Shown: positions 1 through 64,000 of the stretch, piece after piece
How the letters are laid out: the number at the start of each line of letters is the position of its first letter
Position numbering within the stretch: the first letter of the stretch is position 1
Assembly (NCBI GenBank): GCA_965261485.1
Contig: CBDHCY010000005.1
Location: forward strand, 1,359,616-1,423,615
Source of the DNA: Leptospiria bacterium
GTDB lineage: Bacteria; Spirochaetota; Leptospiria; Turneriellales; CBDBES01
Length of the DNA stretch: 64,000 nucleotides
Reading direction: 5' to 3'
The notes under the pieces: model-generated
Told to the model about the DNA's origin: nothing
What the model saw: the letters and a program-made list of their open reading frames with translations, nothing else
The model's database searches: none
Translations under genes and position numbers: made by a program

Positions 1-639
1 AATTGCTGCTGATAAAACACACCCTGTACCGTGTATTTTTTTTAGATAAACATAAGGCGTTCGAAAATATTGAGTTCCTTGAAAAGTTTCCATAACATCA
101 ACACTTTGATTTTTAATTCTTAAATGTCCGCCCTTAATTAAAACATTTGGAGGTCCCAGTTTGCATAACTGTTTAGCAGCCTTTTCCATCTCACTTAATG
201 AAGTAATTTTCATACCAGTCAATATTTCTGCTTCAAAAATATTTGGGGTCACTAAACTTGCTCTAGGAATTAACTGATTTTTGAGTTCCTTAATTGCAGA
301 CTGATCAATTAATGTATCTCCACTAGTTGCAATCATAACAGGATCAATAATAATTTTCCTTAAGGAAAAATCATCAATAGCTTTCACCACTGTTTTGATA
401 ATATTAATAGTAGCTAACATACCTATTTTAACAGAACAAATATCAATATCTGAGCTCAATGCATGAATCTGCTGATAAATAATATCATTTGGTAAATTAT
501 GAACTTGCAACACCTCATTTGTATTTTGTGCGGTTACTGAAGTAATAACAGTTAAACCAAAACAGCCCAGTTTTGTAAATGTTTTTAGATCAGCTTGAAT
601 TCCAGCACCAGCTGAACTATCAGAGCCAGCAATCGACAT
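1..639 (-). CDS. thiD: Hydroxymethylpyrimidine/phosphomethylpyrimidine kinase (ThiD), C-terminally truncated by the window edge
   Basis: Manual minus-strand translation from ATG at 639 gives MSIAGSDSSAGAGIQADLKTFTKLGCFGLTVITSVTAQNT...LIKGGHL...HGTGCVLSAAI. AGSDSSAGAGIQAD and the GTGC motif are typical of ThiD. The frame stays open to position 1. Confidence 0.85.
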   Translation of the reverse strand, partial: MSIAGSDSSAGAGIQADLKTFTKLGCFGLTVITSVTAQNTNEVLQVHNLPNDIIYQQIHALSSDIDICSVKIGMLATINIIKTVVKAIDDFSLRKIIIDPVMIATSGDTLIDQSAIKELKNQLIPRASLVTPNIFEAEILTGMKITSLSEMEKAAKQLCKLGPPNVLIKGGHLRIKNQSVDVMETFQGTQYFRTPYVYLKKIHGTGCVLSAAI

Positions 640-662
640 GACACCAGGCTTTTTTTTATCCG

Positions 663-2576
663 TTATACCTTTACCTCTGATGAAGTAATTAAACTTTTAT
701 TTTGGCGATGGATATATAAATAACCTAATATAAATATTAGAAAGGGCCAAATTAAAACAAGAGAATAAAACACAAAATCATCCTCCTTTTCAGTCAATTT
801 GATTTTTCCTGCTTCAATTTCTTTAGGAAGGATACCCATAATATTTTCATCTTCAAGGAGCCACTTCAAAGAATTAATCGCTAAAATAGAATGCTTGCCT
901 GGCCAAGCAATATACTTATTTCTGATAAAATCAACATCAGCAAATGCAACAAGGCGAAAGGGAGAAGATTTAGAAGCATTTTTTTGTTCAATGCTCAAAG
1001 CAAGATTTCTCACTTTCTTTAGTTCTTTGGATTTGTCATAAACAAAATTTTTAATCGAGTCAACCCATGTATTTGAATTTGTTTTGACAATATATGAAGT
1101 TTTGTAATCTGATTCAAGTAAAAAGTTTTTATCTTTCGTAACTGAGTCATTTTGTTCAAAAGAACCAGAACTAGGAAAAATACTAAACTTTTTTCGAGAT
1201 ACTAAATCTAAAAAAGAATTAGTGATCGGATGAGCTGTATAATTATCAACAATAAGAATATCAGGTTTATCTTTGAGGGCAGACATTGAAAGTAAGTTTT
1301 TCTGATTATATTTTATTTTGAAAGGCTCAAGAAGAAAAGAAAAGTCTGAAAATAAAGTTGGGTCTAAACACAGGAACACTTTACCTCCTCTTTTAAAAAT
1401 ATAATTGATCAATGCCTCTTTCTCTAGGTCAATAAATGATTTTTTAGCCCCCATAATAACGACAGCGTCAGCATCTACTGGAATATCAGGAGGAAAGCCA
1501 CTTTTAACATTGAGCCTACTAATTTCATAGTTTTGATTTTTAAGTTCTTCTTGAAATAAGCTAATTAAGCTTTCTTTAAATTTACCTTCACCAAGCACTT
1601 CTCCATGACCAGCTGTAAAATAAATTTTCTTACGCTCACGTATCACGTTTAAAATAGCTGAAATAAATTCCTTCTCCATTTTCTTCAAATCAGATGGACG
1701 TTCAATACGCACTCTCTTTGTTGTATGTCGTTTATCAATCGCAAATTCGCTTGAGTTAATTGATTCAAAAACAACATATCCGTTCTGATCAACCGTTTTT
1801 GAGTTAGCAATATCTTTTTCTCGAAGAGCATCCACCAATGAAAATTGAATAAGAGGATTTACCGAACTGATGCTATTAAGCATCAATTCAACTTCACGAT
1901 AAAGATCATGAAAAAATGGATAAAATCCAGTAACTACAACTTTTTTATCAATGCCCTCTATAATTTTTTTACCTTCATCTGATAAACTATATTTACCCAA
2001 AGTAGTTAAGTCAATTGATACTGGTCTGAGTTTTGCAGCATAATTTAAAGAGACAAGCACCGCGAATAAAATAATCATGTGGATCGCAATATCTCTAATT
2101 TCAAGAGCTTTTGCTGATTCTGAAAAAATAGCCTTTAAACTTGATTGAAACAAGACACTTAAAATAAATAATCCAAAAAGAAGTGTTAAATAGGATATCT
2201 GAAAGAATTTTTGAAGCCCTTTAAGGCTTTGAATAAATTTATTCGACTCATCATTAAAAATTAAATTACCCCATAGAACATCTAATTGAAGGATATAAAA
2301 TAGTATACATGTAAACCCAAGACCAAAAATAAGCCAAATTGATTTTCGTATATTTCCAACATACACTTGCTTCGATTTTTTAGAAAAGATAAAGAGAACA
2401 CAAGGTAACAGAAAAAAAAGTATACTTAAAGAATAAAAAAATAACGCGAATATCTCTGAAGATAAATTTCGTCCTAAGAAGAGGAGCAAGAATCCTAAAA
2501 TAAAAATAATATTAATATTATAGATTAATCCAGAAATAAAGCTTTCGATAGATTTCAGAAACCTCATGATTGCCAC
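663..2576 (-). CDS. GldG-like ABC-transporter auxiliary membrane protein with a polytopic N-terminal extension
   Basis: 637 aa ORF. About six N-terminal hydrophobic helices precede a large soluble domain ending ...RLVAFADVDFIRNKYI plus a C-terminal TM helix, the pattern of the ABC_transp_aux/GldG family. It overlaps the upstream ABC-2 permease gene. Confidence 0.5.
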   Translation of the reverse strand: MAIMRFLKSIESFISGLIYNINIIFILGFLLLFLGRNLSSEIFALFFYSLSILFFLLPCVLFIFSKKSKQVYVGNIRKSIWLIFGLGFTCILFYILQLDVLWGNLIFNDESNKFIQSLKGLQKFFQISYLTLLFGLFILSVLFQSSLKAIFSESAKALEIRDIAIHMIILFAVLVSLNYAAKLRPVSIDLTTLGKYSLSDEGKKIIEGIDKKVVVTGFYPFFHDLYREVELMLNSISSVNPLIQFSLVDALREKDIANSKTVDQNGYVVFESINSSEFAIDKRHTTKRVRIERPSDLKKMEKEFISAILNVIRERKKIYFTAGHGEVLGEGKFKESLISLFQEELKNQNYEISRLNVKSGFPPDIPVDADAVVIMGAKKSFIDLEKEALINYIFKRGGKVFLCLDPTLFSDFSFLLEPFKIKYNQKNLLSMSALKDKPDILIVDNYTAHPITNSFLDLVSRKKFSIFPSSGSFEQNDSVTKDKNFLLESDYKTSYIVKTNSNTWVDSIKNFVYDKSKELKKVRNLALSIEQKNASKSSPFRLVAFADVDFIRNKYIAWPGKHSILAINSLKWLLEDENIMGILPKEIEAGKIKLTEKEDDFVFYSLVLIWPFLIFILGYLYIHRQNKSLITSSEVKV

Positions 2577-3310
2577 CTCCTACTCTTTAAAGAAATAATC
2601 GTAATATAATAATAAAATATAATAATACTTAAAAAATAAATAAAATGACGTAAAACAAGAACCCCTTTTTCAAAATCTCTATAATGTATGTATAAGGAAA
2701 ATTCTCGTAAAATACCCTTCATAGGTTGACTGATATAAGGAGAAAAAAAGCCCAAAAGCAATAGTAGACAGATATTTCCTATGGCCAGTAAGCTTGCTAC
2801 AAGTTGAATTTTGGTTAAAGTAGAATAAAAAGTTGAGATAAAAATGCATGAAACCCCAATAAAAAAAACTCCTATATATCCAGAAATAATATGCCCCCAA
2901 TGGCCATCTCCATAAATAATCACCATACTTGGTATTGGTAAACTACAAAGCATAACCACTAATAAAACGATAATCGCTGATAATACTTTACCAAGAATCA
3001 TTTGAGACTCACGAATAGGAGCCGTAATAAGTAACTCTAATGTACCCAAAGCATTTTCTTCAGCGAAAAGTCGCATTCCAATAAGTGCTGAAGTTACCAT
3101 CGCAGTGCCTGAAAATCGATAAAAAATTAACTGAAGCGTCATGTCAGAAGCAAGCTCTTGATGTAGAGCCCACCAACCCATAAGTCCATTAATAATCGAA
3201 GCGAGAAAAATAATTATCCAAGCCATATATGATTGGAAGAAACCCCTTACCTCTTTTCTAAGTATCTCCCAAATAGGTAATATATAAATTTGAGCTTTTT
3301 CTGAATTCAT
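2564..3310 (-). CDS. ABC-2 family permease (GldF-like)
   Basis: 248 aa polytopic membrane protein with six predicted helices. Its 13 nt overlap with the GldG-like gene suggests translational coupling. Confidence 0.55.
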   Translation of the reverse strand: MNSEKAQIYILPIWEILRKEVRGFFQSYMAWIIIFLASIINGLMGWWALHQELASDMTLQLIFYRFSGTAMVTSALIGMRLFAEENALGTLELLITAPIRESQMILGKVLSAIIVLLVVMLCSLPIPSMVIIYGDGHWGHIISGYIGVFFIGVSCIFISTFYSTLTKIQLVASLLAIGNICLLLLLGFFSPYISQPMKGILREFSLYIHYRDFEKGVLVLRHFIYFLSIIIFYYYITIISLKSRRWQS

Positions 3311-3324
3311 TTCTTACTATAGAG

Positions 3325-4104
3325 TCAATTTACTAAAGTCTGCCTTAATTCACTAGAAATCTTTTTTAATTCATCACTCACGGTCGTTTTTTGGATAAGC
3401 TCTTCAAGAGAACTGGATATAGATAAAGAAAATTTTTTAATAAGACGCAATTGCGATTCAAAATGCCGACCTTTATTTTTTAAGATATAAGGATATTTCA
3501 TACTTAGCCTTTTCAGTTTTTGCTCATCTCTTTGCACAGACGACAAGAATTTTTTTAACATTTTTATACTTTTTTTAGAGCTAAAATTATTTTTATCCTT
3601 ACTTAATTCTTTTATTATTTTTTGATAATTATCTTTTTTTTTCTGAATAATATTTAAATATATTTTATTCAGAGTTTGTTCTTTATCTACCCCACGATTA
3701 AATACACGTTGATAAATTTTTACAAAAGCTATATTTTTTTTATATTTAGTAAACAATTTTCTCATTATCAATGAAAATTGCTCTACTGAGTGTCTCAGTA
3801 TTTTAGATGCATTTGGTGGATTATTTTCCTGATAATCAAAAAATTGTGGTTGTTTAAACTCTAAAAATAACATATTTTGGCTAATTGGAGTAATTCTTTT
3901 CAAGTGTCCTTTAAGAATATTTACAATAATTTCTGGATTTTTTGATTTTTCAAGTTTTTTAGTTGTTTTTTTATAATGCTTATTCATGCTCTTAATCGCT
4001 TGGATAAGCTGAATTCTAAATTTTTTTTCTTCAACTGAAGAAATTTTTTCTTCTTTACATGAGAAAAGAAAGACGAACAGCAAGAACCATCGAATAAAAA
4101 GCAC
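3325..4104 (-). CDS. Hypothetical Lys-rich lipoprotein
   Basis: 259 aa ORF with a signal peptide ending in a lipobox-like LFSC. I recognise no family. Confidence 0.4.
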   Translation of the reverse strand: MLFIRWFLLFVFLFSCKEEKISSVEEKKFRIQLIQAIKSMNKHYKKTTKKLEKSKNPEIIVNILKGHLKRITPISQNMLFLEFKQPQFFDYQENNPPNASKILRHSVEQFSLIMRKLFTKYKKNIAFVKIYQRVFNRGVDKEQTLNKIYLNIIQKKKDNYQKIIKELSKDKNNFSSKKSIKMLKKFLSSVQRDEQKLKRLSMKYPYILKNKGRHFESQLRLIKKFSLSISSSLEELIQKTTVSDELKKISSELRQTLVN

Positions 4105-4155
4105 ATGACAGCTTGTAGATAAATATCATGATGGAAAGTATTTTATTAATAAAAA

Positions 4156-4674
4156 TTATTTACAATATGTGATACCTTGTTCTGTAATTAATATAGAAAC
4201 TTTTTTATCATGCTGCTCAATAGGAATTTGCTCAAGTATCTGCCAGTGATAACCCAAGAATATAACTTCCTGACGATGACAAAATCTTAAAAAACGATCA
4301 TAATAACCACTTCCTCTCCCTAAACGATAACCATTTTTTTGTACAAATAACGCAGGTACGATCATTACATCAATCTGATGAGCATCTATAAATTCATTAG
4401 AGTCAATATTTTTAAGTATGAGTCCCAAACCCCGTATCTTTGGTATATAAATATTCTTAACTCCCACATCACGAAGAATTTTTAAAATATCTATCTCTGA
4501 TGGAAAGGGCTTATAGGCCATAAATTTACAAGATTGCAACCCCAGTCTTCTAAACCTTAAGTAAATTTTTAAATATTTTTCAACCTCATGAAGGTATTTA
4601 TTATCTCTTTTTTTTGACTGCCATCTACGAAAAAAGAACTTTCTAAGTTCTTTTTTTTTATCAATGTCAAACAT
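4156..4674 (-). CDS. 5-formyltetrahydrofolate cyclo-ligase
   Basis: 172 aa ORF with the C-terminal motif NGYRLGRGSGYYDRFL, characteristic of the MTHFS family. Confidence 0.75.
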   Translation of the reverse strand: MFDIDKKKELRKFFFRRWQSKKRDNKYLHEVEKYLKIYLRFRRLGLQSCKFMAYKPFPSEIDILKILRDVGVKNIYIPKIRGLGLILKNIDSNEFIDAHQIDVMIVPALFVQKNGYRLGRGSGYYDRFLRFCHRQEVIFLGYHWQILEQIPIEQHDKKVSILITEQGITYCK

Positions 4675-4696
4675 TGTATGATAAAAATTATAAATT

Positions 4697-5803
4697 TTAT
4701 TTTTGTAAAGAGAGATTTCCTACTATTTCATTACTTAAAGCAAGACTAAATTTTTTTGAGCTACTACCCATAACGCCAAAAATAAACTTTTTAAATTTAA
4801 AAATTCCATGAAGTTTATAATTATTAGAGTTATAAAAAAAATATTTTACTCTTAAATTTTTATTTTGTATTTGAAAGTTTTTATTTTTAATTTTTGGACT
4901 TCCTAACCCAAGATCATTTTGAATATACTGATAATATTTCTTAAAAGACTTTTTACTCTCTGCAAAGTAATCCATATTGCAAATAAATATTTTTATACTA
5001 CTATGAGGACGATATAAAGCGACAGCACATTGTTGAAAATTACCTGAGACAGGCCAATTTTTTTTATAATATTTAACACTCCGCTTAATAATTTGTCCTT
5101 TGGGTAAAATATTGATTAACGAATGATCATACTCATTATTAGGCATACCCTTCAACAGTGTTGTTACCATAGTTTTAATAAAAGATAACTCTGTTATGTT
5201 ATGATAAAATAACAAAAGGCGAGTACCTCGATATATAACAAGACATCCTTCTAAATAAAAGCCTTCAGAAGGATTAACAAGTAATTTATCTAAATATGGA
5301 GGATTATTAGGATTTCTTAAACTTGAATAGGCTCCCCAAGCATCTAAAGGTGAATTCATTTCAAACATCAATAACTGAAAGCTAACCTCTTGTTTATTTT
5401 TTTGTTTTGTAAGAATAAGCGAAACAGGATCATATTGCAAAATATTATGATAAATATCATCATCAGAATTATTACTTAAGTTTCTAATACCATCATAATC
5501 AAGTTTATCTTCTTCAACAATTTTCCACATTTCAGAGATTGTTTTCAACATATTTAAACTATCCTTGAGAGATGTTTCAACCTTAATTTTACTATAATTA
5601 GGGGAGTCTATATCTCGACAGGAAACAATACTAACAAAAAACAAAAGTATGGATAAAAAAATTACACTACTGAAACTTTTTCTAAAAATATTATAAATCA
5701 AATATTTCAATTCAAATTCAAGTAAAGAAGATATTTGAGCCAATAAATTTATAAAATATTGTTGAAAAAAAACAAAGAAAATATGAATCATAGAAACGAC
5801 CAT
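4697..5803 (-). CDS. Hypothetical membrane-anchored protein
   Basis: 368 aa ORF with N-terminal hydrophobic segments and no recognisable motifs. Confidence 0.35.
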   Translation of the reverse strand: MVVSMIHIFFVFFQQYFINLLAQISSLLEFELKYLIYNIFRKSFSSVIFLSILLFFVSIVSCRDIDSPNYSKIKVETSLKDSLNMLKTISEMWKIVEEDKLDYDGIRNLSNNSDDDIYHNILQYDPVSLILTKQKNKQEVSFQLLMFEMNSPLDAWGAYSSLRNPNNPPYLDKLLVNPSEGFYLEGCLVIYRGTRLLLFYHNITELSFIKTMVTTLLKGMPNNEYDHSLINILPKGQIIKRSVKYYKKNWPVSGNFQQCAVALYRPHSSIKIFICNMDYFAESKKSFKKYYQYIQNDLGLGSPKIKNKNFQIQNKNLRVKYFFYNSNNYKLHGIFKFKKFIFGVMGSSSKKFSLALSNEIVGNLSLQK

Positions 5804-5863
5804 CCAAAAAATTTAAATAAAAGCCAAAGTAATCAAACGAAAAAATAGTTTAAAAAATTTTAA

Positions 5864-6292
5864 TCATTGGATGAGAGATTTACTTCTAATATCATTTGCT
5901 AAGTGGATATTCATTCGACAAATTTTAATTTTACGTTGCTTTCTTTCATATTCAATATCTGATGAAGTTGCTAAAATTAAAAGTTTTTGAAGTTTTAATT
6001 CTTCATTTTTAGCATTAATATCATCAATATATAAAATATTTTCAACCAATGCCGTAACCTGATTATTCAAAATTTCAACAAAGCCACTTTCAATAGAAAA
6101 TTTAATTTTTTTTTCTTTTTCTTTAATCACAACAAGTCCAATAGACAGCTCACTCACCATAGGGGCATGATTTTTTAAAATACTAAAACTGGAAACCGCT
6201 CCAGGCACCAAAACTTCTTCCACAATACCTTCATAAATAGATCCTTCAGGACATATAACACTAAGGTTTAACATTGTTGTTAACTTATCCAA
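5864..6292 (-). CDS. atpC: F1 ATP synthase subunit epsilon
   Basis: 142 aa, last gene of the atp operon directly after atpD. The N-terminal beta-sandwich-like sequence (LNLSVICPEG...) fits. Confidence 0.85.
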   Translation of the reverse strand: MDKLTTMLNLSVICPEGSIYEGIVEEVLVPGAVSSFSILKNHAPMVSELSIGLVVIKEKEKKIKFSIESGFVEILNNQVTALVENILYIDDINAKNEELKLQKLLILATSSDIEYERKQRKIKICRMNIHLANDIRSKSLIQ

Positions 6293-6327
6293 AATAAATC
6301 ATCTAATAATCATAAGAAATAACAAAA

Positions 6328-7749
<1,422 letters not shown>

Positions 7750-8634
7750 TCAATTAATCGCACCAGCTCCTCCGACAAGTTCAGCAATCTCTTGCGTAAT
7801 TCTTGCTTGTCTAGCTCGATTATAAACCAAAGTTAAATCACGAATAATTTCGGTTGCATTTTCGGTTGCATTTTTCATTGCAATCCGTCGAGCGATTTGT
7901 TCTGACGCAATTGATTCAAGAAAAGCTTGAAAAACACTTATTCGTATGGAATAAGGCAAAAGAGATTTAAGAATCTCAGCAGATGAAGGTTCAAACAAAA
8001 AATTATATTTTTCTTTTGAATCTTTTTTTACATCGTCGTTGCAACTATCTTCAACATAAAAAGGTAAAAGTGGAGTAACTAGAGTTATTTGGGATGTTGA
8101 CGACATATATCGAGTAGAAATAATTTCAAATTGATCAATGCCAGAAATAGTAAATTGATCAATAAAATAGTCAGTGATTTTTTTGACTTCTTGAAAAGAT
8201 GGCTTATCTTCAATATCGGTAAAACTTTTTTCAAAGGCAATCTTTAAAAAATTAAAAGTACTAACGGCCTTTCTACCTATAAGATGAATTTTACATTGAA
8301 TATTTTGAGTCTCAAGCTCATAAATTCGCCGCTGAGCTAATTTAATTATATTATTATTAAATCCACCACATAATCCACGGTTACCCGAGAAAATAAGCAT
8401 TCCAACCTTTTGAGGTGACGCTACATTTTTAAGAAGAGGATGGTTCAATTTTTGTAAAGCAAAAGCTACATTTAGAGTTAATTGTTTTATTTTTTTTGAA
8501 TATATTATCGACTGACCCAATCGATCAACAGCTTTTTTAGATTTAGCTGTTGCCACCATCTCCATTGTTTTAGTAATCTTTTTTGTGTTTTGAATCGCTG
8601 AGATGCGAGTTTTAATTTCTTTTAGGGTCGCCAT
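7750..8634 (-). CDS. atpG: F1 ATP synthase subunit gamma
   Basis: 294 aa. N-terminal MATLKEIKTRISAIQNTKKITKTMEMVA and C-terminal ARQARITQEIAELVGGA are canonical for gamma. Confidence 0.95.
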   Translation of the reverse strand: MATLKEIKTRISAIQNTKKITKTMEMVATAKSKKAVDRLGQSIIYSKKIKQLTLNVAFALQKLNHPLLKNVASPQKVGMLIFSGNRGLCGGFNNNIIKLAQRRIYELETQNIQCKIHLIGRKAVSTFNFLKIAFEKSFTDIEDKPSFQEVKKITDYFIDQFTISGIDQFEIISTRYMSSTSQITLVTPLLPFYVEDSCNDDVKKDSKEKYNFLFEPSSAEILKSLLPYSIRISVFQAFLESIASEQIARRIAMKNATENATEIIRDLTLVYNRARQARITQEIAELVGGAGAIN

Positions 8635-8658
8635 TATAAAAAACTGAACGATATAAAA

Positions 8659-10173
8659 TTAACAAAGGGATTTTTTAAAATCTTCAGTAAATTCAGTTAA
8701 AATCGCTTTAAGAGAATTTTCATTCGGCAATTGTTTTTTTTCTCGAATCTCAACTAACACCTCGCCATGATGGTCTTGAATATAGACTAAAAGTTTCTTT
8801 TCATAATTACATACTTCTTTAACGGGAATATCATCTAAGTAACCTTTCGTTCCTGTATAAATTGAAAGCACCTGATTTTCAATAGGATAGGCATCATATT
8901 GGTTTTGTTTTAAAAGTTCGACCAAACGCTTCCCTCGGTCAATTTGATTTTGAGTAACTTTATCAAGTTCTGTACCCAATTGAGCAAAAGCTTCCAATTC
9001 ACGAAACTGTGCTAGATCAAGACGGAGCGTGCCCGCTACTTTTTTCATTGCTTTAATTTGAGCATTCCCTCCTACACGAGAAACAGAGATACCTACATCA
9101 ATAGCGGGTCGAACACCAGCAGCGAATAAATTTGGCTGAAGATAAATTTGTCCGTCAGTAATTGAAATTACATTTGTAGGAATATAAGCTGATACTTCAC
9201 CTTCTTGAGTTTCGATGATAGGGAGCGCCGTCAAAGACCCCCCCTTATATTGATCACTTAATTTTGCAGCTCTTTCTAAGAGACGAGAGTGAAGATAAAA
9301 AACATCACCAGGATAGGCTTCACGACCTGGAGGCCTTTTTAAAAGCAGGGACATCTCTCGATAAGCATTTGCCTGCTTTGTCAAATCATCATAAACACAA
9401 AGAGTAGCCTTACCTTGTTCATACATAAATTCTTCCGCAATCGCTGTTCCCGCATAAGGTGCTAAAAACTGCATAGGTGCCGGATCTGAAGCATTTGCAG
9501 AAACAATAATTGTATAATTAAGAGCACCATGCTCTCTAAGTTTTTCGATAACTAAAGCAACGGTAGACGCTTTTTGACCAATAGCAACATAGACACAAAT
9601 CACATCCTTCCCCTTCTGATTAATAATAGTATCAATAGCAATGGCTGTTTTACCCGTACCTCGATCACCAATAATTAATTCACGTTGCCCCCTGCCAATA
9701 GGTATCATCGAATCAATCGCTTTAATACCTGTTTGCATGGGCTCAGTAACGGGTTGTCTCTTAGCAATTCCTGGAGCAATGATTTCAATAGGACGACTAC
9801 TTGTTGTATCGATAGCCCCCTGCCCATCAATCGGCTCACCCAAAGGGTTAACAATTCGACCCATCAAAGCATTTCCTGTAGGTATCTGAAGAATTTGATC
9901 CGTTCGCTTAATTAGCATCCCCTCTTTAACATGAAGAAAGTCTCCCAGTATCACAACACCCACCGAACTTTCTTCTAAATTAAAAACCAGGCCCATAATA
10001 CCATTTTCAAACTCAACCATTTCATTCGCCATGCAATTTTTGAGACCATAAATACGAGCTATCCCATCACCAACCTCTAACACAGTACCTACTTCATCAA
10101 CATTAAGATCTTTACCATATTCAGAGATTTCTCGCTTTAGAACCGATACAATTTCTTCTGTTTTTATTTTCAT
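8659..10173 (-). CDS. atpA: F1 ATP synthase subunit alpha
   Basis: 504 aa with Walker A GDRGTGKT and strong alpha-subunit similarity throughout. Confidence 0.98.
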
Positions 10174-10192
10174 ATTTTACGATCTCCGTTGC

Positions 10193-10807
10193 TTATACGT
10201 CTGACCAATATCGACTGGCACTTAATTTATAAGATAATACATTTTTTTTCCAATCTTCTAAATAACGAGAAATAGAAAAATCTAAATAATGGTCTCTAAT
10301 TTGAATTTTAAGCCCACCAAATATATTTTCATCTATTTGAACATTGAACAGTACGGAAAATTCAGATGGTATTTCAAAGATACCAAAATTTTGAGCATTC
10401 TTTTTTATAAAGAGAATTAAATTTTTTTTAACTTCATCCATGAGTATCTGAGAAAATTCTCTCGCTAATATTAAGTTAACTCTGACCCTACCTAAACGTC
10501 TATCGTTAAGTAAAATAATTTTTTTTTGAATATTAATAAATTCAGTTTCTCTACGCTTGTCAATAAGAAGAAACAAAGTATTTAAAAGAGTCATTGAAAT
10601 CTTATTTTTAAAATATTTTTGAATAATTTGTTTTTTATTTTGAGATGAAACCATAGGCGATATAAAAAAATCAAAAATCACTTTTTCCTTCTGAAAAATA
10701 TCCGCAACAAACAAAATTTCTTCTTCTAATTTCTCAATATCTTCATCTTCTATGCTTGATAAAGCCTTTGCATAACGACTAGCAATCACATCACTTTGCA
10801 CAATCAA
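10193..10807 (-). CDS. atpH: ATP synthase subunit delta (OSCP)
   Basis: 204 aa with N-terminal ...IASRYAKAL, located between atpF and atpA. Confidence 0.8.
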   Translation of the reverse strand: MIVQSDVIASRYAKALSSIEDEDIEKLEEEILFVADIFQKEKVIFDFFISPMVSSQNKKQIIQKYFKNKISMTLLNTLFLLIDKRRETEFINIQKKIILLNDRRLGRVRVNLILAREFSQILMDEVKKNLILFIKKNAQNFGIFEIPSEFSVLFNVQIDENIFGGLKIQIRDHYLDFSISRYLEDWKKNVLSYKLSASRYWSDV

Positions 10808-10830
10808 TCACCTTAACCACCATCATAAAA

Positions 10831-11355
10831 TCATTTTCTTCCCGATAAAGAAACTTTACTCAACTCACCCACAACCAAATCTGTATGTTTTTTATCGTCA
10901 ATATCTACTTTTAATATTTTAGAAATAATTTGCATTGTTGTATGCACCATAGTTTCTTGTAATTCTTGAACTACAACAAATTTAGCTTGTTCTATTTCCT
11001 TTTTTGTTTCAACAATTAGTTCTTTATTTTTGCTTTCTGCCTGTTTAAGAATAAGAGAACCTGCCTCTTCAGCATCTTTTTTTCCTTGTTCTGTTAATTC
11101 AACAATCTCTTTTTTGGCATTTTCAATCTTTAGCTGATAGGTTTGAAGAAGATGCTCTGCCTCTTCTCGAAGCCTTTGACTTTCTCTAAGTTCATCTTCT
11201 ATTTTATCATTTCTGGCATCAAGTGCTTGAATAATTGGCTTCCAAGCGAACAACCAAAGGACAAAAAGAACAACAAGAAATGTGACAACCGTCCAGAACA
11301 CAAGTCCTGGATTAATTGCCAAAAGATTGAAAGAATCACTCGCCAAAAAAGGCAT
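10831..11355 (-). CDS. atpF: Fo ATP synthase subunit b
   Basis: 174 aa with a single N-terminal TM helix followed by a long charged coiled coil. Operon position fits. Confidence 0.85.
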   Translation of the reverse strand: MPFLASDSFNLLAINPGLVFWTVVTFLVVLFVLWLFAWKPIIQALDARNDKIEDELRESQRLREEAEHLLQTYQLKIENAKKEIVELTEQGKKDAEEAGSLILKQAESKNKELIVETKKEIEQAKFVVVQELQETMVHTTMQIISKILKVDIDDKKHTDLVVGELSKVSLSGRK

Positions 11356-11358
11356 AAC

Positions 11359-11598
11359 TTACTTGATTACGTTATTTTGCATTAAAAAAATAATAGCCAA
11401 CGCAAAAAGACCAGCACCCTCGATAAGAGCTGCGGATATAATCATCGCCGTTTGTATTTTTGTGGCAGCTTCTGGCTGTCGACTAATTCCTTCGACAGCA
11501 TTTTCACCAATTCTTCCGATACCAAAGGCTAATCCGAAAACAACCAATCCAGCACCTAAAGCTATCCCTAATAAAGCTATTCCTGTTGCTAATTCCAT
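11359..11598 (-). CDS. atpE: Fo ATP synthase subunit c
   Basis: 79 aa hairpin proteolipid with a GxGxGxG-like helix 1, the RQPE loop and a conserved acidic residue (LIEG) in helix 2. Confidence 0.95.
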   Translation of the reverse strand: MELATGIALLGIALGAGLVVFGLAFGIGRIGENAVEGISRQPEAATKIQTAMIISAALIEGAGLFALAIIFLMQNNVIK

Positions 11599-11677
11599 AT
11601 TAATTCTCCTTATCTTTCATTATTTTAATTTCATTTATTCTTCCATATGATAGATGAAATGTATTTTCTATCGTATC

Positions 11678-12733
11678 TCAATGTCTATGCTGAGCTTCAG
11701 AGATAAACAGACCAGTTAAAAAAGTAAAAATATATGCTTGTAAAAAAGCAACAAAGAGTTCAAGTAAGTAAATTGCCGCTGAGGCACTTACGCTAATAGG
11801 GACTATAAAATAATTACGAAATTGAAAGATGAAACTCATTAAAATTAAAATAATAATGTGTCCTGCTGTCATATTCGCTAATAACCTGATAGAAAGAGCA
11901 ATAGGCTTTATGATAAGGCCAGTCAATTCAATAATCCAGAGCAGAGGACCCAAAGCAAGAGGCACTCCTGAAGGAACAATATTCTTAATATAGAAAAACC
12001 CCTGATAAGTAAAGCCTGAAATTAGAATGACGAGAAAAACAAGCCCAGCCAAACCCGCGGTCACACCAAGATCACCAGTAGCAGTAATTCCTGGCCATAG
12101 TTTGACCAAAAGAGGCACTCCATGAGCTCCAGCTTCAGTGTGATGAATAAAACCAAAAGATTCTCCTAAAATTTGGAAGACTTCTCCCATAGGTGGGAAG
12201 AGACCAAGTATATTACAAGATAATATGAAAAAAAAAAGTGTCAATAAAAAAGGTTCGTATGCAGAAGAATGACGCCCCATGGTCGCCCTACCTACATTCT
12301 CTCGAATAAAAGTAACCAAGACTTCAATAAATCCACCAAATCGAGAAGGTTTCTTGTATGGGTTTAACCTTGCTTTAATTCCAAGAGGAATAAGTAGTAA
12401 TAGTAAAAAAACTGACGCAAGCCACATCATAACAACTCTTTTAGTAATAGAGAGATCATAACCATTATATTTTAAATTCCACAAAGGAGCGTCTGCTAAA
12501 TGATGATTAACTACTTCACTTAAATTAAAGCTAGGCCGATTCTCGTCAGATGATATTTCAATTAATTTTTCATTTTTAAGCTGAATTTTTTTTTGACCAA
12601 CCACATCTAAGCTCTTCTGTATGTTCTCTTTTTTAGATGAGTCTAGTAAAGGCTCAGGGAAAGCCCATATTCTGGATGAAAGTATCAACACTATAACAAG
12701 AAATTGAAGATTTCTAAACACGTTCTTAGCCAC
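11678..12733 (-). CDS. atpB: Fo ATP synthase subunit a with an N-terminal extension of about 100 aa
   Basis: 351 aa with a GTG start. The C-terminal half carries the LSIRLLANMTAGH motif with the essential Arg. The N-terminus has a signal-like hydrophobic segment and a polar linker. Confidence 0.9.
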   Translation of the reverse strand: MAKNVFRNLQFLVIVLILSSRIWAFPEPLLDSSKKENIQKSLDVVGQKKIQLKNEKLIEISSDENRPSFNLSEVVNHHLADAPLWNLKYNGYDLSITKRVVMMWLASVFLLLLLIPLGIKARLNPYKKPSRFGGFIEVLVTFIRENVGRATMGRHSSAYEPFLLTLFFFILSCNILGLFPPMGEVFQILGESFGFIHHTEAGAHGVPLLVKLWPGITATGDLGVTAGLAGLVFLVILISGFTYQGFFYIKNIVPSGVPLALGPLLWIIELTGLIIKPIALSIRLLANMTAGHIIILILMSFIFQFRNYFIVPISVSASAAIYLLELFVAFLQAYIFTFLTGLFISEAQHRH

Positions 12734-12736
12734 GTG

Positions 12737-13063
12737 TTAGACACTTTTAATACTTCTTAGCAGGTCAACCAAAAGTCCAAAAAAAATAGCGACACTATAA
12801 ACAATTGCAATATTACCAACCATATTTGTAGAAATGGCCTTTTCTCTGGAATACCAAATAATCAATAAATAACCAAATATTAATCCAAAAATACGCAAAA
12901 AAGCAGCGAAAACCCAACTACTCCAAAGAGGTAAATAACTTTGTCTTTTAATTTTAAATCGAAAAAAAAGCTGTTTAGCAAGGCAGATAAATATTGAATA
13001 TAAACCACCTGCAATAAAAGCAATCACCACCGGTTCACTAAAATACATCAAGCAATCAAACAC
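12737..13063 (-). CDS. Small membrane protein in the AtpI/AtpZ position
   Basis: 108 aa with 3-4 hydrophobic helices, 3 nt upstream of atpB. The call rests on position only. Confidence 0.4.
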   Translation of the reverse strand: MFDCLMYFSEPVVIAFIAGGLYSIFICLAKQLFFRFKIKRQSYLPLWSSWVFAAFLRIFGLIFGYLLIIWYSREKAISTNMVGNIAIVYSVAIFFGLLVDLLRSIKSV

Positions 13064-13244
13064 CCATAATATTACTCAGGCAAATATTGCTTAAATTAAA
13101 TACTTATTTGACGAGCCTTGAAAGAGGCCACTTCTCTCTCAAGAACTATAAAATATATCGTACAAAGACAACACAAGATTAAAAGATATTAACACTCCAT
13201 AAACCGAGGAGTTCAAATTAATTATATCTTTTAAACGACACGTC

Positions 13245-14399
13245 TTAATACACTCCAATAAAAGCCATAGAAACCGTTGACTGACTACTTTTATTTCCAG
13301 AATATATTTTCTTATCAGAAAGATCTAAACGATATTCTGGTTTAATTAGAAAATAACCATAATACAGAGAGATTGTCCCTGTTACAGTTAAACCATAAGA
13401 GTGAGCACCAATGCCCGACGCAAACCCGCGAACACCCGAGGAATCATTAAAATACTCATTTCTTATAGAAATCATATAATTGTGTTTTTTTTCAGGAACA
13501 ATCAAATAATCAATATAAAAAGCGGCACCATACCAGAGCTCAGATTCAACCCCTTTGGAAACACTTTCACTTCCAAAAGCGACGTTGAGCCCAAGATTAA
13601 GCCGATCTGCCAATTGATAAGTGCTAGTGAGGTCAAACAAATGTCTCCAGCCTCCCACTTCAGCAGACTCATCACCACCCATATAATTTAAATATATATC
13701 TAAGTCTTTTATATACCCAAGAGAGACTTGAGCAGTTAACGATTTTTCAGAGTTAATATCATGATTAGAAGAGGCGTCCCAACCATTTACAAGACCAACC
13801 ATAATCCCTAATTCTTCTGTTATTGAATAATCTATTTTGGCACCTAAGTGATAGAATGGACCATAGCCAAATAAATTGGACAAGCTATAATGAGAGTTTA
13901 AGTACGCCTCAATCACTTCATACCCAATATGCGTATTATATTGACCAACGGTCAACGTAGCACCAAAAAAAGAAACAGATGCATATGCTTGCTTGATAGC
14001 GGTTGAAGTAATTGAATTACCAACTATGCCGACATTACCAAAATTACCTAATTCTGCATTTGGACCATGAGCTAGATCAATCATTAGCATCCAATCATCA
14101 TTACCCACCTCAAGCTGTGTCTGCAGCAAGCCAAATCGAAATTCATTATGAGCACTATCAAAAATTCTGAAAGAATTTTCAGTCGCTCCTTCGTTGACAT
14201 TAAAAGAATAATAAGTATCTACGTACCCTCTTAAACTCAGATAGACAGGATAATTTTTACTCCCAATTGAAATTGATTCTAATATTTTTTTTTGTGATGA
14301 ATCATCACTTTTTTCTGAAGAGGAGCCTTCAGAGACTTGAGCCATCAAAACTCCTCCAGTTAACAATCCAAAAAGTAGCACAACTATAATTTTTTTCAT
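13245..14399 (-). CDS. Outer-membrane beta-barrel porin (OmpL/bbp2-like), last gene of the amtB-glnK cluster
   Basis: 384 aa with signal peptide MKKIIVVLLFGLLTGGVLMA. Alternating amphipathic beta-strand pattern rich in Y/G/N, and a C-terminal aromatic residue (...AFIGVY). Confidence 0.6.
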   Translation of the reverse strand: MKKIIVVLLFGLLTGGVLMAQVSEGSSSEKSDDSSQKKILESISIGSKNYPVYLSLRGYVDTYYSFNVNEGATENSFRIFDSAHNEFRFGLLQTQLEVGNDDWMLMIDLAHGPNAELGNFGNVGIVGNSITSTAIKQAYASVSFFGATLTVGQYNTHIGYEVIEAYLNSHYSLSNLFGYGPFYHLGAKIDYSITEELGIMVGLVNGWDASSNHDINSEKSLTAQVSLGYIKDLDIYLNYMGGDESAEVGGWRHLFDLTSTYQLADRLNLGLNVAFGSESVSKGVESELWYGAAFYIDYLIVPEKKHNYMISIRNEYFNDSSGVRGFASGIGAHSYGLTVTGTISLYYGYFLIKPEYRLDLSDKKIYSGNKSSQSTVSMAFIGVY

Positions 14400-14454
14400 A
14401 TTTTCATAACTCCTTAATTATTTAATTTATCTTTTATTTCTAAAGTTTTAGGGC

Positions 14455-14796
14455 TTAACCTATCGCCTCTTCTCCTTTTTCACCTGTTCTAATGCGAATA
14501 CATTCCTGAATTTCTTGTATAAAAATTTTACCATCTCCAATATGTCCTGTTTTCGCTCCTTTAACAAGAGCAGCAATCGTCTTCTCAAGATAAGAGTCAC
14601 TAACAGCAATTTCAATACGAATCTTCTTTAAAAGATTAATTTCTTCTTTAGCTCCTCGATATGTTTCTGTGTAACCACCCTGACTACCTGAACCAAGTGC
14701 ATTAGTTACGGTCATTTTATTTATACTCGCACCAAACAATGCCCGCTTTACATCTGGGAGTTTATGGGGTTGTATAAAAGCAATTATTAATTTCAT
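14455..14796 (-). CDS. glnK: Nitrogen regulatory protein P-II
   Basis: 113 aa, canonical P-II fold sequence ([13 protein letters not shown]...[11 protein letters not shown]), directly downstream of amtB. Confidence 0.93.
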
Positions 14797-14838
14797 TTTA
14801 AATCCTCCTTAAAATTTAATATTTATCATCAAATAAAA

Positions 14839-16194
14839 TCACTCAGAACTGAAAAATTGAAAGCCTGCATAGGATTCCATTCCATGTTCAGAAATATCTA
14901 AGCCTTTCACTTCTTCTTCTCGACTAACTCGAATACCTACAGTCACTTTAGCAATTAATAATAAAATCAAAGACGAAAGAAAGCAAAAGATACCGACACT
15001 CACAACTCCCACAAACTGACTCCAAAGATTATGATTGGGGTTAGTACTAAAAAGCCCAACCGCTAAAGTACCCCAAATACCGCACACCAAGTGTACAGAT
15101 AAAGCACCAACAGGGTCATCTAGGCGTAACTTATCAAATAAAATTACGCTCAATACAACGAGTACACCAGCGATTAAGCCGACAAGAGCAGAACATCCTG
15201 GCGAAAACACATCAGCACCAGCAGTAACACCAACTAAGCCCGCTAAAGAACCGTTTAAAACCATAGATAGATCAGGAGAACGAACAACAATGAGAGAGGT
15301 AATCAGTGCACCCATAACTCCTGCCGCTGCGGCCAACGTAGTATTAACAATAACAAGCGATACAGCTCCAGGATCAGCCGACAATACAGAACCGCCATTA
15401 AAACCATACCAACCAAACCATAGTAAAAAAACACCAATCGCAGCTAAAGGCATACTATGCCCAAAAATAGGCTTGATACCACCTTTCGAATCGTATTTAC
15501 CAATTCTCGGTCCCAAAAGCATGACGCTCGTTAAAGCCGCCCAACCCCCTACAGAGTGAACTAAGGTAGATCCGGCAAAGTCATAAAAACCAAAAGAATC
15601 TAACCAACCACCACCCCACTTCCAACTACCGCATATTGGATATACAATACCCAAGTAAAAGGTCACCACGATTAAAATCGGCCAGAGCTTCACTCTTTCG
15701 GCAACAGCACCCGATATAATTGAACCAGCAGTTGCAGCAAACATCGCTTGAAATAGGAAATCTGTCCAATAAGAATATGCCCCATCCGCATATTGAATGA
15801 GACCAGCATCACCCGGAGGGCTTGAAATCCAAAAACCTGAAAAACCAAGAAACTCACCCCATATCGAATTCATACTAAAGTCAGGATACATAAGATTAAA
15901 ACCAATGAAAGCATAAGTCAATATACCAATAGTAAGAATCATCATATTTTTGAATAATATATTTGTCGTATTCTTGGCTCTTGTTAAACCAGACTCTAAG
16001 GTAGAAAATCCCAAATGCATAGTGAAAACCAAAAAAGTAGCGATCATCATCCATAAATTATGAACTGTAAAACTGATTTGATCTTGTCTCTTGATAACCT
16101 CAGACATCTCTTTTATTGAAACGACTTCAGCAACTACAGGCCAAAACGCAATAATAAAAAGTGAAAGGCAAAAAATCTTATTAACTTTCTTCAC
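14839..16194 (-). CDS. amtB: Ammonium transporter (Amt family)
   Basis: 451 aa polytopic protein with Amt signatures (DFAGSTLVHSVGGWAAL, WFGWYGFNGGS, HLVCGIWGTL). Confidence 0.95.
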   Translation of the reverse strand: MKKVNKIFCLSLFIIAFWPVVAEVVSIKEMSEVIKRQDQISFTVHNLWMMIATFLVFTMHLGFSTLESGLTRAKNTTNILFKNMMILTIGILTYAFIGFNLMYPDFSMNSIWGEFLGFSGFWISSPPGDAGLIQYADGAYSYWTDFLFQAMFAATAGSIISGAVAERVKLWPILIVVTFYLGIVYPICGSWKWGGGWLDSFGFYDFAGSTLVHSVGGWAALTSVMLLGPRIGKYDSKGGIKPIFGHSMPLAAIGVFLLWFGWYGFNGGSVLSADPGAVSLVIVNTTLAAAAGVMGALITSLIVVRSPDLSMVLNGSLAGLVGVTAGADVFSPGCSALVGLIAGVLVVLSVILFDKLRLDDPVGALSVHLVCGIWGTLAVGLFSTNPNHNLWSQFVGVVSVGIFCFLSSLILLLIAKVTVGIRVSREEEVKGLDISEHGMESYAGFQFFSSE

Positions 16195-16408
16195 AAATAA
16201 ACCTCCACGTCTATACTTAATAAACAGTGGTCATGTTTTATTTTATAGATATATTGTCAATATTTAGAATATAATACTTAAAAATTGAAGCCTCACCTCT
16301 AAATTTGACTCACTTTTATGAAAGTATCATGAAGTTCAGAGTATTTTTATTTTTCCAAAACTTGAACAACCTACCTTCTCACAAGTTTACCATACTGTGA
16401 AAAAATAT

Positions 16409-16437
16409 TTGACATATACAATATTTCTTCATATTAA
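16409..16437 (+). promoter_or_regulatory. Sigma70-like promoter candidate upstream of rpmA
   Basis: TTGACA (16409-16414), a 17 nt spacer, then TATTAA (16432-16437), about 50 nt upstream of the rpmA ATG. Confidence 0.4.
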
Positions 16438-16485
16438 ATTCAAGAAAAACTTGACAAGATATCCAAGGTGAAACACGAATGCTGT

Positions 16486-16743
16486 ATGGCTCATAAAAAA
16501 GGTGGAGGATCTTCTAAGAATGGTAGAGATTCAATCTCTAAACGTCTAGGAGTAAAAGCTTATGGTGGTAATTTTGTGACTGCTGGCTCTATACTTGTTA
16601 GACAGCGTGGTAGCCAATTTTATCCGGGTACCAACGTAAGACAAGGCAAAGATCATACTTTATTTACGACAACTGATGGATATGTTAAATTTGAACATCA
16701 TACCAAAAAGAAAAAAAAGATATCTGTTTATTCAAAAAATTAG
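16486..16743 (+). CDS. rpmA: 50S ribosomal protein L27
   Basis: [16 protein letters not shown]... is the canonical L27 N-terminus. The track ORF starts 6 codons earlier at a GTG, but ATG at 16486 matches the family start. Confidence 0.95.
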
Positions 16744-16789
16744 ACAATTTTATAAAAATAATTTTTAAGAATAGTTCGCTCACGATACC

Positions 16790-17800
16790 TTGCCCCATAA
16801 GTTTTTAGACGAACTAATTATACATGTGAAATCAGGTTCTGGTGGGCCTGGGTGCGTCTCATTTCGTCGTGAAAAGTACATACCTAATGGTGGACCAGAT
16901 GGTGGTGACGGTGGTAGCGGAGGTTCTGTATTGTTAAAAGCTTCCTCTAGTGTTATCAGTTTAAATCATTTATTTCTCGATAGACTTTATTCTGCTGAAG
17001 ATGGTAAACTTGGTCAAGGTCGACAAAAAACAGGTCGCTCAGGCCATGATCAAATTATTAAAGTTCCTGTAGGCACTCAAGTATATGATGCTAATTCTAA
17101 AAAGCTTGTCTTTGATTTTGTTGATGAATCTAAATTTTTACTCGCACAAGGAGGCCGAGGAGGCAAAGGAAATACTTTTTTTAAAAATTCAGTTTACCAA
17201 GCTCCCGATCATGCTCAAACAGGCGAATTAACAGAAAAAAAATCTTTTCTGCTTTCTTTAAAATTAATCGCTGATGTTGGTTTTGTGGGTTTTCCTAATA
17301 CGGGAAAATCAACTTTACTCAAGGCCTGCACCAACGCGAAACCCAAGATTGCCAATTACTCTTTCACTACTCTATCACCAAACTTGGGTTATATTGACTA
17401 TGAGAATGTAGAGCGTATTCTTGTTGCCGATATTCCTGGAATTTTAGAAGGAGCTTCTCGAGGGCATGGTCTAGGCCTTTCTTTCTTAAAACATATTGAA
17501 CGAGTGAAGCTAATTTTATTTGTTTTAGATGTTAACACATCAACAGAGAATGACGAACTCAACTTACTTAAAGTAGAGTTAGACGAATATAATCTAGCAC
17601 TAAAACAGAAGCCATATCTAGTAGTCATAAATAAAATAGACTGTATAGATGATAAAGAATTTCTAAAAGAATGGATTTCAAGTATGGAAGAGAGAGAGCC
17701 TAAAAATAAAATAATTACCACCTCTGCCTTGAATGGTGAAGGTATTCATGAGCTCAAAGGTAAAATAAGAGAATTACTTAAACAAACAAATAATATGTAG
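16790..17800 (+). CDS. obg: GTPase Obg/CgtA
   Basis: 336 aa with a TTG start. It has the Gly-rich Obg fold (GGPDGGDGGSGGSV) and G motifs GFPNTGKST, DIPG and NKID. Confidence 0.95.
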   Translation: MPHKFLDELIIHVKSGSGGPGCVSFRREKYIPNGGPDGGDGGSGGSVLLKASSSVISLNHLFLDRLYSAEDGKLGQGRQKTGRSGHDQIIKVPVGTQVYDANSKKLVFDFVDESKFLLAQGGRGGKGNTFFKNSVYQAPDHAQTGELTEKKSFLLSLKLIADVGFVGFPNTGKSTLLKACTNAKPKIANYSFTTLSPNLGYIDYENVERILVADIPGILEGASRGHGLGLSFLKHIERVKLILFVLDVNTSTENDELNLLKVELDEYNLALKQKPYLVVINKIDCIDDKEFLKEWISSMEEREPKNKIITTSALNGEGIHELKGKIRELLKQTNNM

Positions 17801-17833
17801 AGATATTTATTTCGCAAACATACAAATAAATGA

Positions 17834-18664
17834 TCAAACACTAACTTTAAAATCTCTTAGTGCATCATTCAAACTTGTTTTTTTATCAGTAGACTCTTTT
17901 CGCTTACCTATAATCAGAGCACAAGGAACATGATATGTTCCCGCTGGAAATATTTTGGGTAGGCTACCAGGAATAACTACTGAATTTTTAGGCACAAGAC
18001 CTTTTTGAATTTTCTCATTTTTTTGAGTTACATCCACAATTTTTGTAGATGCAGTTAGTACAACTCCACTTCCCAAAACAGCGCCTTCCTGAATACGCAC
18101 ACCTTCTACAACAATAGCTCGACTACCTAGAAATGCATAATCTTCGATAATAATGGGTTCTGCCTGAGGAGGTTCAAGAACACCTCCTATCCCTACCCCT
18201 CCTGATAAATGTACAAACTTACCAATTTGAGCACAACTGCCCACTGTCGCCCATGTGTCGACCATCGTTCCTGTAGAGATATAAGCACCAATATTTACAT
18301 ATGAAGGCATTAATATAGCACCCGCTTCAATATATGAACCATAGCGTGCGATGGCTGGTGGCACAACCCTGATATTGTGTTTATCAAAATTCTTCTTGAT
18401 AGGAATTTTATCCCAATATTCAATATCACCTGAATGTATAACTTTCATTTCTTTTACACGAAAGTAAAGTAAAATAGATTTTTTTACCCACTCATTAACA
18501 CGCCACCCATCTTGAGTAGGCTCGGCAACCCGAATCTCTCCTTTATCTATTTTTTCTACAGCTTCTAAAATAATTTCTTTTGATTCAATATTTTGGAGTA
18601 TGAAAGGTTTGTCTTGAACAGATTCATATAAATCGTTAATAATAGGGGCTAAGTTTTCAGACAT
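17834..18664 (-). CDS. dapD: 2,3,4,5-tetrahydropyridine-2,6-dicarboxylate N-succinyltransferase
   Basis: 276 aa with an N-terminal DapD-type domain (RVNEWVKKSILLYFR) followed by left-handed beta-helix hexapeptide repeats. Confidence 0.8.
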   Translation of the reverse strand: MSENLAPIINDLYESVQDKPFILQNIESKEIILEAVEKIDKGEIRVAEPTQDGWRVNEWVKKSILLYFRVKEMKVIHSGDIEYWDKIPIKKNFDKHNIRVVPPAIARYGSYIEAGAILMPSYVNIGAYISTGTMVDTWATVGSCAQIGKFVHLSGGVGIGGVLEPPQAEPIIIEDYAFLGSRAIVVEGVRIQEGAVLGSGVVLTASTKIVDVTQKNEKIQKGLVPKNSVVIPGSLPKIFPAGTYHVPCALIIGKRKESTDKKTSLNDALRDFKVSV

Positions 18665-18672
18665 GATAAATA

Positions 18673-19191
18673 TTAATTTCGAATACCAATGATAGCAGAA
18701 CCATTTTTTTCCATCATCATGCCTTTAGTATAGACTAAATCACCACGATTATCTGTAGGCATAGGAATATCTCCATCTAAATAAATAGCTCCTTTAGGAC
18801 AAGCCTCTTCACAAAGACCACAAAAGATACATCTCAACATATCAATATTAAAGACCTTTGCATATTTATCTTCCGCATGCAAATGACTTCTCTCAGGCGT
18901 AACTTCAGCAGCCTCAATATAGATTGCATCAGCCGGACATATCCATTGGCAACAATAACAAGCAGTACAACGTTCTCTATTTTTTTCATCCCGCTTCAAT
19001 TGATGCAAACCTCTAAAACGAGAACTCAAGACCCGTTTTTCTTCAGGATATTGAACTGTCACTTGTTTTCTCAAGAATTGAGATTTTATAAAATGTTTCA
19101 AAGTGGTTAAGAGTCCCATAGATATTGACATCACGTAAAATTTTTCATACCATTTCCAACGGTATTTTTGATGAACTTCAATAACTCCCAT
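18673..19191 (-). CDS. nuoI: NADH-quinone oxidoreductase subunit I
   Basis: 172 aa with VTVQYPEEK...RFRG and two CxxCxxCxxxCP 4Fe-4S motifs ([24 protein letters not shown]). Confidence 0.9.
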
Positions 19192-19195
19192 TAAT

Positions 19196-20800
19196 TTATA
19201 CCTTTAATACCATTGACTCTTCTAAAGATAATTTTTCATTTTGCTCACAATCATTCTGCAAAGAGTTTGAAATATCTATCAAATTAAACTTGAAAGCATA
19301 TTTAATTATATCAACCGAGCTTAAAAGACCTTTTGGTGGTTTGATTGATTGATTTGCTTTTTTTACTTTACCATCTTTATCGGTAAAGTGAGCATTCTTT
19401 TCAGGAAAAGCCTTAATAGGAGCACTAAAAAGTGCTTTTTCAGAAGCTTCATTTTTATGAGTAGAGAAAGAGACCACTCTATTCCACAAATTATCCATTT
19501 CGATCATTTGATAAAGTGAGTTTTTATATAAAAGTTCTCTATTATTTGATAGATACGCATAAGGAGAAGAAAATTCATTTAAAATAAAAATAAGGTCAAA
19601 TTGTCGAAGAGATTTTTTCATTTCATCTTGAGTATTGAAACACTCAATTTTTTCATTACGGCATTTTTTACTATTAGGCCGCTGATCTCTCATATAAAGA
19701 AAATCAATTTGTTCTTCCCATTTATTTTGCCACATATAGTCTTCTGTTCGATACTCCCAGTGGATATTCTTACCTTTTTTATTAAGTGCTGCCTTTAGTG
19801 CAAGAAGCTCATCAATCTCTTCGTTTGAGTCTATTGTACCCCCTAACCATAATATTTTATTTGTATGGTTCATTTGTATATTATCTATTTTTTCTTGAAT
19901 TTTTGGAAGCATCACCACCAAGGTAGAAGTTTCTCCTTTATTACTATAATAAAAAAGTCTATCTTTAGAAAACTCTGAACACGAAAAACGACCTTGGTCA
20001 CAAATAAAATATCCATTTTCTTCTTTTTCAGGAGGCATATAACGATATAATTCATTTTTTTTATGATTAGCAGTAATATGACAGAGCTGCGAACATCCAT
20101 GACAAATTGACTGATTCTGTTCAAACCACCAAACACGAGAGGTAAAAAGAGTATTCTTATTTAATAGGGCACCCACCGGACATATATCAGACAAAGCCCC
20201 TTGATAATTATGTTCAAGTTGCTTAGATTTTTTATCAGGAGATGTATAAGCAATAATAGTATCACCTCCTCTTTGTTCAAATTCAAGATCATGCACACCA
20301 ATAATCTCTCGATCAAAACGAACACACCTATAGCAAAGAATACAACGATCGTGATTAATTAAAAGATTTGAACCAATTGACTCTTGAGGTACGCTCCGCT
20401 TAATTTCGTTGTAACGAGTAGTTTCAGAGCCAACGGCGAATGAATAATCTTGCAATTGACATTCACCTGACTTATCACAAACAGGACAATCAAGAGGATG
20501 GTTGATAAGAAGAAATTCCATAACACCTTCTCGTGCTTTAATTGATCTTTCTGAGGCCACTTTAATTTTTAAGCCCTCTTGAATTTTTGTATTACAAGCA
20601 GGTTGTAATTTTGAAACACCTTCAATCTCAATTAAGCAAATACGACACATGCCAACGATAGATAATTTTGGATGATAGCAAAAATGGGGAACTTCGATCT
20701 GAATATCTTTTAAAGCGTCAATGAGATTTTTATTTTCATCAACTTGATACTCTTTTTCGTCTACATAAATAGTAACCACGTTCAGAGAACTTCGACCCAA
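19196..20800 (-). CDS. nuoG: NADH-quinone oxidoreductase subunit G-like protein (short form)
   Basis: 534 aa. The N-terminus has the 2Fe-2S/4Fe-4S cysteine pattern of the 75 kDa subunit ([51 protein letters not shown]). I do not recognise the C-terminal half as a molybdopterin domain. The track start is a TTG, and GTG at 20779 (VVTIYVD...) is an alternative. Confidence 0.8.
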
Positions 20801-21052
20801 AACAATCTAGCCTGTCAAGTATTTAGGCAATTTTTATCACTCTAATTCGTCTTAAAACAGAGTCATTTTTTTATAAACAAATCTTTACTAATAAATAAAG
20901 AGATATTTTTAAAAATCACCCAACCTTCAGCTAAGAACAGGGTGATCATATTTAATAAAAATCTATATAATGATGAGGTTAATATCAATCATTTAAAACA
21001 AAAATTAAAGATATAACCTCATTAAAAAAATTTACTATATTTTCTACTCGCT

Positions 21053-24000
21053 TTATCTTGAGAAAAAATCTTCAACTTGGCTCAAGAGTGTTTCTTCCTC
21101 TACTTCATGCCCAACCCCGACAAGATCACTTCTTTCTGAAATCAATTGAGAGCTACCACCTTTAACAAACTCAGAAGCTCCACGTATTTTATGAGAGACT
21201 GTTCCCTGCCCTGACAACCAATACTCTTCGTAACTATAATCTCTAAATTTTCGATTTTGATTAGAAGCTTTCCATTTGCTCACTCGATCGTTTGCAGCAT
21301 ACGCCATATTTGCTGCAGCGACGTCTATATAATGCCTACCCATCGCATTTTTGCCACCAAGTTTTTGAAAAACGTACCAACGTATGTTAAGAAGAAGTTT
21401 TTCATTATCCTTTTTAAAATCCCTCTCATTATCATAGTCTACAGGACTTTTCAAGACAGAGACAGCCAATTTGCTAGAAGGTAAGCTTGAAATCCGCTTG
21501 CCAATAAGCTTTCTATTTATATAATCAGCACCAACCGAAGAAACTCCATCCTCATTCTCTACTAGATTGCCATGGCTATCTCTACTACCCCGAAACTTCC
21601 AAAAAGTTGGAATATAATCTAACATAAGATCAATATAAGCTACATTTTCAGATAAAGAAGCATGACGCATATTATGTGCATAATGAGTGCGATAAACTTT
21701 CTGAGCCTCTTCATAAAGTCTATCAGCTTCATTCCACGAATACCAATAAAAACCCGCATTTGTTTCATTTTGAGTTATGTCCCTTTCTTTTGCTAGCCTC
21801 ACACTTTCGAATAAACGCCGATCCCATGTTTCTTGCCTATTAGAGTGATAGGCAAAAGCCCAACTAAGTTGGCATCTCAAATCTGCAGAGATACAACGCC
21901 TAAGAGTTGGTAATTGATTTTCGGTTGCGAGATCCCAAGCGTCCCCTGGACCATGAAATAATTCAAGAGGAGCTGCACTACCATTAAGAGATTTAAGCCC
22001 AGCTATTGTAGTTTGATATGTATCATTGATTGATCTTGATGCATGAAGTTCTTCATGACTTCCACCAATCAATAATTCTTCACCTTCAGCACCATTTATA
22101 CTCACCGACCCATCACCACTCCAGTAACTAGCGTCGATAGTAATATTCATCATACGACTAGCACCCCATATTGCACCTGCGTATGAAGCATCTTTATTTC
22201 CATTATGCCCTACTTCCTTAACGGCGAAGACACCTCCACCTCCAAAATAAGATTGCTGCATTTCAAAAGCATTACCCGACCAACCCACGATACCGCCAAC
22301 TATATTATTAGCAGAGATTAAGGCATCACCAGCAAAATAACTATTCTGAAGTAAAAAATAGCCTTCATGAGCACCTATTATTCCACCGGCTATACCAAGA
22401 ACAGGTGAATTAAGAAAGTCTAGCCCTTGGGGAGATTTAACATTCTGTAGAACCTCATGATACCACGGAATTTGGCAATAATTTGCTGGATTATAATCGT
22501 CACCACCACCACCACCCTGACATCCTGAAACAAGTTTGAAATTGGCGGCGGCTAGCCATTTAGTTTCATTGTCGACAAGACGAGATGCAAAAGCACTCAA
22601 GGCCGACTCAAAGCTATCAGATCTTTCTGTCTCTCTATAAGAGCGGATATTTTTAGATACAAGAGTTGGACGAGCGGAAATTTCGCTAAGGGAGTAAACA
22701 TAACTATTTGTAATCATAGCATCACCTTGACTCATACCGACCAGACCACCAGCAACATTTTCAGAGTAAATCTTACCTTCTCCTTCTATTTTTTCTTCTG
22801 ATTCTTTTTTTGATTCTTTTTCTGATTCACCTGAATGGCGTATTGCTTTTTTTGCAGTAGAGAAGTAGCTATTAGTAATAAGCAAGTCGTTAGTCGCTCT
22901 CCTATTATAAGCAATTCTTCGCAAGTCTTTAGCTTCCTCAGTGGGCAGAAGAACATCTGGAACTTTAGCATAAAATCCACCACGAAGATAATCATGATAT
23001 GACCTTACCAACCCACGACTTCCATAGCTGTCGAGACCATTTCCATCTGTCCCTAGTTTCTTATATTGTTCTATAACTTTTGCGTAGTAGGATCTCTCAA
23101 ACGAAGGAAGGACGGACTTAATCTTTTTCTCTACTTGTATTCGAGAAGTTAAAAGTCCACCTACTTTTAGGTCGGTTCTATCTATCTCACTGATAACCTC
23201 AGTAAAAGTAGGATTGTTCCCGAGCCAAAAGTCATGAGGTATACCCATATTATGAGTTTCTTCGTTCCCACGCATAAAACCATGTTCTCCAAAAATGAGT
23301 ACACCATCAATACCCGCTTCTCCCGGGTCAATCTTTATCTCGTGTATAAGATCACCCAGAGCATTAGTCAAGGCATAAGTTCTATCCGCTCTCCACTGCT
23401 TTGATACTTTATTATCATCACCATTCAATGAATTATAACGATTTGTTTCTTCCGTTAAATTAAATAGGACTTTCCCTGCAGGAAGACTTAAGCTTCGACT
23501 ACCAAAATAACCGATCAAACCACCAGAGAAGGAGTCAACAGGATATTGAGATTCAATAGGGTATTCAGTATTAAGAGTAGCCACTGGGGTTAAATAGCCA
23601 GCAAGAATATCACCTCTACCCCATACAGCATCGGTATAAAATATAACATCACCGTCAGCGTAACCAACAAGACCACCTGAAAAAGACTTGAAAGGAGAGG
23701 AAGCTGAGACTCCACCACCACCAGAGAATGCACTTTCACGAACATCTAAGGTAGAACCAAAATTATATGAATCTTCACCACGAATCTCATCCATACCATC
23801 ATAATAACCAACGAGCCCACCAGCAGAGGAAAGAGAAGTGGAACCAGCAAAAACACCACCTCTTTTACCACTAAAGTTAGACTTTCTAATGCTCAGCCCA
23901 CCACCATTATCTTCATAACCAGTGCCAGAAAAGTACCCGACCAAGCCTCCTGAGAAGGCTTTTGAACGACCAGAAAAGGTAGACGAAGCAAAAACATGAA

Positions 24001-26485
24001 GGCCGTCAACATTAACCATCATAATCTCCAATTTTCCTCCAGGCCTACCCCGAACACCAGTACCGTCGAAATAACCAACAAGACCACCTGAAAAAGCATT
24101 AGACTCACTAACCCTCGAAGATTGAGAGGCATGTGAAGAAATATTACCTTCGCCACCAACCCAACTATCAACAATACTCAAATCAGTTCCTTTGATATCA
24201 CCAGCACCTAGACCAGCACTTGGACGACCATCAAAGTAGCCAATCATACCACCAGAATAATAATGGAAACGAGAAGCGAGGGGAGCATAAGAAGAGACCC
24301 CATAACCTTTTAGATAAACTTTAGTACGATAAATCTCTATTCTACCATCACCAGCCTCTGGTGTTTGTGCACCACCGCTAAGATAACCCACGAGACCACC
24401 AGAATAAGCACCGAAAAGACCAAAAGCAGAAACAGAGCCAGAAAAACCAGTACTCTCAATTTTCAACATATTTCTACGAGAATTTATTGAAGAACGAACG
24501 AATGATCCATCCTCACCTCGTAATCCCTTAAAAAAGCCTACAAAACCGCCAGCGTAACTACCAAAAACACCGTCAGAAAAGATACCTTCTACAGTGTGAA
24601 TCTTAATAAGCTCCGCTACTACATTATAAGACGATTTACCCACAATACCACCCGCATAGGCACTACCATTGGAAGAATGAGCAAAAACACCATCAACAAG
24701 AGTACGACTACTACTATACTCAATATGCCCATCAGATGCACCTACAAGACCACCGGCAGAAGCCCCTCCAAAACCTACGGCAGTAACTACGGCACGACTA
24801 TGAGTATCTCCAGAAGAGAATAATTCTTTGCCATAAGATACATTATGCATATATAAACGAGAAGGAGAACGACGCGAAAAAGATGGTCTAACACAGCCCA
24901 CTATACCACCAGCACCGACAATAGCCCACTCATTTTGACTAAGAGAAAAAGCAGAGACAGAAGCATACACATGAACGTTATTAATATTTACATTTTCCCC
25001 AGAAGATGAAGCAAGCCCCCCAGAACAGCCAGTAGAACGTAACGAACCACTTCGAATAATTAAATTTTTGACATCTACTCTCCTAGATCTGTGCCCTAAA
25101 GACCAGAATAAGCCAGAATCAGCAGAATCAATATTTACCCATAGATTCTGAATCTCATATTGATTACCATCAAATAAGCCAGTGAAGCTTCCCCAAGGTC
25201 TGACTCCTTGAGTTAACGCTCCAATAGGCACCCAACTATCATCTTGATCTGTATCAATTACGGTTACACTTTCACCTGCATCATCAGTGTCACCATCACT
25301 ATTTTTATCAATCGTTATTTCCTTCGTATCAATACGTCCATTGCCATTTCTATCGAGAGAATGAAGTAAGTCAATATTTCTTGCCAATTCATAGCCTACA
25401 CAACCACCCGCAGGACACCCCTGTGTATTGCCGCTACCAAGACTTGAAGTTTGGTAACTTGTACCCTCAAGATTATAACGAATATTATTCAACATGCTGG
25501 CATTATAAATTTCAATAAGACCATTACCATCTTTATCAACGACAGCCACAATCGCTATATCTATTGAAACCGCCGAGTTATAAAAGGAAATATCATCGGT
25601 AGACTCATTCGTTAAAACATCATGCGTAATGGAAGTCACCAATGTATCTGTTAAAAGGGAATGACTCACAACGATACGACGAGGTGTATTAAAATTTGAT
25701 TGAGTAAAAATAATATCTGATGGAGTGATTACCATATCACTATTCATAGAATCTAAACTTAATCGTACTTGCTTCCCCGGAGCGGGTTGATGACTAAGAT
25801 GAATAGTGTATTCTTTTTCTTCATCTTCATTAAAGCTTAACTCAGATTTAGAAAAAATCAATCGCCCGGCACCATCATCGATAAGAGCTCCATTCTCATC
25901 AACAGCACCACTATCATTATCTAAAATATTTACCATAACCCCATCTGCAGATAGCGACTCGTCTTCTTCAGCCGCATCAGAGATATAATGAGAGACATAC
26001 CCACTATAATCACCTCTAAAATCATTATCAGCAGCACTAATAATAACTCTTTTTTCTACATTCCAATCACCACGACTAAACTCAAGCTCAGAAGGATACA
26101 CACTCAGTGCAGCATGATCAGAAAGAATACGAATTGCTACAGGACTCGACGACGACGAAGGTTTACGATTAAGTTTAATTGTATAGGTTGATCGATTACC
26201 CTCCGCCAAACTAACTAAACCTGGCGATACTATAATACTTAACGGAGTATCAACACCACCCACACTTGCAAGGAATGTAATAGGAATCGCTTCTAAACTA
26301 TAGCCATCAACGCTTGGATTTGTAGACTGCAAAGTTTGCACCATAAGCTTACAACGAAGCTCAGATTCTTTAAACTGAACATTAGAAGCCTGGAAAGCAA
26401 ATTCAGACCAAGAACTCCAATTATTACTACCCCACGTCGTTTCATTTTTATTTATTTTAATTTGTGATAATTGTCGCAGACTCAC
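21053..26485 (-). CDS. Giant GLUG-repeat surface protein, body of a frameshift-split gene
   Basis: 1810 aa. It has Calx-beta-like modules (...VMVNILDNDSG) and a Ca-binding DKDGNGLIEI / DRNGNGRID / DKNSDGDTDD module. Dozens of degenerate GLUG repeats follow (AGGLVG, FSGGLVGY, ITNSY). The N-terminus lacks a signal peptide, which lies in the overlapping upstream ORF. Confidence 0.85.
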   Translation of the reverse strand: MSLRQLSQIKINKNETTWGSNNWSSWSEFAFQASNVQFKESELRCKLMVQTLQSTNPSVDGYSLEAIPITFLASVGGVDTPLSIIVSPGLVSLAEGNRSTYTIKLNRKPSSSSSPVAIRILSDHAALSVYPSELEFSRGDWNVEKRVIISAADNDFRGDYSGYVSHYISDAAEEDESLSADGVMVNILDNDSGAVDENGALIDDGAGRLIFSKSELSFNEDEEKEYTIHLSHQPAPGKQVRLSLDSMNSDMVITPSDIIFTQSNFNTPRRIVVSHSLLTDTLVTSITHDVLTNESTDDISFYNSAVSIDIAIVAVVDKDGNGLIEIYNASMLNNIRYNLEGTSYQTSSLGSGNTQGCPAGGCVGYELARNIDLLHSLDRNGNGRIDTKEITIDKNSDGDTDDAGESVTVIDTDQDDSWVPIGALTQGVRPWGSFTGLFDGNQYEIQNLWVNIDSADSGLFWSLGHRSRRVDVKNLIIRSGSLRSTGCSGGLASSSGENVNINNVHVYASVSAFSLSQNEWAIVGAGGIVGCVRPSFSRRSPSRLYMHNVSYGKELFSSGDTHSRAVVTAVGFGGASAGGLVGASDGHIEYSSSRTLVDGVFAHSSNGSAYAGGIVGKSSYNVVAELIKIHTVEGIFSDGVFGSYAGGFVGFFKGLRGEDGSFVRSSINSRRNMLKIESTGFSGSVSAFGLFGAYSGGLVGYLSGGAQTPEAGDGRIEIYRTKVYLKGYGVSSYAPLASRFHYYSGGMIGYFDGRPSAGLGAGDIKGTDLSIVDSWVGGEGNISSHASQSSRVSESNAFSGGLVGYFDGTGVRGRPGGKLEIMMVNVDGLHVFASSTFSGRSKAFSGGLVGYFSGTGYEDNGGGLSIRKSNFSGKRGGVFAGSTSLSSAGGLVGYYDGMDEIRGEDSYNFGSTLDVRESAFSGGGGVSASSPFKSFSGGLVGYADGDVIFYTDAVWGRGDILAGYLTPVATLNTEYPIESQYPVDSFSGGLIGYFGSRSLSLPAGKVLFNLTEETNRYNSLNGDDNKVSKQWRADRTYALTNALGDLIHEIKIDPGEAGIDGVLIFGEHGFMRGNEETHNMGIPHDFWLGNNPTFTEVISEIDRTDLKVGGLLTSRIQVEKKIKSVLPSFERSYYAKVIEQYKKLGTDGNGLDSYGSRGLVRSYHDYLRGGFYAKVPDVLLPTEEAKDLRRIAYNRRATNDLLITNSYFSTAKKAIRHSGESEKESKKESEEKIEGEGKIYSENVAGGLVGMSQGDAMITNSYVYSLSEISARPTLVSKNIRSYRETERSDSFESALSAFASRLVDNETKWLAAANFKLVSGCQGGGGGDDYNPANYCQIPWYHEVLQNVKSPQGLDFLNSPVLGIAGGIIGAHEGYFLLQNSYFAGDALISANNIVGGIVGWSGNAFEMQQSYFGGGGVFAVKEVGHNGNKDASYAGAIWGASRMMNITIDASYWSGDGSVSINGAEGEELLIGGSHEELHASRSINDTYQTTIAGLKSLNGSAAPLELFHGPGDAWDLATENQLPTLRRCISADLRCQLSWAFAYHSNRQETWDRRLFESVRLAKERDITQNETNAGFYWYSWNEADRLYEEAQKVYRTHYAHNMRHASLSENVAYIDLMLDYIPTFWKFRGSRDSHGNLVENEDGVSSVGADYINRKLIGKRISSLPSSKLAVSVLKSPVDYDNERDFKKDNEKLLLNIRWYVFQKLGGKNAMGRHYIDVAAANMAYAANDRVSKWKASNQNRKFRDYSYEEYWLSGQGTVSHKIRGASEFVKGGSSQLISERSDLVGVGHEVEEETLLSQVEDFFSR

Positions 26486-26783
26486 TCATTCCATCACAAG
26501 CAAGATTAGCAGCAAGATTTGCCGTTTGCTTATCGAGTAAGCCCTCTTTGAGACGAAAACCAACCGAACCAAGTTCTCCTTTGTAAATTAGAACCTCTTT
26601 TTTGCTTGCTTCAAGAATCTCATCAGAGGAACCTACAAATGCACCAGAACACTGGAGTAAATAGACCAAGGGAATAAAGAAAAAAGCTCTCCACCCAAAA
26701 CTAGACAGAAAAATACTTTTAAAAAACTTGTAGAACTTCCTAATTAATAGGTTTTTTGAAATTTTTTGACTAAACTCTTTCAT
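26457..26783 (-). CDS. N-terminal signal-peptide fragment of the giant GLUG protein
   Basis: The ORF aligns with residues ~1-115 of the 1378 aa paralog (FFKSIFLSSFGWRAFFFIPLVYLLQCSG vs FFKRYSLFTWAWRIGLSIVLACLIQCSG, then KGELGSVGFRLKE vs KGEKGSIGFQLKE). The likely start is the internal ATG at 26783, preceded by AAGGAG. The track start is 26825. Confidence 0.7.
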   Translation of the reverse strand: MKEFSQKISKNLLIRKFYKFFKSIFLSSFGWRAFFFIPLVYLLQCSGAFVGSSDEILEASKKEVLIYKGELGSVGFRLKEGLLDKQTANLAANLACDGMSESATIITN

Positions 26784-26837
26784 AGAAGACTCCTTTCGCA
26801 AATATTTTTTTAGGCACTCCAACACTTCATGTTATGA

Positions 26838-26866
26838 CATCTAACATTTCAAAGATAAAATTGCAA
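26838..26866 (-). promoter_or_regulatory. Promoter-like block conserved upstream of both large GLUG genes (copy 1)
   Basis: On the minus strand: TTGCAA (26866-26861), a 17 nt spacer ending TGT, then TAGATG (26843-26838), 55 nt from the ATG at 26783. It aligns with 51139-51167. Confidence 0.35.
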
Positions 26867-26992
26867 GAAAAAAATAATAAAAGTCAAATTTATTTACTAA
26901 ATCGAGGTCAAATTCAAATATTCTCTCTAAAAATAACTCACTTTAAGAATATTTCTTTAAATAGTGAGTCAATGCACAAACAGATTTTTATT

Positions 26993-27019
26993 TAAATAAA
27001 TCTACTTTACTTCCGACAT
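26993..27019 (+). promoter_or_regulatory. Sigma28 (FliA)-type promoter candidate for fliD
   Basis: TAAA (26993-26996), 15 nt, then tCCGAcAt (27012-27019), compared with the consensus TAAA-N15-GCCGATAA. It lies about 50 nt upstream of the fliD ATG. Confidence 0.35.
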
Positions 27020-27069
27020 AGCTCAATGCCCGTGTCTACAGCTTATCATAAAAGACTATGGAGTAACTA

Positions 27070-29139
27070 ATGCCAGCAATGTATGGTTTATCTTCTGGTA
27101 TTGACACCCAGAAAATTATTAAAGACCTCAAGAAAATTGAGCAGCAACCAATAAAACATCTAGAAAGGCAAAAGGAAGAAAGAAGCCTTGAAAATAAGAT
27201 TCTCGTAGAATTGCAAAAAATGAGTAAAAATCTTGAAACACAAGCAAAATTACTATTTAATTTTGATACAAACTATGAATCTAAAAAAATTACCTCTGAA
27301 GACCCTGATGCAATAGAAGGATTTGCCTCTTCCAAGGCAGAAAATAATCAATATCGTATTGAAATAAAGAAATTAGCGACCAAACTAACAATAGGCAGCA
27401 AAAAGATCAAATTAAATAAAAAGATACCTCAAGGTAGCATTTCAATCGAAGGAAAACAAAAAAAATTTAAAGGAGGTAGCCTAAATAAGTTTAAGAATTT
27501 TTTAAATGAAAACTATTCTGAATTTTTATCAGCGAAAAAAATCAAAATATCTTCAGAGATAGAACAACTTATCATCGAAAGCAAAAAAGAAGGAATAAAA
27601 GGTATTCTAAAAATCAAAGATCCTGACCAAATTTTAAAAAATTTAAGTATCTTTGATAAAAATCAACATCTTACAAAGGGTAAACAAACCAAAAAAATTG
27701 ATAGTAACCCAATAACTCAACCAAAAGAGATGTTCTCACCTATTTTTTTTGAAGCTATGCAAATGAAAGTCATCTCAAATGGACCTAGTGAAATCTCTAG
27801 TAATCGAAAAGCTCTTAGTCTCAGCAAAAAAGCAGCAAAAGAACTTTTAACTTCCCCCCCCTATAAAAAAAATGCGAGAGTAAAGAGCCTTAATCTCAGT
27901 ATCGATCATCAACCTCTTCCAAAACTTAAAAAAGATCTAGCTCCTACTCAATTTAACTTTGGACCAACTCACATAATCAATATAAAAGAGATTCAATTGA
28001 ACACCTATAACTTAAATCGAAAGCGTAAAATAGAGAAACCTATCGTAAAAGAAGTTGATTACGGAATAATACTAAAATCAAACAAAGAAGCCGCAGAAAA
28101 AATATCTTTGAAAGGCAAGGGTCGTTTTCAACAGATACCCGTCCATGATGAAATATACGCTATCGAATTTTACACACACAATACAAAAATAAGCTTTATA
28201 GACCCTACTTGGGCTTATAATATCGAAGTGCCCAAATCTTTAGAAAATAAAAAAAAACCAAATAAAAATAATGATGATGATATTACTTTAAACCAAAAAA
28301 AGACTTTTCCCAACCTTATAAAACCAGCTCAAGATGCGAAGATTAAAATTGATGGAGTTGAAGTAGAAAGAGCAAAAAATAAAGATATCAATGATATTAT
28401 CGATGGAGTACAACTTAATCTTTTTAAAAAGACAGAGGGCCCAATTAAAGTGAGTATAGTAACAAATCATAATGACATTAAACAAAAGATTATTCTTTTC
28501 GTAGAAGCATATAATAAATTATTAGAATTTACTCAAGAAAACTCTCAAACAGATGAGCTTATCAAAGAAGTAGGTAAATTTGATAAGATGGCAAAATTAA
28601 AAGGGAAAACAGGTGTTTTTATGACAAACCTTGCTGTTCGTAACTTGATTAACGGGCTAAAGCGTAGGGTATCTGATCCGTATCCAACTTTTCGTAAACC
28701 TAAAATTAAAATTTCTGCCACGTTAGGAATCTCTACGGGTAAAATTGGTGCAAATTGGCAAGAAATTTCAAAAGGATACCTACAGATAGATCAAGACTTA
28801 TTAGTTAAAAGACTAATTGAAAACCCTCTCGCTGTAAAAGATTTTTTTGGAAGTGATACAAACCAAGACCTAAAGATTGACAATGGGCTCGCCTTTAAAT
28901 TATATGAATTTTTAAAGCCTTATACTCAAAATTATGGAAGAGGGATACTTTATAGTAATATTGCCAACAATAAAGAGAGAATTCGCCAGCTTGATAAACG
29001 AATTTTAAAGGTAAAAGAGAAGGCTGATCGATATGAAAATCAATTGAAGAGAAAATTTGGTAGTATGGAAGCGGTCATACAAAGACAAAAAACAATTGGA
29101 AAGCAAATTCAAAATCGTTTTAAAATATCTGATAAATAA
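27070..29139 (+). CDS. fliD: Flagellar filament cap protein (hook-associated protein 2)
   Basis: 689 aa. N-terminal ...GLSSGIDTQKIIKDLKKIEQQPIKHLERQKEE and C-terminal coiled coil ...FGSMEAVIQRQKTIGKQI match the FliD_N and FliD_C patterns. Confidence 0.75.
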   Translation: MPAMYGLSSGIDTQKIIKDLKKIEQQPIKHLERQKEERSLENKILVELQKMSKNLETQAKLLFNFDTNYESKKITSEDPDAIEGFASSKAENNQYRIEIKKLATKLTIGSKKIKLNKKIPQGSISIEGKQKKFKGGSLNKFKNFLNENYSEFLSAKKIKISSEIEQLIIESKKEGIKGILKIKDPDQILKNLSIFDKNQHLTKGKQTKKIDSNPITQPKEMFSPIFFEAMQMKVISNGPSEISSNRKALSLSKKAAKELLTSPPYKKNARVKSLNLSIDHQPLPKLKKDLAPTQFNFGPTHIINIKEIQLNTYNLNRKRKIEKPIVKEVDYGIILKSNKEAAEKISLKGKGRFQQIPVHDEIYAIEFYTHNTKISFIDPTWAYNIEVPKSLENKKKPNKNNDDDITLNQKKTFPNLIKPAQDAKIKIDGVEVERAKNKDINDIIDGVQLNLFKKTEGPIKVSIVTNHNDIKQKIILFVEAYNKLLEFTQENSQTDELIKEVGKFDKMAKLKGKTGVFMTNLAVRNLINGLKRRVSDPYPTFRKPKIKISATLGISTGKIGANWQEISKGYLQIDQDLLVKRLIENPLAVKDFFGSDTNQDLKIDNGLAFKLYEFLKPYTQNYGRGILYSNIANNKERIRQLDKRILKVKEKADRYENQLKRKFGSMEAVIQRQKTIGKQIQNRFKISDK

Positions 29140-29145
29140 TAATTA

Positions 29146-29718
29146 CTAAGTATTAAAGAAGTGTGCTAAAACCTTATTCTTCCTTGCCTGTTCTCTATAA
29201 TAATTAAGTCTCTCTTTAATAATCTCAAAATCAAGATTTTTATTAAATTTATCTTTTTGCTTAAAGAAAGTTCTTTTAATTATTTTTTCATTTAATATAT
29301 ACCAAGAAGCACGAGAACTGACATGAAGTACTTTATTTTTATTTGACTCAATAGAAGCAATAGTGTAAATTCTTTTCTTCCCTAATTTCTCTAGACTTGC
29401 TCGTATCGTAAATTCTGCTTCTACTGGCACAGCTCTATAATATTTAAGCCTCAAACGGTCAGTCATCACGATGTAACCCAAATAGTGACATAGCGAACCT
29501 TGTGCTTCATCAAGCAAAGTTGATAAAATTCCTCCATGCATATACCCGGGACATCCTTGAAAAATATTATTAGAACGATACATAAAAAGAACCTGACCAG
29601 AATTCTCATCAAAAGAAAAATTAATACGCATTCCATGATTATTTAATTTTCCACAGCCAAAACAGTGCGGACCATGTATTTCTGGAGATTGATAAATTTT
29701 CTGAGAGAGATCACCCAT
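29146..29718 (-). CDS. Hotdog-fold (PaaI/4HBT-like) thioesterase
   Basis: 190 aa with CFGCGKLNNHGMRINF and GYMHGGILSTLLDEAQG motifs. Confidence 0.65.
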   Translation of the reverse strand: MGDLSQKIYQSPEIHGPHCFGCGKLNNHGMRINFSFDENSGQVLFMYRSNNIFQGCPGYMHGGILSTLLDEAQGSLCHYLGYIVMTDRLRLKYYRAVPVEAEFTIRASLEKLGKKRIYTIASIESNKNKVLHVSSRASWYILNEKIIKRTFFKQKDKFNKNLDFEIIKERLNYYREQARKNKVLAHFFNT

Positions 29719-29824
29719 TTCTAGGAAAAAGAACCTGACCCATCGTGGTAAACTATAACAGATTGTCTAGTCACATTTACTATAATATCCTTGACTTTTT
29801 GTTCCGATACTACATCTTCACACA

Positions 29825-30604
29825 ATGAGACAAATAATTTTTATTTTATTTTTAGGAGTTGCATTATATACCTCCCTTACCCCATCTTTTAGCTCAACCT
29901 CGAAAAAAGAGTTGCTACACAATATAAAAAAAATTACTCTTAAAAAAGTCTCTAAAATAAATAATACAACTTGGAATAATTGGCTCCGCTCCTATGTACA
30001 AAAGGATGGTAAAGTAAATTATAAAAGAGGGAAGCAAGAGGCACCTAAACTAAAAAAATATCTTGAATATCTATTAAGTATAGATATTCACTCTTTAAAA
30101 TCAAGGTCATCAAGATTAGCTTATCATATCAATTTATACAATGCTTTAGTAATTTATGGAGTTTTACATTATTATCCTATAAAATCTGTTCTTAAAATTA
30201 GAGATGTTGATTTTTTTCAACAAACTTTTTTTTATAGAAATAAAAAGATTACTCTTGGTAAATTTGAGCATGAAAAAATTTTCAAAAAATTTAAAGAGCC
30301 TCTTGTCCATTTTGCACTTAATTGTGCCTCATACTCGTGTCCTCCTCTAAAAAATCAAGCTTACACAGGAAAAAGACTTAAGAAACAATTAATTTGGCAA
30401 ACAAAGGCATATCTAAAAAATAAAGAATTTTTTCGTATAGATATTAAAAATAAAATATTTTATGTCATTGAGCTTTTTAAGTGGTATAAAAAAGATTTGG
30501 GTAACCCAATAAAATTTTATAAAAGATATGGTAGCCCCAAAATTAATCTATCACCATTTAATTTTAAATATATTTCTTATAATTGGTCATTAAATAAAAT
30601 ATAA
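29825..30604 (+). CDS. DUF547 domain protein with signal peptide
   Basis: 259 aa. AYHINLYNALVIYGVL and VHFALNCASYSCPPL are typical DUF547 motifs. Confidence 0.7.
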   Translation: MRQIIFILFLGVALYTSLTPSFSSTSKKELLHNIKKITLKKVSKINNTTWNNWLRSYVQKDGKVNYKRGKQEAPKLKKYLEYLLSIDIHSLKSRSSRLAYHINLYNALVIYGVLHYYPIKSVLKIRDVDFFQQTFFYRNKKITLGKFEHEKIFKKFKEPLVHFALNCASYSCPPLKNQAYTGKRLKKQLIWQTKAYLKNKEFFRIDIKNKIFYVIELFKWYKKDLGNPIKFYKRYGSPKINLSPFNFKYISYNWSLNKI

Positions 30605-30640
30605 TACCCTATAAAAGATATAAATCATATAAATTTATTT

Positions 30641-31027
30641 ATGATTATTGAGATTGAAATTGAAGAAAACTCAAATATTTTTGAATATGAATATAGAACA
30701 TTTATGGGAAAAGGTAAAAACTATCCTATTGATAAAACAATGTATTTCCCTGAGGATGGTTCTTCTCCATTTGAGGTAAATATTATTGGTTGGAAAAATG
30801 CTCAACCTGTGCAAGCCTACGCTTTATGTATAGAAGACTCAGGGGATGGTGAAGCTTGGCTCATTTATGGAGGTAATCACGGTCTCCGACTCAGAGATGT
30901 TACTGACCAACAAAGTAAATTTTCGATAAGTCATTCAAATGAATGGGGCGAAAAATATCTTTGTTATCATAAAAATTTATATCCTAAAGTTATTGAACCT
31001 TATATTAAAGCTCCTTCAGACCATTAA
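30641..31027 (+). CDS. Hypothetical protein
   Basis: 128 aa ORF with no recognisable motif. Confidence 0.35.
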   Translation: MIIEIEIEENSNIFEYEYRTFMGKGKNYPIDKTMYFPEDGSSPFEVNIIGWKNAQPVQAYALCIEDSGDGEAWLIYGGNHGLRLRDVTDQQSKFSISHSNEWGEKYLCYHKNLYPKVIEPYIKAPSDH

Positions 31028-31143
31028 AGGTTTGTGCTTATTTTTTTAAAAAAAATTAATGTCGCAACTTTGCACATGACGTGTGAAAAGGGCAGATAAA
31101 AAAGAGACTATTTTCTGCTGATCACAAACAATGCCAGATCCGC

Positions 31144-32169
31144 CTATGGTCGTAAACGCTCAATCTCTTCTACAGAAAGGCCGGTGCTTCTTGAGATCAT
31201 GTTAATAGAGATACCCTCTGTCAATAGACTTTGAGCTACCTCAGCCTTGCCCTTAGTCATGCCCTCAGCCTTACCCTTAGTCATGCCCTCGATTATGCCT
31301 TCAGCTCTACCCTTAGTCATGCCTTCAGCTCTGCCCTTAGTTATGCCCTCAGCTCTGCCCTTAGTCATGCCTTCAGCTCTGCCCTTAGTTATTAGTTTTC
31401 TTGCAATGCTTTCCACATCCCCTCCTGCATTTGGTGAGATGTATTCCACCGCACTCTTTACAATAAAATCAATAGTAAACTCGCCAGTGCTAGTAATAAT
31501 ATAGTTCAATAAAACATCAAGCATTTTCTTATTCTCTTGAGAGATTCGTGCATAATAATCTTTGAAAAGATCTTCTAAGCGTGACCTGCTCGATAAAAAC
31601 CAAATATCCTGTAGACTTTTTAAAAATGCCTGTACCGCCACAGAGAAATCGGTAAACTCTGTTTTATCTGAACGAAGATCAAGTAATTCATAGTGAAAGT
31701 CTGGTATGTATTTTTGTAAAGCTTTTCTCAGATGCTCAGGAATCATCAAAGAACTGCTAAAAAGCGTAGGAATATCCCACTCTTTTTTTCCGTGATAAAG
31801 CACTAAAGGAATCACGGGCATTTTGCTTGTTTTGTAAATTCCAGCTAAATACATGAGAAGTTGTGAATGAATATTTTTTTCTTTATACGATTTATGTTCT
31901 ATCAGACAAAAAACGCCCAGCCTTTTTGATTCCGAAGATTCCGAATGTTCTGAATCTGATTGCTTTTTGATAGGTATGCTGTAGAGAATATCAGTGAATC
32001 GTTCTTGATCTGTTGCATCAATAAAGTTGCCTTTCTCTATTTTTAACTTTGTAAAGTCTAGCTCTGATGTGATCTCTTTAGGTAGAGCATTTTTAAGAAA
32101 ATCTACCGCGTAAGTTTTTTGTGATAAAACTTGTTTGGTTATGATGTCGTGTTGGTTTAGCTTTGCCAT
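31144..32169 (-). CDS. Rpn family recombination-promoting nuclease / putative transposase (YhgA-like, PD-(D/E)XK), copy A
   Basis: 341 aa. The N-terminus (NQHDIITKQVLSQKTYAVDFLKNALP) and the nuclease core (FTDILYS ... CLIEHKSY) fit the family. C-terminal TKGRAEG(M/I) octapeptide repeats are followed by a GLSVEEIERL tail. Confidence 0.8.
   Translation of the reverse strand: MAKLNQHDIITKQVLSQKTYAVDFLKNALPKEITSELDFTKLKIEKGNFIDATDQERFTDILYSIPIKKQSDSEHSESSESKRLGVFCLIEHKSYKEKNIHSQLLMYLAGIYKTSKMPVIPLVLYHGKKEWDIPTLFSSSLMIPEHLRKALQKYIPDFHYELLDLRSDKTEFTDFSVAVQAFLKSLQDIWFLSSRSRLEDLFKDYYARISQENKKMLDVLLNYIITSTGEFTIDFIVKSAVEYISPNAGGDVESIARKLITKGRAEGMTKGRAEGITKGRAEGMTKGRAEGIIEGMTKGKAEGMTKGKAEVAQSLLTEGISINMISRSTGLSVEEIERLRP
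31241..31392 (-). repeat. 24 bp coding tandem repeat in rpn-like gene A
   Basis: Six units of TCAGC(C/T)(T/C)T(G/A)CCCTTAGT(C/T)ATGCC(C/T) plus a 12 bp half unit, encoding (I/M)TKG(R/K)AEG. Confidence 0.85.
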
Positions 32170-32289
32170 GAGATGTTCATCTTATAATTGATAGACAAAG
32201 CAGAAATCATTAAAACCATTAAAAACTATTTTTGAAAGCGTCAATGAGGACCCAAGCTCTAAAGTTTGGGCAGGGCAGAATATTACTTA

Positions 32290-32640
32290 CTCCGCCCGGC
32301 GAGTAGACTCGCCACTCGTAACGGCGGTCGCCAGTCTCCGCCCAGCGAGTGCATCACTCGCGACTAGCGGTCACTCTTCGCCTAGCGAGCAAAGCATCAC
32401 TAGCGACTGTCGATCGGATACCCTCCGCCCGGCGAGCGAAGCGCCACTGGTGATCGGCACCCTCGCCTAGCGAGCAAAGCATCACTCGCGATTATCGGTC
32501 GCCACTCTTCGCACAACAAAGCATCACTCGCGATTATCGATCGCCACTCTTCGCCCAGAGAGCGAAGCATCACTCGCGATTATCGATCGCCACTCTCCGC
32601 CCAGCGAGCGAATCGCCACTCGCGATTGACGGTCGAGCTA
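32290..32640. repeat. Non-coding GC-rich degenerate tandem array, eight units of 38-47 bp
   Basis: Units start at 32290, 32336, 32376, 32423, 32461, 32507, 32549 and 32595. The consensus is CT(T/C)CGCCCAG(C/A)GAGCGAAGCATCACTCGCGATTATCGATCGCCACT. Unit 32549-32594 has 26/46 G+C in a ~30% GC genome. Units carry TCGCGA and CGATCG/ATCGAT palindromes and a CTTCGC-N7-GCGAAG hairpin. No ORF of 60 aa or more lies here. Confidence 0.9.
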
Positions 32641-32838
32641 TCGTTGCCCTTTGATCAGATCGCCGTATGATGCACATACACCGTCTGTTATTGAGCCGAC
32701 ACATCTTTTGATCGCAGGCAATTGCATATTGGTGCCTAGGTCCCAAGCTTTTGTGTTGTCAGTGCCACCACTCGGCAAACCATCAGGATGCGTGCCAGTT
32801 ATAGCTTGTAGCTGGGCTAGCGTAAGACCCCGTCGCAC
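32638..32838 (-). pseudogene. Out-of-frame C-terminal segment of the GLUG lipoprotein cassette gene
   Basis: It encodes LTLAQLQAITGTHPDGLPSGGTDNTKAWDLGTNMQLPAIKRC. The 1810 aa paralog has the matching terminal module (...GDAWDLATENQLPTLRRC). It overlaps the 604 aa ORF in another frame. Confidence 0.7.
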
Positions 32839-34564
32839 CTGCTACGTCCACCATAGCACCATTTGAAGCTGCAATGTTACCATTTCCGAGCATTTTTTTA
32901 ACGCCATTCGCACTTTGAGGTGCGTCGATATTCCAATAACTGTTTGTGATTGTCAAAGTACGAGCAACAGAAACAGAAGAAAAAGAACCCATCAGACCAC
33001 CTGAAAAAGAAGTACCAGCAGAAGCAGAAGAAATCTTACCAGAACCACTAGAATAACTATTCACTATCGTCAAAGAATCAGAATTAGAAGGAGAATTAGA
33101 TTCAGAAGCACCTATCAGACCGCCTGAATAAGAAGAGGAAGCAGAAGAGGAAATAGTAGCAGAAGAAGAAGAAATCTCACCAGAACCACTAAAATAACTA
33201 TTCACTATCATCAAAGAACCAACAGAATTACCCACCAGACCGCCTGAATAAACACGAGAAGAACCAGAAGAAGAAGAAACCCCACCAGAACCACTAAAAT
33301 AACTATTCACTATCATCAAAGAACCACCAGAATCACCCACCAGACCGCCTGAAAAAACACTAGAAGGAGAACCAGAGGAAGCAGAAACCCCACCAGAACC
33401 ACTAAAATAACTATTCACTATCATCAAAGAACCAACAGAAGTACCCACCAGACTGCCTGAATAAGGATTAATAGAAGAAGAATGAACCGATCCAGAGATT
33501 ACGCCTACATTGCGAATCTCAACAGTTCCAGCTATCACACCAAATAAACCTACACGATTAAAAGAACCATTCACCCAGAGGTTCGCTATGGTATGGTTGT
33601 TACCCTCAAAAATACCGGTGAATCGACTTTCATCATTAACCGTCAAATCATCGCCAATCGGCATCCAGCTTGTGTCTTTGCCCGTGCCTGTATCAATTAC
33701 CGTCACCTGCTTATCAAAGCCATCAGTCATGCTATTATCCGTCGTATCGCCATCGGCATTTGTATCAATGCCAATCATTATCGTATCAATCATCCCATTC
33801 GCTTTACCTGCATCTCCACCACCTGTATCAAGAAAATTCAAAAGATCAATATCTACTGCTAATTCATAACCGTTGCAACCAGTCGATGGGCAACCACTCG
33901 AGTCACCAACCCCACCATCCGAGGTCTTATAACTTGCACCCGCTAGATCGTGTCGCATATTATCGAGCATTGTAGCGGTATATATCTCAATCAAACCATC
34001 ACGATCAAGATCAGCAGTCGCAGTGCTCCTCACTCTCACATCAACGGTGTGACCATCTTGAAATGTTACAATATTAGGGTCGCTATCTATATTCGATATG
34101 ATCGTATGATTGATCAACCCAGTGATATCCGCCGAAATCTTATTAAATACACCATTTGCATCTGCTTTCCCTTTAACTATGATTGTTTGGGCGGCTTTTC
34201 CCGTGGTCTTCGTGAAGTTCACAACAGCAGGGCTTATCTGCAAGGCGTCGTTATCACTTGTAAGTGTAACTCGCACTGCTTTAACTAATGCCGAATCTTC
34301 ACTTAACGAGATTGTATACTCAACACCTGTGCCGCCCAGTATGTCATAAAAAGCAAGTGCATTCTCAGAGAGAATAACCTTGCCAATAACAGATTTATCT
34401 GGATTGTTCGGATTATTCGGGTTATCTGGATTATCTGGGTTGCCCATCTTCGATGAATCATCAGAACACTCAAATAATAAAAGACTAGTGACCACAGCCA
34501 TCAAGCCACCTTTGATCACGCGAGCCACATAAAGTCTCATCCAATATTTCATATTTTCACACAT
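32783..34564 (-). CDS. GLUG-repeat surface lipoprotein, short cassette paralog, frameshifted near the 3' end
   Basis: GAGGAGG lies 6 nt before ATG 34564, whereas the track start is 34597. The signal peptide has lipobox LLLFEC, followed by an NPD/NPN linker and a Calx-beta-like module. Next come DLDRDGLIEIYTATMLDNMRHDL, a Ca-binding D-rich module, NLWVN and five clean GLUG repeats (SGGLVG...LMIVNSYFSGSG). Confidence 0.8.
   Translation of the reverse strand: MCENMKYWMRLYVARVIKGGLMAVVTSLLLFECSDDSSKMGNPDNPDNPNNPNNPDKSVIGKVILSENALAFYDILGGTGVEYTISLSEDSALVKAVRVTLTSDNDALQISPAVVNFTKTTGKAAQTIIVKGKADANGVFNKISADITGLINHTIISNIDSDPNIVTFQDGHTVDVRVRSTATADLDRDGLIEIYTATMLDNMRHDLAGASYKTSDGGVGDSSGCPSTGCNGYELAVDIDLLNFLDTGGGDAGKANGMIDTIMIGIDTNADGDTTDNSMTDGFDKQVTVIDTGTGKDTSWMPIGDDLTVNDESRFTGIFEGNNHTIANLWVNGSFNRVGLFGVIAGTVEIRNVGVISGSVHSSSINPYSGSLVGTSVGSLMIVNSYFSGSGGVSASSGSPSSVFSGGLVGDSGGSLMIVNSYFSGSGGVSSSSGSSRVYSGGLVGNSVGSLMIVNSYFSGSGEISSSSATISSSASSSYSGGLIGASESNSPSNSDSLTIVNSYSSGSGKISSASAGTSFSGGLMGSFSSVSVARTLTITNSYWNIDAPQSANGVKKMLGNGNIAASNGAMVDVAGATGSYASPATSYNWHAS
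32932..33465 (-). repeat. Near-identical 105-108 bp coding tandem repeats (GLUG units)
   Basis: The plus-strand string CCAGAACCACTAAAATAACTATTCACTATCATCAAAGAACC recurs three times almost exactly. The protein units are SGGLVG(D/N)S(G/V)GSLMIVNSYFSGSGG(V/I)S... Confidence 0.85.
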
Positions 34565-34907
34565 AAAACGCCTCCTCAGACATTGACCGCATTTCATTAT
34601 GCCGATCTTGCAAATAAATTAAGTTAGAATCGCCTTCAAGTTTGATGGGTGCTCCAACACCACGAAAAAAATAAAATAAAAGGCCGAGGACCTCAGCAAA
34701 AGCCACAGCTTTTGCTGAAATAACATGCATAATGATCGTTAGGGCTAACGCCCCACTTGCAAAATTTTTGAGAGAAATGCCGCGAAGGCACGACCTATTT
34801 TTTTTAGAGAATAAACTAAGACCTAAGTCTAGTGTCTGTAGTTCTGTAGTTCTGTAGTTCTGTAGTTCTGTAGTTCTGTAGTTCTGTAGTTCTGTAGTTC
34901 TGTTCAT
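34557..34907 (-). CDS. Leader ORF containing the 8 bp repeat tract, with its stop overlapping the GLUG lipoprotein start (coding status uncertain)
   Basis: 116 aa ORF. ATG 34907 is followed 5 nt later by the (ACTACAGA) tract. Its TGA stop sits within ATGTGTGA at the downstream start. The Shine-Dalgarno sequence is weak (GGAAAG abuts the ATG). Confidence 0.3.
   Translation of the reverse strand: MNRTTELQNYRTTELQNYRTTELQTLDLGLSLFSKKNRSCLRGISLKNFASGALALTIIMHVISAKAVAFAEVLGLLFYFFRGVGAPIKLEGDSNLIYLQDRHNEMRSMSEEAFYV
34835..34903 (-). repeat. Octanucleotide tandem repeat, eight full copies plus a partial copy
   Basis: The plus strand reads TCTGTAGT x8 at 34835-34898, then TCTGT. On the minus strand the unit is ACTACAGA. 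Unit length is not a multiple of 3. Confidence 0.95.
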
Positions 34908-35068
34908 CTTTCCAAGCCCCGCACAGAGCAGATATTAGTCAACAATGCCTGCACATGTTGTCAACATTTTTTATCTTTTTTGATGTCGCAACTTTGCACA
35001 TGACGTGTAAAAAGGGCGGGTAAAAAAAGAGACTATTTTCTGCTAATCACAAACGATGCCAGATCCGC

Positions 35069-36094
35069 CTATGGTCGTAAGTGCTCAATCTCTTCTACAG
35101 AAAGGCCGGTGCTTCTTGAGATTATTTTAATAGAGAAACCCTCTTTCAAGAGACTTTGAGCTACTTCAGCTCTGCCCTTAGTCATGCCCTCGGTTATGCC
35201 CTTAGTCATGCCCTCGGTTATGCCTTCAGCCTTACCCTTAGTCATGCCCTTAGTCATGCCCTCAGTCATGCCCTCGATTATGCCTTCAGCTCTGCCCTCA
35301 GCTATTAGCTCGTCTGCAATGGATCTCATATCTCCTCCTGCCTTTGGTGAAATGTATTGCCCAGCACTTTTTACAATAAAATTAATAGTAAGCTTACCAG
35401 TGCTAGTAATAATATAGTTAAATAAATCATCAAGCATTTTCTTATTCTTTTGATAAATTCGTGCAAAATAATCTCTGAAAAGATCTTCTAGGCGTGACTT
35501 GTTCGATAAAAACCAAATATCCTGTAGACTTTTTAAAAATGCCTGTACCGCTACAGAGAAATTGGTGAACTCTGTTTTATCTGAGCGAAGATCAAGTAGC
35601 TCATAGTGAAAGTCTGGTATATATTTTTGTAAAGATTTTCTCAGATGCTCAGGAATCATCAAAGAACTACTGAAGAGCGTAGGAATATCCCACTCTTTTT
35701 TTCCATGATAAAGCACTAAAGGAATCACGGGCATTTTGCTCGTTTTGTAAATTCCAGCCAAATACATGAGAAGTTGTGAATGAATATCTTTTTCTTTATA
35801 CGATTTATGTTCTATCAGACAAAAAACGCCGAGCCTTTTTGATTCCGAAGATTCCGAATGTTCTGAATGTTCTGAATCTGATTGCTTTTTTGTTGTAGGT
35901 ACGCTGTAGAGAATATCAGTGAATCGTTCTTGATCTGTTGCATCAATAAAGCACCCTTTCTCTATTTGTAATTTTGTAAAGTCTAGCTCTGATGTGATTT
36001 CTTTAGGCAGAGCATTTTTAAGAAAATCCACCGCATAAGTTTTTTGTGATAAAACTTGTTTGGTTATAATGTCGTGTTGGTTTAGCTTTGCCAT
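35069..36094 (-). CDS. Rpn family recombination-promoting nuclease / putative transposase (YhgA-like), copy B
   Basis: 341 aa and near-identical to copy A outside the acidic SDSEHSE insert and the C-terminal (M/I)T(K/E)G repeat block. Confidence 0.8.
   Translation of the reverse strand: MAKLNQHDIITKQVLSQKTYAVDFLKNALPKEITSELDFTKLQIEKGCFIDATDQERFTDILYSVPTTKKQSDSEHSEHSESSESKRLGVFCLIEHKSYKEKDIHSQLLMYLAGIYKTSKMPVIPLVLYHGKKEWDIPTLFSSSLMIPEHLRKSLQKYIPDFHYELLDLRSDKTEFTNFSVAVQAFLKSLQDIWFLSNKSRLEDLFRDYFARIYQKNKKMLDDLFNYIITSTGKLTINFIVKSAGQYISPKAGGDMRSIADELIAEGRAEGIIEGMTEGMTKGMTKGKAEGITEGMTKGITEGMTKGRAEVAQSLLKEGFSIKIISRSTGLSVEEIEHLRP
35166..35305 (-). repeat. 12/24 bp coding tandem repeat in rpn-like gene B
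   Basis: CTTAGTCATGCC-type 12 bp subunits encode MTKG/MTEG/ITEG. Their order and number differ from copy A. Confidence 0.8.
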
Positions 36095-36292
36095 GAGATG
36101 TTCATCTTATAATTGATAGACAAAGCAGAAATCATTAAAAATTACTTTTGAAAATAAGAATTACATACTTTATAAATATGAAAATATATCAACTATCTCA
36201 AAACTATTATAAAAAAATAGTACATCTGAAAAGTATACTTCAAGAGTACAAAATATGATTTACACGGGAAGTTAGCTTCTTATTTATCCATC

Positions 36293-37081
36293 ATGAGCTT
36301 AAATGGTAAACAGAAGACGGAGATAGCTAGCTTACAAAAGATAATTAGACAATATCAAGGTGTTGCCCGTACTTCAAAAAGTTCAGAGATACTATATCGT
36401 ACCAAAATTGATTTAAAAAAAGCAAAAGACCGCCTTCAATTTCTATGCCCTGCAGGCATTCCTACTGAACTTATTCAGTCATATGAAGAAAACTTACAAA
36501 AAGCTACCTTAGAAAATACTATCAAAAATTATTCCATGTTGTCTCATTTTCCAATTTTAAAAATATCTCCCCATTGTGAAAATGATGATATTAATTTTTT
36601 ATCAACAATCATTCAAACATGGGATAATTGTTTATCTCCAGCAATATCTGACCAATATATCATACTTGATTTCTCGATTTCACCAGAAAGAGACGTATTT
36701 CATCGTCAAGTTGAAAATATAAAGTGGCAAATGAAAACTTTAATCGACACAATTGAAGATTATCACTCAGCGACTCAACAAAACTCTAAAATTCAGTTGC
36801 TAGAGATTAAAACACGTCAATCAAGAAATTTTTTGCATATAGGTTCAATTTTTATTAAAGAGTTAATAAATTTTTGGTCAAAGGTATATAAAGATATTTT
36901 AAAAAAAGGTCATTTATGTATAAACCTTAATGAGAAGGTTACTTTTGAAAAAAAATTAAATATTTTTATATCGTTAAATAATCAAAAAATTATTGACATT
37001 TTGAAAATGTTAATAACCTATCTCGAAGAGGCTTTGGAAGTGTTAAATCCACCTAATATAGAAAAATATGATTCAAATTAA
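36293..37081 (+). CDS. Hypothetical protein, first gene of a plus-strand operon
   Basis: 262 aa ORF with a 14 nt overlap with the following ABC ATPase gene. I recognise no motif. Confidence 0.4.
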   Translation: MSLNGKQKTEIASLQKIIRQYQGVARTSKSSEILYRTKIDLKKAKDRLQFLCPAGIPTELIQSYEENLQKATLENTIKNYSMLSHFPILKISPHCENDDINFLSTIIQTWDNCLSPAISDQYIILDFSISPERDVFHRQVENIKWQMKTLIDTIEDYHSATQQNSKIQLLEIKTRQSRNFLHIGSIFIKELINFWSKVYKDILKKGHLCINLNEKVTFEKKLNIFISLNNQKIIDILKMLITYLEEALEVLNPPNIEKYDSN

Positions 37082-37775
37082 AAATTTAACTAAACGATAT
37101 AGCAATCTATTAGCTGTTGATAACCTTACTTTTCAAGTTAATAAAAATGAGGTTGTCGCTCTGCTCGGATTAAATGCTGCTGGAAAAACAACAACATTGA
37201 GAATGCTCACTGGATTTTTAAATCCAACAAAAGGGTCCATTAAAATAAATAAGTTTGAACTGCTACACCAACCAATGGAACTTAAAAAACAATTTGGCTA
37301 TCTACCTGAAACTCCAGCTCTTTACCCAGATATGCGAGTTAGGGATTTTTTGCAATATATGTACCGCATTCGTCTCTATTCAAAAAATAATGAAAATCAA
37401 GCGATTAAAAATGCTCTTCAAAAAACAAATATTATGGACCGTGCTTCTGATTATATTGGAAACCTTTCAGCTGGTTATCGAAAAAGAGTCGGAATGGCAC
37501 AGGCACTTGTTCATGATCCCCCTGTTCTAATTTTAGATGAACCAATCTCGGAGTTAGATCCCCTCCAAATTATTGATATGAGAAATCTAATACTTACCCT
37601 AAAACAAGACCACACTATATTAATATCGAGTCATATTCTTAGTGAAGTTTCAAAAACTGCTGATCGATTTTTATTTATTAAAAAAGGTAAATTTATATGT
37701 GAAGAAACCAATACCTCTCTTAAAGATAAGAATATTTCTCTAGAAGATTCGTTTATTAAGATCAATCAAAAGTAG
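37068..37775 (+). CDS. ABC transporter ATP-binding protein (ABC-2/GldA-like)
   Basis: 235 aa with Walker A GLNAAGKTT, signature LSAGYRKR and Walker B VLILDEP. GYLPETPALYPDMRV resembles GldA-type ATPases. Confidence 0.85.
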   Translation: MIQIKNLTKRYSNLLAVDNLTFQVNKNEVVALLGLNAAGKTTTLRMLTGFLNPTKGSIKINKFELLHQPMELKKQFGYLPETPALYPDMRVRDFLQYMYRIRLYSKNNENQAIKNALQKTNIMDRASDYIGNLSAGYRKRVGMAQALVHDPPVLILDEPISELDPLQIIDMRNLILTLKQDHTILISSHILSEVSKTADRFLFIKKGKFICEETNTSLKDKNISLEDSFIKINQK

Positions 37776-37777
37776 TA

Positions 37778-38149
37778 TTGAATTCTAATTTTTTTTTTAT
37801 TTTACTGGTCCTTTTTGGGCAAATATTTTTGTTTTCATGCAAAAATAAACAAAAATTTATTTTTACAAAAGTTCAAGATGCTATTCGAAATGAATTTTGG
37901 ATTGATAATAACACACTACAGCTCATTGTTCCAGGAAAAAGAATTACTCAAAAAATACCTATATCTAAAAAAAGAAAAATGAGTTGTAAAGATGCAATGA
38001 AAAAAATTAAAAAATATTTCAAAAAAAAATATTCAAATATAAATATGAATAATATTACTACTGAAATACGTTATAACCTCTATACAGAAGATGGTACATG
38101 CAAACTAGTTGTTTGGTACACTAAAAGTAATTTGAAAAATAGAATATGA
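37778..38149 (+). CDS. Hypothetical small lipoprotein
   Basis: 123 aa with a TTG start and a signal peptide with lipobox LFSC. It overlaps the kdsA start by 4 nt (ATGA). Confidence 0.45.
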   Translation: MNSNFFFILLVLFGQIFLFSCKNKQKFIFTKVQDAIRNEFWIDNNTLQLIVPGKRITQKIPISKKRKMSCKDAMKKIKKYFKKKYSNINMNNITTEIRYNLYTEDGTCKLVVWYTKSNLKNRI

Positions 38150-38982
38150 TACCTCAAACAAATGAGTATGATTTTTTATCTCAAAGTAAAATAGGAGGTA
38201 AGAATTCTTTTTTTCTAATTGCCGGACCATGTGTTGCTGAAAGTTATGAAATATTAGATGCCACCGCTAGTCACTTAAAACAAGTAAGTCAAGACTTAAA
38301 TATTCCACTCATATTTAAGTCTTCCTTTGATAAAGCAAATAGAAGTAGTATTCATTCATTTAGAGGTCCTGGTATTGATGAAGGTTTAAAATTACTCGCT
38401 GAAATTAAAAAAAAATATAATATTCCACTTTTAACGGATGTTCATCTCCCCCAAGAAGTAGAAAAAGTGGCTGAAGTAGCGGATATTTTACAAATTCCTG
38501 CCTTTTTATGCCGACAAACCGATTTAATTATAGAATCTTCACGAACAGGCAAGTGGCTAAATATAAAAAAAGGTCAATTTCTAGCTCCCAAAGATGCTCT
38601 TAAAATTGTTGAAAAAGTATATTCTACAGGTTCTGAAAAAGTATTTATTTGCGAAAGAGGCTATAGTTTTGGTTACAATAATTTGGTCGTTGATATGCGA
38701 GGGATTGAATTTCTAAGGAAAAATAAAGTACCTGTTGTTATTGATATAACTCATTCAACCCAACTCCCTGGAGGTGGTGAAGAATCAGGTGGCGAAAGAG
38801 AAATGGCCTACCCTTTAGCCAGAGCGGCAGTTTCAGTCGGTGTGGAAGGAGTTTTTATGGAAGTCCATCCGAACCCCCCTAAAGCAAAATCAGATTCAAG
38901 TAATCAACTATATTTAGATTCTATAAAAAAAATTCTTACTCACCTAGTAAAAATTGATGCTCTTACTAAAAATCGAGAATGA
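38146..38982 (+). CDS. kdsA: 3-deoxy-8-phosphooctulonate (KDO-8-P) synthase
   Basis: 278 aa with FLIAGPCVAES, FKSSFDKANRSS and DITHS motifs. Confidence 0.93.
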   Translation: MIPQTNEYDFLSQSKIGGKNSFFLIAGPCVAESYEILDATASHLKQVSQDLNIPLIFKSSFDKANRSSIHSFRGPGIDEGLKLLAEIKKKYNIPLLTDVHLPQEVEKVAEVADILQIPAFLCRQTDLIIESSRTGKWLNIKKGQFLAPKDALKIVEKVYSTGSEKVFICERGYSFGYNNLVVDMRGIEFLRKNKVPVVIDITHSTQLPGGGEESGGEREMAYPLARAAVSVGVEGVFMEVHPNPPKAKSDSSNQLYLDSIKKILTHLVKIDALTKNRE

Positions 38983-38998
38983 TAATCTAAATTTATTT

Positions 38999-39727
38999 AT
39001 GAATATTTTAATCACAAATGACGATGGATTTGACTTTCCTGGAATTACTATTCTTCAAAAAAAATTATTAGTATTAGGAAAGGCAATTATTATAGCCCCC
39101 AACAAAGAAGCTAGCGGAACAAGTCAAGCAATCACATTATTTGACCCCATTCGCGTATCTAAAATTAGTGATCTAGTCTATTCTGTAGAGGGCTATACCA
39201 GTGATTGTGTAAATATTGGTCTCAATGGTAACCTCTTCTCAGAAAAAATTGATCTTGTAGTAAGTGGCATAAATAAAGGTTTGAATATGGGAGCCGATAT
39301 TTGGTATTCAGGAACTGTAGCTGGAGCCAGACAGGCCTTCATTCACGGATACAGTGGTCTAGCTATATCATGCGGTCATTCTAGCCCGGATGATGACTAT
39401 GATAAAATTGCAGACTTTACACTTGATTTTATACAAACACATATGTTACCCCAAAAATCACCTGTTTTTTTTAATATTAATTATCCCACTAAACAAGATG
39501 CCAAAAGTTTACGATGGAGTTATCTTGGTCATAGGCTCTATAAAGACACCTACACCTTAATTGAACCGAAAGGCAATGAAAACTTATATCAATTTAAATG
39601 CCTTGAGTTAAGCTACTTCCCGCAAGAGGGAAGTGACTTCAATATCTATAACGAAGGACATATATCGATAACCCCTCTTCACTTAGATGCCACTGATTAT
39701 AAAACGTTAGCAAAAAAAACTGAATAA
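38999..39727 (+). CDS. surE: 5'/3'-nucleotidase SurE
   Basis: MNILITNDDGFDFPGI is the canonical SurE N-terminus, and GINKGLNMG and YSGTVAGA follow. The track ORF begins 15 codons earlier, overlapping kdsA. Confidence 0.92.
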   Translation: MNILITNDDGFDFPGITILQKKLLVLGKAIIIAPNKEASGTSQAITLFDPIRVSKISDLVYSVEGYTSDCVNIGLNGNLFSEKIDLVVSGINKGLNMGADIWYSGTVAGARQAFIHGYSGLAISCGHSSPDDDYDKIADFTLDFIQTHMLPQKSPVFFNINYPTKQDAKSLRWSYLGHRLYKDTYTLIEPKGNENLYQFKCLELSYFPQEGSDFNIYNEGHISITPLHLDATDYKTLAKKTE

Positions 39728-39899
39728 CTCCCCCTACAATTTACTCTAAAATAGAGTAAAAGTAATATAAAATCTAAAAAAAATGAAAAATTTGCAAAAG
39801 AAGTGATAATTTTATAAATTCTCTATAAATCTCAATATTTTTCATAACAATATATAAAATTATTTACAGGACTTTAAATTTCAAAATTTTGGAATCTGT

Positions 39900-39972
<73 letters not shown>

Positions 39973-40200
39973 TATTTTTATCATTTATTTAATATCTATT
40001 TGATAATTTGAATTTTATTCTGGAAGAAATTCTAATGACAATTCTGATAATTGTTTATAGTATTGATATGGCATAATTACCGGCACATCCAAGTGTAGTT
40101 CATAAATACTCAAACAATTATAAAATAAAAAAAACGAACAAAATATTAGTGGAAATATTTTTTGAATTGACATAGATAAACTCTAGTTTTAAATTAACAC

Positions 40201-40722
40201 ATGTTCCTTTGGGTAGGGCTAGGTAATCCGGGCGAAGAGTATTCTGCTACTCGCCATAATTTGGGTAAAGTGGTGCTTACTAACTTGTGTTTTGAATATA
40301 TAGTAGAAAAAAATAAACAACTCAAATGTCTTGAGTATAGACAAAAGAGATACCCAAATGTAAAGATTATTTTTCCTCAAACTTATATGAATAATTCAGG
40401 AATTGCCGTAAAAAAAGTATGTGCCTTTTATAATATCCAAATTGACAATATAGTAATCTTTCACGATGATATTGAACTTCCTGTAGGAAATTTTGACTAT
40501 AAGTTTGGTGGAGGGCACCGAGGACATAATGGTTTACGAAATATAATCTCTCAATTAGATAATGCAAACTTTCACAGAATTCGTTTAGGAGTCGGCAGAC
40601 CTCAAAAACAAAATCAAAGTGTAGCTGATTTTTTATTAGAAAAAACATCTCTTAAGAATATGATTCAGCAAGAAGAAGTTTTAGAATTATTACACATTAA
40701 AAATCTTTTAGGAGCTCCTTAA
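40201..40722 (+). CDS. pth: Peptidyl-tRNA hydrolase
   Basis: 173 aa with MFLWVGLGNPGEEYSATRHNLG and GHNGLRN motifs. Confidence 0.93.
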   Translation: MFLWVGLGNPGEEYSATRHNLGKVVLTNLCFEYIVEKNKQLKCLEYRQKRYPNVKIIFPQTYMNNSGIAVKKVCAFYNIQIDNIVIFHDDIELPVGNFDYKFGGGHRGHNGLRNIISQLDNANFHRIRLGVGRPQKQNQSVADFLLEKTSLKNMIQQEEVLELLHIKNLLGAP

Positions 40723-41424
40723 AAATAACCTTTAAAATAACACTCCCCGCTAAAATACTACCTTTAATTGTACCACTAATTTTTGATTGACCAATTCTTT
40801 TTCGATACGAAACAGGAACTTCGACAATTTGTAAACCCCGCTTAATAGCACGTATTTGCATTTCAATTGTCCAACCAAAATTTTTATCTTCCATTTTTAG
40901 CTCATCTAATTTATCTTTACGAATCGCTCGAAAAGGCCCAAGATCAGTTTGTCGCTCCTTCCAAAAAAGTCTAATAAGAGAAGTTGCCAGCCAATTGCCA
41001 AAACAAGCCTGAAGCGGTAATGCACCTTTTTCTCTTCGCCCCAGTAAACGTGAACCAATAACAAAGTCAGCTTGATTTGACAAAATAGGTTTTAAAAGTT
41101 TTGTCATTTCTTCAGGATAATCAGAATAATCACCATCAATAAAAATAACAATATCTGTTTTTTCTGGAACTTCTTTTAATGCTCTAAGGCATGCCGCTCC
41201 ATAACCTCTTTGTGCTTCAAAAACAACCTTAGCTCCTGCCTGTTTGGCTATTTCAGATGTTTTATCTGTTGAGCCATTATCACAAACGATAATACTTAAT
41301 TGATAAGATTTTGAAGGTAATTCAGAGATAACCCTACCAATAGAAGCCTCTTCATTTAGAGCAGGAATAATGATAGAAATTAAAGGTTGTTTAATAGATG
41401 ACCCCCAAGAATTAAGTTTACCAT
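40697..41424 (-). CDS. Family 2 glycosyltransferase (DPM1/polyprenol-phosphate GT-like) with an apparent frameshift near the 5' end
   Basis: Manual translation upstream of the 136 aa track ORF gives ...SSIKQPLISIIIPALNEEASIGRVI...IIVCDNGSTDKTSEIAKQAGAKVV...FIDGDYSDYPEE in the same frame, with no canonical start. ATG at 41424 is in another frame and would join if the C5 run at 41402-41406 had one more base. Confidence 0.65.
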
Positions 41425-41430
41425 AAAAAA

Positions 41431-42372
41431 TTATTTAATAATATGAAAAATAGATTTCGGCAGTAATCGCAGTACTAAAAAAGCAATTACTAAGAAACTA
41501 CCAAATGGCAATTTAATTTTTATTTTTTTAGTTTTACCTTTAATTTTTTTTATAAGATAAAAACCAATTCCAAATAAGGAAGCTAATGTGGGCAAAGAAA
41601 ATTGTTGTGGATAAAAAAGACTTAAAGATAGAGCAAAAATTAACATAACATCTGCAAAACCCATTTTATAGCGAGATAGAATTCTAATTAACCAAAAAAG
41701 GCTCATCCAAAAACAAGCGATCATTAAATTAATATAAAACATATGACTAAAAAAATAAGTTTCTAAAAGTCCTAAAGAGATAAAATAAAGGATCGCTTCT
41801 GTAGGAATTAAAAAAAATTCAAAATCTATCAAGATAATTAGATATCCAATAAAAAAATAAGCCATAGAAAAAATTAAATACGAGAATTGTAAATTAATTT
41901 TATAAAACGGATAATAACCAAATAAAAAATCCTGACTTAGATTTAAAGTATAATTTTGCTTACTATGAAAATAGGCAAACAAGCAACCATAAAAAAAGGC
42001 TAAACATTCTTCCCAAAAAAATCTTTTTGAAATAGAATTATAACAATTATAACATCGAAAAGAAGTTAACAGACTTCCTAATATTGGAATAAGATAAATA
42101 ATTCGAATATCACTTCGACACGATTCACAAAAAGATCGTGTCGAAAAAATATAATACCATTTTTTTTTTATTTTTTTTCTCGAAGGTCTATAAAAAGCAT
42201 TGAGCACTCTCCAACTAAAAGAATCTGCAAAAGAGATTAAAATAGAAAAAGAAAAACCAACACTACATAAAAATAAAATTTGCATTAAAATATTTTTTCT
42301 TATATGCCCACTTATGCCCATTTTTTTTAAACATTTAATGACTGCAATTACTTTAGAAGCAATACATAACAC
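41431..42372 (-). CDS. Prepilin peptidase (A24 family)
   Basis: 313 aa polytopic protein with an N-terminal Cys pairs region (CESCRSDIRIIYLIPILGSLLTSFRCYNC). Conserved Asp contexts are ILIDFEFFLIP and MGFADVML. The exact start is uncertain. Confidence 0.65.
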   Translation of the reverse strand: MLCIASKVIAVIKCLKKMGISGHIRKNILMQILFLCSVGFSFSILISFADSFSWRVLNAFYRPSRKKIKKKWYYIFSTRSFCESCRSDIRIIYLIPILGSLLTSFRCYNCYNSISKRFFWEECLAFFYGCLFAYFHSKQNYTLNLSQDFLFGYYPFYKINLQFSYLIFSMAYFFIGYLIILIDFEFFLIPTEAILYFISLGLLETYFFSHMFYINLMIACFWMSLFWLIRILSRYKMGFADVMLIFALSLSLFYPQQFSLPTLASLFGIGFYLIKKIKGKTKKIKIKLPFGSFLVIAFLVLRLLPKSIFHIIK

Positions 42373-42450
42373 AGTTGACCTTAATTTAATCTATAACATA
42401 TCAAAAAACTTCTTGACATCATATTTTATATCTTTATTTAACGGCTTTGA

Positions 42451-42867
42451 ATGAACTCTCCCTTTACTGAAAAAGAATTACAAGACTTTTATGATTTATT
42501 AATTAAACAAAGAAGTAAAATTATTGCTGAAATTACTAGCGAAAAAAATAATTTTAATCAAGGGAAGGGCTCAGGAGATTTGGTTGATATGGCGACCTCA
42601 TTGCTTGAAAGAGAACTTGACCTGAGTTTAACGACAAAAGAGAAAAACTCTTTGAAAGAGATTGATAAAGCTCTTGAGCGGATCAAAAAAAGAACCTACG
42701 GCATTTGTATTGATACTCAAAAACCTATTGCCAGAGATAGGCTGCTTGTTGTTCCTGAAGCTTTACGAACTTTAGAAGCTCAAAAAGCCCAAGAAGCTCG
42801 ATTTAAAAAACAGAAACGAGCGGTATCTGGAACACTCATAACTAAAATTAACAAAATATCAATATGA
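42451..42867 (+). CDS. DksA/TraR-family regulator lacking the Cys4 zinc finger
   Basis: 138 aa. A coiled-coil region with D-rich tip context (GSGDLVDMA) is followed by ALERIKKRTYGICIDTQKPIARDRLLVVPEALRT. Only one Cys occupies the position where CxxC...CxxC is usual. Confidence 0.55.
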   Translation: MNSPFTEKELQDFYDLLIKQRSKIIAEITSEKNNFNQGKGSGDLVDMATSLLERELDLSLTTKEKNSLKEIDKALERIKKRTYGICIDTQKPIARDRLLVVPEALRTLEAQKAQEARFKKQKRAVSGTLITKINKISI

Positions 42868-42872
42868 GCTAA

Positions 42873-43601
42873 ATGCTCACACATCAACTTGATGCACTCA
42901 AGAGAATTCTTGAAGATTATTTATTTATTTTACATAAACGCCTTGATATGCTCGTATGGAAGCATGATGGTGAATCTGAGCCTTATAAAACTGATTTTTC
43001 GTTTACAACAATTACCCAAAATCAGCTAGTTCATCAATTTAAAGAGAAAGATTCTTGTACTCTTTGCCATCGTCGTATTTCTTATAAAATTAATCAATTT
43101 GAAGAAAAAGTAAAAATAAGTATACCCTTGTTGATTTTAGTGCATAATACTTTTTTGAGTCAAAAAGGTAAGATTTATCATGAACCAGAGGTTGAAAATG
43201 AATTCAAAAGCATATTAAAAGAATCTTTGGAAGAGATGAACCCTAATCTTCTAGTTCGTGAAGTACTAAGATGTCATTTTGGTTCTGAAGAAGTTCAAAA
43301 TGAAGAATGGATTAAACATTGTCAGGCTCACATACAAAGTGATCTTGAAAAATATACGATTAAGGGTATTTGGGTTGTGGGTGAGGCCGCACCTCTTCTC
43401 TTCAAAGATAAAGAAGACCTTACTAAACGTATGGGTAAAACCACTTATTTTATGGGCTTACCTACTATTGTTTCATATGGACCATCAAGATTAGTATTTA
43501 TGAAAAAAAATAAATATCCACAGGATAAAATTTCTAATATTCGTTCAATTATTATACAAAAAATACAAAACTTTAAAAAAGAAAATCTTTCTTCTCTCTG
43601 A
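42873..43601 (+). CDS. Hypothetical protein
   Basis: 242 aa ORF. The weak VVGEAAP ... YGPSRL strings recall UDG-superfamily motifs, which is not enough for a call. Confidence 0.35.
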   Translation: MLTHQLDALKRILEDYLFILHKRLDMLVWKHDGESEPYKTDFSFTTITQNQLVHQFKEKDSCTLCHRRISYKINQFEEKVKISIPLLILVHNTFLSQKGKIYHEPEVENEFKSILKESLEEMNPNLLVREVLRCHFGSEEVQNEEWIKHCQAHIQSDLEKYTIKGIWVVGEAAPLLFKDKEDLTKRMGKTTYFMGLPTIVSYGPSRLVFMKKNKYPQDKISNIRSIIIQKIQNFKKENLSSL

Positions 43602-43693
43602 TTATTAAAATAAAATAAAGTTAGGCTATAATTTAATAATTTATCAAAGTTAAGGCTAACAAGAAAAAGATATTTAATGTATAATAAAGCGAA

Positions 43694-45130
43694 ATGAAAA
43701 ATTTATGTATTCCGTTATCTATTATTCTAAAATATAATCTAGGAATTCCTTATAAAATTTCTCCAGAAAATAAAAATATAAATATAATTTTTCATGACTC
43801 TCGAAAAATTATAAAAGATGCTTGGTTTATTTGTTTAAAAGGAAATAAATCAGACGGCCATAAGTATATTCGTCATGTTCTTAATGAAGGAGTTAAATAT
43901 ATTATCTATGAGCCCTCAAAGACTCGCCTTTGTCCTGCTGGAATTCAAGTTCTCAATACTAATTTATTCTTAATAAAAATTGCTTCTTGGTGGAGAAGCC
44001 AAATGATGGCAAAAATTATTTTGATTACAGGGAGTAACGGTAAAACAAGCACTAAAGAGCTCCTACATTTTATTCTTAGTAAAATATTTTTAAATCTAAG
44101 TGAGAAAAAAATAATTATTAAAAATTTGAAAAGCTTTAATAATCATTTTGGGCTTCCTTTTACTTTATTAGAGATAACTCCTCATACTATTTTTTCTGTT
44201 GTCGAGGCAGGTAGCAATCATCCAGGAGAAATCAAAAACTTGAGTCAATGGGCTTCACCTAATTATTCTTTGATTACATCTATACAAAAAGGGCATATTG
44301 GACACTTTAAAAATGAAGAAGAGATTGCTCATGAAAAATCAGATATTCTTTGTGGTATGGTTGAGGGAAGTCACCTTATATATCCCAATGACATTCTATT
44401 TAAAAATTTAATTATTGCAAAAGCAAAAAAAAAGAATATAAATTTTCATGAAATATCTTTAGAAAAGATAAAAATAACAAATATAATTTCTAAAATAGGA
44501 GGTACCTCCTTCAATTATAGAAGTAAACAATATTTTCTGCCTTTATTAGGAGAACATCAATTTAAAAATCTCATCTTAGTCATAGGTTTTCTTGAACTTC
44601 TTTGTAAAGAAAAAAGAATATCTCAAGCCAATATTCATTCCGCACTCAGGCATTTACATTTATTTAAGAATCTTTCAGGTCGAATGGAAATTTACCAAAA
44701 AAATAAAATAACGATTTGTAATGATAGCTACAATGCAAACCCATCTTCATTTGAAGCTGCAATTTTAAGTTTGTCTAAAGAATTTTCAAAAAATAAATTG
44801 CTAGGTGCCTTTGGATACATGGCAGAATTAGGCTCCTATGAAAAAAGTGAACATCAAAATCTAGCAAGATTGGCAGCGAAACATTTTAAAGCGATTACTT
44901 TTTTTAGTAACACAAAAATAATAAATGAAATATTTCGAAATGAATGGCTACGAGAAAGATCAAGCAATGAAATTTTTGTTAGCTCGAATGATAAAGAACA
45001 ACTTAAAAAAGGACTCACTTTCTTAAAAACTTTGATTAAAAAAGGTGACTGTATTTTAATCAAAGGGTCAAGATCAACTCAAATGGAAAGAATTTTTGAA
45101 TATTTAAAATTAGAAGTTAAATTTTATTAA
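43694..45130 (+). CDS. murF: UDP-N-acetylmuramoyl-tripeptide--D-alanyl-D-alanine ligase
   Basis: 478 aa with ITGSNGKTSTKE (P-loop) and the DSYNANP motif. Confidence 0.9.
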   Translation: MKNLCIPLSIILKYNLGIPYKISPENKNINIIFHDSRKIIKDAWFICLKGNKSDGHKYIRHVLNEGVKYIIYEPSKTRLCPAGIQVLNTNLFLIKIASWWRSQMMAKIILITGSNGKTSTKELLHFILSKIFLNLSEKKIIIKNLKSFNNHFGLPFTLLEITPHTIFSVVEAGSNHPGEIKNLSQWASPNYSLITSIQKGHIGHFKNEEEIAHEKSDILCGMVEGSHLIYPNDILFKNLIIAKAKKKNINFHEISLEKIKITNIISKIGGTSFNYRSKQYFLPLLGEHQFKNLILVIGFLELLCKEKRISQANIHSALRHLHLFKNLSGRMEIYQKNKITICNDSYNANPSSFEAAILSLSKEFSKNKLLGAFGYMAELGSYEKSEHQNLARLAAKHFKAITFFSNTKIINEIFRNEWLRERSSNEIFVSSNDKEQLKKGLTFLKTLIKKGDCILIKGSRSTQMERIFEYLKLEVKFY

Positions 45131-45200
45131 AAATATAACACATATTATCAAACTTAAATATTTAATTAGATTCCACAAAAATAAGCAAAGTATTTAATAG

Positions 45201-46580
45201 TCAATCATCATGAACCTTTCCATTTGTAGAACCAAGTAACGTATGGCTGGTAACGGAATGGATCTTTATATTAATAAGTTTTCCTAAAAGTTGTTCAAGC
45301 ACTTTCTCTGATCTATCTGTATTCAATAAACTAAAAACAGCTTTCTTACCATTATCTAGACTTCCTTTCATCTCTTGTTGATTTTTTTTAGAGTAACCCT
45401 CCACTAAAACAGGAACAGAAGATCCAATATAAGCTTTATTTTTTTTAAGAGATCTTGCCTGTTGTTTTTGAATAAGCATAGTTAATCTACTTTTTTTATC
45501 GCTAAGAGAGACATCATCAGAATAAATTTTAGAAGCTGATGTACCTTTTCTTTCTGAATAAGAGAACATATAGGCAGAATCAAAGGAAGCTTCCTCCATA
45601 ACAGAGAGTGTCTCTTGAAATTGATTTTTAGTTTCGCCCGGGAAGCCCACAATCACATCAGTGCTAATAGCGATATTTTTTACTTTGTGACGAATCGTAT
45701 CTATCAAGCTTAAGAAGCTCTCTCGAGTGTACCCTCGCCGCATTCGCTCTAAAACTTCATTAGAGCCTGACTGCAAAGGCATATGTATATAATTACAAAA
45801 ACGAGGTTCGCTCGCCATTAAATCAATTAGCTTTTTTGGAAAATCTTTTGGATGAGGAGAAATAAAATAAACTCTAGCAATATTTGTCTTTTCAAGAATT
45901 TGTTGAATTAGACCATAAAAATCAATCCCCTGATATAAATAAGAATTCACATTTTGACCAAGAAGGAGAATAGTTTTAAAACCATTATCTGATAATTGAT
46001 TTATTTCTTGAATAATATTTTTTATGCTTCTGGAACGCTCTCGACCTCTTGTAAAAGGAACAACACAAAAAGAACAAAAATTATCACACCCTCGCTGAAT
46101 ACTTACAAAGGCTGTGATCTTATTTTTTGAAGAATTTAAATGATGTTCTACACTGGGGATTAAATCATCATATGTTTCTGTTTTTGAAAGCTTGAGATGA
46201 GATTTTTTTTGTTCACCTGAATCAGAAGGCAATATATAAGTGGACAATTTTCTGAATGAATCAGGCCCCAAAATAAAGTCAATAGGAAGGTTTTCGTAGA
46301 GTAAATCTTCTTTTAAATTTTGAGACATACAACCCAAAACACCCACCTTGACACCTCTCTTATGTAAATATTCTAAAGAACGCAAACGATTATATACTTT
46401 TTCGTGAGCATTTTCCCTAATAGCACAGGTGTTGAGTAAAATCATATCAGCTTGCTCCGGTTTAGTAACACGAGTCGCTTTATTTTTTTCTAAAATATTT
46501 TGAGCGATCATGCTGTCGTATTCATTCATTTGACAGCCGTAGCTTTCAATAAAAAATTTTATTTCTTTAGATACAGGCAC
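45201..46580 (-). CDS. miaB: tRNA-2-methylthio-N6-dimethylallyladenosine synthase
   Basis: 459 aa with a GTG start. SYGCQMNEYDS is followed by the radical-SAM motif CDNFCSFCVVP and a C-terminal TRAM-like domain. Confidence 0.9.
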   Translation of the reverse strand: MPVSKEIKFFIESYGCQMNEYDSMIAQNILEKNKATRVTKPEQADMILLNTCAIRENAHEKVYNRLRSLEYLHKRGVKVGVLGCMSQNLKEDLLYENLPIDFILGPDSFRKLSTYILPSDSGEQKKSHLKLSKTETYDDLIPSVEHHLNSSKNKITAFVSIQRGCDNFCSFCVVPFTRGRERSRSIKNIIQEINQLSDNGFKTILLLGQNVNSYLYQGIDFYGLIQQILEKTNIARVYFISPHPKDFPKKLIDLMASEPRFCNYIHMPLQSGSNEVLERMRRGYTRESFLSLIDTIRHKVKNIAISTDVIVGFPGETKNQFQETLSVMEEASFDSAYMFSYSERKGTSASKIYSDDVSLSDKKSRLTMLIQKQQARSLKKNKAYIGSSVPVLVEGYSKKNQQEMKGSLDNGKKAVFSLLNTDRSEKVLEQLLGKLINIKIHSVTSHTLLGSTNGKVHDD

Positions 46581-46949
46581 ATTATACGGTACGTTTAAAG
46601 TAAAAATACTTTGTCAATTATATTTTTAAAAAAAAGAGACAGCAACTAAGGTCTTTTGTATCTCTAGATACATCATTAAATTATTTTTGTGGTGCAATGA
46701 TAATTTTACGTGGGTTTTAATTAAACGATGCATCCCACCAACTAAAGAAATTGTCTGCAATAATATTATGTTGGCACAAATTCACCAGAAGAACTCTTTC
46801 TTCAACAAATAGAACTATTCCAATCATACTTGCCTATCACTTCAAATAATAGGCAAATTAAACCCTAATTGTCAAGAAGCCGTCCAATTATTAAAATAAA
46901 GGACGACCAAGAGATAAAGTATGCATCTTCAAGCGAAGAGAAAATCTCA

Positions 46950-49900
46950 CTAGAGGGGCCGGTTCCCTTTAAAGCCGAATTTTTTTAATCGATTTTCGAA
47001 AATACACTGCTCATAATTATCTGCCCTATCAGATTCCTCATTACGAAAACTATGATCAAAATTTTCTGAGTAATGCCAATCGTTGCTAATATTCAAATAA
47101 CCCACAACAGCACCTGAGTTATCCCCGGTAGTATCGATACTCCTAGGGCAAGCAAGCTCTGCTGCTCTCCTTGCTTCATCACGACACCTTGGCCACGTCC
47201 ACTGTCGACCAACGCAATAAGAGGGAACATCTGATGCAAGATATAGTGGAATATATACCTCAAATAAACTATTTTTTACCCTTAATTGACCCCCATAACC
47301 ACCACGACTAGGTGCCGTCCTATATTCAGAGTCTAGAAATTTTTCACCCCAAGCTCTTTTCCTGATATTGTGAACATCTATTGGAAAAAGTTTATCATGT
47401 ACAGCAAGATTATCTTTAATCCACTTTGTTATACCCCCATAACCACCTTCAATAGTAATATGGTTCGTAAACAGATCAAACTTATAACTCCCGGCTGAAC
47501 GCCCCCTCTCAGGAACATGACCCTTAACACCATTCAGACCAATAAAATGACCAACTAAACCACCAGCATAAGTCCAATCATCATTACGAGGAGAAGTAGA
47601 GGAGACAGTGCCCCTTGCCCTAGAATTTATGATCTTAAGTGTGCCACCATGGCCACCATCGCCACCATCGTTAAAACCAACAATACCACCGTTACCAGCT
47701 CTAGCATCAAAATAACCCACTAAACCACCAGAATGAACTGGAAATCTAGAATGCTTGGTGTCAGAAGAAACACTACCCTTAAAAATAACTTCTTGTATAT
47801 CTAGCGTAACTCCACTTTTGCCGCTCTCTGCCCCTTGGATATTACGCCAAGCATCACCCCTTAAACCATCATCACCTTTGGCCATAAAATGACCAATTAA
47901 ACCACCAGAATGAGCACCAACAACAGAAACATCAGGATTCAAGCCCACCAGCAAATTTATACCGGTTAATCCGACTACAGAATGAACGCGAATACCATCA
48001 ACATTAAGGCCATTACTAAGATCACAATCTATTATTTTCAAAATAGTTCCACCAACATCAGGAGCCCCTCTCCCATCAACCAAACCCAACAGACCACCGG
48101 CATAAGCACCATCACCAGCTTCAGCGAAAATACTTTTAGCCTCTCTTCCTCCATAATCACTGGGACGAAAATAACTATCACTAATCTCCCACTTAAGTTT
48201 AAGATCAGAAACTCTACCAATAAGACCACCAGAAGAAGAGTCAAATTTTGAGACGGATGAGATTAGAGGTAACTTACGAGAATTCTCAGATGATTCAAGA
48301 AATACTGAACTATTTTCAATAAACATCTGAATTCTATTACCAGAAACCTCACCCAGCAAACCACCAGCAGAGACTCCCGCCAATCCATTAGATAAAATAC
48401 CGTCAACTAGATCATCACCGTTAGCCACCCTCAGATTAAGCAACACTTTATTATTTACGAGGCGAATAGTAAACGCTCTACTATTGGAGCTTCGTCGTTC
48501 TTTTTCTTTATGCCTAAGCAACTTGCTATCATGGGCGGGAAAATGCCCTATAGTGGGGTCTATTTGGTATATTCCTCTACCTTTTTTAGTCCCCTCTGCG
48601 TAGCGATCATTACCAGAACCACTCCAGTATTTAGAAACCAAGCCATCATAAGAACCGACTTTATTCTTTGTGACACAAGTAAATCCACATCCCTTACTAC
48701 CATCCGACACAATACTTTCTTTAAAATCTGTAGTGTAGAGTCGTCCAAAACCTTGTTTGACCTTACCCACCAAACCGCCAGAATAAGCACTAGCACGAGG
48801 GGCATAAGAATATACTCCAACTTTTCTCTCACGAGAATCAGAATGAACAGGTGGAATAGATCTTGTAATAGGGGGAGCAATACGATCATCACTACGCCTC
48901 AGAGACTCAGGAGACCAAGAAACATCCCAGTAATCAGGGTGACTTTCAAAAATATTAGAGTCAAAAAGTATAGAATTTGGATACCCATAGAATTCATTTG
49001 GATGAAATATCTCACCCAGTAAACCACCAGAATAGGCGGAACCAGTGGAGGAATAAGAAGAAACTCCATGCTTCCCTCTAAAAGCATTGTATTTAATATC
49101 CAACCCCAAAGAATCATATAAACCTACTAAACCACCAGCGTAAGCATCTTTGTTGGCAGAAGATGAGACTCCATAACCATAAATTTGAATAGAGTGAATA
49201 ATACTATCAACAGCTACCAACCCATTTTCATTACGATGACCTATCGAACGACCTAAAAGACCTCCAGCATAAGCATTACCAATTTCAGAAGAAGCATGCA
49301 CAGAACCTGATAGTATGTGCACATTTTTTATATAATTAGGATAGAAGGATGAGGTAACACCAAACAAGCCAGCATAAGCATCACCACTTGAAGATGCAAC
49401 ATTCACCCATAAATTTTTAATGAAATGATTATTTCCATCAAAAGTTGCTGTAAAAGGATTAGAGAGATCACCAATAGGTACCCAGCTTGTATCTTGGGCT
49501 GTATCAATAACAGTTATCCGCTCACCATCTTCAGTATCATCACCATTTCCATTCTTATCAATACCAACTGTTGTAAGGTCAATACGACCATTTTCGTTTG
49601 TGTCAAGTAGGTCTAATAAATCAATATCTACGACCAACTCATATCCAGTGCAACTACCATCTCGACCTGGGCAACCAAGCTGATTAATTGCAGCATCAGC
49701 CCCAGATTTATATCCTATTCCATATGGCATATGACGGATATTATTAAAATGTTTAACAGTCGAAATTTCAATGAGACCATCACCATCATCATCAACAATT
49801 GGTCTAACCACCACATCTATTGAAGGCTGTCGATTTAAAAAGAAAGTATCGTCTGTAGATTCTCCCTTTAAAAGACGATGTTCAACTGATAATTTTATAG

Positions 49901-51086
49901 ATTCTGGTAAATTTCTTACAGAAGAACGCACAATAATTGCAGCCCCTGACAAATAATTTGTAGAATCAAAGGTAAAGGATGAAGGAGAAACCCTCAACCG
50001 TGAATCATTAGAACGCAAAGCTAATCGTACTTGCTTACCCGGAGAAGGGGCATGACTCAAATGAATCATATATGTTGCACCAGTGTCAGCTCCTTCATCA
50101 AGTTGAACAGAAGAAGGCAGAAGCAAGCCTCCAAGGCGAGAAGCACCATCATTGTCAGTGGCACCATCATCATCATCAAGAATGTTAACCATAACCCCAT
50201 CTAATGCCAACGATGACACATATCCTGAATCGGTGCTTCCTTCTACAACAAAATGAGACAGGCTTGTGCCATACACACCTCCAGACCCATTATCTTCAGC
50301 TATAATTTCAACTCTCTGTGGAATATTCCAATTCCCACCATTACCTTGCTCACTGAAAAAAGTAAGCTCAGAAGGATTTACTCGTAACCATGAACCAGGA
50401 CTTATACGAATCGATACGAACCCAGCCCCTGTTGTCGCTGATAACGCAGGCTTAGTACGAAGCTTAATTGTATAAGATGAGCGTTGATTCTCCATCACAC
50501 TAATCAAACTATCTGACACGACAATACCCGGCGATGTACTCGTCTCAAGAGCACTACCAAGAAATTTAATAGGAATCGCCCCCATGTTATAGCCATCAAA
50601 TTCTAAATTTGTCGACTGTAATGGATCTAATAAAAGTTCGCAATCAATGCTAGACTCTTGAAGTTTCATATTCGGTGCTCTAAAAATAAATTCAGACCAA
50701 GCAGACCAATTATTCTCCTCCCACGTCACTGCATCCGTGCCCATCAAAATGCTTGATGCTTGATGAACATTATTACCACAATTAAGTCTAGCCTCAAGAG
50801 TCACATCTTCATGACTCGAAAGATTTTCTTTGAGTTGAAAACCAATTGAGCCTTTCTCTCCTTTATGAACGAGAATACTCTTTTTGTTAGACCCAATAAT
50901 AGTATTTGATGAATTTGTAAGAGGACCAGAACATTGAATAAGACAAGCTAAAACAATAGAAAGACCGATTCTCCAAGCCCAAGTAAACAAAGAATATCTT
51001 TTAAAAAAATTAAAAAATACTCGGGTTAAAAATTGTAAATTTAGTCCAAAATATCGTATTGTTTTTTTCATTCTTAATTTTCTCAT
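46950..51086 (-). CDS. Large GLUG-repeat surface protein (intact paralog)
   Basis: 1378 aa. AGGAGG lies 7 nt before the ATG. The signal peptide ends LACLIQCSG, followed by Calx-beta-like modules (VMVNILDDDDG). Next come VDDDGDGLIEISTVKHFNNIRHM, a Ca-binding D-rich module, NLWVN and many degenerate AYAGGLLG/HSGGLVGY GLUG units. Confidence 0.9.
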   Translation of the reverse strand: MRKLRMKKTIRYFGLNLQFLTRVFFNFFKRYSLFTWAWRIGLSIVLACLIQCSGPLTNSSNTIIGSNKKSILVHKGEKGSIGFQLKENLSSHEDVTLEARLNCGNNVHQASSILMGTDAVTWEENNWSAWSEFIFRAPNMKLQESSIDCELLLDPLQSTNLEFDGYNMGAIPIKFLGSALETSTSPGIVVSDSLISVMENQRSSYTIKLRTKPALSATTGAGFVSIRISPGSWLRVNPSELTFFSEQGNGGNWNIPQRVEIIAEDNGSGGVYGTSLSHFVVEGSTDSGYVSSLALDGVMVNILDDDDGATDNDGASRLGGLLLPSSVQLDEGADTGATYMIHLSHAPSPGKQVRLALRSNDSRLRVSPSSFTFDSTNYLSGAAIIVRSSVRNLPESIKLSVEHRLLKGESTDDTFFLNRQPSIDVVVRPIVDDDGDGLIEISTVKHFNNIRHMPYGIGYKSGADAAINQLGCPGRDGSCTGYELVVDIDLLDLLDTNENGRIDLTTVGIDKNGNGDDTEDGERITVIDTAQDTSWVPIGDLSNPFTATFDGNNHFIKNLWVNVASSSGDAYAGLFGVTSSFYPNYIKNVHILSGSVHASSEIGNAYAGGLLGRSIGHRNENGLVAVDSIIHSIQIYGYGVSSSANKDAYAGGLVGLYDSLGLDIKYNAFRGKHGVSSYSSTGSAYSGGLLGEIFHPNEFYGYPNSILFDSNIFESHPDYWDVSWSPESLRRSDDRIAPPITRSIPPVHSDSRERKVGVYSYAPRASAYSGGLVGKVKQGFGRLYTTDFKESIVSDGSKGCGFTCVTKNKVGSYDGLVSKYWSGSGNDRYAEGTKKGRGIYQIDPTIGHFPAHDSKLLRHKEKERRSSNSRAFTIRLVNNKVLLNLRVANGDDLVDGILSNGLAGVSAGGLLGEVSGNRIQMFIENSSVFLESSENSRKLPLISSVSKFDSSSGGLIGRVSDLKLKWEISDSYFRPSDYGGREAKSIFAEAGDGAYAGGLLGLVDGRGAPDVGGTILKIIDCDLSNGLNVDGIRVHSVVGLTGINLLVGLNPDVSVVGAHSGGLIGHFMAKGDDGLRGDAWRNIQGAESGKSGVTLDIQEVIFKGSVSSDTKHSRFPVHSGGLVGYFDARAGNGGIVGFNDGGDGGHGGTLKIINSRARGTVSSTSPRNDDWTYAGGLVGHFIGLNGVKGHVPERGRSAGSYKFDLFTNHITIEGGYGGITKWIKDNLAVHDKLFPIDVHNIRKRAWGEKFLDSEYRTAPSRGGYGGQLRVKNSLFEVYIPLYLASDVPSYCVGRQWTWPRCRDEARRAAELACPRSIDTTGDNSGAVVGYLNISNDWHYSENFDHSFRNEESDRADNYEQCIFENRLKKFGFKGNRPL

Positions 51087-51138
51087 ATTAACTCCTCCTA
51101 GTAGTACCTATTAATAATAGGTACACACAAGTATAGGA

Positions 51139-51167
51139 CAGTTAACATTTATAGTATAAAATTACAA
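51139..51167 (-). promoter_or_regulatory. Promoter-like block conserved upstream of both large GLUG genes (copy 2)
   Basis: On the minus strand: TTGTAA (51167-51162), a 17 nt spacer ending TGT, then TAACTG (51144-51139), 53 nt from ATG 51086. It aligns with 26838-26866. Confidence 0.35.
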
Positions 51168-51622
51168 GTGAAAAATAAAAAATAAATAGATTTTTTATTA
51201 TATCTTACTATATTAAACCATTTATAGTAGAATTATCTTAAAATATATCATAATCTATAGTAAAGAAAATATAACCTTAAAGATAAATAATACTGATTAC
51301 CTACAATTAAAACATATTTAAAATATCTTGTTATAAGATAAGTAGCTAATTAAGAGAACTCGTAAATTTTTAGTTTAGAGCTTTGAAGTTCCCTGAAATT
51401 TAGATGTTTTTTAAAATAAATAGTTTAGTAGTAATATGGCATAATTTAACGAAAAGAATTATTGTTTTTTTATCTTGAAAAGCCCGCGAATATAATAAAA
51501 TTCTCTAATCTAGGCGATTATCTTGCCTTTGATTTAAGATAAAGAACTTACTTTTCCCTTCATCTCTTCGAATAAGGAGATACTAAAAATGAATCTAAAA
51601 CTCAAAATGTCGTATTCACCCT

Positions 51623-52129
51623 TTATATTTTCTGGGAATGTTTTATCAGACTCAGAAAACTACTTACAACGATACAAATTAAAGAAAAACCATAGAAATA
51701 AAATTGCCAAGTAAATTGGGTATCCTTACTGTATGTAATTCTTTCGGGATAAAGATAGCTCACAATATAAAGAAATAATAAACAAGCTATACTCGTAAGT
51801 TGCAAAAAAAAGCCTAACTTTTTCATATTAAAAATATTTATAAATAAAAAACTTATAAAAAGTATACTTTTTAATGCAATAAAAAGAAGCAAATCATTAG
51901 TTGTAATTTTATGAAAATAAGTATATTCACTGTTAAAAATAATATGATAACTTCGCCAACCTCCTATCAAAAAAAAACTAGAGATTAATAAAAAAATAAA
52001 AAGAAATCTATCTATTTTGAAAGCAGAATTCCAAATTTGTAAATATGCAACCAAAACCTTTTTCATAACTATAAAAACTCCAACTATAATTATATTAACA
52101 TATGCTTTAAAAGATTGAAGATAAAACAT
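51623..52129 (-). CDS. Hypothetical polytopic membrane protein
   Basis: 168 aa with 5-6 hydrophobic helices, 3 nt downstream of dnaX. Confidence 0.4.
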   Translation of the reverse strand: MFYLQSFKAYVNIIIVGVFIVMKKVLVAYLQIWNSAFKIDRFLFIFLLISSFFLIGGWRSYHIIFNSEYTYFHKITTNDLLLFIALKSILFISFLFINIFNMKKLGFFLQLTSIACLLFLYIVSYLYPERITYSKDTQFTWQFYFYGFSLICIVVSSFLSLIKHSQKI

Positions 52130-52132
52130 TAT

Positions 52133-53461
52133 TTACACACCATCAAACAACTTAGTGATTTCTTTGGAATCCTCTTCTTGTGCCATAAATTCTTCTTGAA
52201 TAATAAAATCAATATCTACATTTTTCTTATTTTTTGATTCTACTTCAAGATTATTATCTTGTTTAGAGTTATCCGTCACATTATCCTGAAAATTATCTCC
52301 CTTTTCAATAGCATTTTTAAGTCGAATAATTTTTTGAGTTAACGATGATACAGAAGGCTGTTTTAATTTTTGTGATAAACTCATAATACTCATTTCTATC
52401 GATATTTTTATTTCACTACTACTAGAAGTCTGAAAGATACCTAAGTTTGAATAAACCTCATAAAAATTATAAAATGTCTGATATAACATCTCTGAGTCCC
52501 ACAATTTTGCTTCTTGAGTAAGTACCTTAAATTGTGACTCTGAAAAAGAATGTCCTTTTTCATAAAAATGATTTAGTTTAATCAAATAAGCGCTTTTAAT
52601 AATATTTAAAAAATTCCATAAAAAATCCCTCAAATTATAACCTTCGTTGTGAATTTTTTCAAGAATAAGGAGTAATTCACGAATATTATCTTCTCGAAAA
52701 TAAGACAACATTTTATAATGTAACTCAAATGGTAAAATTCCTAAAATGGTCTGTACCTCATCAAGTGAAATATCTTTTGAGGAGGAATAGGCAAGTATTT
52801 GATCAAGACAAGAAATAGCATCTCGCATCGAACCTTCAGCCTTTTGCGTAATAGGGAAAAGTATTGAATCTTGAAATGAAATATTCTCTTTTGCAAGAAT
52901 ATTTTTTAAACGATCTATAATTTCTACATCAGTAAATTTTTTAAAATAAAAATTCTGACATCTAGAAAGAATTGTTTCTGGAATTTTATGTTTTTCTGTA
53001 GTTGCTAAAATAAAAATAACGTGAGACGGTGGCTCCTCTAATGTCTTAAGAAAAGCATTAAACGATTCTCCTGTTAGCATATGCACTTCATCAATAATAT
53101 ATACTTTATACCTAGATTTCATAGGTGAAAATTTTATATTATCTCTAAGTTCTCTAATATATTGAATACCTCTATTTGAAGCTGCATCTATTTCAATCAC
53201 ATCTGGATTATTACCGTTCAAAATTTCAGAACAATTAGTACATTTATTACAAGAGGACGACGTTGGCCCGACCTCACAATTTAAGCATCTAGCAACAATA
53301 CGAGCTAATGATGTCTTTCCAGTACCTCGAGATCCAAAGAAAAGATAAGCGTGTGCTATTAAATTAGCTTCAATAACATTTTTTAAGCTTTTTACAATAT
53401 AAGTTTGCCCCGAAACATCTTCAAAATTTATCGGTCGATATTTAAGAGCAAGAGATTTCAC
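52133..53461 (-). CDS. dnaX: DNA polymerase III subunit gamma/tau
   Basis: 442 aa with a GTG start. KYRPINFEDVSGQ, Walker A GSRGTGKTS, a Zn module CNKCTNC and the SRC motif are present. Confidence 0.93.
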   Translation of the reverse strand: MKSLALKYRPINFEDVSGQTYIVKSLKNVIEANLIAHAYLFFGSRGTGKTSLARIVARCLNCEVGPTSSSCNKCTNCSEILNGNNPDVIEIDAASNRGIQYIRELRDNIKFSPMKSRYKVYIIDEVHMLTGESFNAFLKTLEEPPSHVIFILATTEKHKIPETILSRCQNFYFKKFTDVEIIDRLKNILAKENISFQDSILFPITQKAEGSMRDAISCLDQILAYSSSKDISLDEVQTILGILPFELHYKMLSYFREDNIRELLLILEKIHNEGYNLRDFLWNFLNIIKSAYLIKLNHFYEKGHSFSESQFKVLTQEAKLWDSEMLYQTFYNFYEVYSNLGIFQTSSSSEIKISIEMSIMSLSQKLKQPSVSSLTQKIIRLKNAIEKGDNFQDNVTDNSKQDNNLEVESKNKKNVDIDFIIQEEFMAQEEDSKEITKLFDGV

Positions 53462-55914
53462 TAAAAATCATCTCTAGTAAAGAAATCATCTTTGATAATA
53501 GAGGGTGAATGGACACTATCATGAGTTACTCCAATATTATCAATTTTTTGTATTTCTGTTTTATTCAAAAATATTGAATCACACGTCGCCTCAGGTAAAG
53601 TTCCCAAAAGAAATATCTCAGAATAACTTTCATTACATAAACATTCTTGATTCAATCGTTTACCCGTATTTTTACAAATTTGTGCTTTTTCGACCCCTTG
53701 CTCAATAATATAGGGCGTTTCATAATCATTATCTCCATTTTTATTTTTTTTCCGTACTGCTTGTAATTTTCTCTGATAATTTCCCCACACAGGAGCTGCA
53801 ATAGCCCCACCAGCCTGCCCTGGACCTAAGCTAAAGGAGAAGCGATCATACCCAATCCAAAGACCACTGGTATAACGATCATTGAAACCAACAAACCATG
53901 CATCTCTAAAATTTTGAGTAGTACCTGTCTTCCCAGCAGCAAAACCACGATACCCACCCTGTGAACGGACACGAACACCCGTACCTTTAGTTACAACATC
54001 TTGTAGCAGTGAGGTCATAATAGTGGCAGTACCTAATTTATAGATTTGACTCACAGCTTGTAAGTCTATTTCTTTTAAAATATTTTTTTTAGAATCAAAT
54101 ATCTTTGTATAATAATGTAAGGGTAAACTTTTTCCTCCTCTGGGAAAAAGAGCAAAAGCCTTCACAATTTGTATAGGAGTTACCTCCGATGTACCCAAAG
54201 CAACTGAAAGATTATAGGGTATATCGTGTTGACCTACACCTAAACTACTAATAATTTTAGGTAAAAGATTACTCAATTTGACTTCTCGAGCTACCGCGAT
54301 TGAAACCATATTGGCTGATTGAGTAAGTGCTTCGCGAATATTAATAAATCCTTGATAACCTCCTGAATAATTCTCAGGGATCCAATTATCACCCTCTTGA
54401 TCAAGAAAAACAATAGGTGAATCAGAAAAAATTGTTGCTGGAGTAACTTTACCTGAATCAATAGCCGATGCATATATTAATGCTTTGAAGGTTGAACCTG
54501 GTTGCCGTCTCATTTGGACACTACGATTAATTTGATTTTGGCTATTGAAGGGAGAACCACCGACCATCATGGTTATTCCACCTATTTTATGATCAACTTC
54601 AATAAATGCTCCCTGCACTGATACATATCGATTCTGAAAAGGATTATTCACTAATTGCTTTTTAAGAAGAGTATCTAAAGTAGAATCACCCCCCATACCT
54701 AAATTTAAAATTTCAAGTTTCTCGAGAATATTTTTCTGAAAATTAAGCCATAACTTATATCTTACTAAAGTTTTTTTTCTTTTCAACTCAGGAATATCAA
54801 AACTAAGCTGTAATAAATCTAATACAGGTGAATAAGCTTCTGATAATTGCTCATGTTTATCAAAAATATATTGCCCCGATTTTTTACTCTGCCTTTCCAA
54901 AGCATTCCATAAAGTTTGTGTCGCAATTTTTTGATGATCAAGGTCAAGGGTGCTATGAATCTCTAGGCCCTCTTGGTATAAGGCTTTTTTACCAACTTCT
55001 CTTTCAAGCCTTTTACGTACATATTCCGTAAAATAAGGAGCTTTGTCTGCACGGCGACCAAAGGCGGTAGCCGTTGGAGATATATTAAGTGTACGGTAAT
55101 ATTCTAAAGTTGTTATGAAGTGATTTTTTGCTGCTTCAATACTCAAATAACCACAATCAATCATTTTCATAAAAATATGTGTCAATCGGTGCAAAGATAA
55201 TTTGGGATTTTTTATCGGAGAATATCGATTAGGAGCAGAGGGTAAACTAGCTAAAATAGCAGCTTCTCCTAATGTTATATTTTGAACTGATTTATCAAAA
55301 TAAAATTGAGAAGCCGCTTCTACACCATAGTTACCATGACCAAAGTAAATTTGATTAAAATAAAGCATCAAAATTTCTTTTTTAGTAAAAAAAGACTCAA
55401 TCATTGTTGCCATAATAATTTCTTTAATTTTACGGGTATATGTACGTTTTCTGTCTGTCAAAATTATTTTTGCTAACTGTTGTGTTATGGTAGAACCTCC
55501 TTGTCGAATTCCTCCTGATTGAAAATTTGTCATAAAGGCACGCAATACTGCTTGAAGATCAAAACCAAAATGATCATAAAAATGATTATCTTCTGTAGCA
55601 ACAAAGGCTTGCACTAGAGAATTTGGAATTTTTGTATACTCTACAATAATACGATTCTTTTTGAAAAAACGACTAATAAGTCGACCTTTGCGATCCAAAA
55701 GTTTTGACGGTAGTGTTGGTCTATGATTTTTAAGAGCATGAATCTTTGAAATATCAATCCAAGTAACAATAAAAATTGAACATAAAAAAGAAAAAATTAA
55801 AGAAGAAACGATGAGAAAAGAAATAATCGAGATAAAAGAAATTTTTGCCCTGAAAAAAGGATATACTAAAGTACACGAGAAGTGAATAATTTTTTTTAGA
55901 AGAAACTTCAACAT
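53461..55914 (-). CDS. mrcA: Penicillin-binding protein 1A (bifunctional transglycosylase/transpeptidase)
   Basis: 817 aa. GT51 motifs are ATEDNHFYDHFG and GGSTITQQLAK. Transpeptidase motifs are STFK, SAN and KTGT. Confidence 0.93.
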   Translation of the reverse strand: MLKFLLKKIIHFSCTLVYPFFRAKISFISIISFLIVSSLIFSFLCSIFIVTWIDISKIHALKNHRPTLPSKLLDRKGRLISRFFKKNRIIVEYTKIPNSLVQAFVATEDNHFYDHFGFDLQAVLRAFMTNFQSGGIRQGGSTITQQLAKIILTDRKRTYTRKIKEIIMATMIESFFTKKEILMLYFNQIYFGHGNYGVEAASQFYFDKSVQNITLGEAAILASLPSAPNRYSPIKNPKLSLHRLTHIFMKMIDCGYLSIEAAKNHFITTLEYYRTLNISPTATAFGRRADKAPYFTEYVRKRLEREVGKKALYQEGLEIHSTLDLDHQKIATQTLWNALERQSKKSGQYIFDKHEQLSEAYSPVLDLLQLSFDIPELKRKKTLVRYKLWLNFQKNILEKLEILNLGMGGDSTLDTLLKKQLVNNPFQNRYVSVQGAFIEVDHKIGGITMMVGGSPFNSQNQINRSVQMRRQPGSTFKALIYASAIDSGKVTPATIFSDSPIVFLDQEGDNWIPENYSGGYQGFINIREALTQSANMVSIAVAREVKLSNLLPKIISSLGVGQHDIPYNLSVALGTSEVTPIQIVKAFALFPRGGKSLPLHYYTKIFDSKKNILKEIDLQAVSQIYKLGTATIMTSLLQDVVTKGTGVRVRSQGGYRGFAAGKTGTTQNFRDAWFVGFNDRYTSGLWIGYDRFSFSLGPGQAGGAIAAPVWGNYQRKLQAVRKKNKNGDNDYETPYIIEQGVEKAQICKNTGKRLNQECLCNESYSEIFLLGTLPEATCDSIFLNKTEIQKIDNIGVTHDSVHSPSIIKDDFFTRDDF

Positions 55915-55937
55915 CTTTTTTAATACTAAAACCGAGG

Positions 55938-56396
55938 TCAGGATACATCTTCTCGAGAAGATAAATAGTAAAGAGCAGTTTTAATTTGCTTTCTTTTATC
56001 TCCAAATTTAAATGTTAAAAAAAAATCATAAAAGGTCATTTCTAGTAGAGGAGAACCTATATATTCTAAATTAAATTTAAAATAATAAATTTTGGGTAAT
56101 TTAGTAAAGAAACCAGAGGAAGAACCAATATTCATAAAATACTCATTTAATTTTTTTTGATTAATTGTTTGAAACCAAATGTTAAAATTTGCAGAGTTAT
56201 AAAGAGAGATCCAATTATTTCTGTATATTTCTTTCTCATCTGGAAAATCTCAATTTATAGAAGTAATAATGTTATCAGTATCATGAAAGTTATCCGCTCT
56301 CGTTACATAGTGAAATATTTTAGAGTTGCCACAAGAAAAGTAGAAGTGAAATAAAATTAAATACAAAAAACAGAAAAATATTTTTGACTCAAACAT
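55938..56396 (-). pseudogene. Small lipoprotein gene interrupted by an in-frame TGA
   Basis: Manual translation from ATG 56396, which lies 1 nt after the upstream gene's TAA, gives MFESKIFFCFLYLILFHFYFSCGNSK...TSIN*DFPDEKEIYRNNW...MNIGSSSGFF...REDVS. The TGA is at 56252-56250. The 65 aa track ORF 55938-56135 is the same frame downstream. Confidence 0.6.
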
Positions 56397-56397
56397 A

Positions 56398-57162
56398 TTA
56401 ATATCTACCAATCATTTGTGAACTTAGAGATTTAGTCTCATCTTCAAAAAAAGATGAAATTAGAGCAAGGCGATCTTTATATACTTCCTCATTAAATTTT
56501 TGCATATATAGAATATTTTTTATTATATCTTTGATAGTATCTAAATCAGGTATCGCATCCATTATATGAACTGGAATTTTCAAATCATTAAAGCGTTTTT
56601 TTTGCATAGAAAATGTTTTTTTACTACTCCAAATTATATTTTCGAAAAGTTCTTTTTGAAAATAATTCGAGTTGATACCAATTAGAGAATAACCTCCATC
56701 CATAGCAGGGATTAAACATGCTGAGTTTCTATATTTTAAAGCCTTCTCTATATCATATTGAGTTAGAGATGGAATATCAGAACCCCAAATTAAAATAAAA
56801 TTAAATTTCTTTTTTTTTAACATTCCAAAAGCATCTGCTAACCTAGAACCTAAATCAGCACCCTTTTGTTCTTCAAATTTAAGTTTTTTGATTGAAGGTA
56901 AAAACTTAAATGTTGCAATAACTTCTCTTTTTTTTAAGTTAAAAGGTTTCGCTAAAAAAATAAATAAACTAAATTTAAGTTTTACGACAATATCTTTTTT
57001 GCTTTCAAGTTGATTAATAATATTTTTGAAGTTATCCCACTGCCACCTTAGCATAAGTTGGTAAAACTTAAGAGTTGTTTTATCTCCTAAATTATGAGCG
57101 AGCCTCGTTTTAACACAACCAAGAATCGGCGGTTTTGCAAACAAAATAAAAGCAATTTTCAT
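56398..57162 (-). CDS. DUF2064-family (TIGR04282-like) glycosyltransferase
   Basis: 254 aa. N-terminal ILFAKPPILGCVKTRLA and GADLGSRL match the DUF2064 pattern. Confidence 0.6.
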   Translation of the reverse strand: MKIAFILFAKPPILGCVKTRLAHNLGDKTTLKFYQLMLRWQWDNFKNIINQLESKKDIVVKLKFSLFIFLAKPFNLKKREVIATFKFLPSIKKLKFEEQKGADLGSRLADAFGMLKKKKFNFILIWGSDIPSLTQYDIEKALKYRNSACLIPAMDGGYSLIGINSNYFQKELFENIIWSSKKTFSMQKKRFNDLKIPVHIMDAIPDLDTIKDIIKNILYMQKFNEEVYKDRLALISSFFEDETKSLSSQMIGRY

Positions 57163-57164
57163 GG

Positions 57165-57950
57165 CTATGCTGTATCATTCTTTAATTTGTCAAAAGTATT
57201 TTGCATAAGGTTTTGAATCCGTTTTAACTTTTCTTTAGAAGATACTTTTGATTTTTCGTTACCCGGATGTATTTTATTCGAAATAGTGATTGGCTCCAAC
57301 ACACTGATTTTTAGTTTTTGAGGTGATAATCGAAATTTATGAGAAGAAGAGTATACTCGTCCAGTATCAAAAGTTACAATCGGTAAAATTGTTACCTTTG
57401 ACTTTATTGCAACAGCCATAGCTCCCGATTTCAAAGGTAGCATTTGATCACTTCTATAATTTCGAGTTCCTTCAGGATAAATTAAAATATTCTTCCCTAA
57501 ATTAATTTTACGCACCATGTCTAAAATAGCTATCGCAGCCCTTCTTGGAGAACTTCGATCAACAGAAATAAACCCAGCTTTTTTCATACCATGACCAAGT
57601 AAGGGTATAGAAAATATCTCTTTTTTTGAAAGGAATAGAAATTTTTTATGAAAAAAACCTGCCCCTAACGGTATATCAATTAAAGAACGATGATTTGCAA
57701 TTATTACAACTGGGTCATCTACCAATAGATGCTGAGAATTAATCAATGTAATACGAGAAAATGTGCTATATATAATTAATTTTCCCCATATTTTTAAAAC
57801 AAAATGAAGAATAGGAGGGATAAAAATAAAAGGAAATATCGATATTGCTAAAGCAATTAATATTGTTAAAAAAACTGAAAAAGAAGACCAAGTAATAAAG
57901 AGAATAAACTCAAATAAAAAAAGAATGATTTTTTTTAAAAAAATAAACAT
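57165..57950 (-). CDS. plsC: 1-acyl-sn-glycerol-3-phosphate acyltransferase
   Basis: 261 aa with N-terminal TM helices, the HxxxxD motif (NHRSLID) and YPEGTRN. Confidence 0.85.
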   Translation of the reverse strand: MFIFLKKIILFLFEFILFITWSSFSVFLTILIALAISIFPFIFIPPILHFVLKIWGKLIIYSTFSRITLINSQHLLVDDPVVIIANHRSLIDIPLGAGFFHKKFLFLSKKEIFSIPLLGHGMKKAGFISVDRSSPRRAAIAILDMVRKINLGKNILIYPEGTRNYRSDQMLPLKSGAMAVAIKSKVTILPIVTFDTGRVYSSSHKFRLSPQKLKISVLEPITISNKIHPGNEKSKVSSKEKLKRIQNLMQNTFDKLKNDTA

Positions 57951-57954
57951 AAAA

Positions 57955-59514
57955 TCAAATTAATGTAATTTCTAAAGACTTTTTAAATACCTTTTCAAAA
58001 TATTTTTTTTTTCTATTTGCACTCCAAAGCTCAAGAGATAAATCACCACTCCCTTTAATGCCTAAGTAAATTTTTTTTTGACTTATCTTATTCAAGCTGA
58101 TGTCTTGAATAAGGCTTTGATAGCTCCTGTCAAGTGAATCAGCAATTCTTACCAATGCTGAGAGCTTTAAAATTATATCTTTCTCTTTTGGTTTTAAACT
58201 TTGATAATTTACATGTGAGTCTTTTGGAAAACCTTTTTTATGATAGCGAGCGATTAATGATATCCAGTGTTTTTCTTTTGAAGAAAAGTTTAATAATTCT
58301 GAGTTCATAATTAGATATTCAGAATGTTTATGATGATTGTGATAAGAAATATAAGAACCAATATCGTGAAGTAAAGCACCTCCAAAAAGAATATCCTTAT
58401 AATATGCGTCCAGTTTATGTTCATCATTTAGGAGATCAAATAGTCTCACAGCAAGTAAAGCACATTGTTGAGCATGTTGTTTCTCAAGATTATATTTATC
58501 ACTAATTTTTTGCAAGCTCATTTTCTTAGAGATATCTTGTCTCGAATTATATGTAGAACAACCCACTTTTTTATGTATAAAGTCAGCCAGCGCTCCATCT
58601 CTAAGACCTTTAGTTAATACAAGAGACTTTTTTATTTTCAATACTTCACACATACACAAAAGGAGGATTGCTCCAGGTATAATAATATCAATTCTTTGTT
58701 TATCAATACCTTTGATTTTTTCTAACTCTTTTATTGATTTATTTTTTGTAATCTCAATAAATTCTCTCAAAGCTTTTGTTTCTAGAATAGGTAGACCATT
58801 TTCTTCACAAAAGTTATTTGGAGTATTTAATTTTATAATTTCAGCTAGGTTACGAGCTGTTCCTCCTGTACAAAGACCCATGTCGAAAGTATATTTTTTT
58901 ATCTCTCGATGAAAAGGTTTAAAGATTTTATTTACATATTTTTTGATGATATTACGACTCCACTCTGAATCTGCCCTACCTATTTGATTAAATTCAAATA
59001 ATTCTTTCAAACGAACAGTTCCTAATGGTAAACTTTCCATATAATATATTTTATCACTACTACTGACAGAAATTTCCGTTGAACCTCCACCAATATCATT
59101 AAGAAAAAATGAACGACCTCCAAAAGAAATATTAGCTAAAACACCTAAATAAACGAGCCTCGCCTCTTCAACACCAGAAATTACTCTTATAGTGATGCCG
59201 CATTCTTTCTTTACTCTATCTAAGAAAGGCTGACTATTAGATTCTCGAAGAGCGGCAGTCCCCAAGGCAATTACATCACTACAATTCATATTTTTTATAA
59301 TTTTAGAAAATTGGAGTATCCCGCTGACAGCAAGCTTAATACTGCTCTCAGCAAGACAATGTGTAATAAATACTTTATGCCCTAATCTGGCAGCCACTTT
59401 TTCAGAATAAAGAAGTTCAGCATGACCTTCTGAATGTATTTGATGAACTTCAAGCTTAATATTGTTAGATCCAATATCAATAATTGCAATATTTTTCACA
59501 AAGGTTCTCCACAC
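57955..59514 (-). CDS. ppx: Exopolyphosphatase / guanosine pentaphosphate phosphohydrolase with C-terminal HD domain
   Basis: 519 aa with ASKHA-fold motifs (IIDIGSNNIKLEV, DIGGGSTE) and the HD region LLHDIG. Confidence 0.88.
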   Translation of the reverse strand: MWRTFVKNIAIIDIGSNNIKLEVHQIHSEGHAELLYSEKVAARLGHKVFITHCLAESSIKLAVSGILQFSKIIKNMNCSDVIALGTAALRESNSQPFLDRVKKECGITIRVISGVEEARLVYLGVLANISFGGRSFFLNDIGGGSTEISVSSSDKIYYMESLPLGTVRLKELFEFNQIGRADSEWSRNIIKKYVNKIFKPFHREIKKYTFDMGLCTGGTARNLAEIIKLNTPNNFCEENGLPILETKALREFIEITKNKSIKELEKIKGIDKQRIDIIIPGAILLLCMCEVLKIKKSLVLTKGLRDGALADFIHKKVGCSTYNSRQDISKKMSLQKISDKYNLEKQHAQQCALLAVRLFDLLNDEHKLDAYYKDILFGGALLHDIGSYISYHNHHKHSEYLIMNSELLNFSSKEKHWISLIARYHKKGFPKDSHVNYQSLKPKEKDIILKLSALVRIADSLDRSYQSLIQDISLNKISQKKIYLGIKGSGDLSLELWSANRKKKYFEKVFKKSLEITLI

Positions 59515-60371
59515 CAGCTTAAACCTTTTAACTTTAAAATTATTTTAGGAATATCATAAAGATAGCGGACTTCAGCTTTTAATACTTCTGCTGATTTACC
59601 ATAGATGATAGTAGGAACAAAATTATTTGTATGATGTTTACTACTGAGATCCTCAAAATTTCCGTGATCAGAACTCAATATGAATAAATCATTATCTATA
59701 TTTATTTCTTCCCAAATCCCCTCCATAAAATTTTCAATATGTTTAACAACTCTTTTTGCCGCTCCTAGACTTTGAGCATGTCCAATTTTATCAGTGATAA
59801 AATATTCATAGATTATTAAATCATAATCTTGTGCTAATTGAATTAATTTTCTTCCTGTTATTTTGGCTGAGATCATAGGTATTTGTATACCTTGTTGCCT
59901 CAAAAACCAGTTTGTTAAATCCATATAAAGACTTTTTCCGTTGATATAATCATTTATTGTAAAAAAAGGCTGTCCACTTGACATTTGCATAATTGATGAT
60001 GCCGACATTAATCTTTCATTTTTTTTAGAATTTATTTTATTGAGATACCAATCAGAATAAGAGTTAATAAGAGTAGCACGTTTACCTGCATTTAGCATTT
60101 TTTTTAATAATGATTGTTGTTTTAGGTAAGGTCTTAGTGAGTATGTTGGAAATCCATTAACATGTCTCCCCATGACCGCTGCACCATTAAACCCGGTGAA
60201 AAGAGCTACTTGCCCTGTAGCAGATTGAGGGAATCCGCTAAAACCCATATGAGCATCTGTTTGTATCAGCTCACCCGGAGGGCGAAACGAAGATGAACAT
60301 CCTCCCAAGGCTGAAAAAAAATAAGTTTGAAATCTACTAAAAGGATTATTTGAAGTGTCTTTATACCCCAA
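59496..60371 (-). CDS. Alkaline-phosphatase-superfamily metalloenzyme (phosphomutase/phosphatase-like); true start probably upstream of the track start
   Basis: 291 aa track ORF with a TTG start and SSDHGN near the C-terminus. The same frame stays open upstream and encodes ...ILPKSIIFVFFDGVGLG, a typical metal-binding N-terminal motif. Confidence 0.6.
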   Translation of the reverse strand: MGYKDTSNNPFSRFQTYFFSALGGCSSSFRPPGELIQTDAHMGFSGFPQSATGQVALFTGFNGAAVMGRHVNGFPTYSLRPYLKQQSLLKKMLNAGKRATLINSYSDWYLNKINSKKNERLMSASSIMQMSSGQPFFTINDYINGKSLYMDLTNWFLRQQGIQIPMISAKITGRKLIQLAQDYDLIIYEYFITDKIGHAQSLGAAKRVVKHIENFMEGIWEEINIDNDLFILSSDHGNFEDLSSKHHTNNFVPTIIYGKSAEVLKAEVRYLYDIPKIILKLKGLSWCGEPL

Positions 60372-60441
60372 CCCTACACCATCAAAAAAAACAAAAATAA
60401 TTGATTTAGGCAGAATGAATCTCTAAATCACCAACAAACTT

Positions 60442-62358
60442 TCACTTTTTTTTTAGAATTTTTCCTTTTGGTAATTTTGATTTTGATTTTTGAGGGACTA
60501 ATTTTTTCTTAGATATTTTTGGCTTTCCAAAAATAAGCTCTCTTACCCTATCACCAGTAACCGTTTCTTCTTCTAGCAAAACTCCCGCAATTTTATTCAA
60601 TTCTCGCTTATATTTTATTAATAAAGCACGTCCTTTTTTAGCTGATGTATCTATAATTTTTTTTATCTCAATATCAACCAAGCGAGCGTATTCATTAGAA
60701 TACGCTACACTTTTAGCATAATCTCTACCTAAAAATACAGAATTATTATCCCCCCCCCCCAAATTAATTGGCCCAATAGTGCTTGACATACCCCATTCAG
60801 TAACCATTTTTCTAGCAATATTAGTCGCTCTCTCAATATCATTAGACGCACCTGTTGTCGTATCACTAAATTGAATTGACTCAGCGAGATACCCTCCCAT
60901 TAAAACAACAACTTCATCTAACCAAAATTTTTTTGATTTCATATGCCTTTCTTCTTTAGGTAATTGTTGTGTTATACCTAATGCCCTACCCCGAGGAATA
61001 ATCGTCACCTTATGAACAGGATCTATATTTTTAAGCACTGTAGAAAGAAGAGCATGACCACCTTCATGATAAGCAATAATTTCTTTTTCTTCACTTGTAA
61101 TAAAAAATGATTTTCTTTCTGGCCCCATCATCACTTTATCACGAGCTTCTTCAAAATCAAGTTGAAAAACTTTCTTTTTTCCTCTTTTGACCGCACACAG
61201 GGCTGCCTCATTAGCAAGATTAGCCAAATCAGCACCTGTAAAACCAGGAGTACCTCTCGCAATATCTTCAAGTGACACCTCAGACGCTAGGGGAATTTTT
61301 GTAGAATGAATCGCCAAGATTTTAGTTCGACCTTTAACATCTGGAGTATCAACAATAATCTGCCTATCAAAACGCCCAGGCCTCAGAAGAGCTGGATCTA
61401 AAACATCTGGACGATTTGTAGCAGCCAGTAATATAATTCCAGCACTATCTTCAAACCCATCCATCTCTACCAATAGTTGGTTTAAAGTCTGTTCTCTCTC
61501 ATCATGACCTCCACCAAGACCGGCACCACGTAGCCTTCCCACTGCATCAATCTCATCAATAAAAACAATACAAGGTAACTGTTTTTTGGCTTGTTGAAAC
61601 ATATCTCGAACACGACTAGCTCCAACACCTACAAACATCTCTACAAAATCAGATCCGGAAATTGAAAAAAATGGAACATCCGCCTCACCCGCACAAGCTC
61701 TTGCTAATAAAGTTTTACCTGTTCCGGGAGGTCCCACTAATAAAACACCCTTAGGTATTTTTGCCCCTATTTCATGAAATTTTTTAGGTTCCTTGAGAAA
61801 TTCCACAATTTCTGCTAATTCCTCTTTAGCCTCTTCCACTCCAGCAATATCTTTAAAAGTTACCTTTTTTTTGTCATTAACCCTGAGCTTAGCCTTTGAT
61901 TTACCAAAACTAAGAGCACGATTACCTGTCGACTGCAATTGTCGCATAAGCATCATCCAAAAAAAGCCGATAATAAGAACCCAAGGTAAAACATATGTTA
62001 TCGAACGCCAGAAAAGATTTTCCTCTTTTGGAACCCCTTTAAAAGCAATTTTATTATCTTTCAGACGAGAGATTAAAGCTTCATCAGAATATGCAATATA
62101 AGTCATAAAAGCAGTTTCTTTATTAACCGCAGGGTCAGTATAGTAACCCTTAATAAGATTTTCCTGAATAAACAATGTTTTTTCGGCATCAGTACCCGTA
62201 ACAATTCGCTTCTGTTCAACCAACTGTAAAAATCTTGAGTATGATATTTCTTTACTGGGGGATTTAGTTGTGTTAATTACCTGATAAAATACAAGAGAAC
62301 CCAAAAAAACAAGCAATATAAGAGAAATATTTTTTAAATTTTTACTCATACTAAACAA
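60442..62358 (-). CDS. ftsH: ATP-dependent zinc metalloprotease FtsH
   Basis: 638 aa with an N-terminal TM pair. The AAA+ module has Walker A GPPGTGKT, Walker B IVFIDEID and [21 protein letters not shown]. The Zn motif is HEGGHAL. Coordinates come from the ORF track, and my manual reading places the stop at 60427-60429 (see the rejected-items note). Confidence 0.97.
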
Positions 62359-62658
62359 TCTATCAGGGTCATTTTTAAAATTGATTTCAAATTTACTACT
62401 GATTTTTCATAATTAAATAATTGTTCAGTAAATTTAAATCTACTTTCATTTTAAGCTGTTTATTTCGTTTACATAAGATTTTCTTCGTCCCTTAAAAGCC
62501 TTGCTCCATTTAAATTTGCCTGATATTAAAGCTTTCATTCACTAAAAGCTAATTCTAAAAGTTCAAAACAATTAGTGCTTTACCAAATTTTGCTCAAAAC
62601 CTTTTATATATTTTATTTTCATAATCCTATGTTCCTAATGTGGATATCACTATCCACT

Positions 62659-62683
62659 AAACTAAATCAGGATGATATCCTGA
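62659..62683 (-). terminator. Candidate intrinsic terminator downstream of the YyaL-like gene
   Basis: The minus strand reads TCAGGAT-ATC-ATCCTGA (7 bp stem) followed by TTTAGTTT. A second perfect hairpin, GTGGATA-N4-TATCCAC, sits at 62640-62657. Confidence 0.4.
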
Positions 62684-62783
62684 AACAAGCAACTGTAGAT
62701 AATACCTAAGCTTGAAAAAAATATAAAACAAAACCTCCTCAAAAAATATATATTCTGTTGTTTCTAATAAAAAAAATTAATAG

Positions 62784-64000
62784 TTATAAAACAATTGGTT
62801 TTTGACAAAGAAAATCTTTGCAAATATAGACAGTTGTTTTACCTTCGAGCATTTTCATATCTTTTGTAAACTCAGCGATAGAAGCGTACCGTACTCGATT
62901 TTTTTCTTCAATTACAACTAAGCTTTGAAAGGGATCATACTTTTTTTTAAATTTTGATATCCCCTTTTGGGCGCTACGCAAATTTTTAGATATAATAACA
63001 ATTTGAGTGCGATTTTTAAGTAGATAATCTAAAGATAACATCATAAAAGAATAACTAGAGGGAGAACCTTTAAATATTTTATCTCCAGAATTAACCAACT
63101 GCAAAGCTAAATTTTTATAATTATGGTCACCTATGAGGTCAAATAGTCTGCCTAATGAGTAACAGGCGATTGAATTGCCTGAGGGTAATGCTCCATCGTA
63201 CCATTCCTTGTTTCTTAAGATAAATTTTTCTGATTTATTGGAAGTAAAAAAGAAAGCTCCCATTTTTTCATCCCAAAAAAGATTAATCATTGTGTCAGTT
63301 AGCTTAATCGCCTCTTCTAAATAAGAAACGTCAAACGTCACTTCGTAAAGCTCAATCAATGCCCAAATGATATGGGAATAATCATCAATATAACCATTGA
63401 TACTTGAAGTGCCATGGCAATGAAAATGAAAAAGTTCTTTGTTAGCAGTACGCATATGATTTAAAATGAAATTCATTGCACTTTTTGCTTCTTCCAAATA
63501 ACTTATTTCATTGAGAATAGAACCCGCTTTGGCTAAAGCTACAATCATTAAACCATTCCAGTCAGTTAAAATTTTGTCATCTTTATGCGGGCGAACTCTC
63601 TCTTCTCGCTTCAAAAAAAGTTTTTCTCTAATTATATTGAAGTCATCCTTCGTTTTATTGTCCTCATCAGTAAAACTTGTTTTCTTTTTTACTCTACTTG
63701 TAGTTAAATGAAATATATTGTTAAACGATAATTTTTTGTTCCCTTCTTCTAAATAATTTCCATCTTGTTTAATTCCATACATTTTTTCAACAAAAAGAAG
63801 CTCATCTTTATTCAATATTTCTTTAAGTTCCTTATAATTCCAAACATAAAACTTTCCTTCTTCTCCTTCGCTGTCAGCATCTTCTGCACAAAAGAAACCT
63901 CCTTTCTCCGATTTTAAATCACGAATAACGTATTTTATGATTTGTTTAGGTATTTCAGAGAAAGTAGTATCTTTAGTTATGGCAAAATATTCAACATAAA
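62784..64000 (-). CDS. Thioredoxin-domain / six-hairpin (DUF255, YyaL-like) protein, N-terminus beyond the window
   Basis: The frame is open to the window end. Manual translation upstream of the track start gives ...GGFFCAEDADSEGEEGKFYVWNYKELKEIL, typical of the YyaL/SPATA20 family. Confidence 0.7.
   Translation of the reverse strand, partial: YVEYFAITKDTTFSEIPKQIIKYVIRDLKSEKGGFFCAEDADSEGEEGKFYVWNYKELKEILNKDELLFVEKMYGIKQDGNYLEEGNKKLSFNNIFHLTTSRVKKKTSFTDEDNKTKDDFNIIREKLFLKREERVRPHKDDKILTDWNGLMIVALAKAGSILNEISYLEEAKSAMNFILNHMRTANKELFHFHCHGTSSINGYIDDYSHIIWALIELYEVTFDVSYLEEAIKLTDTMINLFWDEKMGAFFFTSNKSEKFILRNKEWYDGALPSGNSIACYSLGRLFDLIGDHNYKNLALQLVNSGDKIFKGSPSSYSFMMLSLDYLLKNRTQIVIISKNLRSAQKGISKFKKKYDPFQSLVVIEEKNRVRYASIAEFTKDMKMLEGKTTVYICKDFLCQKPIVL

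Follow-up and report, generated by a model that had tools for sequence, protein, structure and literature searches.

A tandem rpn–GLUG lipoprotein module, probably reshuffled by recombination, in a Leptospiria genome

Results

The stretch of DNA analysed here (64,000 nucleotides, hereafter the window) contains, set among housekeeping genes, a compositionally distinct block in which two co-directional nuclease genes, rpnA and rpnB, bracket a leader, a surface lipoprotein gene and a GC-rich minisatellite, rep46 (Table 1). The ~1.18 kb direct repeats on which the two rpn genes lie, 31056-32237 and 34980-36153, show 93% column identity, including the ~88-bp tail 3' of each stop codon, with ~7% of positions differing plus several indels, and the repeat pair with its conserved tail is thus arranged as the first-pass annotation of this DNA had described. 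At the protein level rpnA is closer to another paralog of the same genome (93% identity) than to rpnB (85%), so that the flanking copies are not most closely related to one another. The upstream block precedes every rpn copy in the related loci L005, L006, and L007; the tail also follows the rpn copies of L006 and L007, and in L005 46-bp repeats stand in its place. Terminal inverted repeats were found neither for the whole block nor for a single rpn unit, and there is no target-site duplication at the window block.

Table 1. Features of the rpn–GLUG block, in window coordinates
Feature	Position	Strand	Basis or remark
Tail after rpnA, end of direct-repeat copy A	31056..31143	-	unique AT-rich flank next
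rpnA, intact 341-aa Rpn nuclease gene	31144..32169	-	PF04754, TIGR01784
24-nt repeats in rpnA	31239-31392	-	
Internal AGGAGG and in-frame GTG (codon 252) within rpnA	31426-31414	-	sequence
Upstream region of rpnA, start of copy A	32170..32237	-	aligns with copy B
Non-coding minisatellite rep46, ~8 units of 38-47 bp	32290..32650	-	61.5% GC
Out-of-frame continuation, conserved GLUG C-terminal module (LTLAQLQAITGT...WDLGTNMQLPAIK...GQR)	32638..32838	-	
GLUG-type beta-helix surface lipoprotein gene, as assembled	32783..34564	-	593 aa from SD-backed ATG 34564
G4 run breaking the GLUG reading frame	32828..32831	-	homologue alignment
105/108-nt repeats encoding SGGLVG...NSYFSGSG beta-helix turns	33160..33464	-	Tandem Repeats Finder: 2.9 copies, 92%
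Recombinant (gene-conversion-like) tract within GLUG gene	33597..33760	-	informative-site comparison, maximum chi-square
In-frame 9-nt repeats encoding NPD/NPN linker after lipobox	34395..34441	-	
Conserved Cys33 codon of GLUG gene	34468-34466	-	
Leader between rpnB and GLUG gene	34565..34979	-	86-95% identical to leaders of three L006 cassettes
Stop-free leader ORF	34557-34907	-	
Terminator-like stem with T-run in leader	34697-34680	-	
12-bp hairpin in leader	34717-34694	-	
(ACAGAACT)n octanucleotide tract, directly after ATG at 34907	34830..34903	-	Tandem Repeats Finder: period 8, 9.1 copies
Two TTGAC boxes in leader	34965-34937	-	
~88-bp tail after rpnB stop, end of copy B	34980..35068	-	92% identical to 31056-31143
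rpnB, intact 341-aa Rpn/YhgA-like PD-(D/E)XK nuclease gene	35069..36094	-	PF04754, TIGR01784
12/24-nt repeats encoding variable 4-residue units (xxEG/xxKG) in rpnB	35164..35301	-	Tandem Repeats Finder
Internal AGGAGG and in-frame ATG (codon 256) within rpnB	35327..35339	-	sequence AGGAGGAGATATG
Upstream region of rpnB, start of copy B	36095..36153	-	aligns with 32170-32237

The Rpn-like identification, for which an HMM check had been proposed, is borne out for both genes by Pfam profile searches against PF04754 (E 5.6e-34 for rpnA and 2.6e-33 for rpnB) and by TIGR01784 scores of 65 and 58 bits, respectively, above the cutoff of 52.1. The catalytic residues are intact in both proteins: positions H7-D8, D60, and E91-H-K93 of rpnA are kept across an alignment of 128 homologues including rpnB, in which the sequence encoding IEHK lies at 35815-35801. 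Translation from the internal ATG of rpnB may yield an 86-aa antitoxin of the short RpnS form, and the 4-residue repeats begin ~11 residues after this start. Full-length rpn paralogs measure 301-349 aa, and nearly all lengths equal 1 modulo 4.

The leader ORF and its octanucleotide tract are both located as claimed earlier. The tract comprises ~9 copies of ACAGAACT in the window and 15, 10, and 14 copies in the L006 cassettes, and in each of these four cassettes the ATG just 5' of it shares the frame of the leader ORF. Homologues of this ORF form only two lineage-restricted clusters and its substitutions appear neutral, so that it stands as a candidate coding sequence only. No promoter was identified at the window cassette.

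In the ORF listing the lipoprotein reading frame spans 32783-34597; a start at 34564 is more likely, judging by the GAGGAGG located 6 nt upstream of this ATG. Residues F31 and C33 are invariant among 32 GLUG paralogs. The window's protein gave no direct match to the Pfam Glug model, and its assignment derives from faint precomputed hits in homologues together with fold similarity. The AlphaFold model of P0264, a paralog with 83% identity, is all-beta over residues ~50-170 and shows the repeat region as many short strands in succession; among PDB entries it is most similar to a putative IgA1 protease (3n6z, E 6.6e-8), followed by chaperone and Calx-beta type Ig-like folds. The repeats within the gene vary, as the 105/108-nt beta-helix repeats differ in copy number among paralogs and cassette L006b carries different 21/30-nt repeats where the window has those of the NPD/NPN linker. 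The lipoprotein gene that had been annotated is present but frameshifted as assembled, and may be a pseudogene: removal of one G from the G4 run yields a 641-aa protein that aligns with homologues to its end, and the out-of-frame module matches the C-termini of an 1810-aa paralog and of homologues in L006, L010, L013, and L014. In the public run X1 both a G4 unitig (depth 50) and a G3 unitig (depth 31) occur, and run X2 has G4. As had been proposed, GLUG paralogs lie elsewhere in the window, one at 21053-26485 and one at 46950-51086, with 34-35% identity.

The eight GC-rich repeats of 38-47 bp noted earlier are confirmed as rep46. In L005, L006, and L007, 5-23 such units form arrays 3' of GLUG genes and on the flanks of rpn genes; an Rfam search with rep46 returned no match, and no conserved secondary structure was found in it. 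The GC content is 33.5% for the window and 39-60% for the cassette in 300-bp windows. GC3 has a background of 0.218 +/- 0.036 and is raised in both rpn genes (0.348 and 0.339) and in the cassette GLUG gene (0.326), and the two other GLUG paralogs of the window are background-like (0.245). The compositional break that the first-pass annotation placed in the 2.7 kb between the repeats is therefore real, but the shift is shared by the rpn repeats themselves.

The source contig (2,133,161 bp, from an uncultured member of the Leptospirales) encodes at least 20 distinct rpn proteins and ~29 GLUG paralogs, and the rpn family is dispersed, with about 20-30 copies. In run X1, single-copy contigs end at 31026 and restart at 36124, with the whole interval at multi-copy depth (flanks ~55, rpn 460-1760, cassette 330-1580); these short-read contigs are broken or collapsed at repeats and do not span the rpn repeats. 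Contigs that agree with the window at every position of the cassette occur in both X1 and X2.

Comparison of our locus with related cassettes revealed identity profiles that change partner along the cassette. At 29 of the 30 informative sites within 33597-33760 the window agrees with cassette L6b, and outside this tract it agrees with cassette L6a at 71% of sites; the maximum chi-square for the donor switch was 59.6, a value reached by none of 200 permutations. Some L006 units are 100% identical over ~900 bp while their neighbours are 25% different, indicating recent exchange. Every repeat type differs in copy number between cassettes, and judged from these alignments the cassettes are mosaic.

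In L006, from a related strain, a GLUG-rep46 segment is followed by three rpn-tail-leader-GLUG-rep46 units in tandem, a head-to-tail order that is the signature of tandem duplication and not of a composite transposon. The L006 contig derives from long reads at 2x and probably contains indel errors, and its flanking genes differ from those of the window, which makes it another locus and not an orthologous copy-number change at one site. Pairs of rpn genes in related contigs enclose no cassette, one, or three. In L005 both rpn copies are embedded in rep46 arrays and the two have the same junctions at either end, the expected product of unequal crossover in the minisatellite. After the last rpn copy of L007 come the tail, ~25 nt of leader and a single rep46 unit, evidently a cassette-deleted remnant. 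The junctions thus include rpn directly followed by minisatellite, the cassette-deleted remnant and full units, and the ends of the repeated unit vary from locus to locus.

An rpn gene adjoins a GLUG gene in six of seven rpn-anchored loci (the window, L005, L006, L007, L008, and L010, but not L009), where chance adjacency within 3 kb is roughly estimated at ~8% per rpn from ~30 GLUG genes in 2.13 Mb; these counts are not independent, since a single metagenome yielded L005, L006, and L007 and all three were located by way of rpn. The order GLUG, minisatellite, rpn is kept on one strand in the window and these three loci, and GLUG followed by rpn recurs in L008, from a relative with just 54% identity in Rpn. 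Three GLUG genes stand in a row without rpn in L012, and in L013 and L014, from one related genome, GLUG genes are flanked by IS elements without rpn, showing that GLUG diversification does not need rpn.

Discussion

The locus is probably a tandem array, 1⅓ units long, of a multi-copy module that is specific to the lineage and reshuffled by recombination. On the minus strand the module consists of rpn, the ~90-bp tail, the (ACAGAACT)n leader, the GLUG beta-helix lipoprotein gene and the 46-bp minisatellite, with rpn predicted to encode both RpnL, a long nuclease form, and RpnS, a short antitoxin form nested within it; one full unit is present in the window, together with the rpn and tail of a second. 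Unequal homologous recombination and gene conversion between the dispersed 1.2-kb rpn repeats and the minisatellites may lengthen or shorten arrays and swap segments among them, an exchange that would diversify a large family of surface lipoproteins, and slippage in the 8-nt tract could tune each cassette or act as its on-off switch. A toxin-antitoxin or defence function, as in characterised members of the family, is most likely for the rpn genes, which would have been co-amplified with the cassettes and provide homology for recombination. Double-strand breaks made by their nuclease could further promote exchange, although an active role of Rpn in cassette shuffling is unproven. The evidence for variation is a comparison between cassettes and loci, the read evidence at the window locus itself consisting of short-read contigs collapsed at repeats. 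Excision between the repeats, as suggested earlier, or expansion is plausible from the related rpn pairs but was not seen at the window locus. The earlier idea of a dedicated recombination-driven surface-variation locus is supported in part, by the mosaic cassettes, the variable tract and the rpn–GLUG adjacency; against it stand the dispersed rpn copies, of which the flanking two are not closest relatives, and the related genome with GLUG genes between IS elements and no rpn.

A dedicated variation system driven by Rpn we consider unlikely. In it the Rpn nucleases would have been recruited as recombination engine, with breaks made in or close to the GC-rich minisatellites repaired on the template of other cassettes, so that GLUG genes are rewritten and arrays resized. 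The recurrent gene order, the position of rpn directly inside minisatellite arrays, the intact catalytic residues and the mosaic cassettes are in keeping with it, as is the increase in RecA-independent recombination upon overexpression of E. coli Rpn proteins (PMC5350276), and the raised GC3 of the whole block would be compatible with biased gene conversion. However, E. coli RpnA cuts DNA in vitro with little or no sequence specificity (PMC5350276), a behaviour that does not favour targeted cleavage at the minisatellite, in which no conserved structure was found, and the demonstrated role of the family is in toxin-antitoxin and phage defence (PMC10400941). The expansion and clustering of GLUG families without rpn in L012, L013, and L014 and the mosaicism that ordinary homologous recombination produces in tandem arrays anyway also speak against dedication. 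Rather unlikely, too, is that rpn is a selfish toxin-antitoxin or defence gene, caught with its neighbour in an old tandem duplication, at a locus static on ecological time scales, the rpn–GLUG link then reflecting common descent of the module and repeats piling up in dispensable surface-protein regions. In favour of such a reading, the rpn copies are too divergent for a recent duplication (85% protein identity, 93% column identity as DNA), the GLUG copy carries a frameshift, IS elements take equivalent positions beside GLUG genes in L013 and L014, rpn genes are known to spread and build arrays by duplication (PMC10400941), and the X1 and X2 contigs are identical to the window across the cassette. 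A static locus is at odds with repeat numbers that vary between cassettes for every repeat type, clear recombinant mosaicism, several junction types and the L006 units that are identical over ~900 bp beside neighbours 25% different.

The composite mobile element put forward in the first-pass annotation, with the rpn copies as IS-like ends mobilising the lipoprotein cassette, is very improbable and largely refuted. The Pfam family name Transposase_31 and the distinct composition of the block among housekeeping genes invite such a reading, but inverted repeats and a target-site duplication are lacking, the unit ends differ between loci, and the related strain shows head-to-tail reiteration and not discrete insertions. 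Rpn proteins are not considered transposases, no autonomous transposase with this fold is known, and rpn transposition is without evidence (PMC10400941). An assembly artefact, with one rpn copy wrongly doubled on either side of a misjoined cassette, is hardly credible: repeat-rich regions misassemble easily and the X1 short-read contigs do not span the repeats, but the copies differ at ~7% of positions with several indels, contigs from two independent runs match copy-specific and cassette sequence exactly, and the same architecture occurs in independently assembled contigs of another sample.

Compared with known systems, what is new in the tandem array proposed here is the rpn–GLUG adjacency in six of seven loci, the mosaic cassettes, the 8-nt tract of 9, 10, 14, or 15 copies and the GLUG frameshift at G4. 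The statement that no system with this architecture has been described was too strong, as the RpnL/RpnS type, the variable 4-residue repeats of Rpn and rpn arrays that arose through tandem direct duplication and lack both inverted repeats and target-site duplications are already published (PMC10400941). The repeats of published RpnS are placed after the internal start as in our rpnB, and the paralog lengths, internal SD and start, and 4-aa repeats observed here are all RpnL/RpnS features (PMC10400941), so that by these sequence features the rpn genes of the window match the published RpnL/RpnS toxin–antitoxin/phage-defence type.

Architecture and composition of the locus

The locus is made up of two Rpn nuclease genes, rpnB and rpnA, on direct repeats that frame a cassette comprising a leader, a gene for a putative GLUG-like lipoprotein and rep46, a GC-rich minisatellite with units of about 46 bp. 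Each direct repeat takes in ~60 bp 5' of the ATG and a tail of ~88 bp 3' of the stop codon. All elements were recovered in ORF, repeat and homology analyses, and the parts list of the first-pass annotation is correct. The annotation had also described the 2.7 kb between the repeats as compositionally foreign; when GC and GC3 are computed, the break is real and extends beyond this interval to span the rpn repeats too. The window has a GC content of 33.5% and its 46 ordinary ORFs a GC3 of 0.218 +/- 0.036, compared with a GC3 of 0.326 for the cassette GLUG gene and of 0.348 and 0.339 for the rpn genes. The two large GLUG paralogs in the window have GC3 at background (0.245) with an overall GC of 40%. 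The break is an amino-acid effect only in part, and the GC shift could stem either from a foreign origin or from biased gene conversion within a multi-copy family that recombines. Neither large paralog has an adjoining rpn, leader or rep46, and the 1810-aa protein shows a weak EF-hand-like match. The neighbors of the locus are housekeeping genes (FliD, thioesterase, DUF547, ABC ATPase, KdsA-like, SurE, and Pth), with no other defence gene beside it in a PADLOC search. The sole Rfam/ARAGORN match in the window is a tRNA-Phe(GAA) at 39899-39973.

Features of the rpn-GLUG locus and GLUG-like paralogs in the window
Feature	Position	Strand	Description
rpnB	35069-36094	minus	341 aa, intact ORF
Internal AGGAGG with in-frame ATG in rpnB	35339-35327	minus	4-nt gap
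Direct repeats	34980-36153 and 31056-32237	minus	aligned at 93% column identity
Leader	34979-34565	minus	conserved; between tail and GLUG gene
Octanucleotide tract (ACAGAACT)n	34903-34830	minus	~9 copies; preceded by ATG at 34907
GLUG-like gene	34564-32783	minus	best start ATG 34564, GAGGAGG before it; ORF stop 32783
rep46 minisatellite	32650-32290	minus	~8 units of 38-47 bp, 61.5% GC
rpnA	31144-32169	minus	341 aa, intact ORF
Internal AGGAGG with in-frame GTG in rpnA	31426-31414	minus	4-nt gap
GLUG-like paralogs	21053-26485 and 46950-51086		1810 and 1378 aa; 34-35% identical to cassette protein

Copy number and arrangement of the module

The best matches of the ATP synthase beta subunit (window 6328-7731) are ENA MAGs at 86-88% identity, followed by 'Spirochaetia bacterium' MAGs at 82% and Turneriella/Leptospiraceae at about 78-80%, a ranking indicating that the host is an uncultured member of the Leptospirales. 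The source record consists of one contig of 2,133,161 bp, to which at least 20 distinct rpn products and ~29 GLUG-family products map. In X1, a public sequencing run with contigs matching the window, the k-mer depth is ~55 in the unique flanks, and single-copy contigs stop at 31026 and resume at 36124. The summed depth at a likeness of at least 90% is 460-1760 for rpn, 1030-3590 for the leader and tract, and 330-1580 for the GLUG body; therefore, the entire block is multi-copy and not the rpn genes alone. rpnA is 93% identical to another paralog of the same genome compared with 85% to rpnB, indicating that the two are not a recent duplicate pair.

The module was followed in a related strain, in contigs L005, L006, L007, L011, and L012 of ENA sample ERZ26693861. 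L006 carries a GLUG gene and rep46 (~23 units) and then three rpn-tail-leader-GLUG-rep46 units, with minisatellites of ~6 to 19 units. L005 reads GLUG 3' end, rep46, rpn, rep46, rpn, rep46, with identical junctions on both sides of both rpn genes, as unequal crossover between flanking minisatellites would produce. In L007 the order is GLUG, rep46, rpn, rpn, and behind the last rpn come its tail, the first ~25 nt of a leader and one rep46 unit, which together are a cassette-deleted remnant. L011 begins within the leader and continues with the GLUG gene, a two-unit rep46 and housekeeping genes, with no terminal rpn, and L012 carries three consecutive GLUG genes without rpn. A 37-nt element, GCTTGACAGGCTGAGRCTTTAAAGTTAGGCTCACCTA, which contains TTGACA, ends the rpn arrays in L005 (3629-3665) and L007 (4359-4395). 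Different housekeeping genes follow it in the two contigs, it is absent from the window, and it may serve both arrays as a promoter or boundary element.

Contigs from more distantly related genomes vary in arrangement, and a scan of GTDB genomes gave only distant Rpn loci, in other phyla. In L008, where Rpn identity is 54%, the gene directly 5' of rpn on the same strand is a 702-aa GLUG gene. At 11106-16152 of this contig an MmeI-type restriction-modification gene and an AAA_21/DUF4435 gene come after the two, a neighborhood that fits the defence islands reported for rpn. A solitary rpn is convergent with a 921-aa GLUG gene in L010, and in L009 rpn lies beside a surface protein other than GLUG. 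The latter, an aBig_2/Decapeptide protein gene, has a G25 homopolymer next to it (9101-9125), and identical 18-nt x5 arrays (11646-11741 and 12551-12641) lie on either side of an IS110-type transposase gene in the same contig. In ERZ25069296 (L013 and L014), GLUG genes cluster with IS elements (IS1-like, DUF772/DDE_Tnp_1_6, and HTH_28/32), and that genome contains no rpn, leader or rep46. Three tandem GLUG C-terminal modules of ~63 aa lie 3' of one GLUG gene in L013 (128-298, 353-517, and 572-736) and may be partial C-terminal cassettes in this rpn-free relative.

Mosaicism between cassettes

The window unit was aligned with the three units of L006 (L6a, L6b, and L6c), a long-read contig of 2x depth. 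Every pair is 89-100% identical over the rpn gene, the tail, the leader and the signal-peptide region. Within the GLUG body the window resembles L6a (92-97%) over 34470-34220, is closer to L6b (95%) and L6c (90%) than to L6a (73-79%) over 33750-33550, and is L6a-like again afterwards. At sites that differ between L6a and L6b, the window equals L6b at 29 of 30 consecutive positions (33760-33597) and L6a at 71% elsewhere, giving a maximum chi-square of 59.6 that was reached in none of 200 permutations. L6b and L6c are 100% identical over ~900 bp, and the 5' halves of rpn are identical in L6a and L6c. The alignment pattern is that of segmental exchange, as expected of a recombining array, with the 2x depth of L006 as a caveat.

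The Rpn proteins

Both proteins match PF04754 (Transposase_31/YhgA-like; E ~1e-34, 117.9 and 115.8 bits against a cutoff of 21) and TIGR01784 ('Rpn family recombination-promoting nuclease/putative transposase'; 65.1 and 58.3 bits against a cutoff of 52.1), and the earlier Rpn-like assignment is upheld by both models above their curated cutoffs. They score 49 with the RpnA equivalog model, for which the cutoff is 583, indicating that they are family members and not RpnA orthologues. The catalytic residues are present as H7-D8, D60, and E91-H92-K93, the equivalents of RpnA Asp-11, Asp-63, Glu-82, and Gln-84; mutation of these residues abolishes RpnA activity (PMC5350276). Among 128 homologues D60 and E91 are invariant, and position 93 is Lys in 110 and Gln in 15. 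The PADLOC search with Rpn gave only a weak 'putative invertase' match to the C-terminus, and a PDB sequence search returned low-complexity noise only.

Antitoxin function has been described for a short product, RpnS, which is made from an internal start and blocks the toxic nuclease RpnL (Zhong et al. 2023, PMC10400941). In RpnS, 4-residue repeats start 8-20 residues after the internal start, their number sets cognate specificity, and a plasmid-borne rpn copy defends against phages (PMC10400941). In the window proteins, 4-residue units (RAEG, MTKG, ITEG, etc., encoded by 12/24-nt repeats) begin ~11 residues past the internal start. Paralogs are 301, 317, 325, 329, 333, 337, 341, and 349 aa long, nearly all equal to 1 modulo 4. 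The window rpn genes thus carry the sequence hallmarks of RpnL/RpnS, namely a candidate internal RpnS start and 4-residue repeats.

The GLUG gene and its flanking repeats

Removal of one G from the G4 run at 32831-32828 yields a 641-aa protein with which homologues align to the last residue. The frame-corrected C-terminus forms a conserved module (LTLAQLQAITGT...WDLGTNMQLPAIK...GQR) that lies out of frame in 32638-32838. In X1, a G4 unitig of depth 50 and a G3 unitig of depth 31 merge into a unitig of depth 85, and X2, a second public run with matching contigs, carries G4. The frameshift is thus not simply an assembly error. The G3 form in X1 represents either an intact paralog identical over that stretch or a mixed population. 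The N-terminus, MCENMKYWMRLYVARVIKGGLMAVVTSLLLFEC, is signal-peptide-shaped, with a basic region, a hydrophobic stretch and LLFEC. Phe-31 and Cys-33 are invariant in 32 paralogs, and the residue preceding the cysteine, Glu or Gln, is atypical for a lipobox, so that lipidation is likely, but not certain, from the sequence.

Pfam Glug (PF07581) was not matched at E values up to 10 by the frame-corrected protein or by either large paralog, and precomputed matches exist in only some homologues, where they are 'faint' if graded. The AlphaFold model of P0264, a GLUG paralog 83% identical, has a mean pLDDT of 65, with the repeat region mostly at 74-89. The putative IgA1 protease 3n6z of Bacteroides ovatus comes out as its top PDB match (E 6.6e-8, TM 0.60 on target), and 7uvk (IgA1 protease) is also listed. 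The next matches are Ig-like folds of chaperone and Calx-beta type, probably owing to a predicted all-beta region around residues 50-170. With moderate confidence, the model suggests a GLUG-type beta-helix fold as in IgA1-protease-like proteins. The gene contains in-frame 9-nt linker repeats and 105/108-nt beta-helix repeats, both of which vary in number among paralogs.

The leaders are 86-95% identical between cassettes and contain the octanucleotide tract 275-340 nt upstream of the GLUG start, within a stop-free leader ORF. The four leaders carry about 9 (window), 15, 10, and 14 (L006 cassettes) copies of (ACAGAACT)n, and the tract is clearly hypervariable in length between copies. It is stop-free in every frame, and an ATG before it opens a stop-free frame of ~90 codons in all four cassettes, ending 8 nt inside the GLUG start (ATGTGTGA). 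The in-frame ATG with the stop-free frame, for which the chance probability is ~0.05, is suggestive of coding but not decisive. Two observations speak against coding: substitutions between copies are mostly non-synonymous, and homologues of the leader ORF form only two lineage-restricted clusters among 1.84 billion representatives. The ORF has no match in Pfam, NCBIfam or PADLOC. A perfect 12-bp hairpin lies further on in the leader (34717-34694), and the short stem and long T-run that come after it make the site terminator-like. The tract could act through the frame of a coupled leader ORF, through spacing or through attenuation. A scan of the leader gave no convincing sigma-70 promoter. The best sigma-70-like matches (10/12) are at 35121-35149 and 31196-31224 on the minus strand, in each rpn 3' end and facing the tail and leader, and these sites could drive transcription of the leader and GLUG gene.

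The rep46 units share CGAGTGATGCTT, CTCGC, and an invariant GGGC, and their period is not a multiple of 3. The core GGGC(A/G)GGAG beside CTCGCTGG presumably resembles Chi-like and eukaryotic minisatellite core motifs. Rfam assigned no family to the tail, leader or minisatellite at gathering thresholds or at E values up to 1. A role as structured RNA or ssDNA was rejected for the minisatellite, as RNAalifold on 48 units gave -0.23 kcal/mol and 3 weak pairs, with no consensus structure or covariation. The fold of the whole array reached a z of only -2.0. A search of JGI metagenomes for rep46 gave five single chance matches on unrelated high-GC contigs, none with arrays, rpn or GLUG. Because of the L005 junctions, a substrate for unequal recombination is the only rep46 function for which there is evidence.

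Discussion

It is well supported that the locus is a tandem array of 1⅓ units and that the rpn-GLUG module of which it is built is multi-copy. Units stand head-to-tail in the window (1⅓) and in L006 (three), and adjacent rpn pairs occur in L005 and L007, at different loci with different flanks. An assembly artefact was rejected as a structural account of the locus, and so was a composite transposon. The latter had been suggested in the first-pass annotation in the form of a composite mobile element, and the locus resembles one in that two direct-orientation 'transposase'-annotated genes flank a cargo gene of foreign composition. However, neither the block nor an individual unit has terminal inverted repeats (the ends match in inverted orientation over 8 nt at best), known transposase chemistry is lacking, the direct repeats in the flanks are only AT-rich 5-mers with no target duplication, and unit ends vary among loci.

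With respect to how the array works, we consider a joint reading rather probable, in which the dispersed 1.2-kb rpn repeats and the minisatellites would supply homology for unequal crossover and gene conversion. Arrays would thereby be resized and GLUG cassettes shuffled, the 8-nt tract would vary expression gene by gene, and rpn, a putative toxin-antitoxin/defence gene, would be co-amplified alongside the cassettes. A static, incidental association of rpn with GLUG genes is unlikely. GLUG clusters clearly exist without rpn, and rpn is a dispersed family of at least 20 copies. It adjoins a GLUG gene in six of the seven rpn-anchored loci, a small and non-independent sample. With ~30 GLUG genes spread over 2.13 Mb, we roughly estimate that an rpn would have one within 3 kb by chance in ~8% of cases. 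Active initiation of cassette exchanges by the Rpn nuclease, although compatible with the data, is more doubtful still. Both window proteins retain the catalytic residues; E. coli RpnA cleaves DNA with little or no sequence specificity, and RecA-independent recombination is raised only on its overproduction (PMC5350276). Also improbable in our judgment is the fullest form of this proposal, by which Rpn nucleases would have been recruited as the break-making engine of multi-copy surface-lipoprotein diversification in this lineage, with rpn and minisatellites bracketing the cassettes as hot spots, breaks driving conversion and resizing, and the RpnS 4-residue code restraining each nuclease. If it were true, Rpn proteins would gain a physiological role in programmed surface variation.

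What the widespread Rpn proteins do in nature is still debated, with recombination promotion, toxin-antitoxin function and phage defence among the proposals. The lineage offers a natural setting, in which intact rpn paralogs by the dozen lie physically among the genes of a large, mosaic and repeat-laden family of putative surface lipoproteins, and this interleaving makes recombination promotion by Rpn in vivo testable. Should rpn be no more than a passenger, the locus is still a clear example of dispersed toxin-antitoxin genes supplying the homology that remodels surface-protein arrays. A targeted full-text literature search found no paper tying Rpn genes to antigenic variation, nor did it turn up relevant work on Leptospira GLUG proteins.

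Several known systems share part of this architecture. Surface families with upstream repeats include Mycoplasma gallisepticum vlhA with (GAA)n and Haemophilus influenzae hmw with 7-bp repeats. Like these, the GLUG genes make up a large family of paralogs, some of them clustered in tandem, and each has a start and a signal peptide of its own, with a short tandem repeat of varying number upstream; the repeat is polymorphic in that its copy number differs between cassettes. Unlike in vlhA and hmw, the 8-nt unit lies inside a stop-free leader ORF, and the genes are interleaved with rpn and minisatellites. A Leptospirales contingency-locus family, with the 8-nt repeat, the in-frame repeats and the minisatellite, is a probable description. 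Antigenic variation by gene conversion is known in spirochaetes from Borrelia vls/vlsE and Treponema tprK. The present locus is likewise a spirochaete system with a putative lipoprotein, with cassettes far GC-richer than the genome, strong strand skew and segmental mosaicism between copies. A single expression site with promoterless silent cassettes is not seen; every full module unit (window, the three in L006, and partly L011) has a leader, ribosome-binding site, start codon and signal peptide, and the donors, unlike those of vls/tprK, are full genes in arrays. Chromosomal superintegrons are cassette arrays stabilised by toxin-antitoxin genes, and they resemble the locus in the interspersion of toxin-antitoxin-type genes with variable cargo and in a repeated non-coding element after each cargo gene. 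They differ in having an integrase and attC-like folded sites, neither of which is present here, and a stabilising role of rpn in the array would be pure conjecture.

The closest likeness is to RpnL/RpnS (PMC5350276, PMC10400941), with which the window genes share the PF04754 domain of PD-(D/E)XK type, its acidic and Lys residues conserved, a helical C-terminal region in which the number of 4-residue repeats varies, a candidate ribosome-binding site and start for a short C-terminal protein inside the gene, and many paralogs per genome. As in known rpn arrays, duplication appears to have been direct and tandem, without inverted repeats or target duplications. The Rpn gene type, the 4-residue repeat variation and the origin of rpn arrays by tandem duplication are thus already known. 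The setting differs from that of RpnL/RpnS defence genes in the housekeeping neighbors of the window locus, although L008 has a restriction-modification neighbor. New here are the documented mosaicism, the lineage-wide adjacency, with rpn adjoining GLUG genes at most loci examined, and a duplicated unit that, unlike that of RpnL/RpnS, regularly takes in a repeat-laden gene for a putative surface lipoprotein, its leader and a GC-rich minisatellite.

Follow-up and report, generated by a model that had tools for sequence, protein, structure and literature searches.

A candidate phase switch formed by an octanucleotide repeat in an upstream open reading frame of a spirochaete lipoprotein gene

The lic1, lic2A and lgtC-type loci of Haemophilus influenzae carry tetranucleotide repeats just after alternative ATG codons, and the genes of the Neisseria opa family, a multigene family of surface proteins, carry a (CTCTT)n repeat in the region that encodes the signal peptide. 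In the Neisseria meningitidis operon hpuAB a poly-G tract lies in the upstream gene, and through polarity it switches the downstream gene as well, and the Mycoplasma vlp, vsp and vlhA switches use promoter spacing (poly-A, GAA) or site-specific inversion. Leaders of the trp and tna types work by leader-peptide attenuation and translation-dependent antitermination. The contingency loci of the lic1/lic2A/lgtC type in H. influenzae have been reviewed (PMC11868660); the hmw1 and hmw2 genes of the same species have a heptanucleotide SSR in the 5' UTR (PMC12721329), variable lipoprotein families of Mycoplasma have conserved 5' cassettes and promoter-region repeats (PMC6080569), and an octanucleotide tract of at least three units is a criterion for a candidate phase-variable locus (PMC7383803). 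The tract described here very probably works as an on/off switch driven by slippage, of a known general kind but unusually built.

The window (the whole 64-kb stretch of DNA that was analysed) comes from an uncultured spirochaete of the Leptospirales lineage, whose genome is 2.13 Mb long with 33.5% GC; this placement follows from AtpD hits (~80% to Turneriella) and from the presence of FcpA in relatives. On the minus strand, at 34835..34903, lies a run of 69 nt made of (ACTACAGA) x8 plus 5 nt (8.6 units, 100% pure, with the eight full ACTACAGA units at 34835..34898); the sequence and a script both agree with the initial annotation, which had placed a perfect 8-nt tract behind the ATG at 34907. 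TRF reports 9.1 copies with 98% matches and a score of 139, the two-unit 16-mer has seven matches in the window where shuffles predict 0.03, and the tract is the only SSR in the 64 kb with at least four perfect units and a period above 1. Its 8.6 perfect units, of a period that is not a multiple of 3, compare with the three that are asked of an octanucleotide tract (PMC7383803). The ATG (34905..34907, minus strand) opens a leader ORF of 116 codons (34557..34907, minus strand) in which the tract directly follows the start codon and encodes (TTELQNYR)n whichever of the three frames is read. This ORF ends, as had been described and as the script confirms, on a TGA (34559..34557, minus strand) inside ATGTGTGA, overlapping the ATG (34564..34562) of a lipoprotein gene that follows a GAGGAGG Shine-Dalgarno sequence. 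The leader ATG itself has the poor Shine-Dalgarno sequence earlier ascribed to it (GGAAAG adjacent, GGGG at -15..-12). Both of the other frames are closed just behind the tract, by TAG 34831..34829 and TAG 34818..34816 (minus strand, 3-17 nt behind it); these stops had been quoted correctly, but they lie 268 and 255 nt from the lipoprotein ATG and not the more than 300 nt upstream that had been claimed. Truncation of the leader by one gained or lost unit, also claimed, was reproduced by script: a change of one or two units in either direction leaves a leader of 19-36 aa, and a change of three restores the ORF. The tract thus has the placement of a contingency repeat, inside an ORF that a change in unit number truncates.

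Like lic1, lic2A and lgtC, the locus has a non-triplet SSR immediately 3' of a start codon, and alternative ATGs (here ATGAATG) serve several phases; slipped-strand mispairing, the switching mode of those loci, is also the one proposed here. It differs from them in its 8-nt rather than 4-nt unit, in the placement of the repeat in a separate upstream ORF of about 116 codons in another frame, and in its host, an uncultured Leptospirales spirochaete as opposed to H. influenzae. With opa it has in common a large paralogous surface family in which each copy has its own 5' SSR and independent switching is possible, but in the window a 270-nt leader separates the repeat from the signal peptide, and leader and lipoprotein ORFs overlap in different frames. 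Two sister genomes come close to the opa design itself. One of them (L046) has three adjacent paralogues of the form ATG-(ATTCAATC)n-signal peptide, two of them in frame (n=12.1 and n=5.9) and the third (n=8.9) out of frame, with a short ORF ending on an ATGA overlap; the other (L047) has ATG-(AGGTTTACTCA)18.6-signal peptide. In sister genomes, then, paralogous lipoprotein genes begin with 8-nt or 11-nt repeats, some in frame and some not, and these different units arose independently of one another at a shared functional position.

This genome and a sister contig together hold at least nine cassettes of ATG and tract, with flanks that are 95-99% identical and tracts that range from 8.6 to 20.6 units; all of the tracts are pure, and the length in each cassette differs from that of its relatives. 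Three cassettes on a single contig (L043) have 15.0, 10.0 and 14.4 units, each 100% pure, and their 272-nt leaders differ at no more than two positions; the window leader, with 8.6 units, is about 95% identical to them. Within the window's own genome, in-frame leader ORFs imply 8.6, 8.6, 11.6, 14.4, about 19.3 and 20.6 units, and the homologous in-frame leader ORFs called by gene callers are 116-147 aa long. The initial annotation's view of the tract as a slippage-prone SSR is well borne out by this combination of differing lengths, near-identical flanks and complete purity, and the comparative data support its interpretation as a hypermutable contingency tract. In Logan k=31 contigs (runs X1 and X2) the tract collapses to a 38-nt unitig, and tract k-mers stand several-fold (bin average) to hundreds-fold (peak bin) above the unique depth of 50.5x, an excess that is consistent with many tracts. 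A search of JGI metagenomes with the conserved 24-nt leader word gave no match. Another 42 loci with three units, found in genome contigs of Lewinella, Gemmatimonadota, Aeromonas and others, belong to unrelated phyla, have a different architecture and were rejected as homologues.

The ATG ahead of the tract is conserved in all seven copies with DNA sequence. Copies a and b of L043 and those of L048 and L051 read ATGAATG, with starts in two frames, and the two dual-start copies of L043 each use a different ATG. All copies seen keep an open frame after the tract, and the indels in the leader body are of +3 and -3 nt; by an estimate from base composition, 92 codons would stay open by chance with a probability of about 0.003 per frame. 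L043 has a pair of off-frame stops equivalent to that of the window, and its cassettes share the ATGTGTGA overlap with the window. The tract is decayed or deleted in L048 and L051; in L051, where it is decayed, the ORF is still open and ends on a TGA inside the Shine-Dalgarno sequence. Substitutions in the leader are spread 8/8/10 over the codon positions, with 14 nonsynonymous against 8 synonymous changes in the altered codons, and among the cassette copies compared synonymous enrichment is not significant; a conserved leader product was rejected on the evenness over codon positions. The leader appears, from this comparison, to be conserved in its openness and not in its peptide sequence.

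All four tract-bearing cassettes with DNA sequence are in frame (chance about 0.05), for which reason the leader product itself could be needed. An unlikely alternative that builds on this observation is that the leader is a genuine small gene for a hydrophobic protein of about 85 residues, in which the tract varies only an N-terminal (TTELQNYR)n and out-of-frame alleles are simply deleterious, while the lipoprotein is independently expressed from its own Shine-Dalgarno sequence and possibly its own promoter. No out-of-frame ACTACAGA cassette was seen, but the search was biased toward in-frame ORFs that had been called. The in-frame indels of the ORF body would fit a small gene, as would its hydrophobic stretch (ASGALALTIIMHVISAKAVAFAEVLGLLFYFF) and a codon usage that falls at the low end of the range for real genes (0.135 per codon, against at most -0.12 in off-frame windows and 0.29 +/- 0.07 in genes); on the other side, the substitution pattern shows no purifying selection on the peptide, the leader ORF belongs to no Pfam or NCBIfam family and has no homologues outside these cassettes, and a non-triplet repeat is ill suited to encoding a needed peptide. 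The same is true of the elements downstream. The lipoprotein gene has a strong Shine-Dalgarno sequence of its own and a weak alternative promoter, TTGAAG-N17-TATTTG (34639..34611, minus strand), lies between the two starts after a terminator-like U-run, both of which favour independent expression; however, a hairpin and U-run within an ORF are typical of non-coding leaders, and in tract-less paralogues the sequence homologous to the supposed -10 TATTTG is part of the transcribed 5' UTR.

The preferred reading, in which the leader serves as a switch, asks for a tract that is transcribed together with the lipoprotein gene. Upstream of the leader is a promoter-like element, P1 (34936..34979, minus strand), with an A-rich stretch, TTGACA at 34964..34959, a 17-nt spacer and the -10 sequence TGACTA at 34941..34936; it holds the palindrome ATGTTGACAACAT (34967..34955), and the predicted transcription start is near 34929. 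The -10 sequence is weak and a generic sigma-70 scan does not call P1. The tract-less paralogues in L048, L049 and L050 have an A-rich TTGACA-N17-T[A/G]nnnn 55-70 nt upstream of their ATG, in L049 (at 4286) an identical gataaaaaatgttgacaacgtgtgcaggcattgtt is fused directly to the Shine-Dalgarno region, a junction also found as a contig of run X1, and variant contigs in that run diverge at 34936-34940. From these tract-less relatives we infer that P1 is the lipoprotein promoter; the tract lies downstream of the promoter that would drive the paralogues without a tract, and one transcript should therefore cover both tract and lipoprotein gene.

A transcribed tract placed, as here, after the proposed promoter and ahead of the lipoprotein start might also tune expression in a graded way through RNA or DNA, a "volume control" of the kind formed by the 5'-UTR repeat of hmw, with unit number altering the length, structure or processing of the mRNA or its Rho loading, and with frame and ATG irrelevant. 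There is a precedent for an SSR in a 5' UTR (PMC12721329), the leader ATG has a weak Shine-Dalgarno sequence, and the tract RNA, in which C exceeds G, is unstructured, being unpaired in both the MFE and the centroid folds. The likeness to hmw extends to a long-unit SSR (7 nt in hmw, 8 nt here) between promoter and adhesin-like surface-protein gene, and to a leader RNA that matters. The hmw repeat, however, is untranslated, pairs with a G-rich arm in a long hairpin and acts in a graded manner, with a repeat-RNA hairpin and no start codon needed, whereas here the tract is unpaired, no pairing partner for it is predicted, and the ATG and open frame are conserved. If frame were irrelevant, the ATG would not be expected before the tract in seven of seven DNA copies, doubled in two frames in several of them, nor would the frame behind the tract be open for about 90 codons and end on the lipoprotein start; and the sister-genome repeats lie between ATG and signal peptide, where frame clearly matters. 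We therefore consider graded control at the RNA level improbable. A riboswitch-like global structure was likewise rejected, as the fold energies are no more favourable than those of shuffles; the stability of the leader fold is no better than that of shuffled sequences (z = 0.64 and -0.89). The leader and the 46-nt array described below have no Rfam match, even at E<=1.

For a switch that works through leader translation, the connection to the lipoprotein gene is the less certain part. The GAGGAGG of the lipoprotein gene (34571..34577, minus strand) is conserved in all cassettes, and the fold does not clearly sequester it. With its own strong and apparently accessible Shine-Dalgarno sequence, the lipoprotein may need more than simple translational coupling; of the earlier proposal of a contingency switch acting via the leader, the slippage-prone tract, the ATG and the open frame stand, and simple coupling alone may fall short. 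Inside the leader ORF is a terminator-like element (34665..34717, minus strand) that consists of a 10-bp hairpin (34717..34694), a small GC hairpin and a U-rich run (34682..34665). A terminator scan, the MFE fold and a consensus fold of four copies support it, and hairpin and U-run are retained in those four copies; the consensus fold has no compensatory double changes in the hairpins and wobble-type changes only. This element suggests that a polarity or attenuation link is at least as likely. An alternation of antiterminator and terminator is not conserved and was rejected; terminator stem and 10-bp hairpin share sequence in the window, but in L043 the two hairpins coexist.

The gene behind the leader (32783..34564, minus strand) encodes a putative variable surface lipoprotein of 593 aa with GLUG-type repeats (SGGLVG), a signal peptide and a cysteine at ...LLLFEC. 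At the N-terminus a basic region and a hydrophobic core are followed by ...LLLFEC|SDD, and the corresponding motif in paralogues is FLFQC or FGASC; outside spirochaetes, E or Q would be atypical at position -1. The name GLUG lipoprotein, given to it before, finds backing in its repeats and its homologues. Repeated YSGGLVG...IVNSYFSGSG units are plainly visible and many homologues carry PF07581, some of them faintly, but Pfam and NCBIfam call no GLUG domain in this copy, and the window protein has no match to PF07581 at E<=0.01. A +1 frameshift near 32829 removes the last ~62 residues of this copy, and the canonical C-terminus runs on to 32638 in another frame. At least 25 lipoprotein paralogues lie on the same 2.13-Mb contig, with a homogenised 5' region and signal peptide. 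Leaders are 95-99% identical and lipoprotein bodies about 60-83%, so that the cassettes evolve in concert. They are like the variable lipoprotein families of Mycoplasma in that 5' regions and signal peptides are homogenised, genes stand in tandem arrays, and repeats govern (here, would govern) expression, but unlike vlp, vsp and vlhA the switch proposed here would work through an upstream ORF.

Directly upstream of the cassette is an Rpn-family (YhgA-like, PF04754) gene (35069..36094, minus strand; Pfam E=2.6e-33, TIGR01784), and a second copy lies at 31144..32169. The match to the Rpn PD-(D/E)XK nuclease scores 115.8 bits against a cut-off of 21 for PF04754 and 58.3 bits against 52.1 for TIGR01784. 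Together with their 3' flanks the two copies form direct repeats that are 79-94% identical. The conserved 3' flank of the Rpn module (34980..35068, minus strand; repeat families D3 and D9) is also present in L043 and L048, and within the window 31056-31103 and 34980-35027 match at 92%. A GC-rich 46-nt tandem array (32300..32650, minus strand) closes the cassette. The L043 cassettes are likewise preceded by an Rpn gene, and each is followed by such an array. This setting of concerted evolution between Rpn genes, together with the frameshifted lipoprotein copy, the decayed or deleted tracts of L048 and L051 and the tracts that the octamer ACTACAGA forms in unrelated phyla and other contexts, is what a neutral, expansion-prone by-product without regulatory role would leave in a cassette that recombination or gene conversion, perhaps with help from Rpn, keeps homogeneous, but such an origin is unlikely in view of the precise and recurrent layout (ATG, tract, off-frame stops, and an open frame ending on the next start), the dual ATGs of some copies, the four of four cassettes in frame, and the independent rise of 8-nt and 11-nt units at this position in the paralogues that other genomes carry.

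The explanation that we favour, and hold to be reasonably probable, is that the tract is a slipped-strand-mutable contingency switch that acts, via the leader ORF, on one member of the variable-lipoprotein family. Transcription would proceed from P1 (TTGACA 34964), starting about 22 nt upstream of the ATG at 34907, where ribosomes would initiate and then translate through the tract. With an in-frame number of units the full leader of about 270 nt would be translated, as far as the TGA lying across the lipoprotein ATG. Were one or two units gained or lost, ribosomes would halt 3-17 nt behind the tract and leave the leader RNA free of ribosomes, and transcription might then be terminated by the hairpin and U-run (34717..34665), by Rho on the C-rich, unstructured tract RNA, or by both. 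The early stop would also abolish termination-reinitiation at ATGTGTGA, and less lipoprotein would be made. Translation of the leader, the effect on the lipoprotein and the type of link (polarity or attenuation as against reinitiation) are read from the arrangement of these elements; translation has indirect support in the open frame, the conserved ATG, the in-frame indels and a codon usage far above that of off-frame windows. Counting against this explanation are the poor -10 sequence of P1, the weak Shine-Dalgarno sequence of the leader ATG and the strong one of the lipoprotein, the weak promoter candidate beyond the U-run, the even spread of substitutions, a leader fold no stabler than shuffles with hairpins that lack compensatory changes, the in-frame state of all four cassettes and the 3' frameshift of this lipoprotein copy. 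As in hpuAB, a frameshift in an upstream ORF would silence the downstream cistron, but hpuA is a functional lipoprotein gene and the leader here seems to have no conserved product and to be a switch only. The leader ORF with its terminator-like hairpin and U-run recalls the trp and tna leaders, and here too ribosome occupancy would decide read-through; unlike in those leaders, which respond to a metabolite or charged tRNA, this one would respond to a frameshift inherited in the DNA, and there is no conserved antiterminator. A broader version, which we put forward tentatively, is that promoter, tract ORF and internal terminator form a per-gene switch cassette used across the Rpn-flanked lipoprotein family, with translation-dependent antitermination and termination-reinitiation both at work.

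If this is true, the locus represents an upstream-ORF form of SSR phase variation, a form absent from the reviews searched, and the first contingency-locus system in the Leptospirales lineage; contingency repeats of spirochaetes have so far been tied mainly to Treponema poly-G tracts. The wiring would be new as well if confirmed: the repeat would sit in an upstream ORF, itself sacrificial, and ribosome occupancy there would gate the real gene. "Phasome" predictors score only repeats inside or just upstream of annotated genes, so such a design would be missed or mis-assigned by them. Should the interpretation be confirmed, the recurrence of 8-nt and 11-nt units at one position would be a natural case of the convergent birth of contingency repeats, the association of Rpn genes with the 46-nt array would be a place to seek a role of Rpn in the shuffling of surface-antigen cassettes, and an uncultured, small-genome relative of Leptospira would be seen to vary its surface lipoproteins stochastically by means of contingency repeats.

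On the minus strand the start of the leader ORF lies within ...ggaaagATGA-ACAGA-(ACTACAGA)x8-CACTAGACTTAGGTCTTAG..., and a script finds that the 8-nt period is kept here without a mismatch over 69 nt (34835..34903, 8.6 units), in agreement with the eight units plus a partial one of the initial annotation. TRF gives this tract 98% matches and a score of 139, its two-unit words occur 7 times as against 0.03 expected from shuffles, and it is the sole SSR with at least 4 perfect units in the 64 kb. The ORF that starts at ATG 34907 is indeed open for 116 codons; its stop (TGA 34559..34557) lies within ATGTGTGA and overlaps the lipoprotein ATG at 34564, ahead of which stands GAGGAGG, as had been described. 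In simulations the gain or loss of one or two units ends the leader after 19–36 codons, as had been proposed for one unit, and a change of three units restores it. The off-frame stops had been placed more than 300 nt upstream of the lipoprotein ATG, but the actual distances are slightly less, 268 and 255 nt.

The sister contig L043, from an ENA metagenome assembly, carries three consecutive units in the order Rpn gene, tract, leader, lipoprotein gene and 46-nt array. Their tracts are 15.0, 10.0 and 14.4 units long, each with 100% purity, and their leaders have at most 2/272 differences among themselves and about 5% divergence from the window leader. When the leader ORF was used as a protein query, in-frame homologues came solely from these cassettes (six from the window genome and three from L043); those of the window genome are 116, 116, 124, 129, 144 and 147 aa long, which implies 8.6, 8.6, 11.6, 14.4, about 19.3 and 20.6 units, respectively. 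Tract length thus changes much faster than the flanks are substituted, and purity is kept; this is a signature of ongoing slippage, and the tract is very probably slippage-hypermutable. All four of the tract-bearing cassettes checked at the DNA level have the leader in frame (p of about 0.05 when one or two ATGs are counted as usable). Two decayed versions also exist: in one cassette of L048, that of the gene at 8119, there is one degenerate unit and a deleted leader, and L051 has a degenerate, non-repetitive "tract" with an intact open leader.

Several features favour the view that ribosomes read the leader. An ATG is present ahead of the tract in 7/7 DNA copies, and four copies have ATGAATG, with starts in two frames, of which L043 copies a and b use different ones. 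The frame after the tract is open for about 90 codons (by our own estimate, not a tool's computation, a frame of this base composition would stay open by chance with a probability of about 0.003), and the indels in the leader body are of +3 and -3 nt. In L051 the frame stays open though the tract cannot slip, and after a 32-nt deletion the ORF ends on a TGA within the Shine-Dalgarno sequence. The codon-usage score of the leader is 0.135 per codon, with all off-frame windows at or below -0.12 and real genes at 0.29 ± 0.07 (minimum 0.126). Leader substitutions are spread evenly over the codon positions (8/8/10), synonymous changes are just marginally enriched (synonymous:nonsynonymous 8:14 versus 4:17 and 5:16 in control frames), and no Pfam or NCBIfam family matches the leader peptide. 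These three observations argue against a functional leader product; openness without sequence constraint is what one would expect of an ORF whose translation, not product, matters.

The more distant, tract-less paralogues with the same signal peptide (loci L048, L049 and L050) have an A-rich stretch followed by TTGACA and, after a 17-nt spacer, a weak -10, and this element lies 55–70 nt ahead of their ATG. The same element, P1, is found on the minus strand upstream of the tract, with hexamers TTGACA (34964..34959) and TGACTA (34941..34936). One L049 paralogue has an identical "gataaaaaatgttgacaacgtgtgcaggcattgtt", then 27 nt and the Shine-Dalgarno region, and exactly this junction also occurs as a contig, skipping 34583 to 34940, in X1, a sequencing run that contains the window genome. 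By homology to the tract-less paralogues we infer that P1 is the lipoprotein promoter and that insertion of the tract and about 300 nt of leader has separated it from the ancestral 5' UTR, so that the tract should be part of the transcript, at about +25 to +95. P1 was not called by a generic sigma-70 scan. A weak alternative start, TTGAAG-N17-TATTTG (34639..34611), lies downstream of the leader's U-run, but the sequence homologous to its "-10" in tract-less paralogues belongs to the transcribed UTR. A palindrome, ATGTTGACAACAT (34955-34967, minus strand), overlaps the -35 hexamer of P1, and a second motif, TTGTTGAC (34940-34948, minus strand), lies 22 nt downstream of it; both are kept in all cassettes and could form a regulator binding site.

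The lipoprotein Shine-Dalgarno sequence is strong and shows no clear sequestration in the predicted fold, so reinitiation at ATGTGTGA alone may not gate expression. The leader also contains a terminator-like element (34717..34665, minus strand) with a 10-bp hairpin, a small GC hairpin and an 18-nt U-rich run, which is called by a terminator scan and is kept in four copies with changes of the wobble type only. The tract RNA is predicted to be unpaired, and over the tract and the ~60 nt that follow it the C/G ratio is 1.3–1.9, which exceeds the window's 90th percentile, so that this C-rich region resembles a Rho loading site. Leader fold z-scores are not significant, and an alternating antiterminator structure is not conserved among the copies. 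The most economical model for phase transfer would be one in which ribosomes cover the leader in the in-frame phase and suppress termination; in the out-of-frame phase they would stop 3–17 nt after the tract, and the naked leader would permit intrinsic or Rho-mediated termination, with loss of coupling to the lipoprotein. We judge the chances that the tract does switch the lipoprotein on and off to be a little better than even.

The window (33.5% GC) is part of a 2,133,161-bp contig. Its AtpD is about 80% identical to those of Turneriella and of Leptospiraceae or Leptospirales MAGs, and relatives encode FcpA, the flagellar sheath protein of Leptospira; the host is therefore an uncultured spirochaete of the Leptospirales lineage. 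The ftsH coding sequence contains an 11-base G run (60750-60760, minus strand, reading ...NLGGGGDN...), which one would not normally expect in an essential gene at 33.5% genomic GC; it could be prone to slippage or mark a weak point of the assembly.

The downstream product (593 aa) has a signal peptide ending ...LLLFEC, a DGLIEI...GCNGYEL module and repeated YSGGLVG...IVNSYFSGSG units. Its initial GLUG label holds for many homologues, which have PF07581, but Pfam makes no GLUG call in the window copy. The same contig has at least 25 paralogues, about 13 of them with the common N-terminus M[CY][EK]N..YWM[RK]LY.ARVIKGG. In the window copy the reading frame shifts by +1 near 32829 (region 32638-32840, minus strand), and the canonical C-terminal ~62 residues (LTLAQLQAITGTHPDG...ASYGDLIKGQR*) run on in another frame to 32638; it may be a decaying paralogue or contain an assembly indel. 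Two intact, directly repeated Rpn (YhgA-like) nuclease genes (35069..36094 and 31144..32169, minus strand) bracket it, both with 12/24-nt in-frame repeats near the 3' end. An Rpn gene also precedes every L043 cassette, which hints at a role for Rpn in cassette recombination. A GC-rich 46-nt tandem array (window ~32300-32650; L043 3500-3876, 7535-8325 and 11939-12202), with units such as CGATAATCGCGAGTGATGCTTTGCTCGCTGGGCGAAGAGTGGCGAT and no match in Rfam, lies between every cassette lipoprotein gene and the Rpn gene after it.

Surface-protein families are classical subjects of SSR phase variation (PMC11868660), and published screens accept octanucleotide units (PMC7383803). A long-unit SSR in the 5' UTR is already known from hmw (PMC12721329); no upstream-ORF-coupled SSR switch was found in the literature searched. 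The location of the repeat in an upstream ORF of its own, out of frame with the lipoprotein gene and with a putative internal terminator, the modular cassette flanked by Rpn genes, and the host lineage all appear to be new.

Many loci of unrelated phyla also carry pure tracts of the identical octamer ACTACAGA, with as many as 14.6 units, in Lewinella sp. IMCC34183 (L006, L007, L021, L027), Aeromonas sobria (L022) and an Endozoicomonas MAG (L013); one Lewinella genome has them at 13 or more loci. Most lack an ATG in front, some are directly 5' of long ORFs, and they may represent an independent contingency or dispersed-repeat system.

Within the lipoprotein family, three neighbouring paralogues in L046, from a related Leptospirales genome, have the arrangement SD-ATGTATAAA(A)GAAAA-(ATTCAATC)n-signal peptide, with the repeats (10016-10112, 13923-13993 and 18551-18597) between ATG and signal peptide. 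Two are in frame (n=12.1 and n=5.9) and one is out of frame (n=8.9); in the latter a short ORF stops on an ATGA overlapping an internal ATG. This copy also has a Shine-Dalgarno sequence with expanded poly-G. In L047, also from a related Leptospirales genome, an 11-nt unit, (AGGTTTACTCA)18.6, occupies the same place between ATG and signal peptide (4251-4455). That different non-triplet repeats arose independently at the same functional position strongly favours the idea that switchability is under selection in this lipoprotein family.
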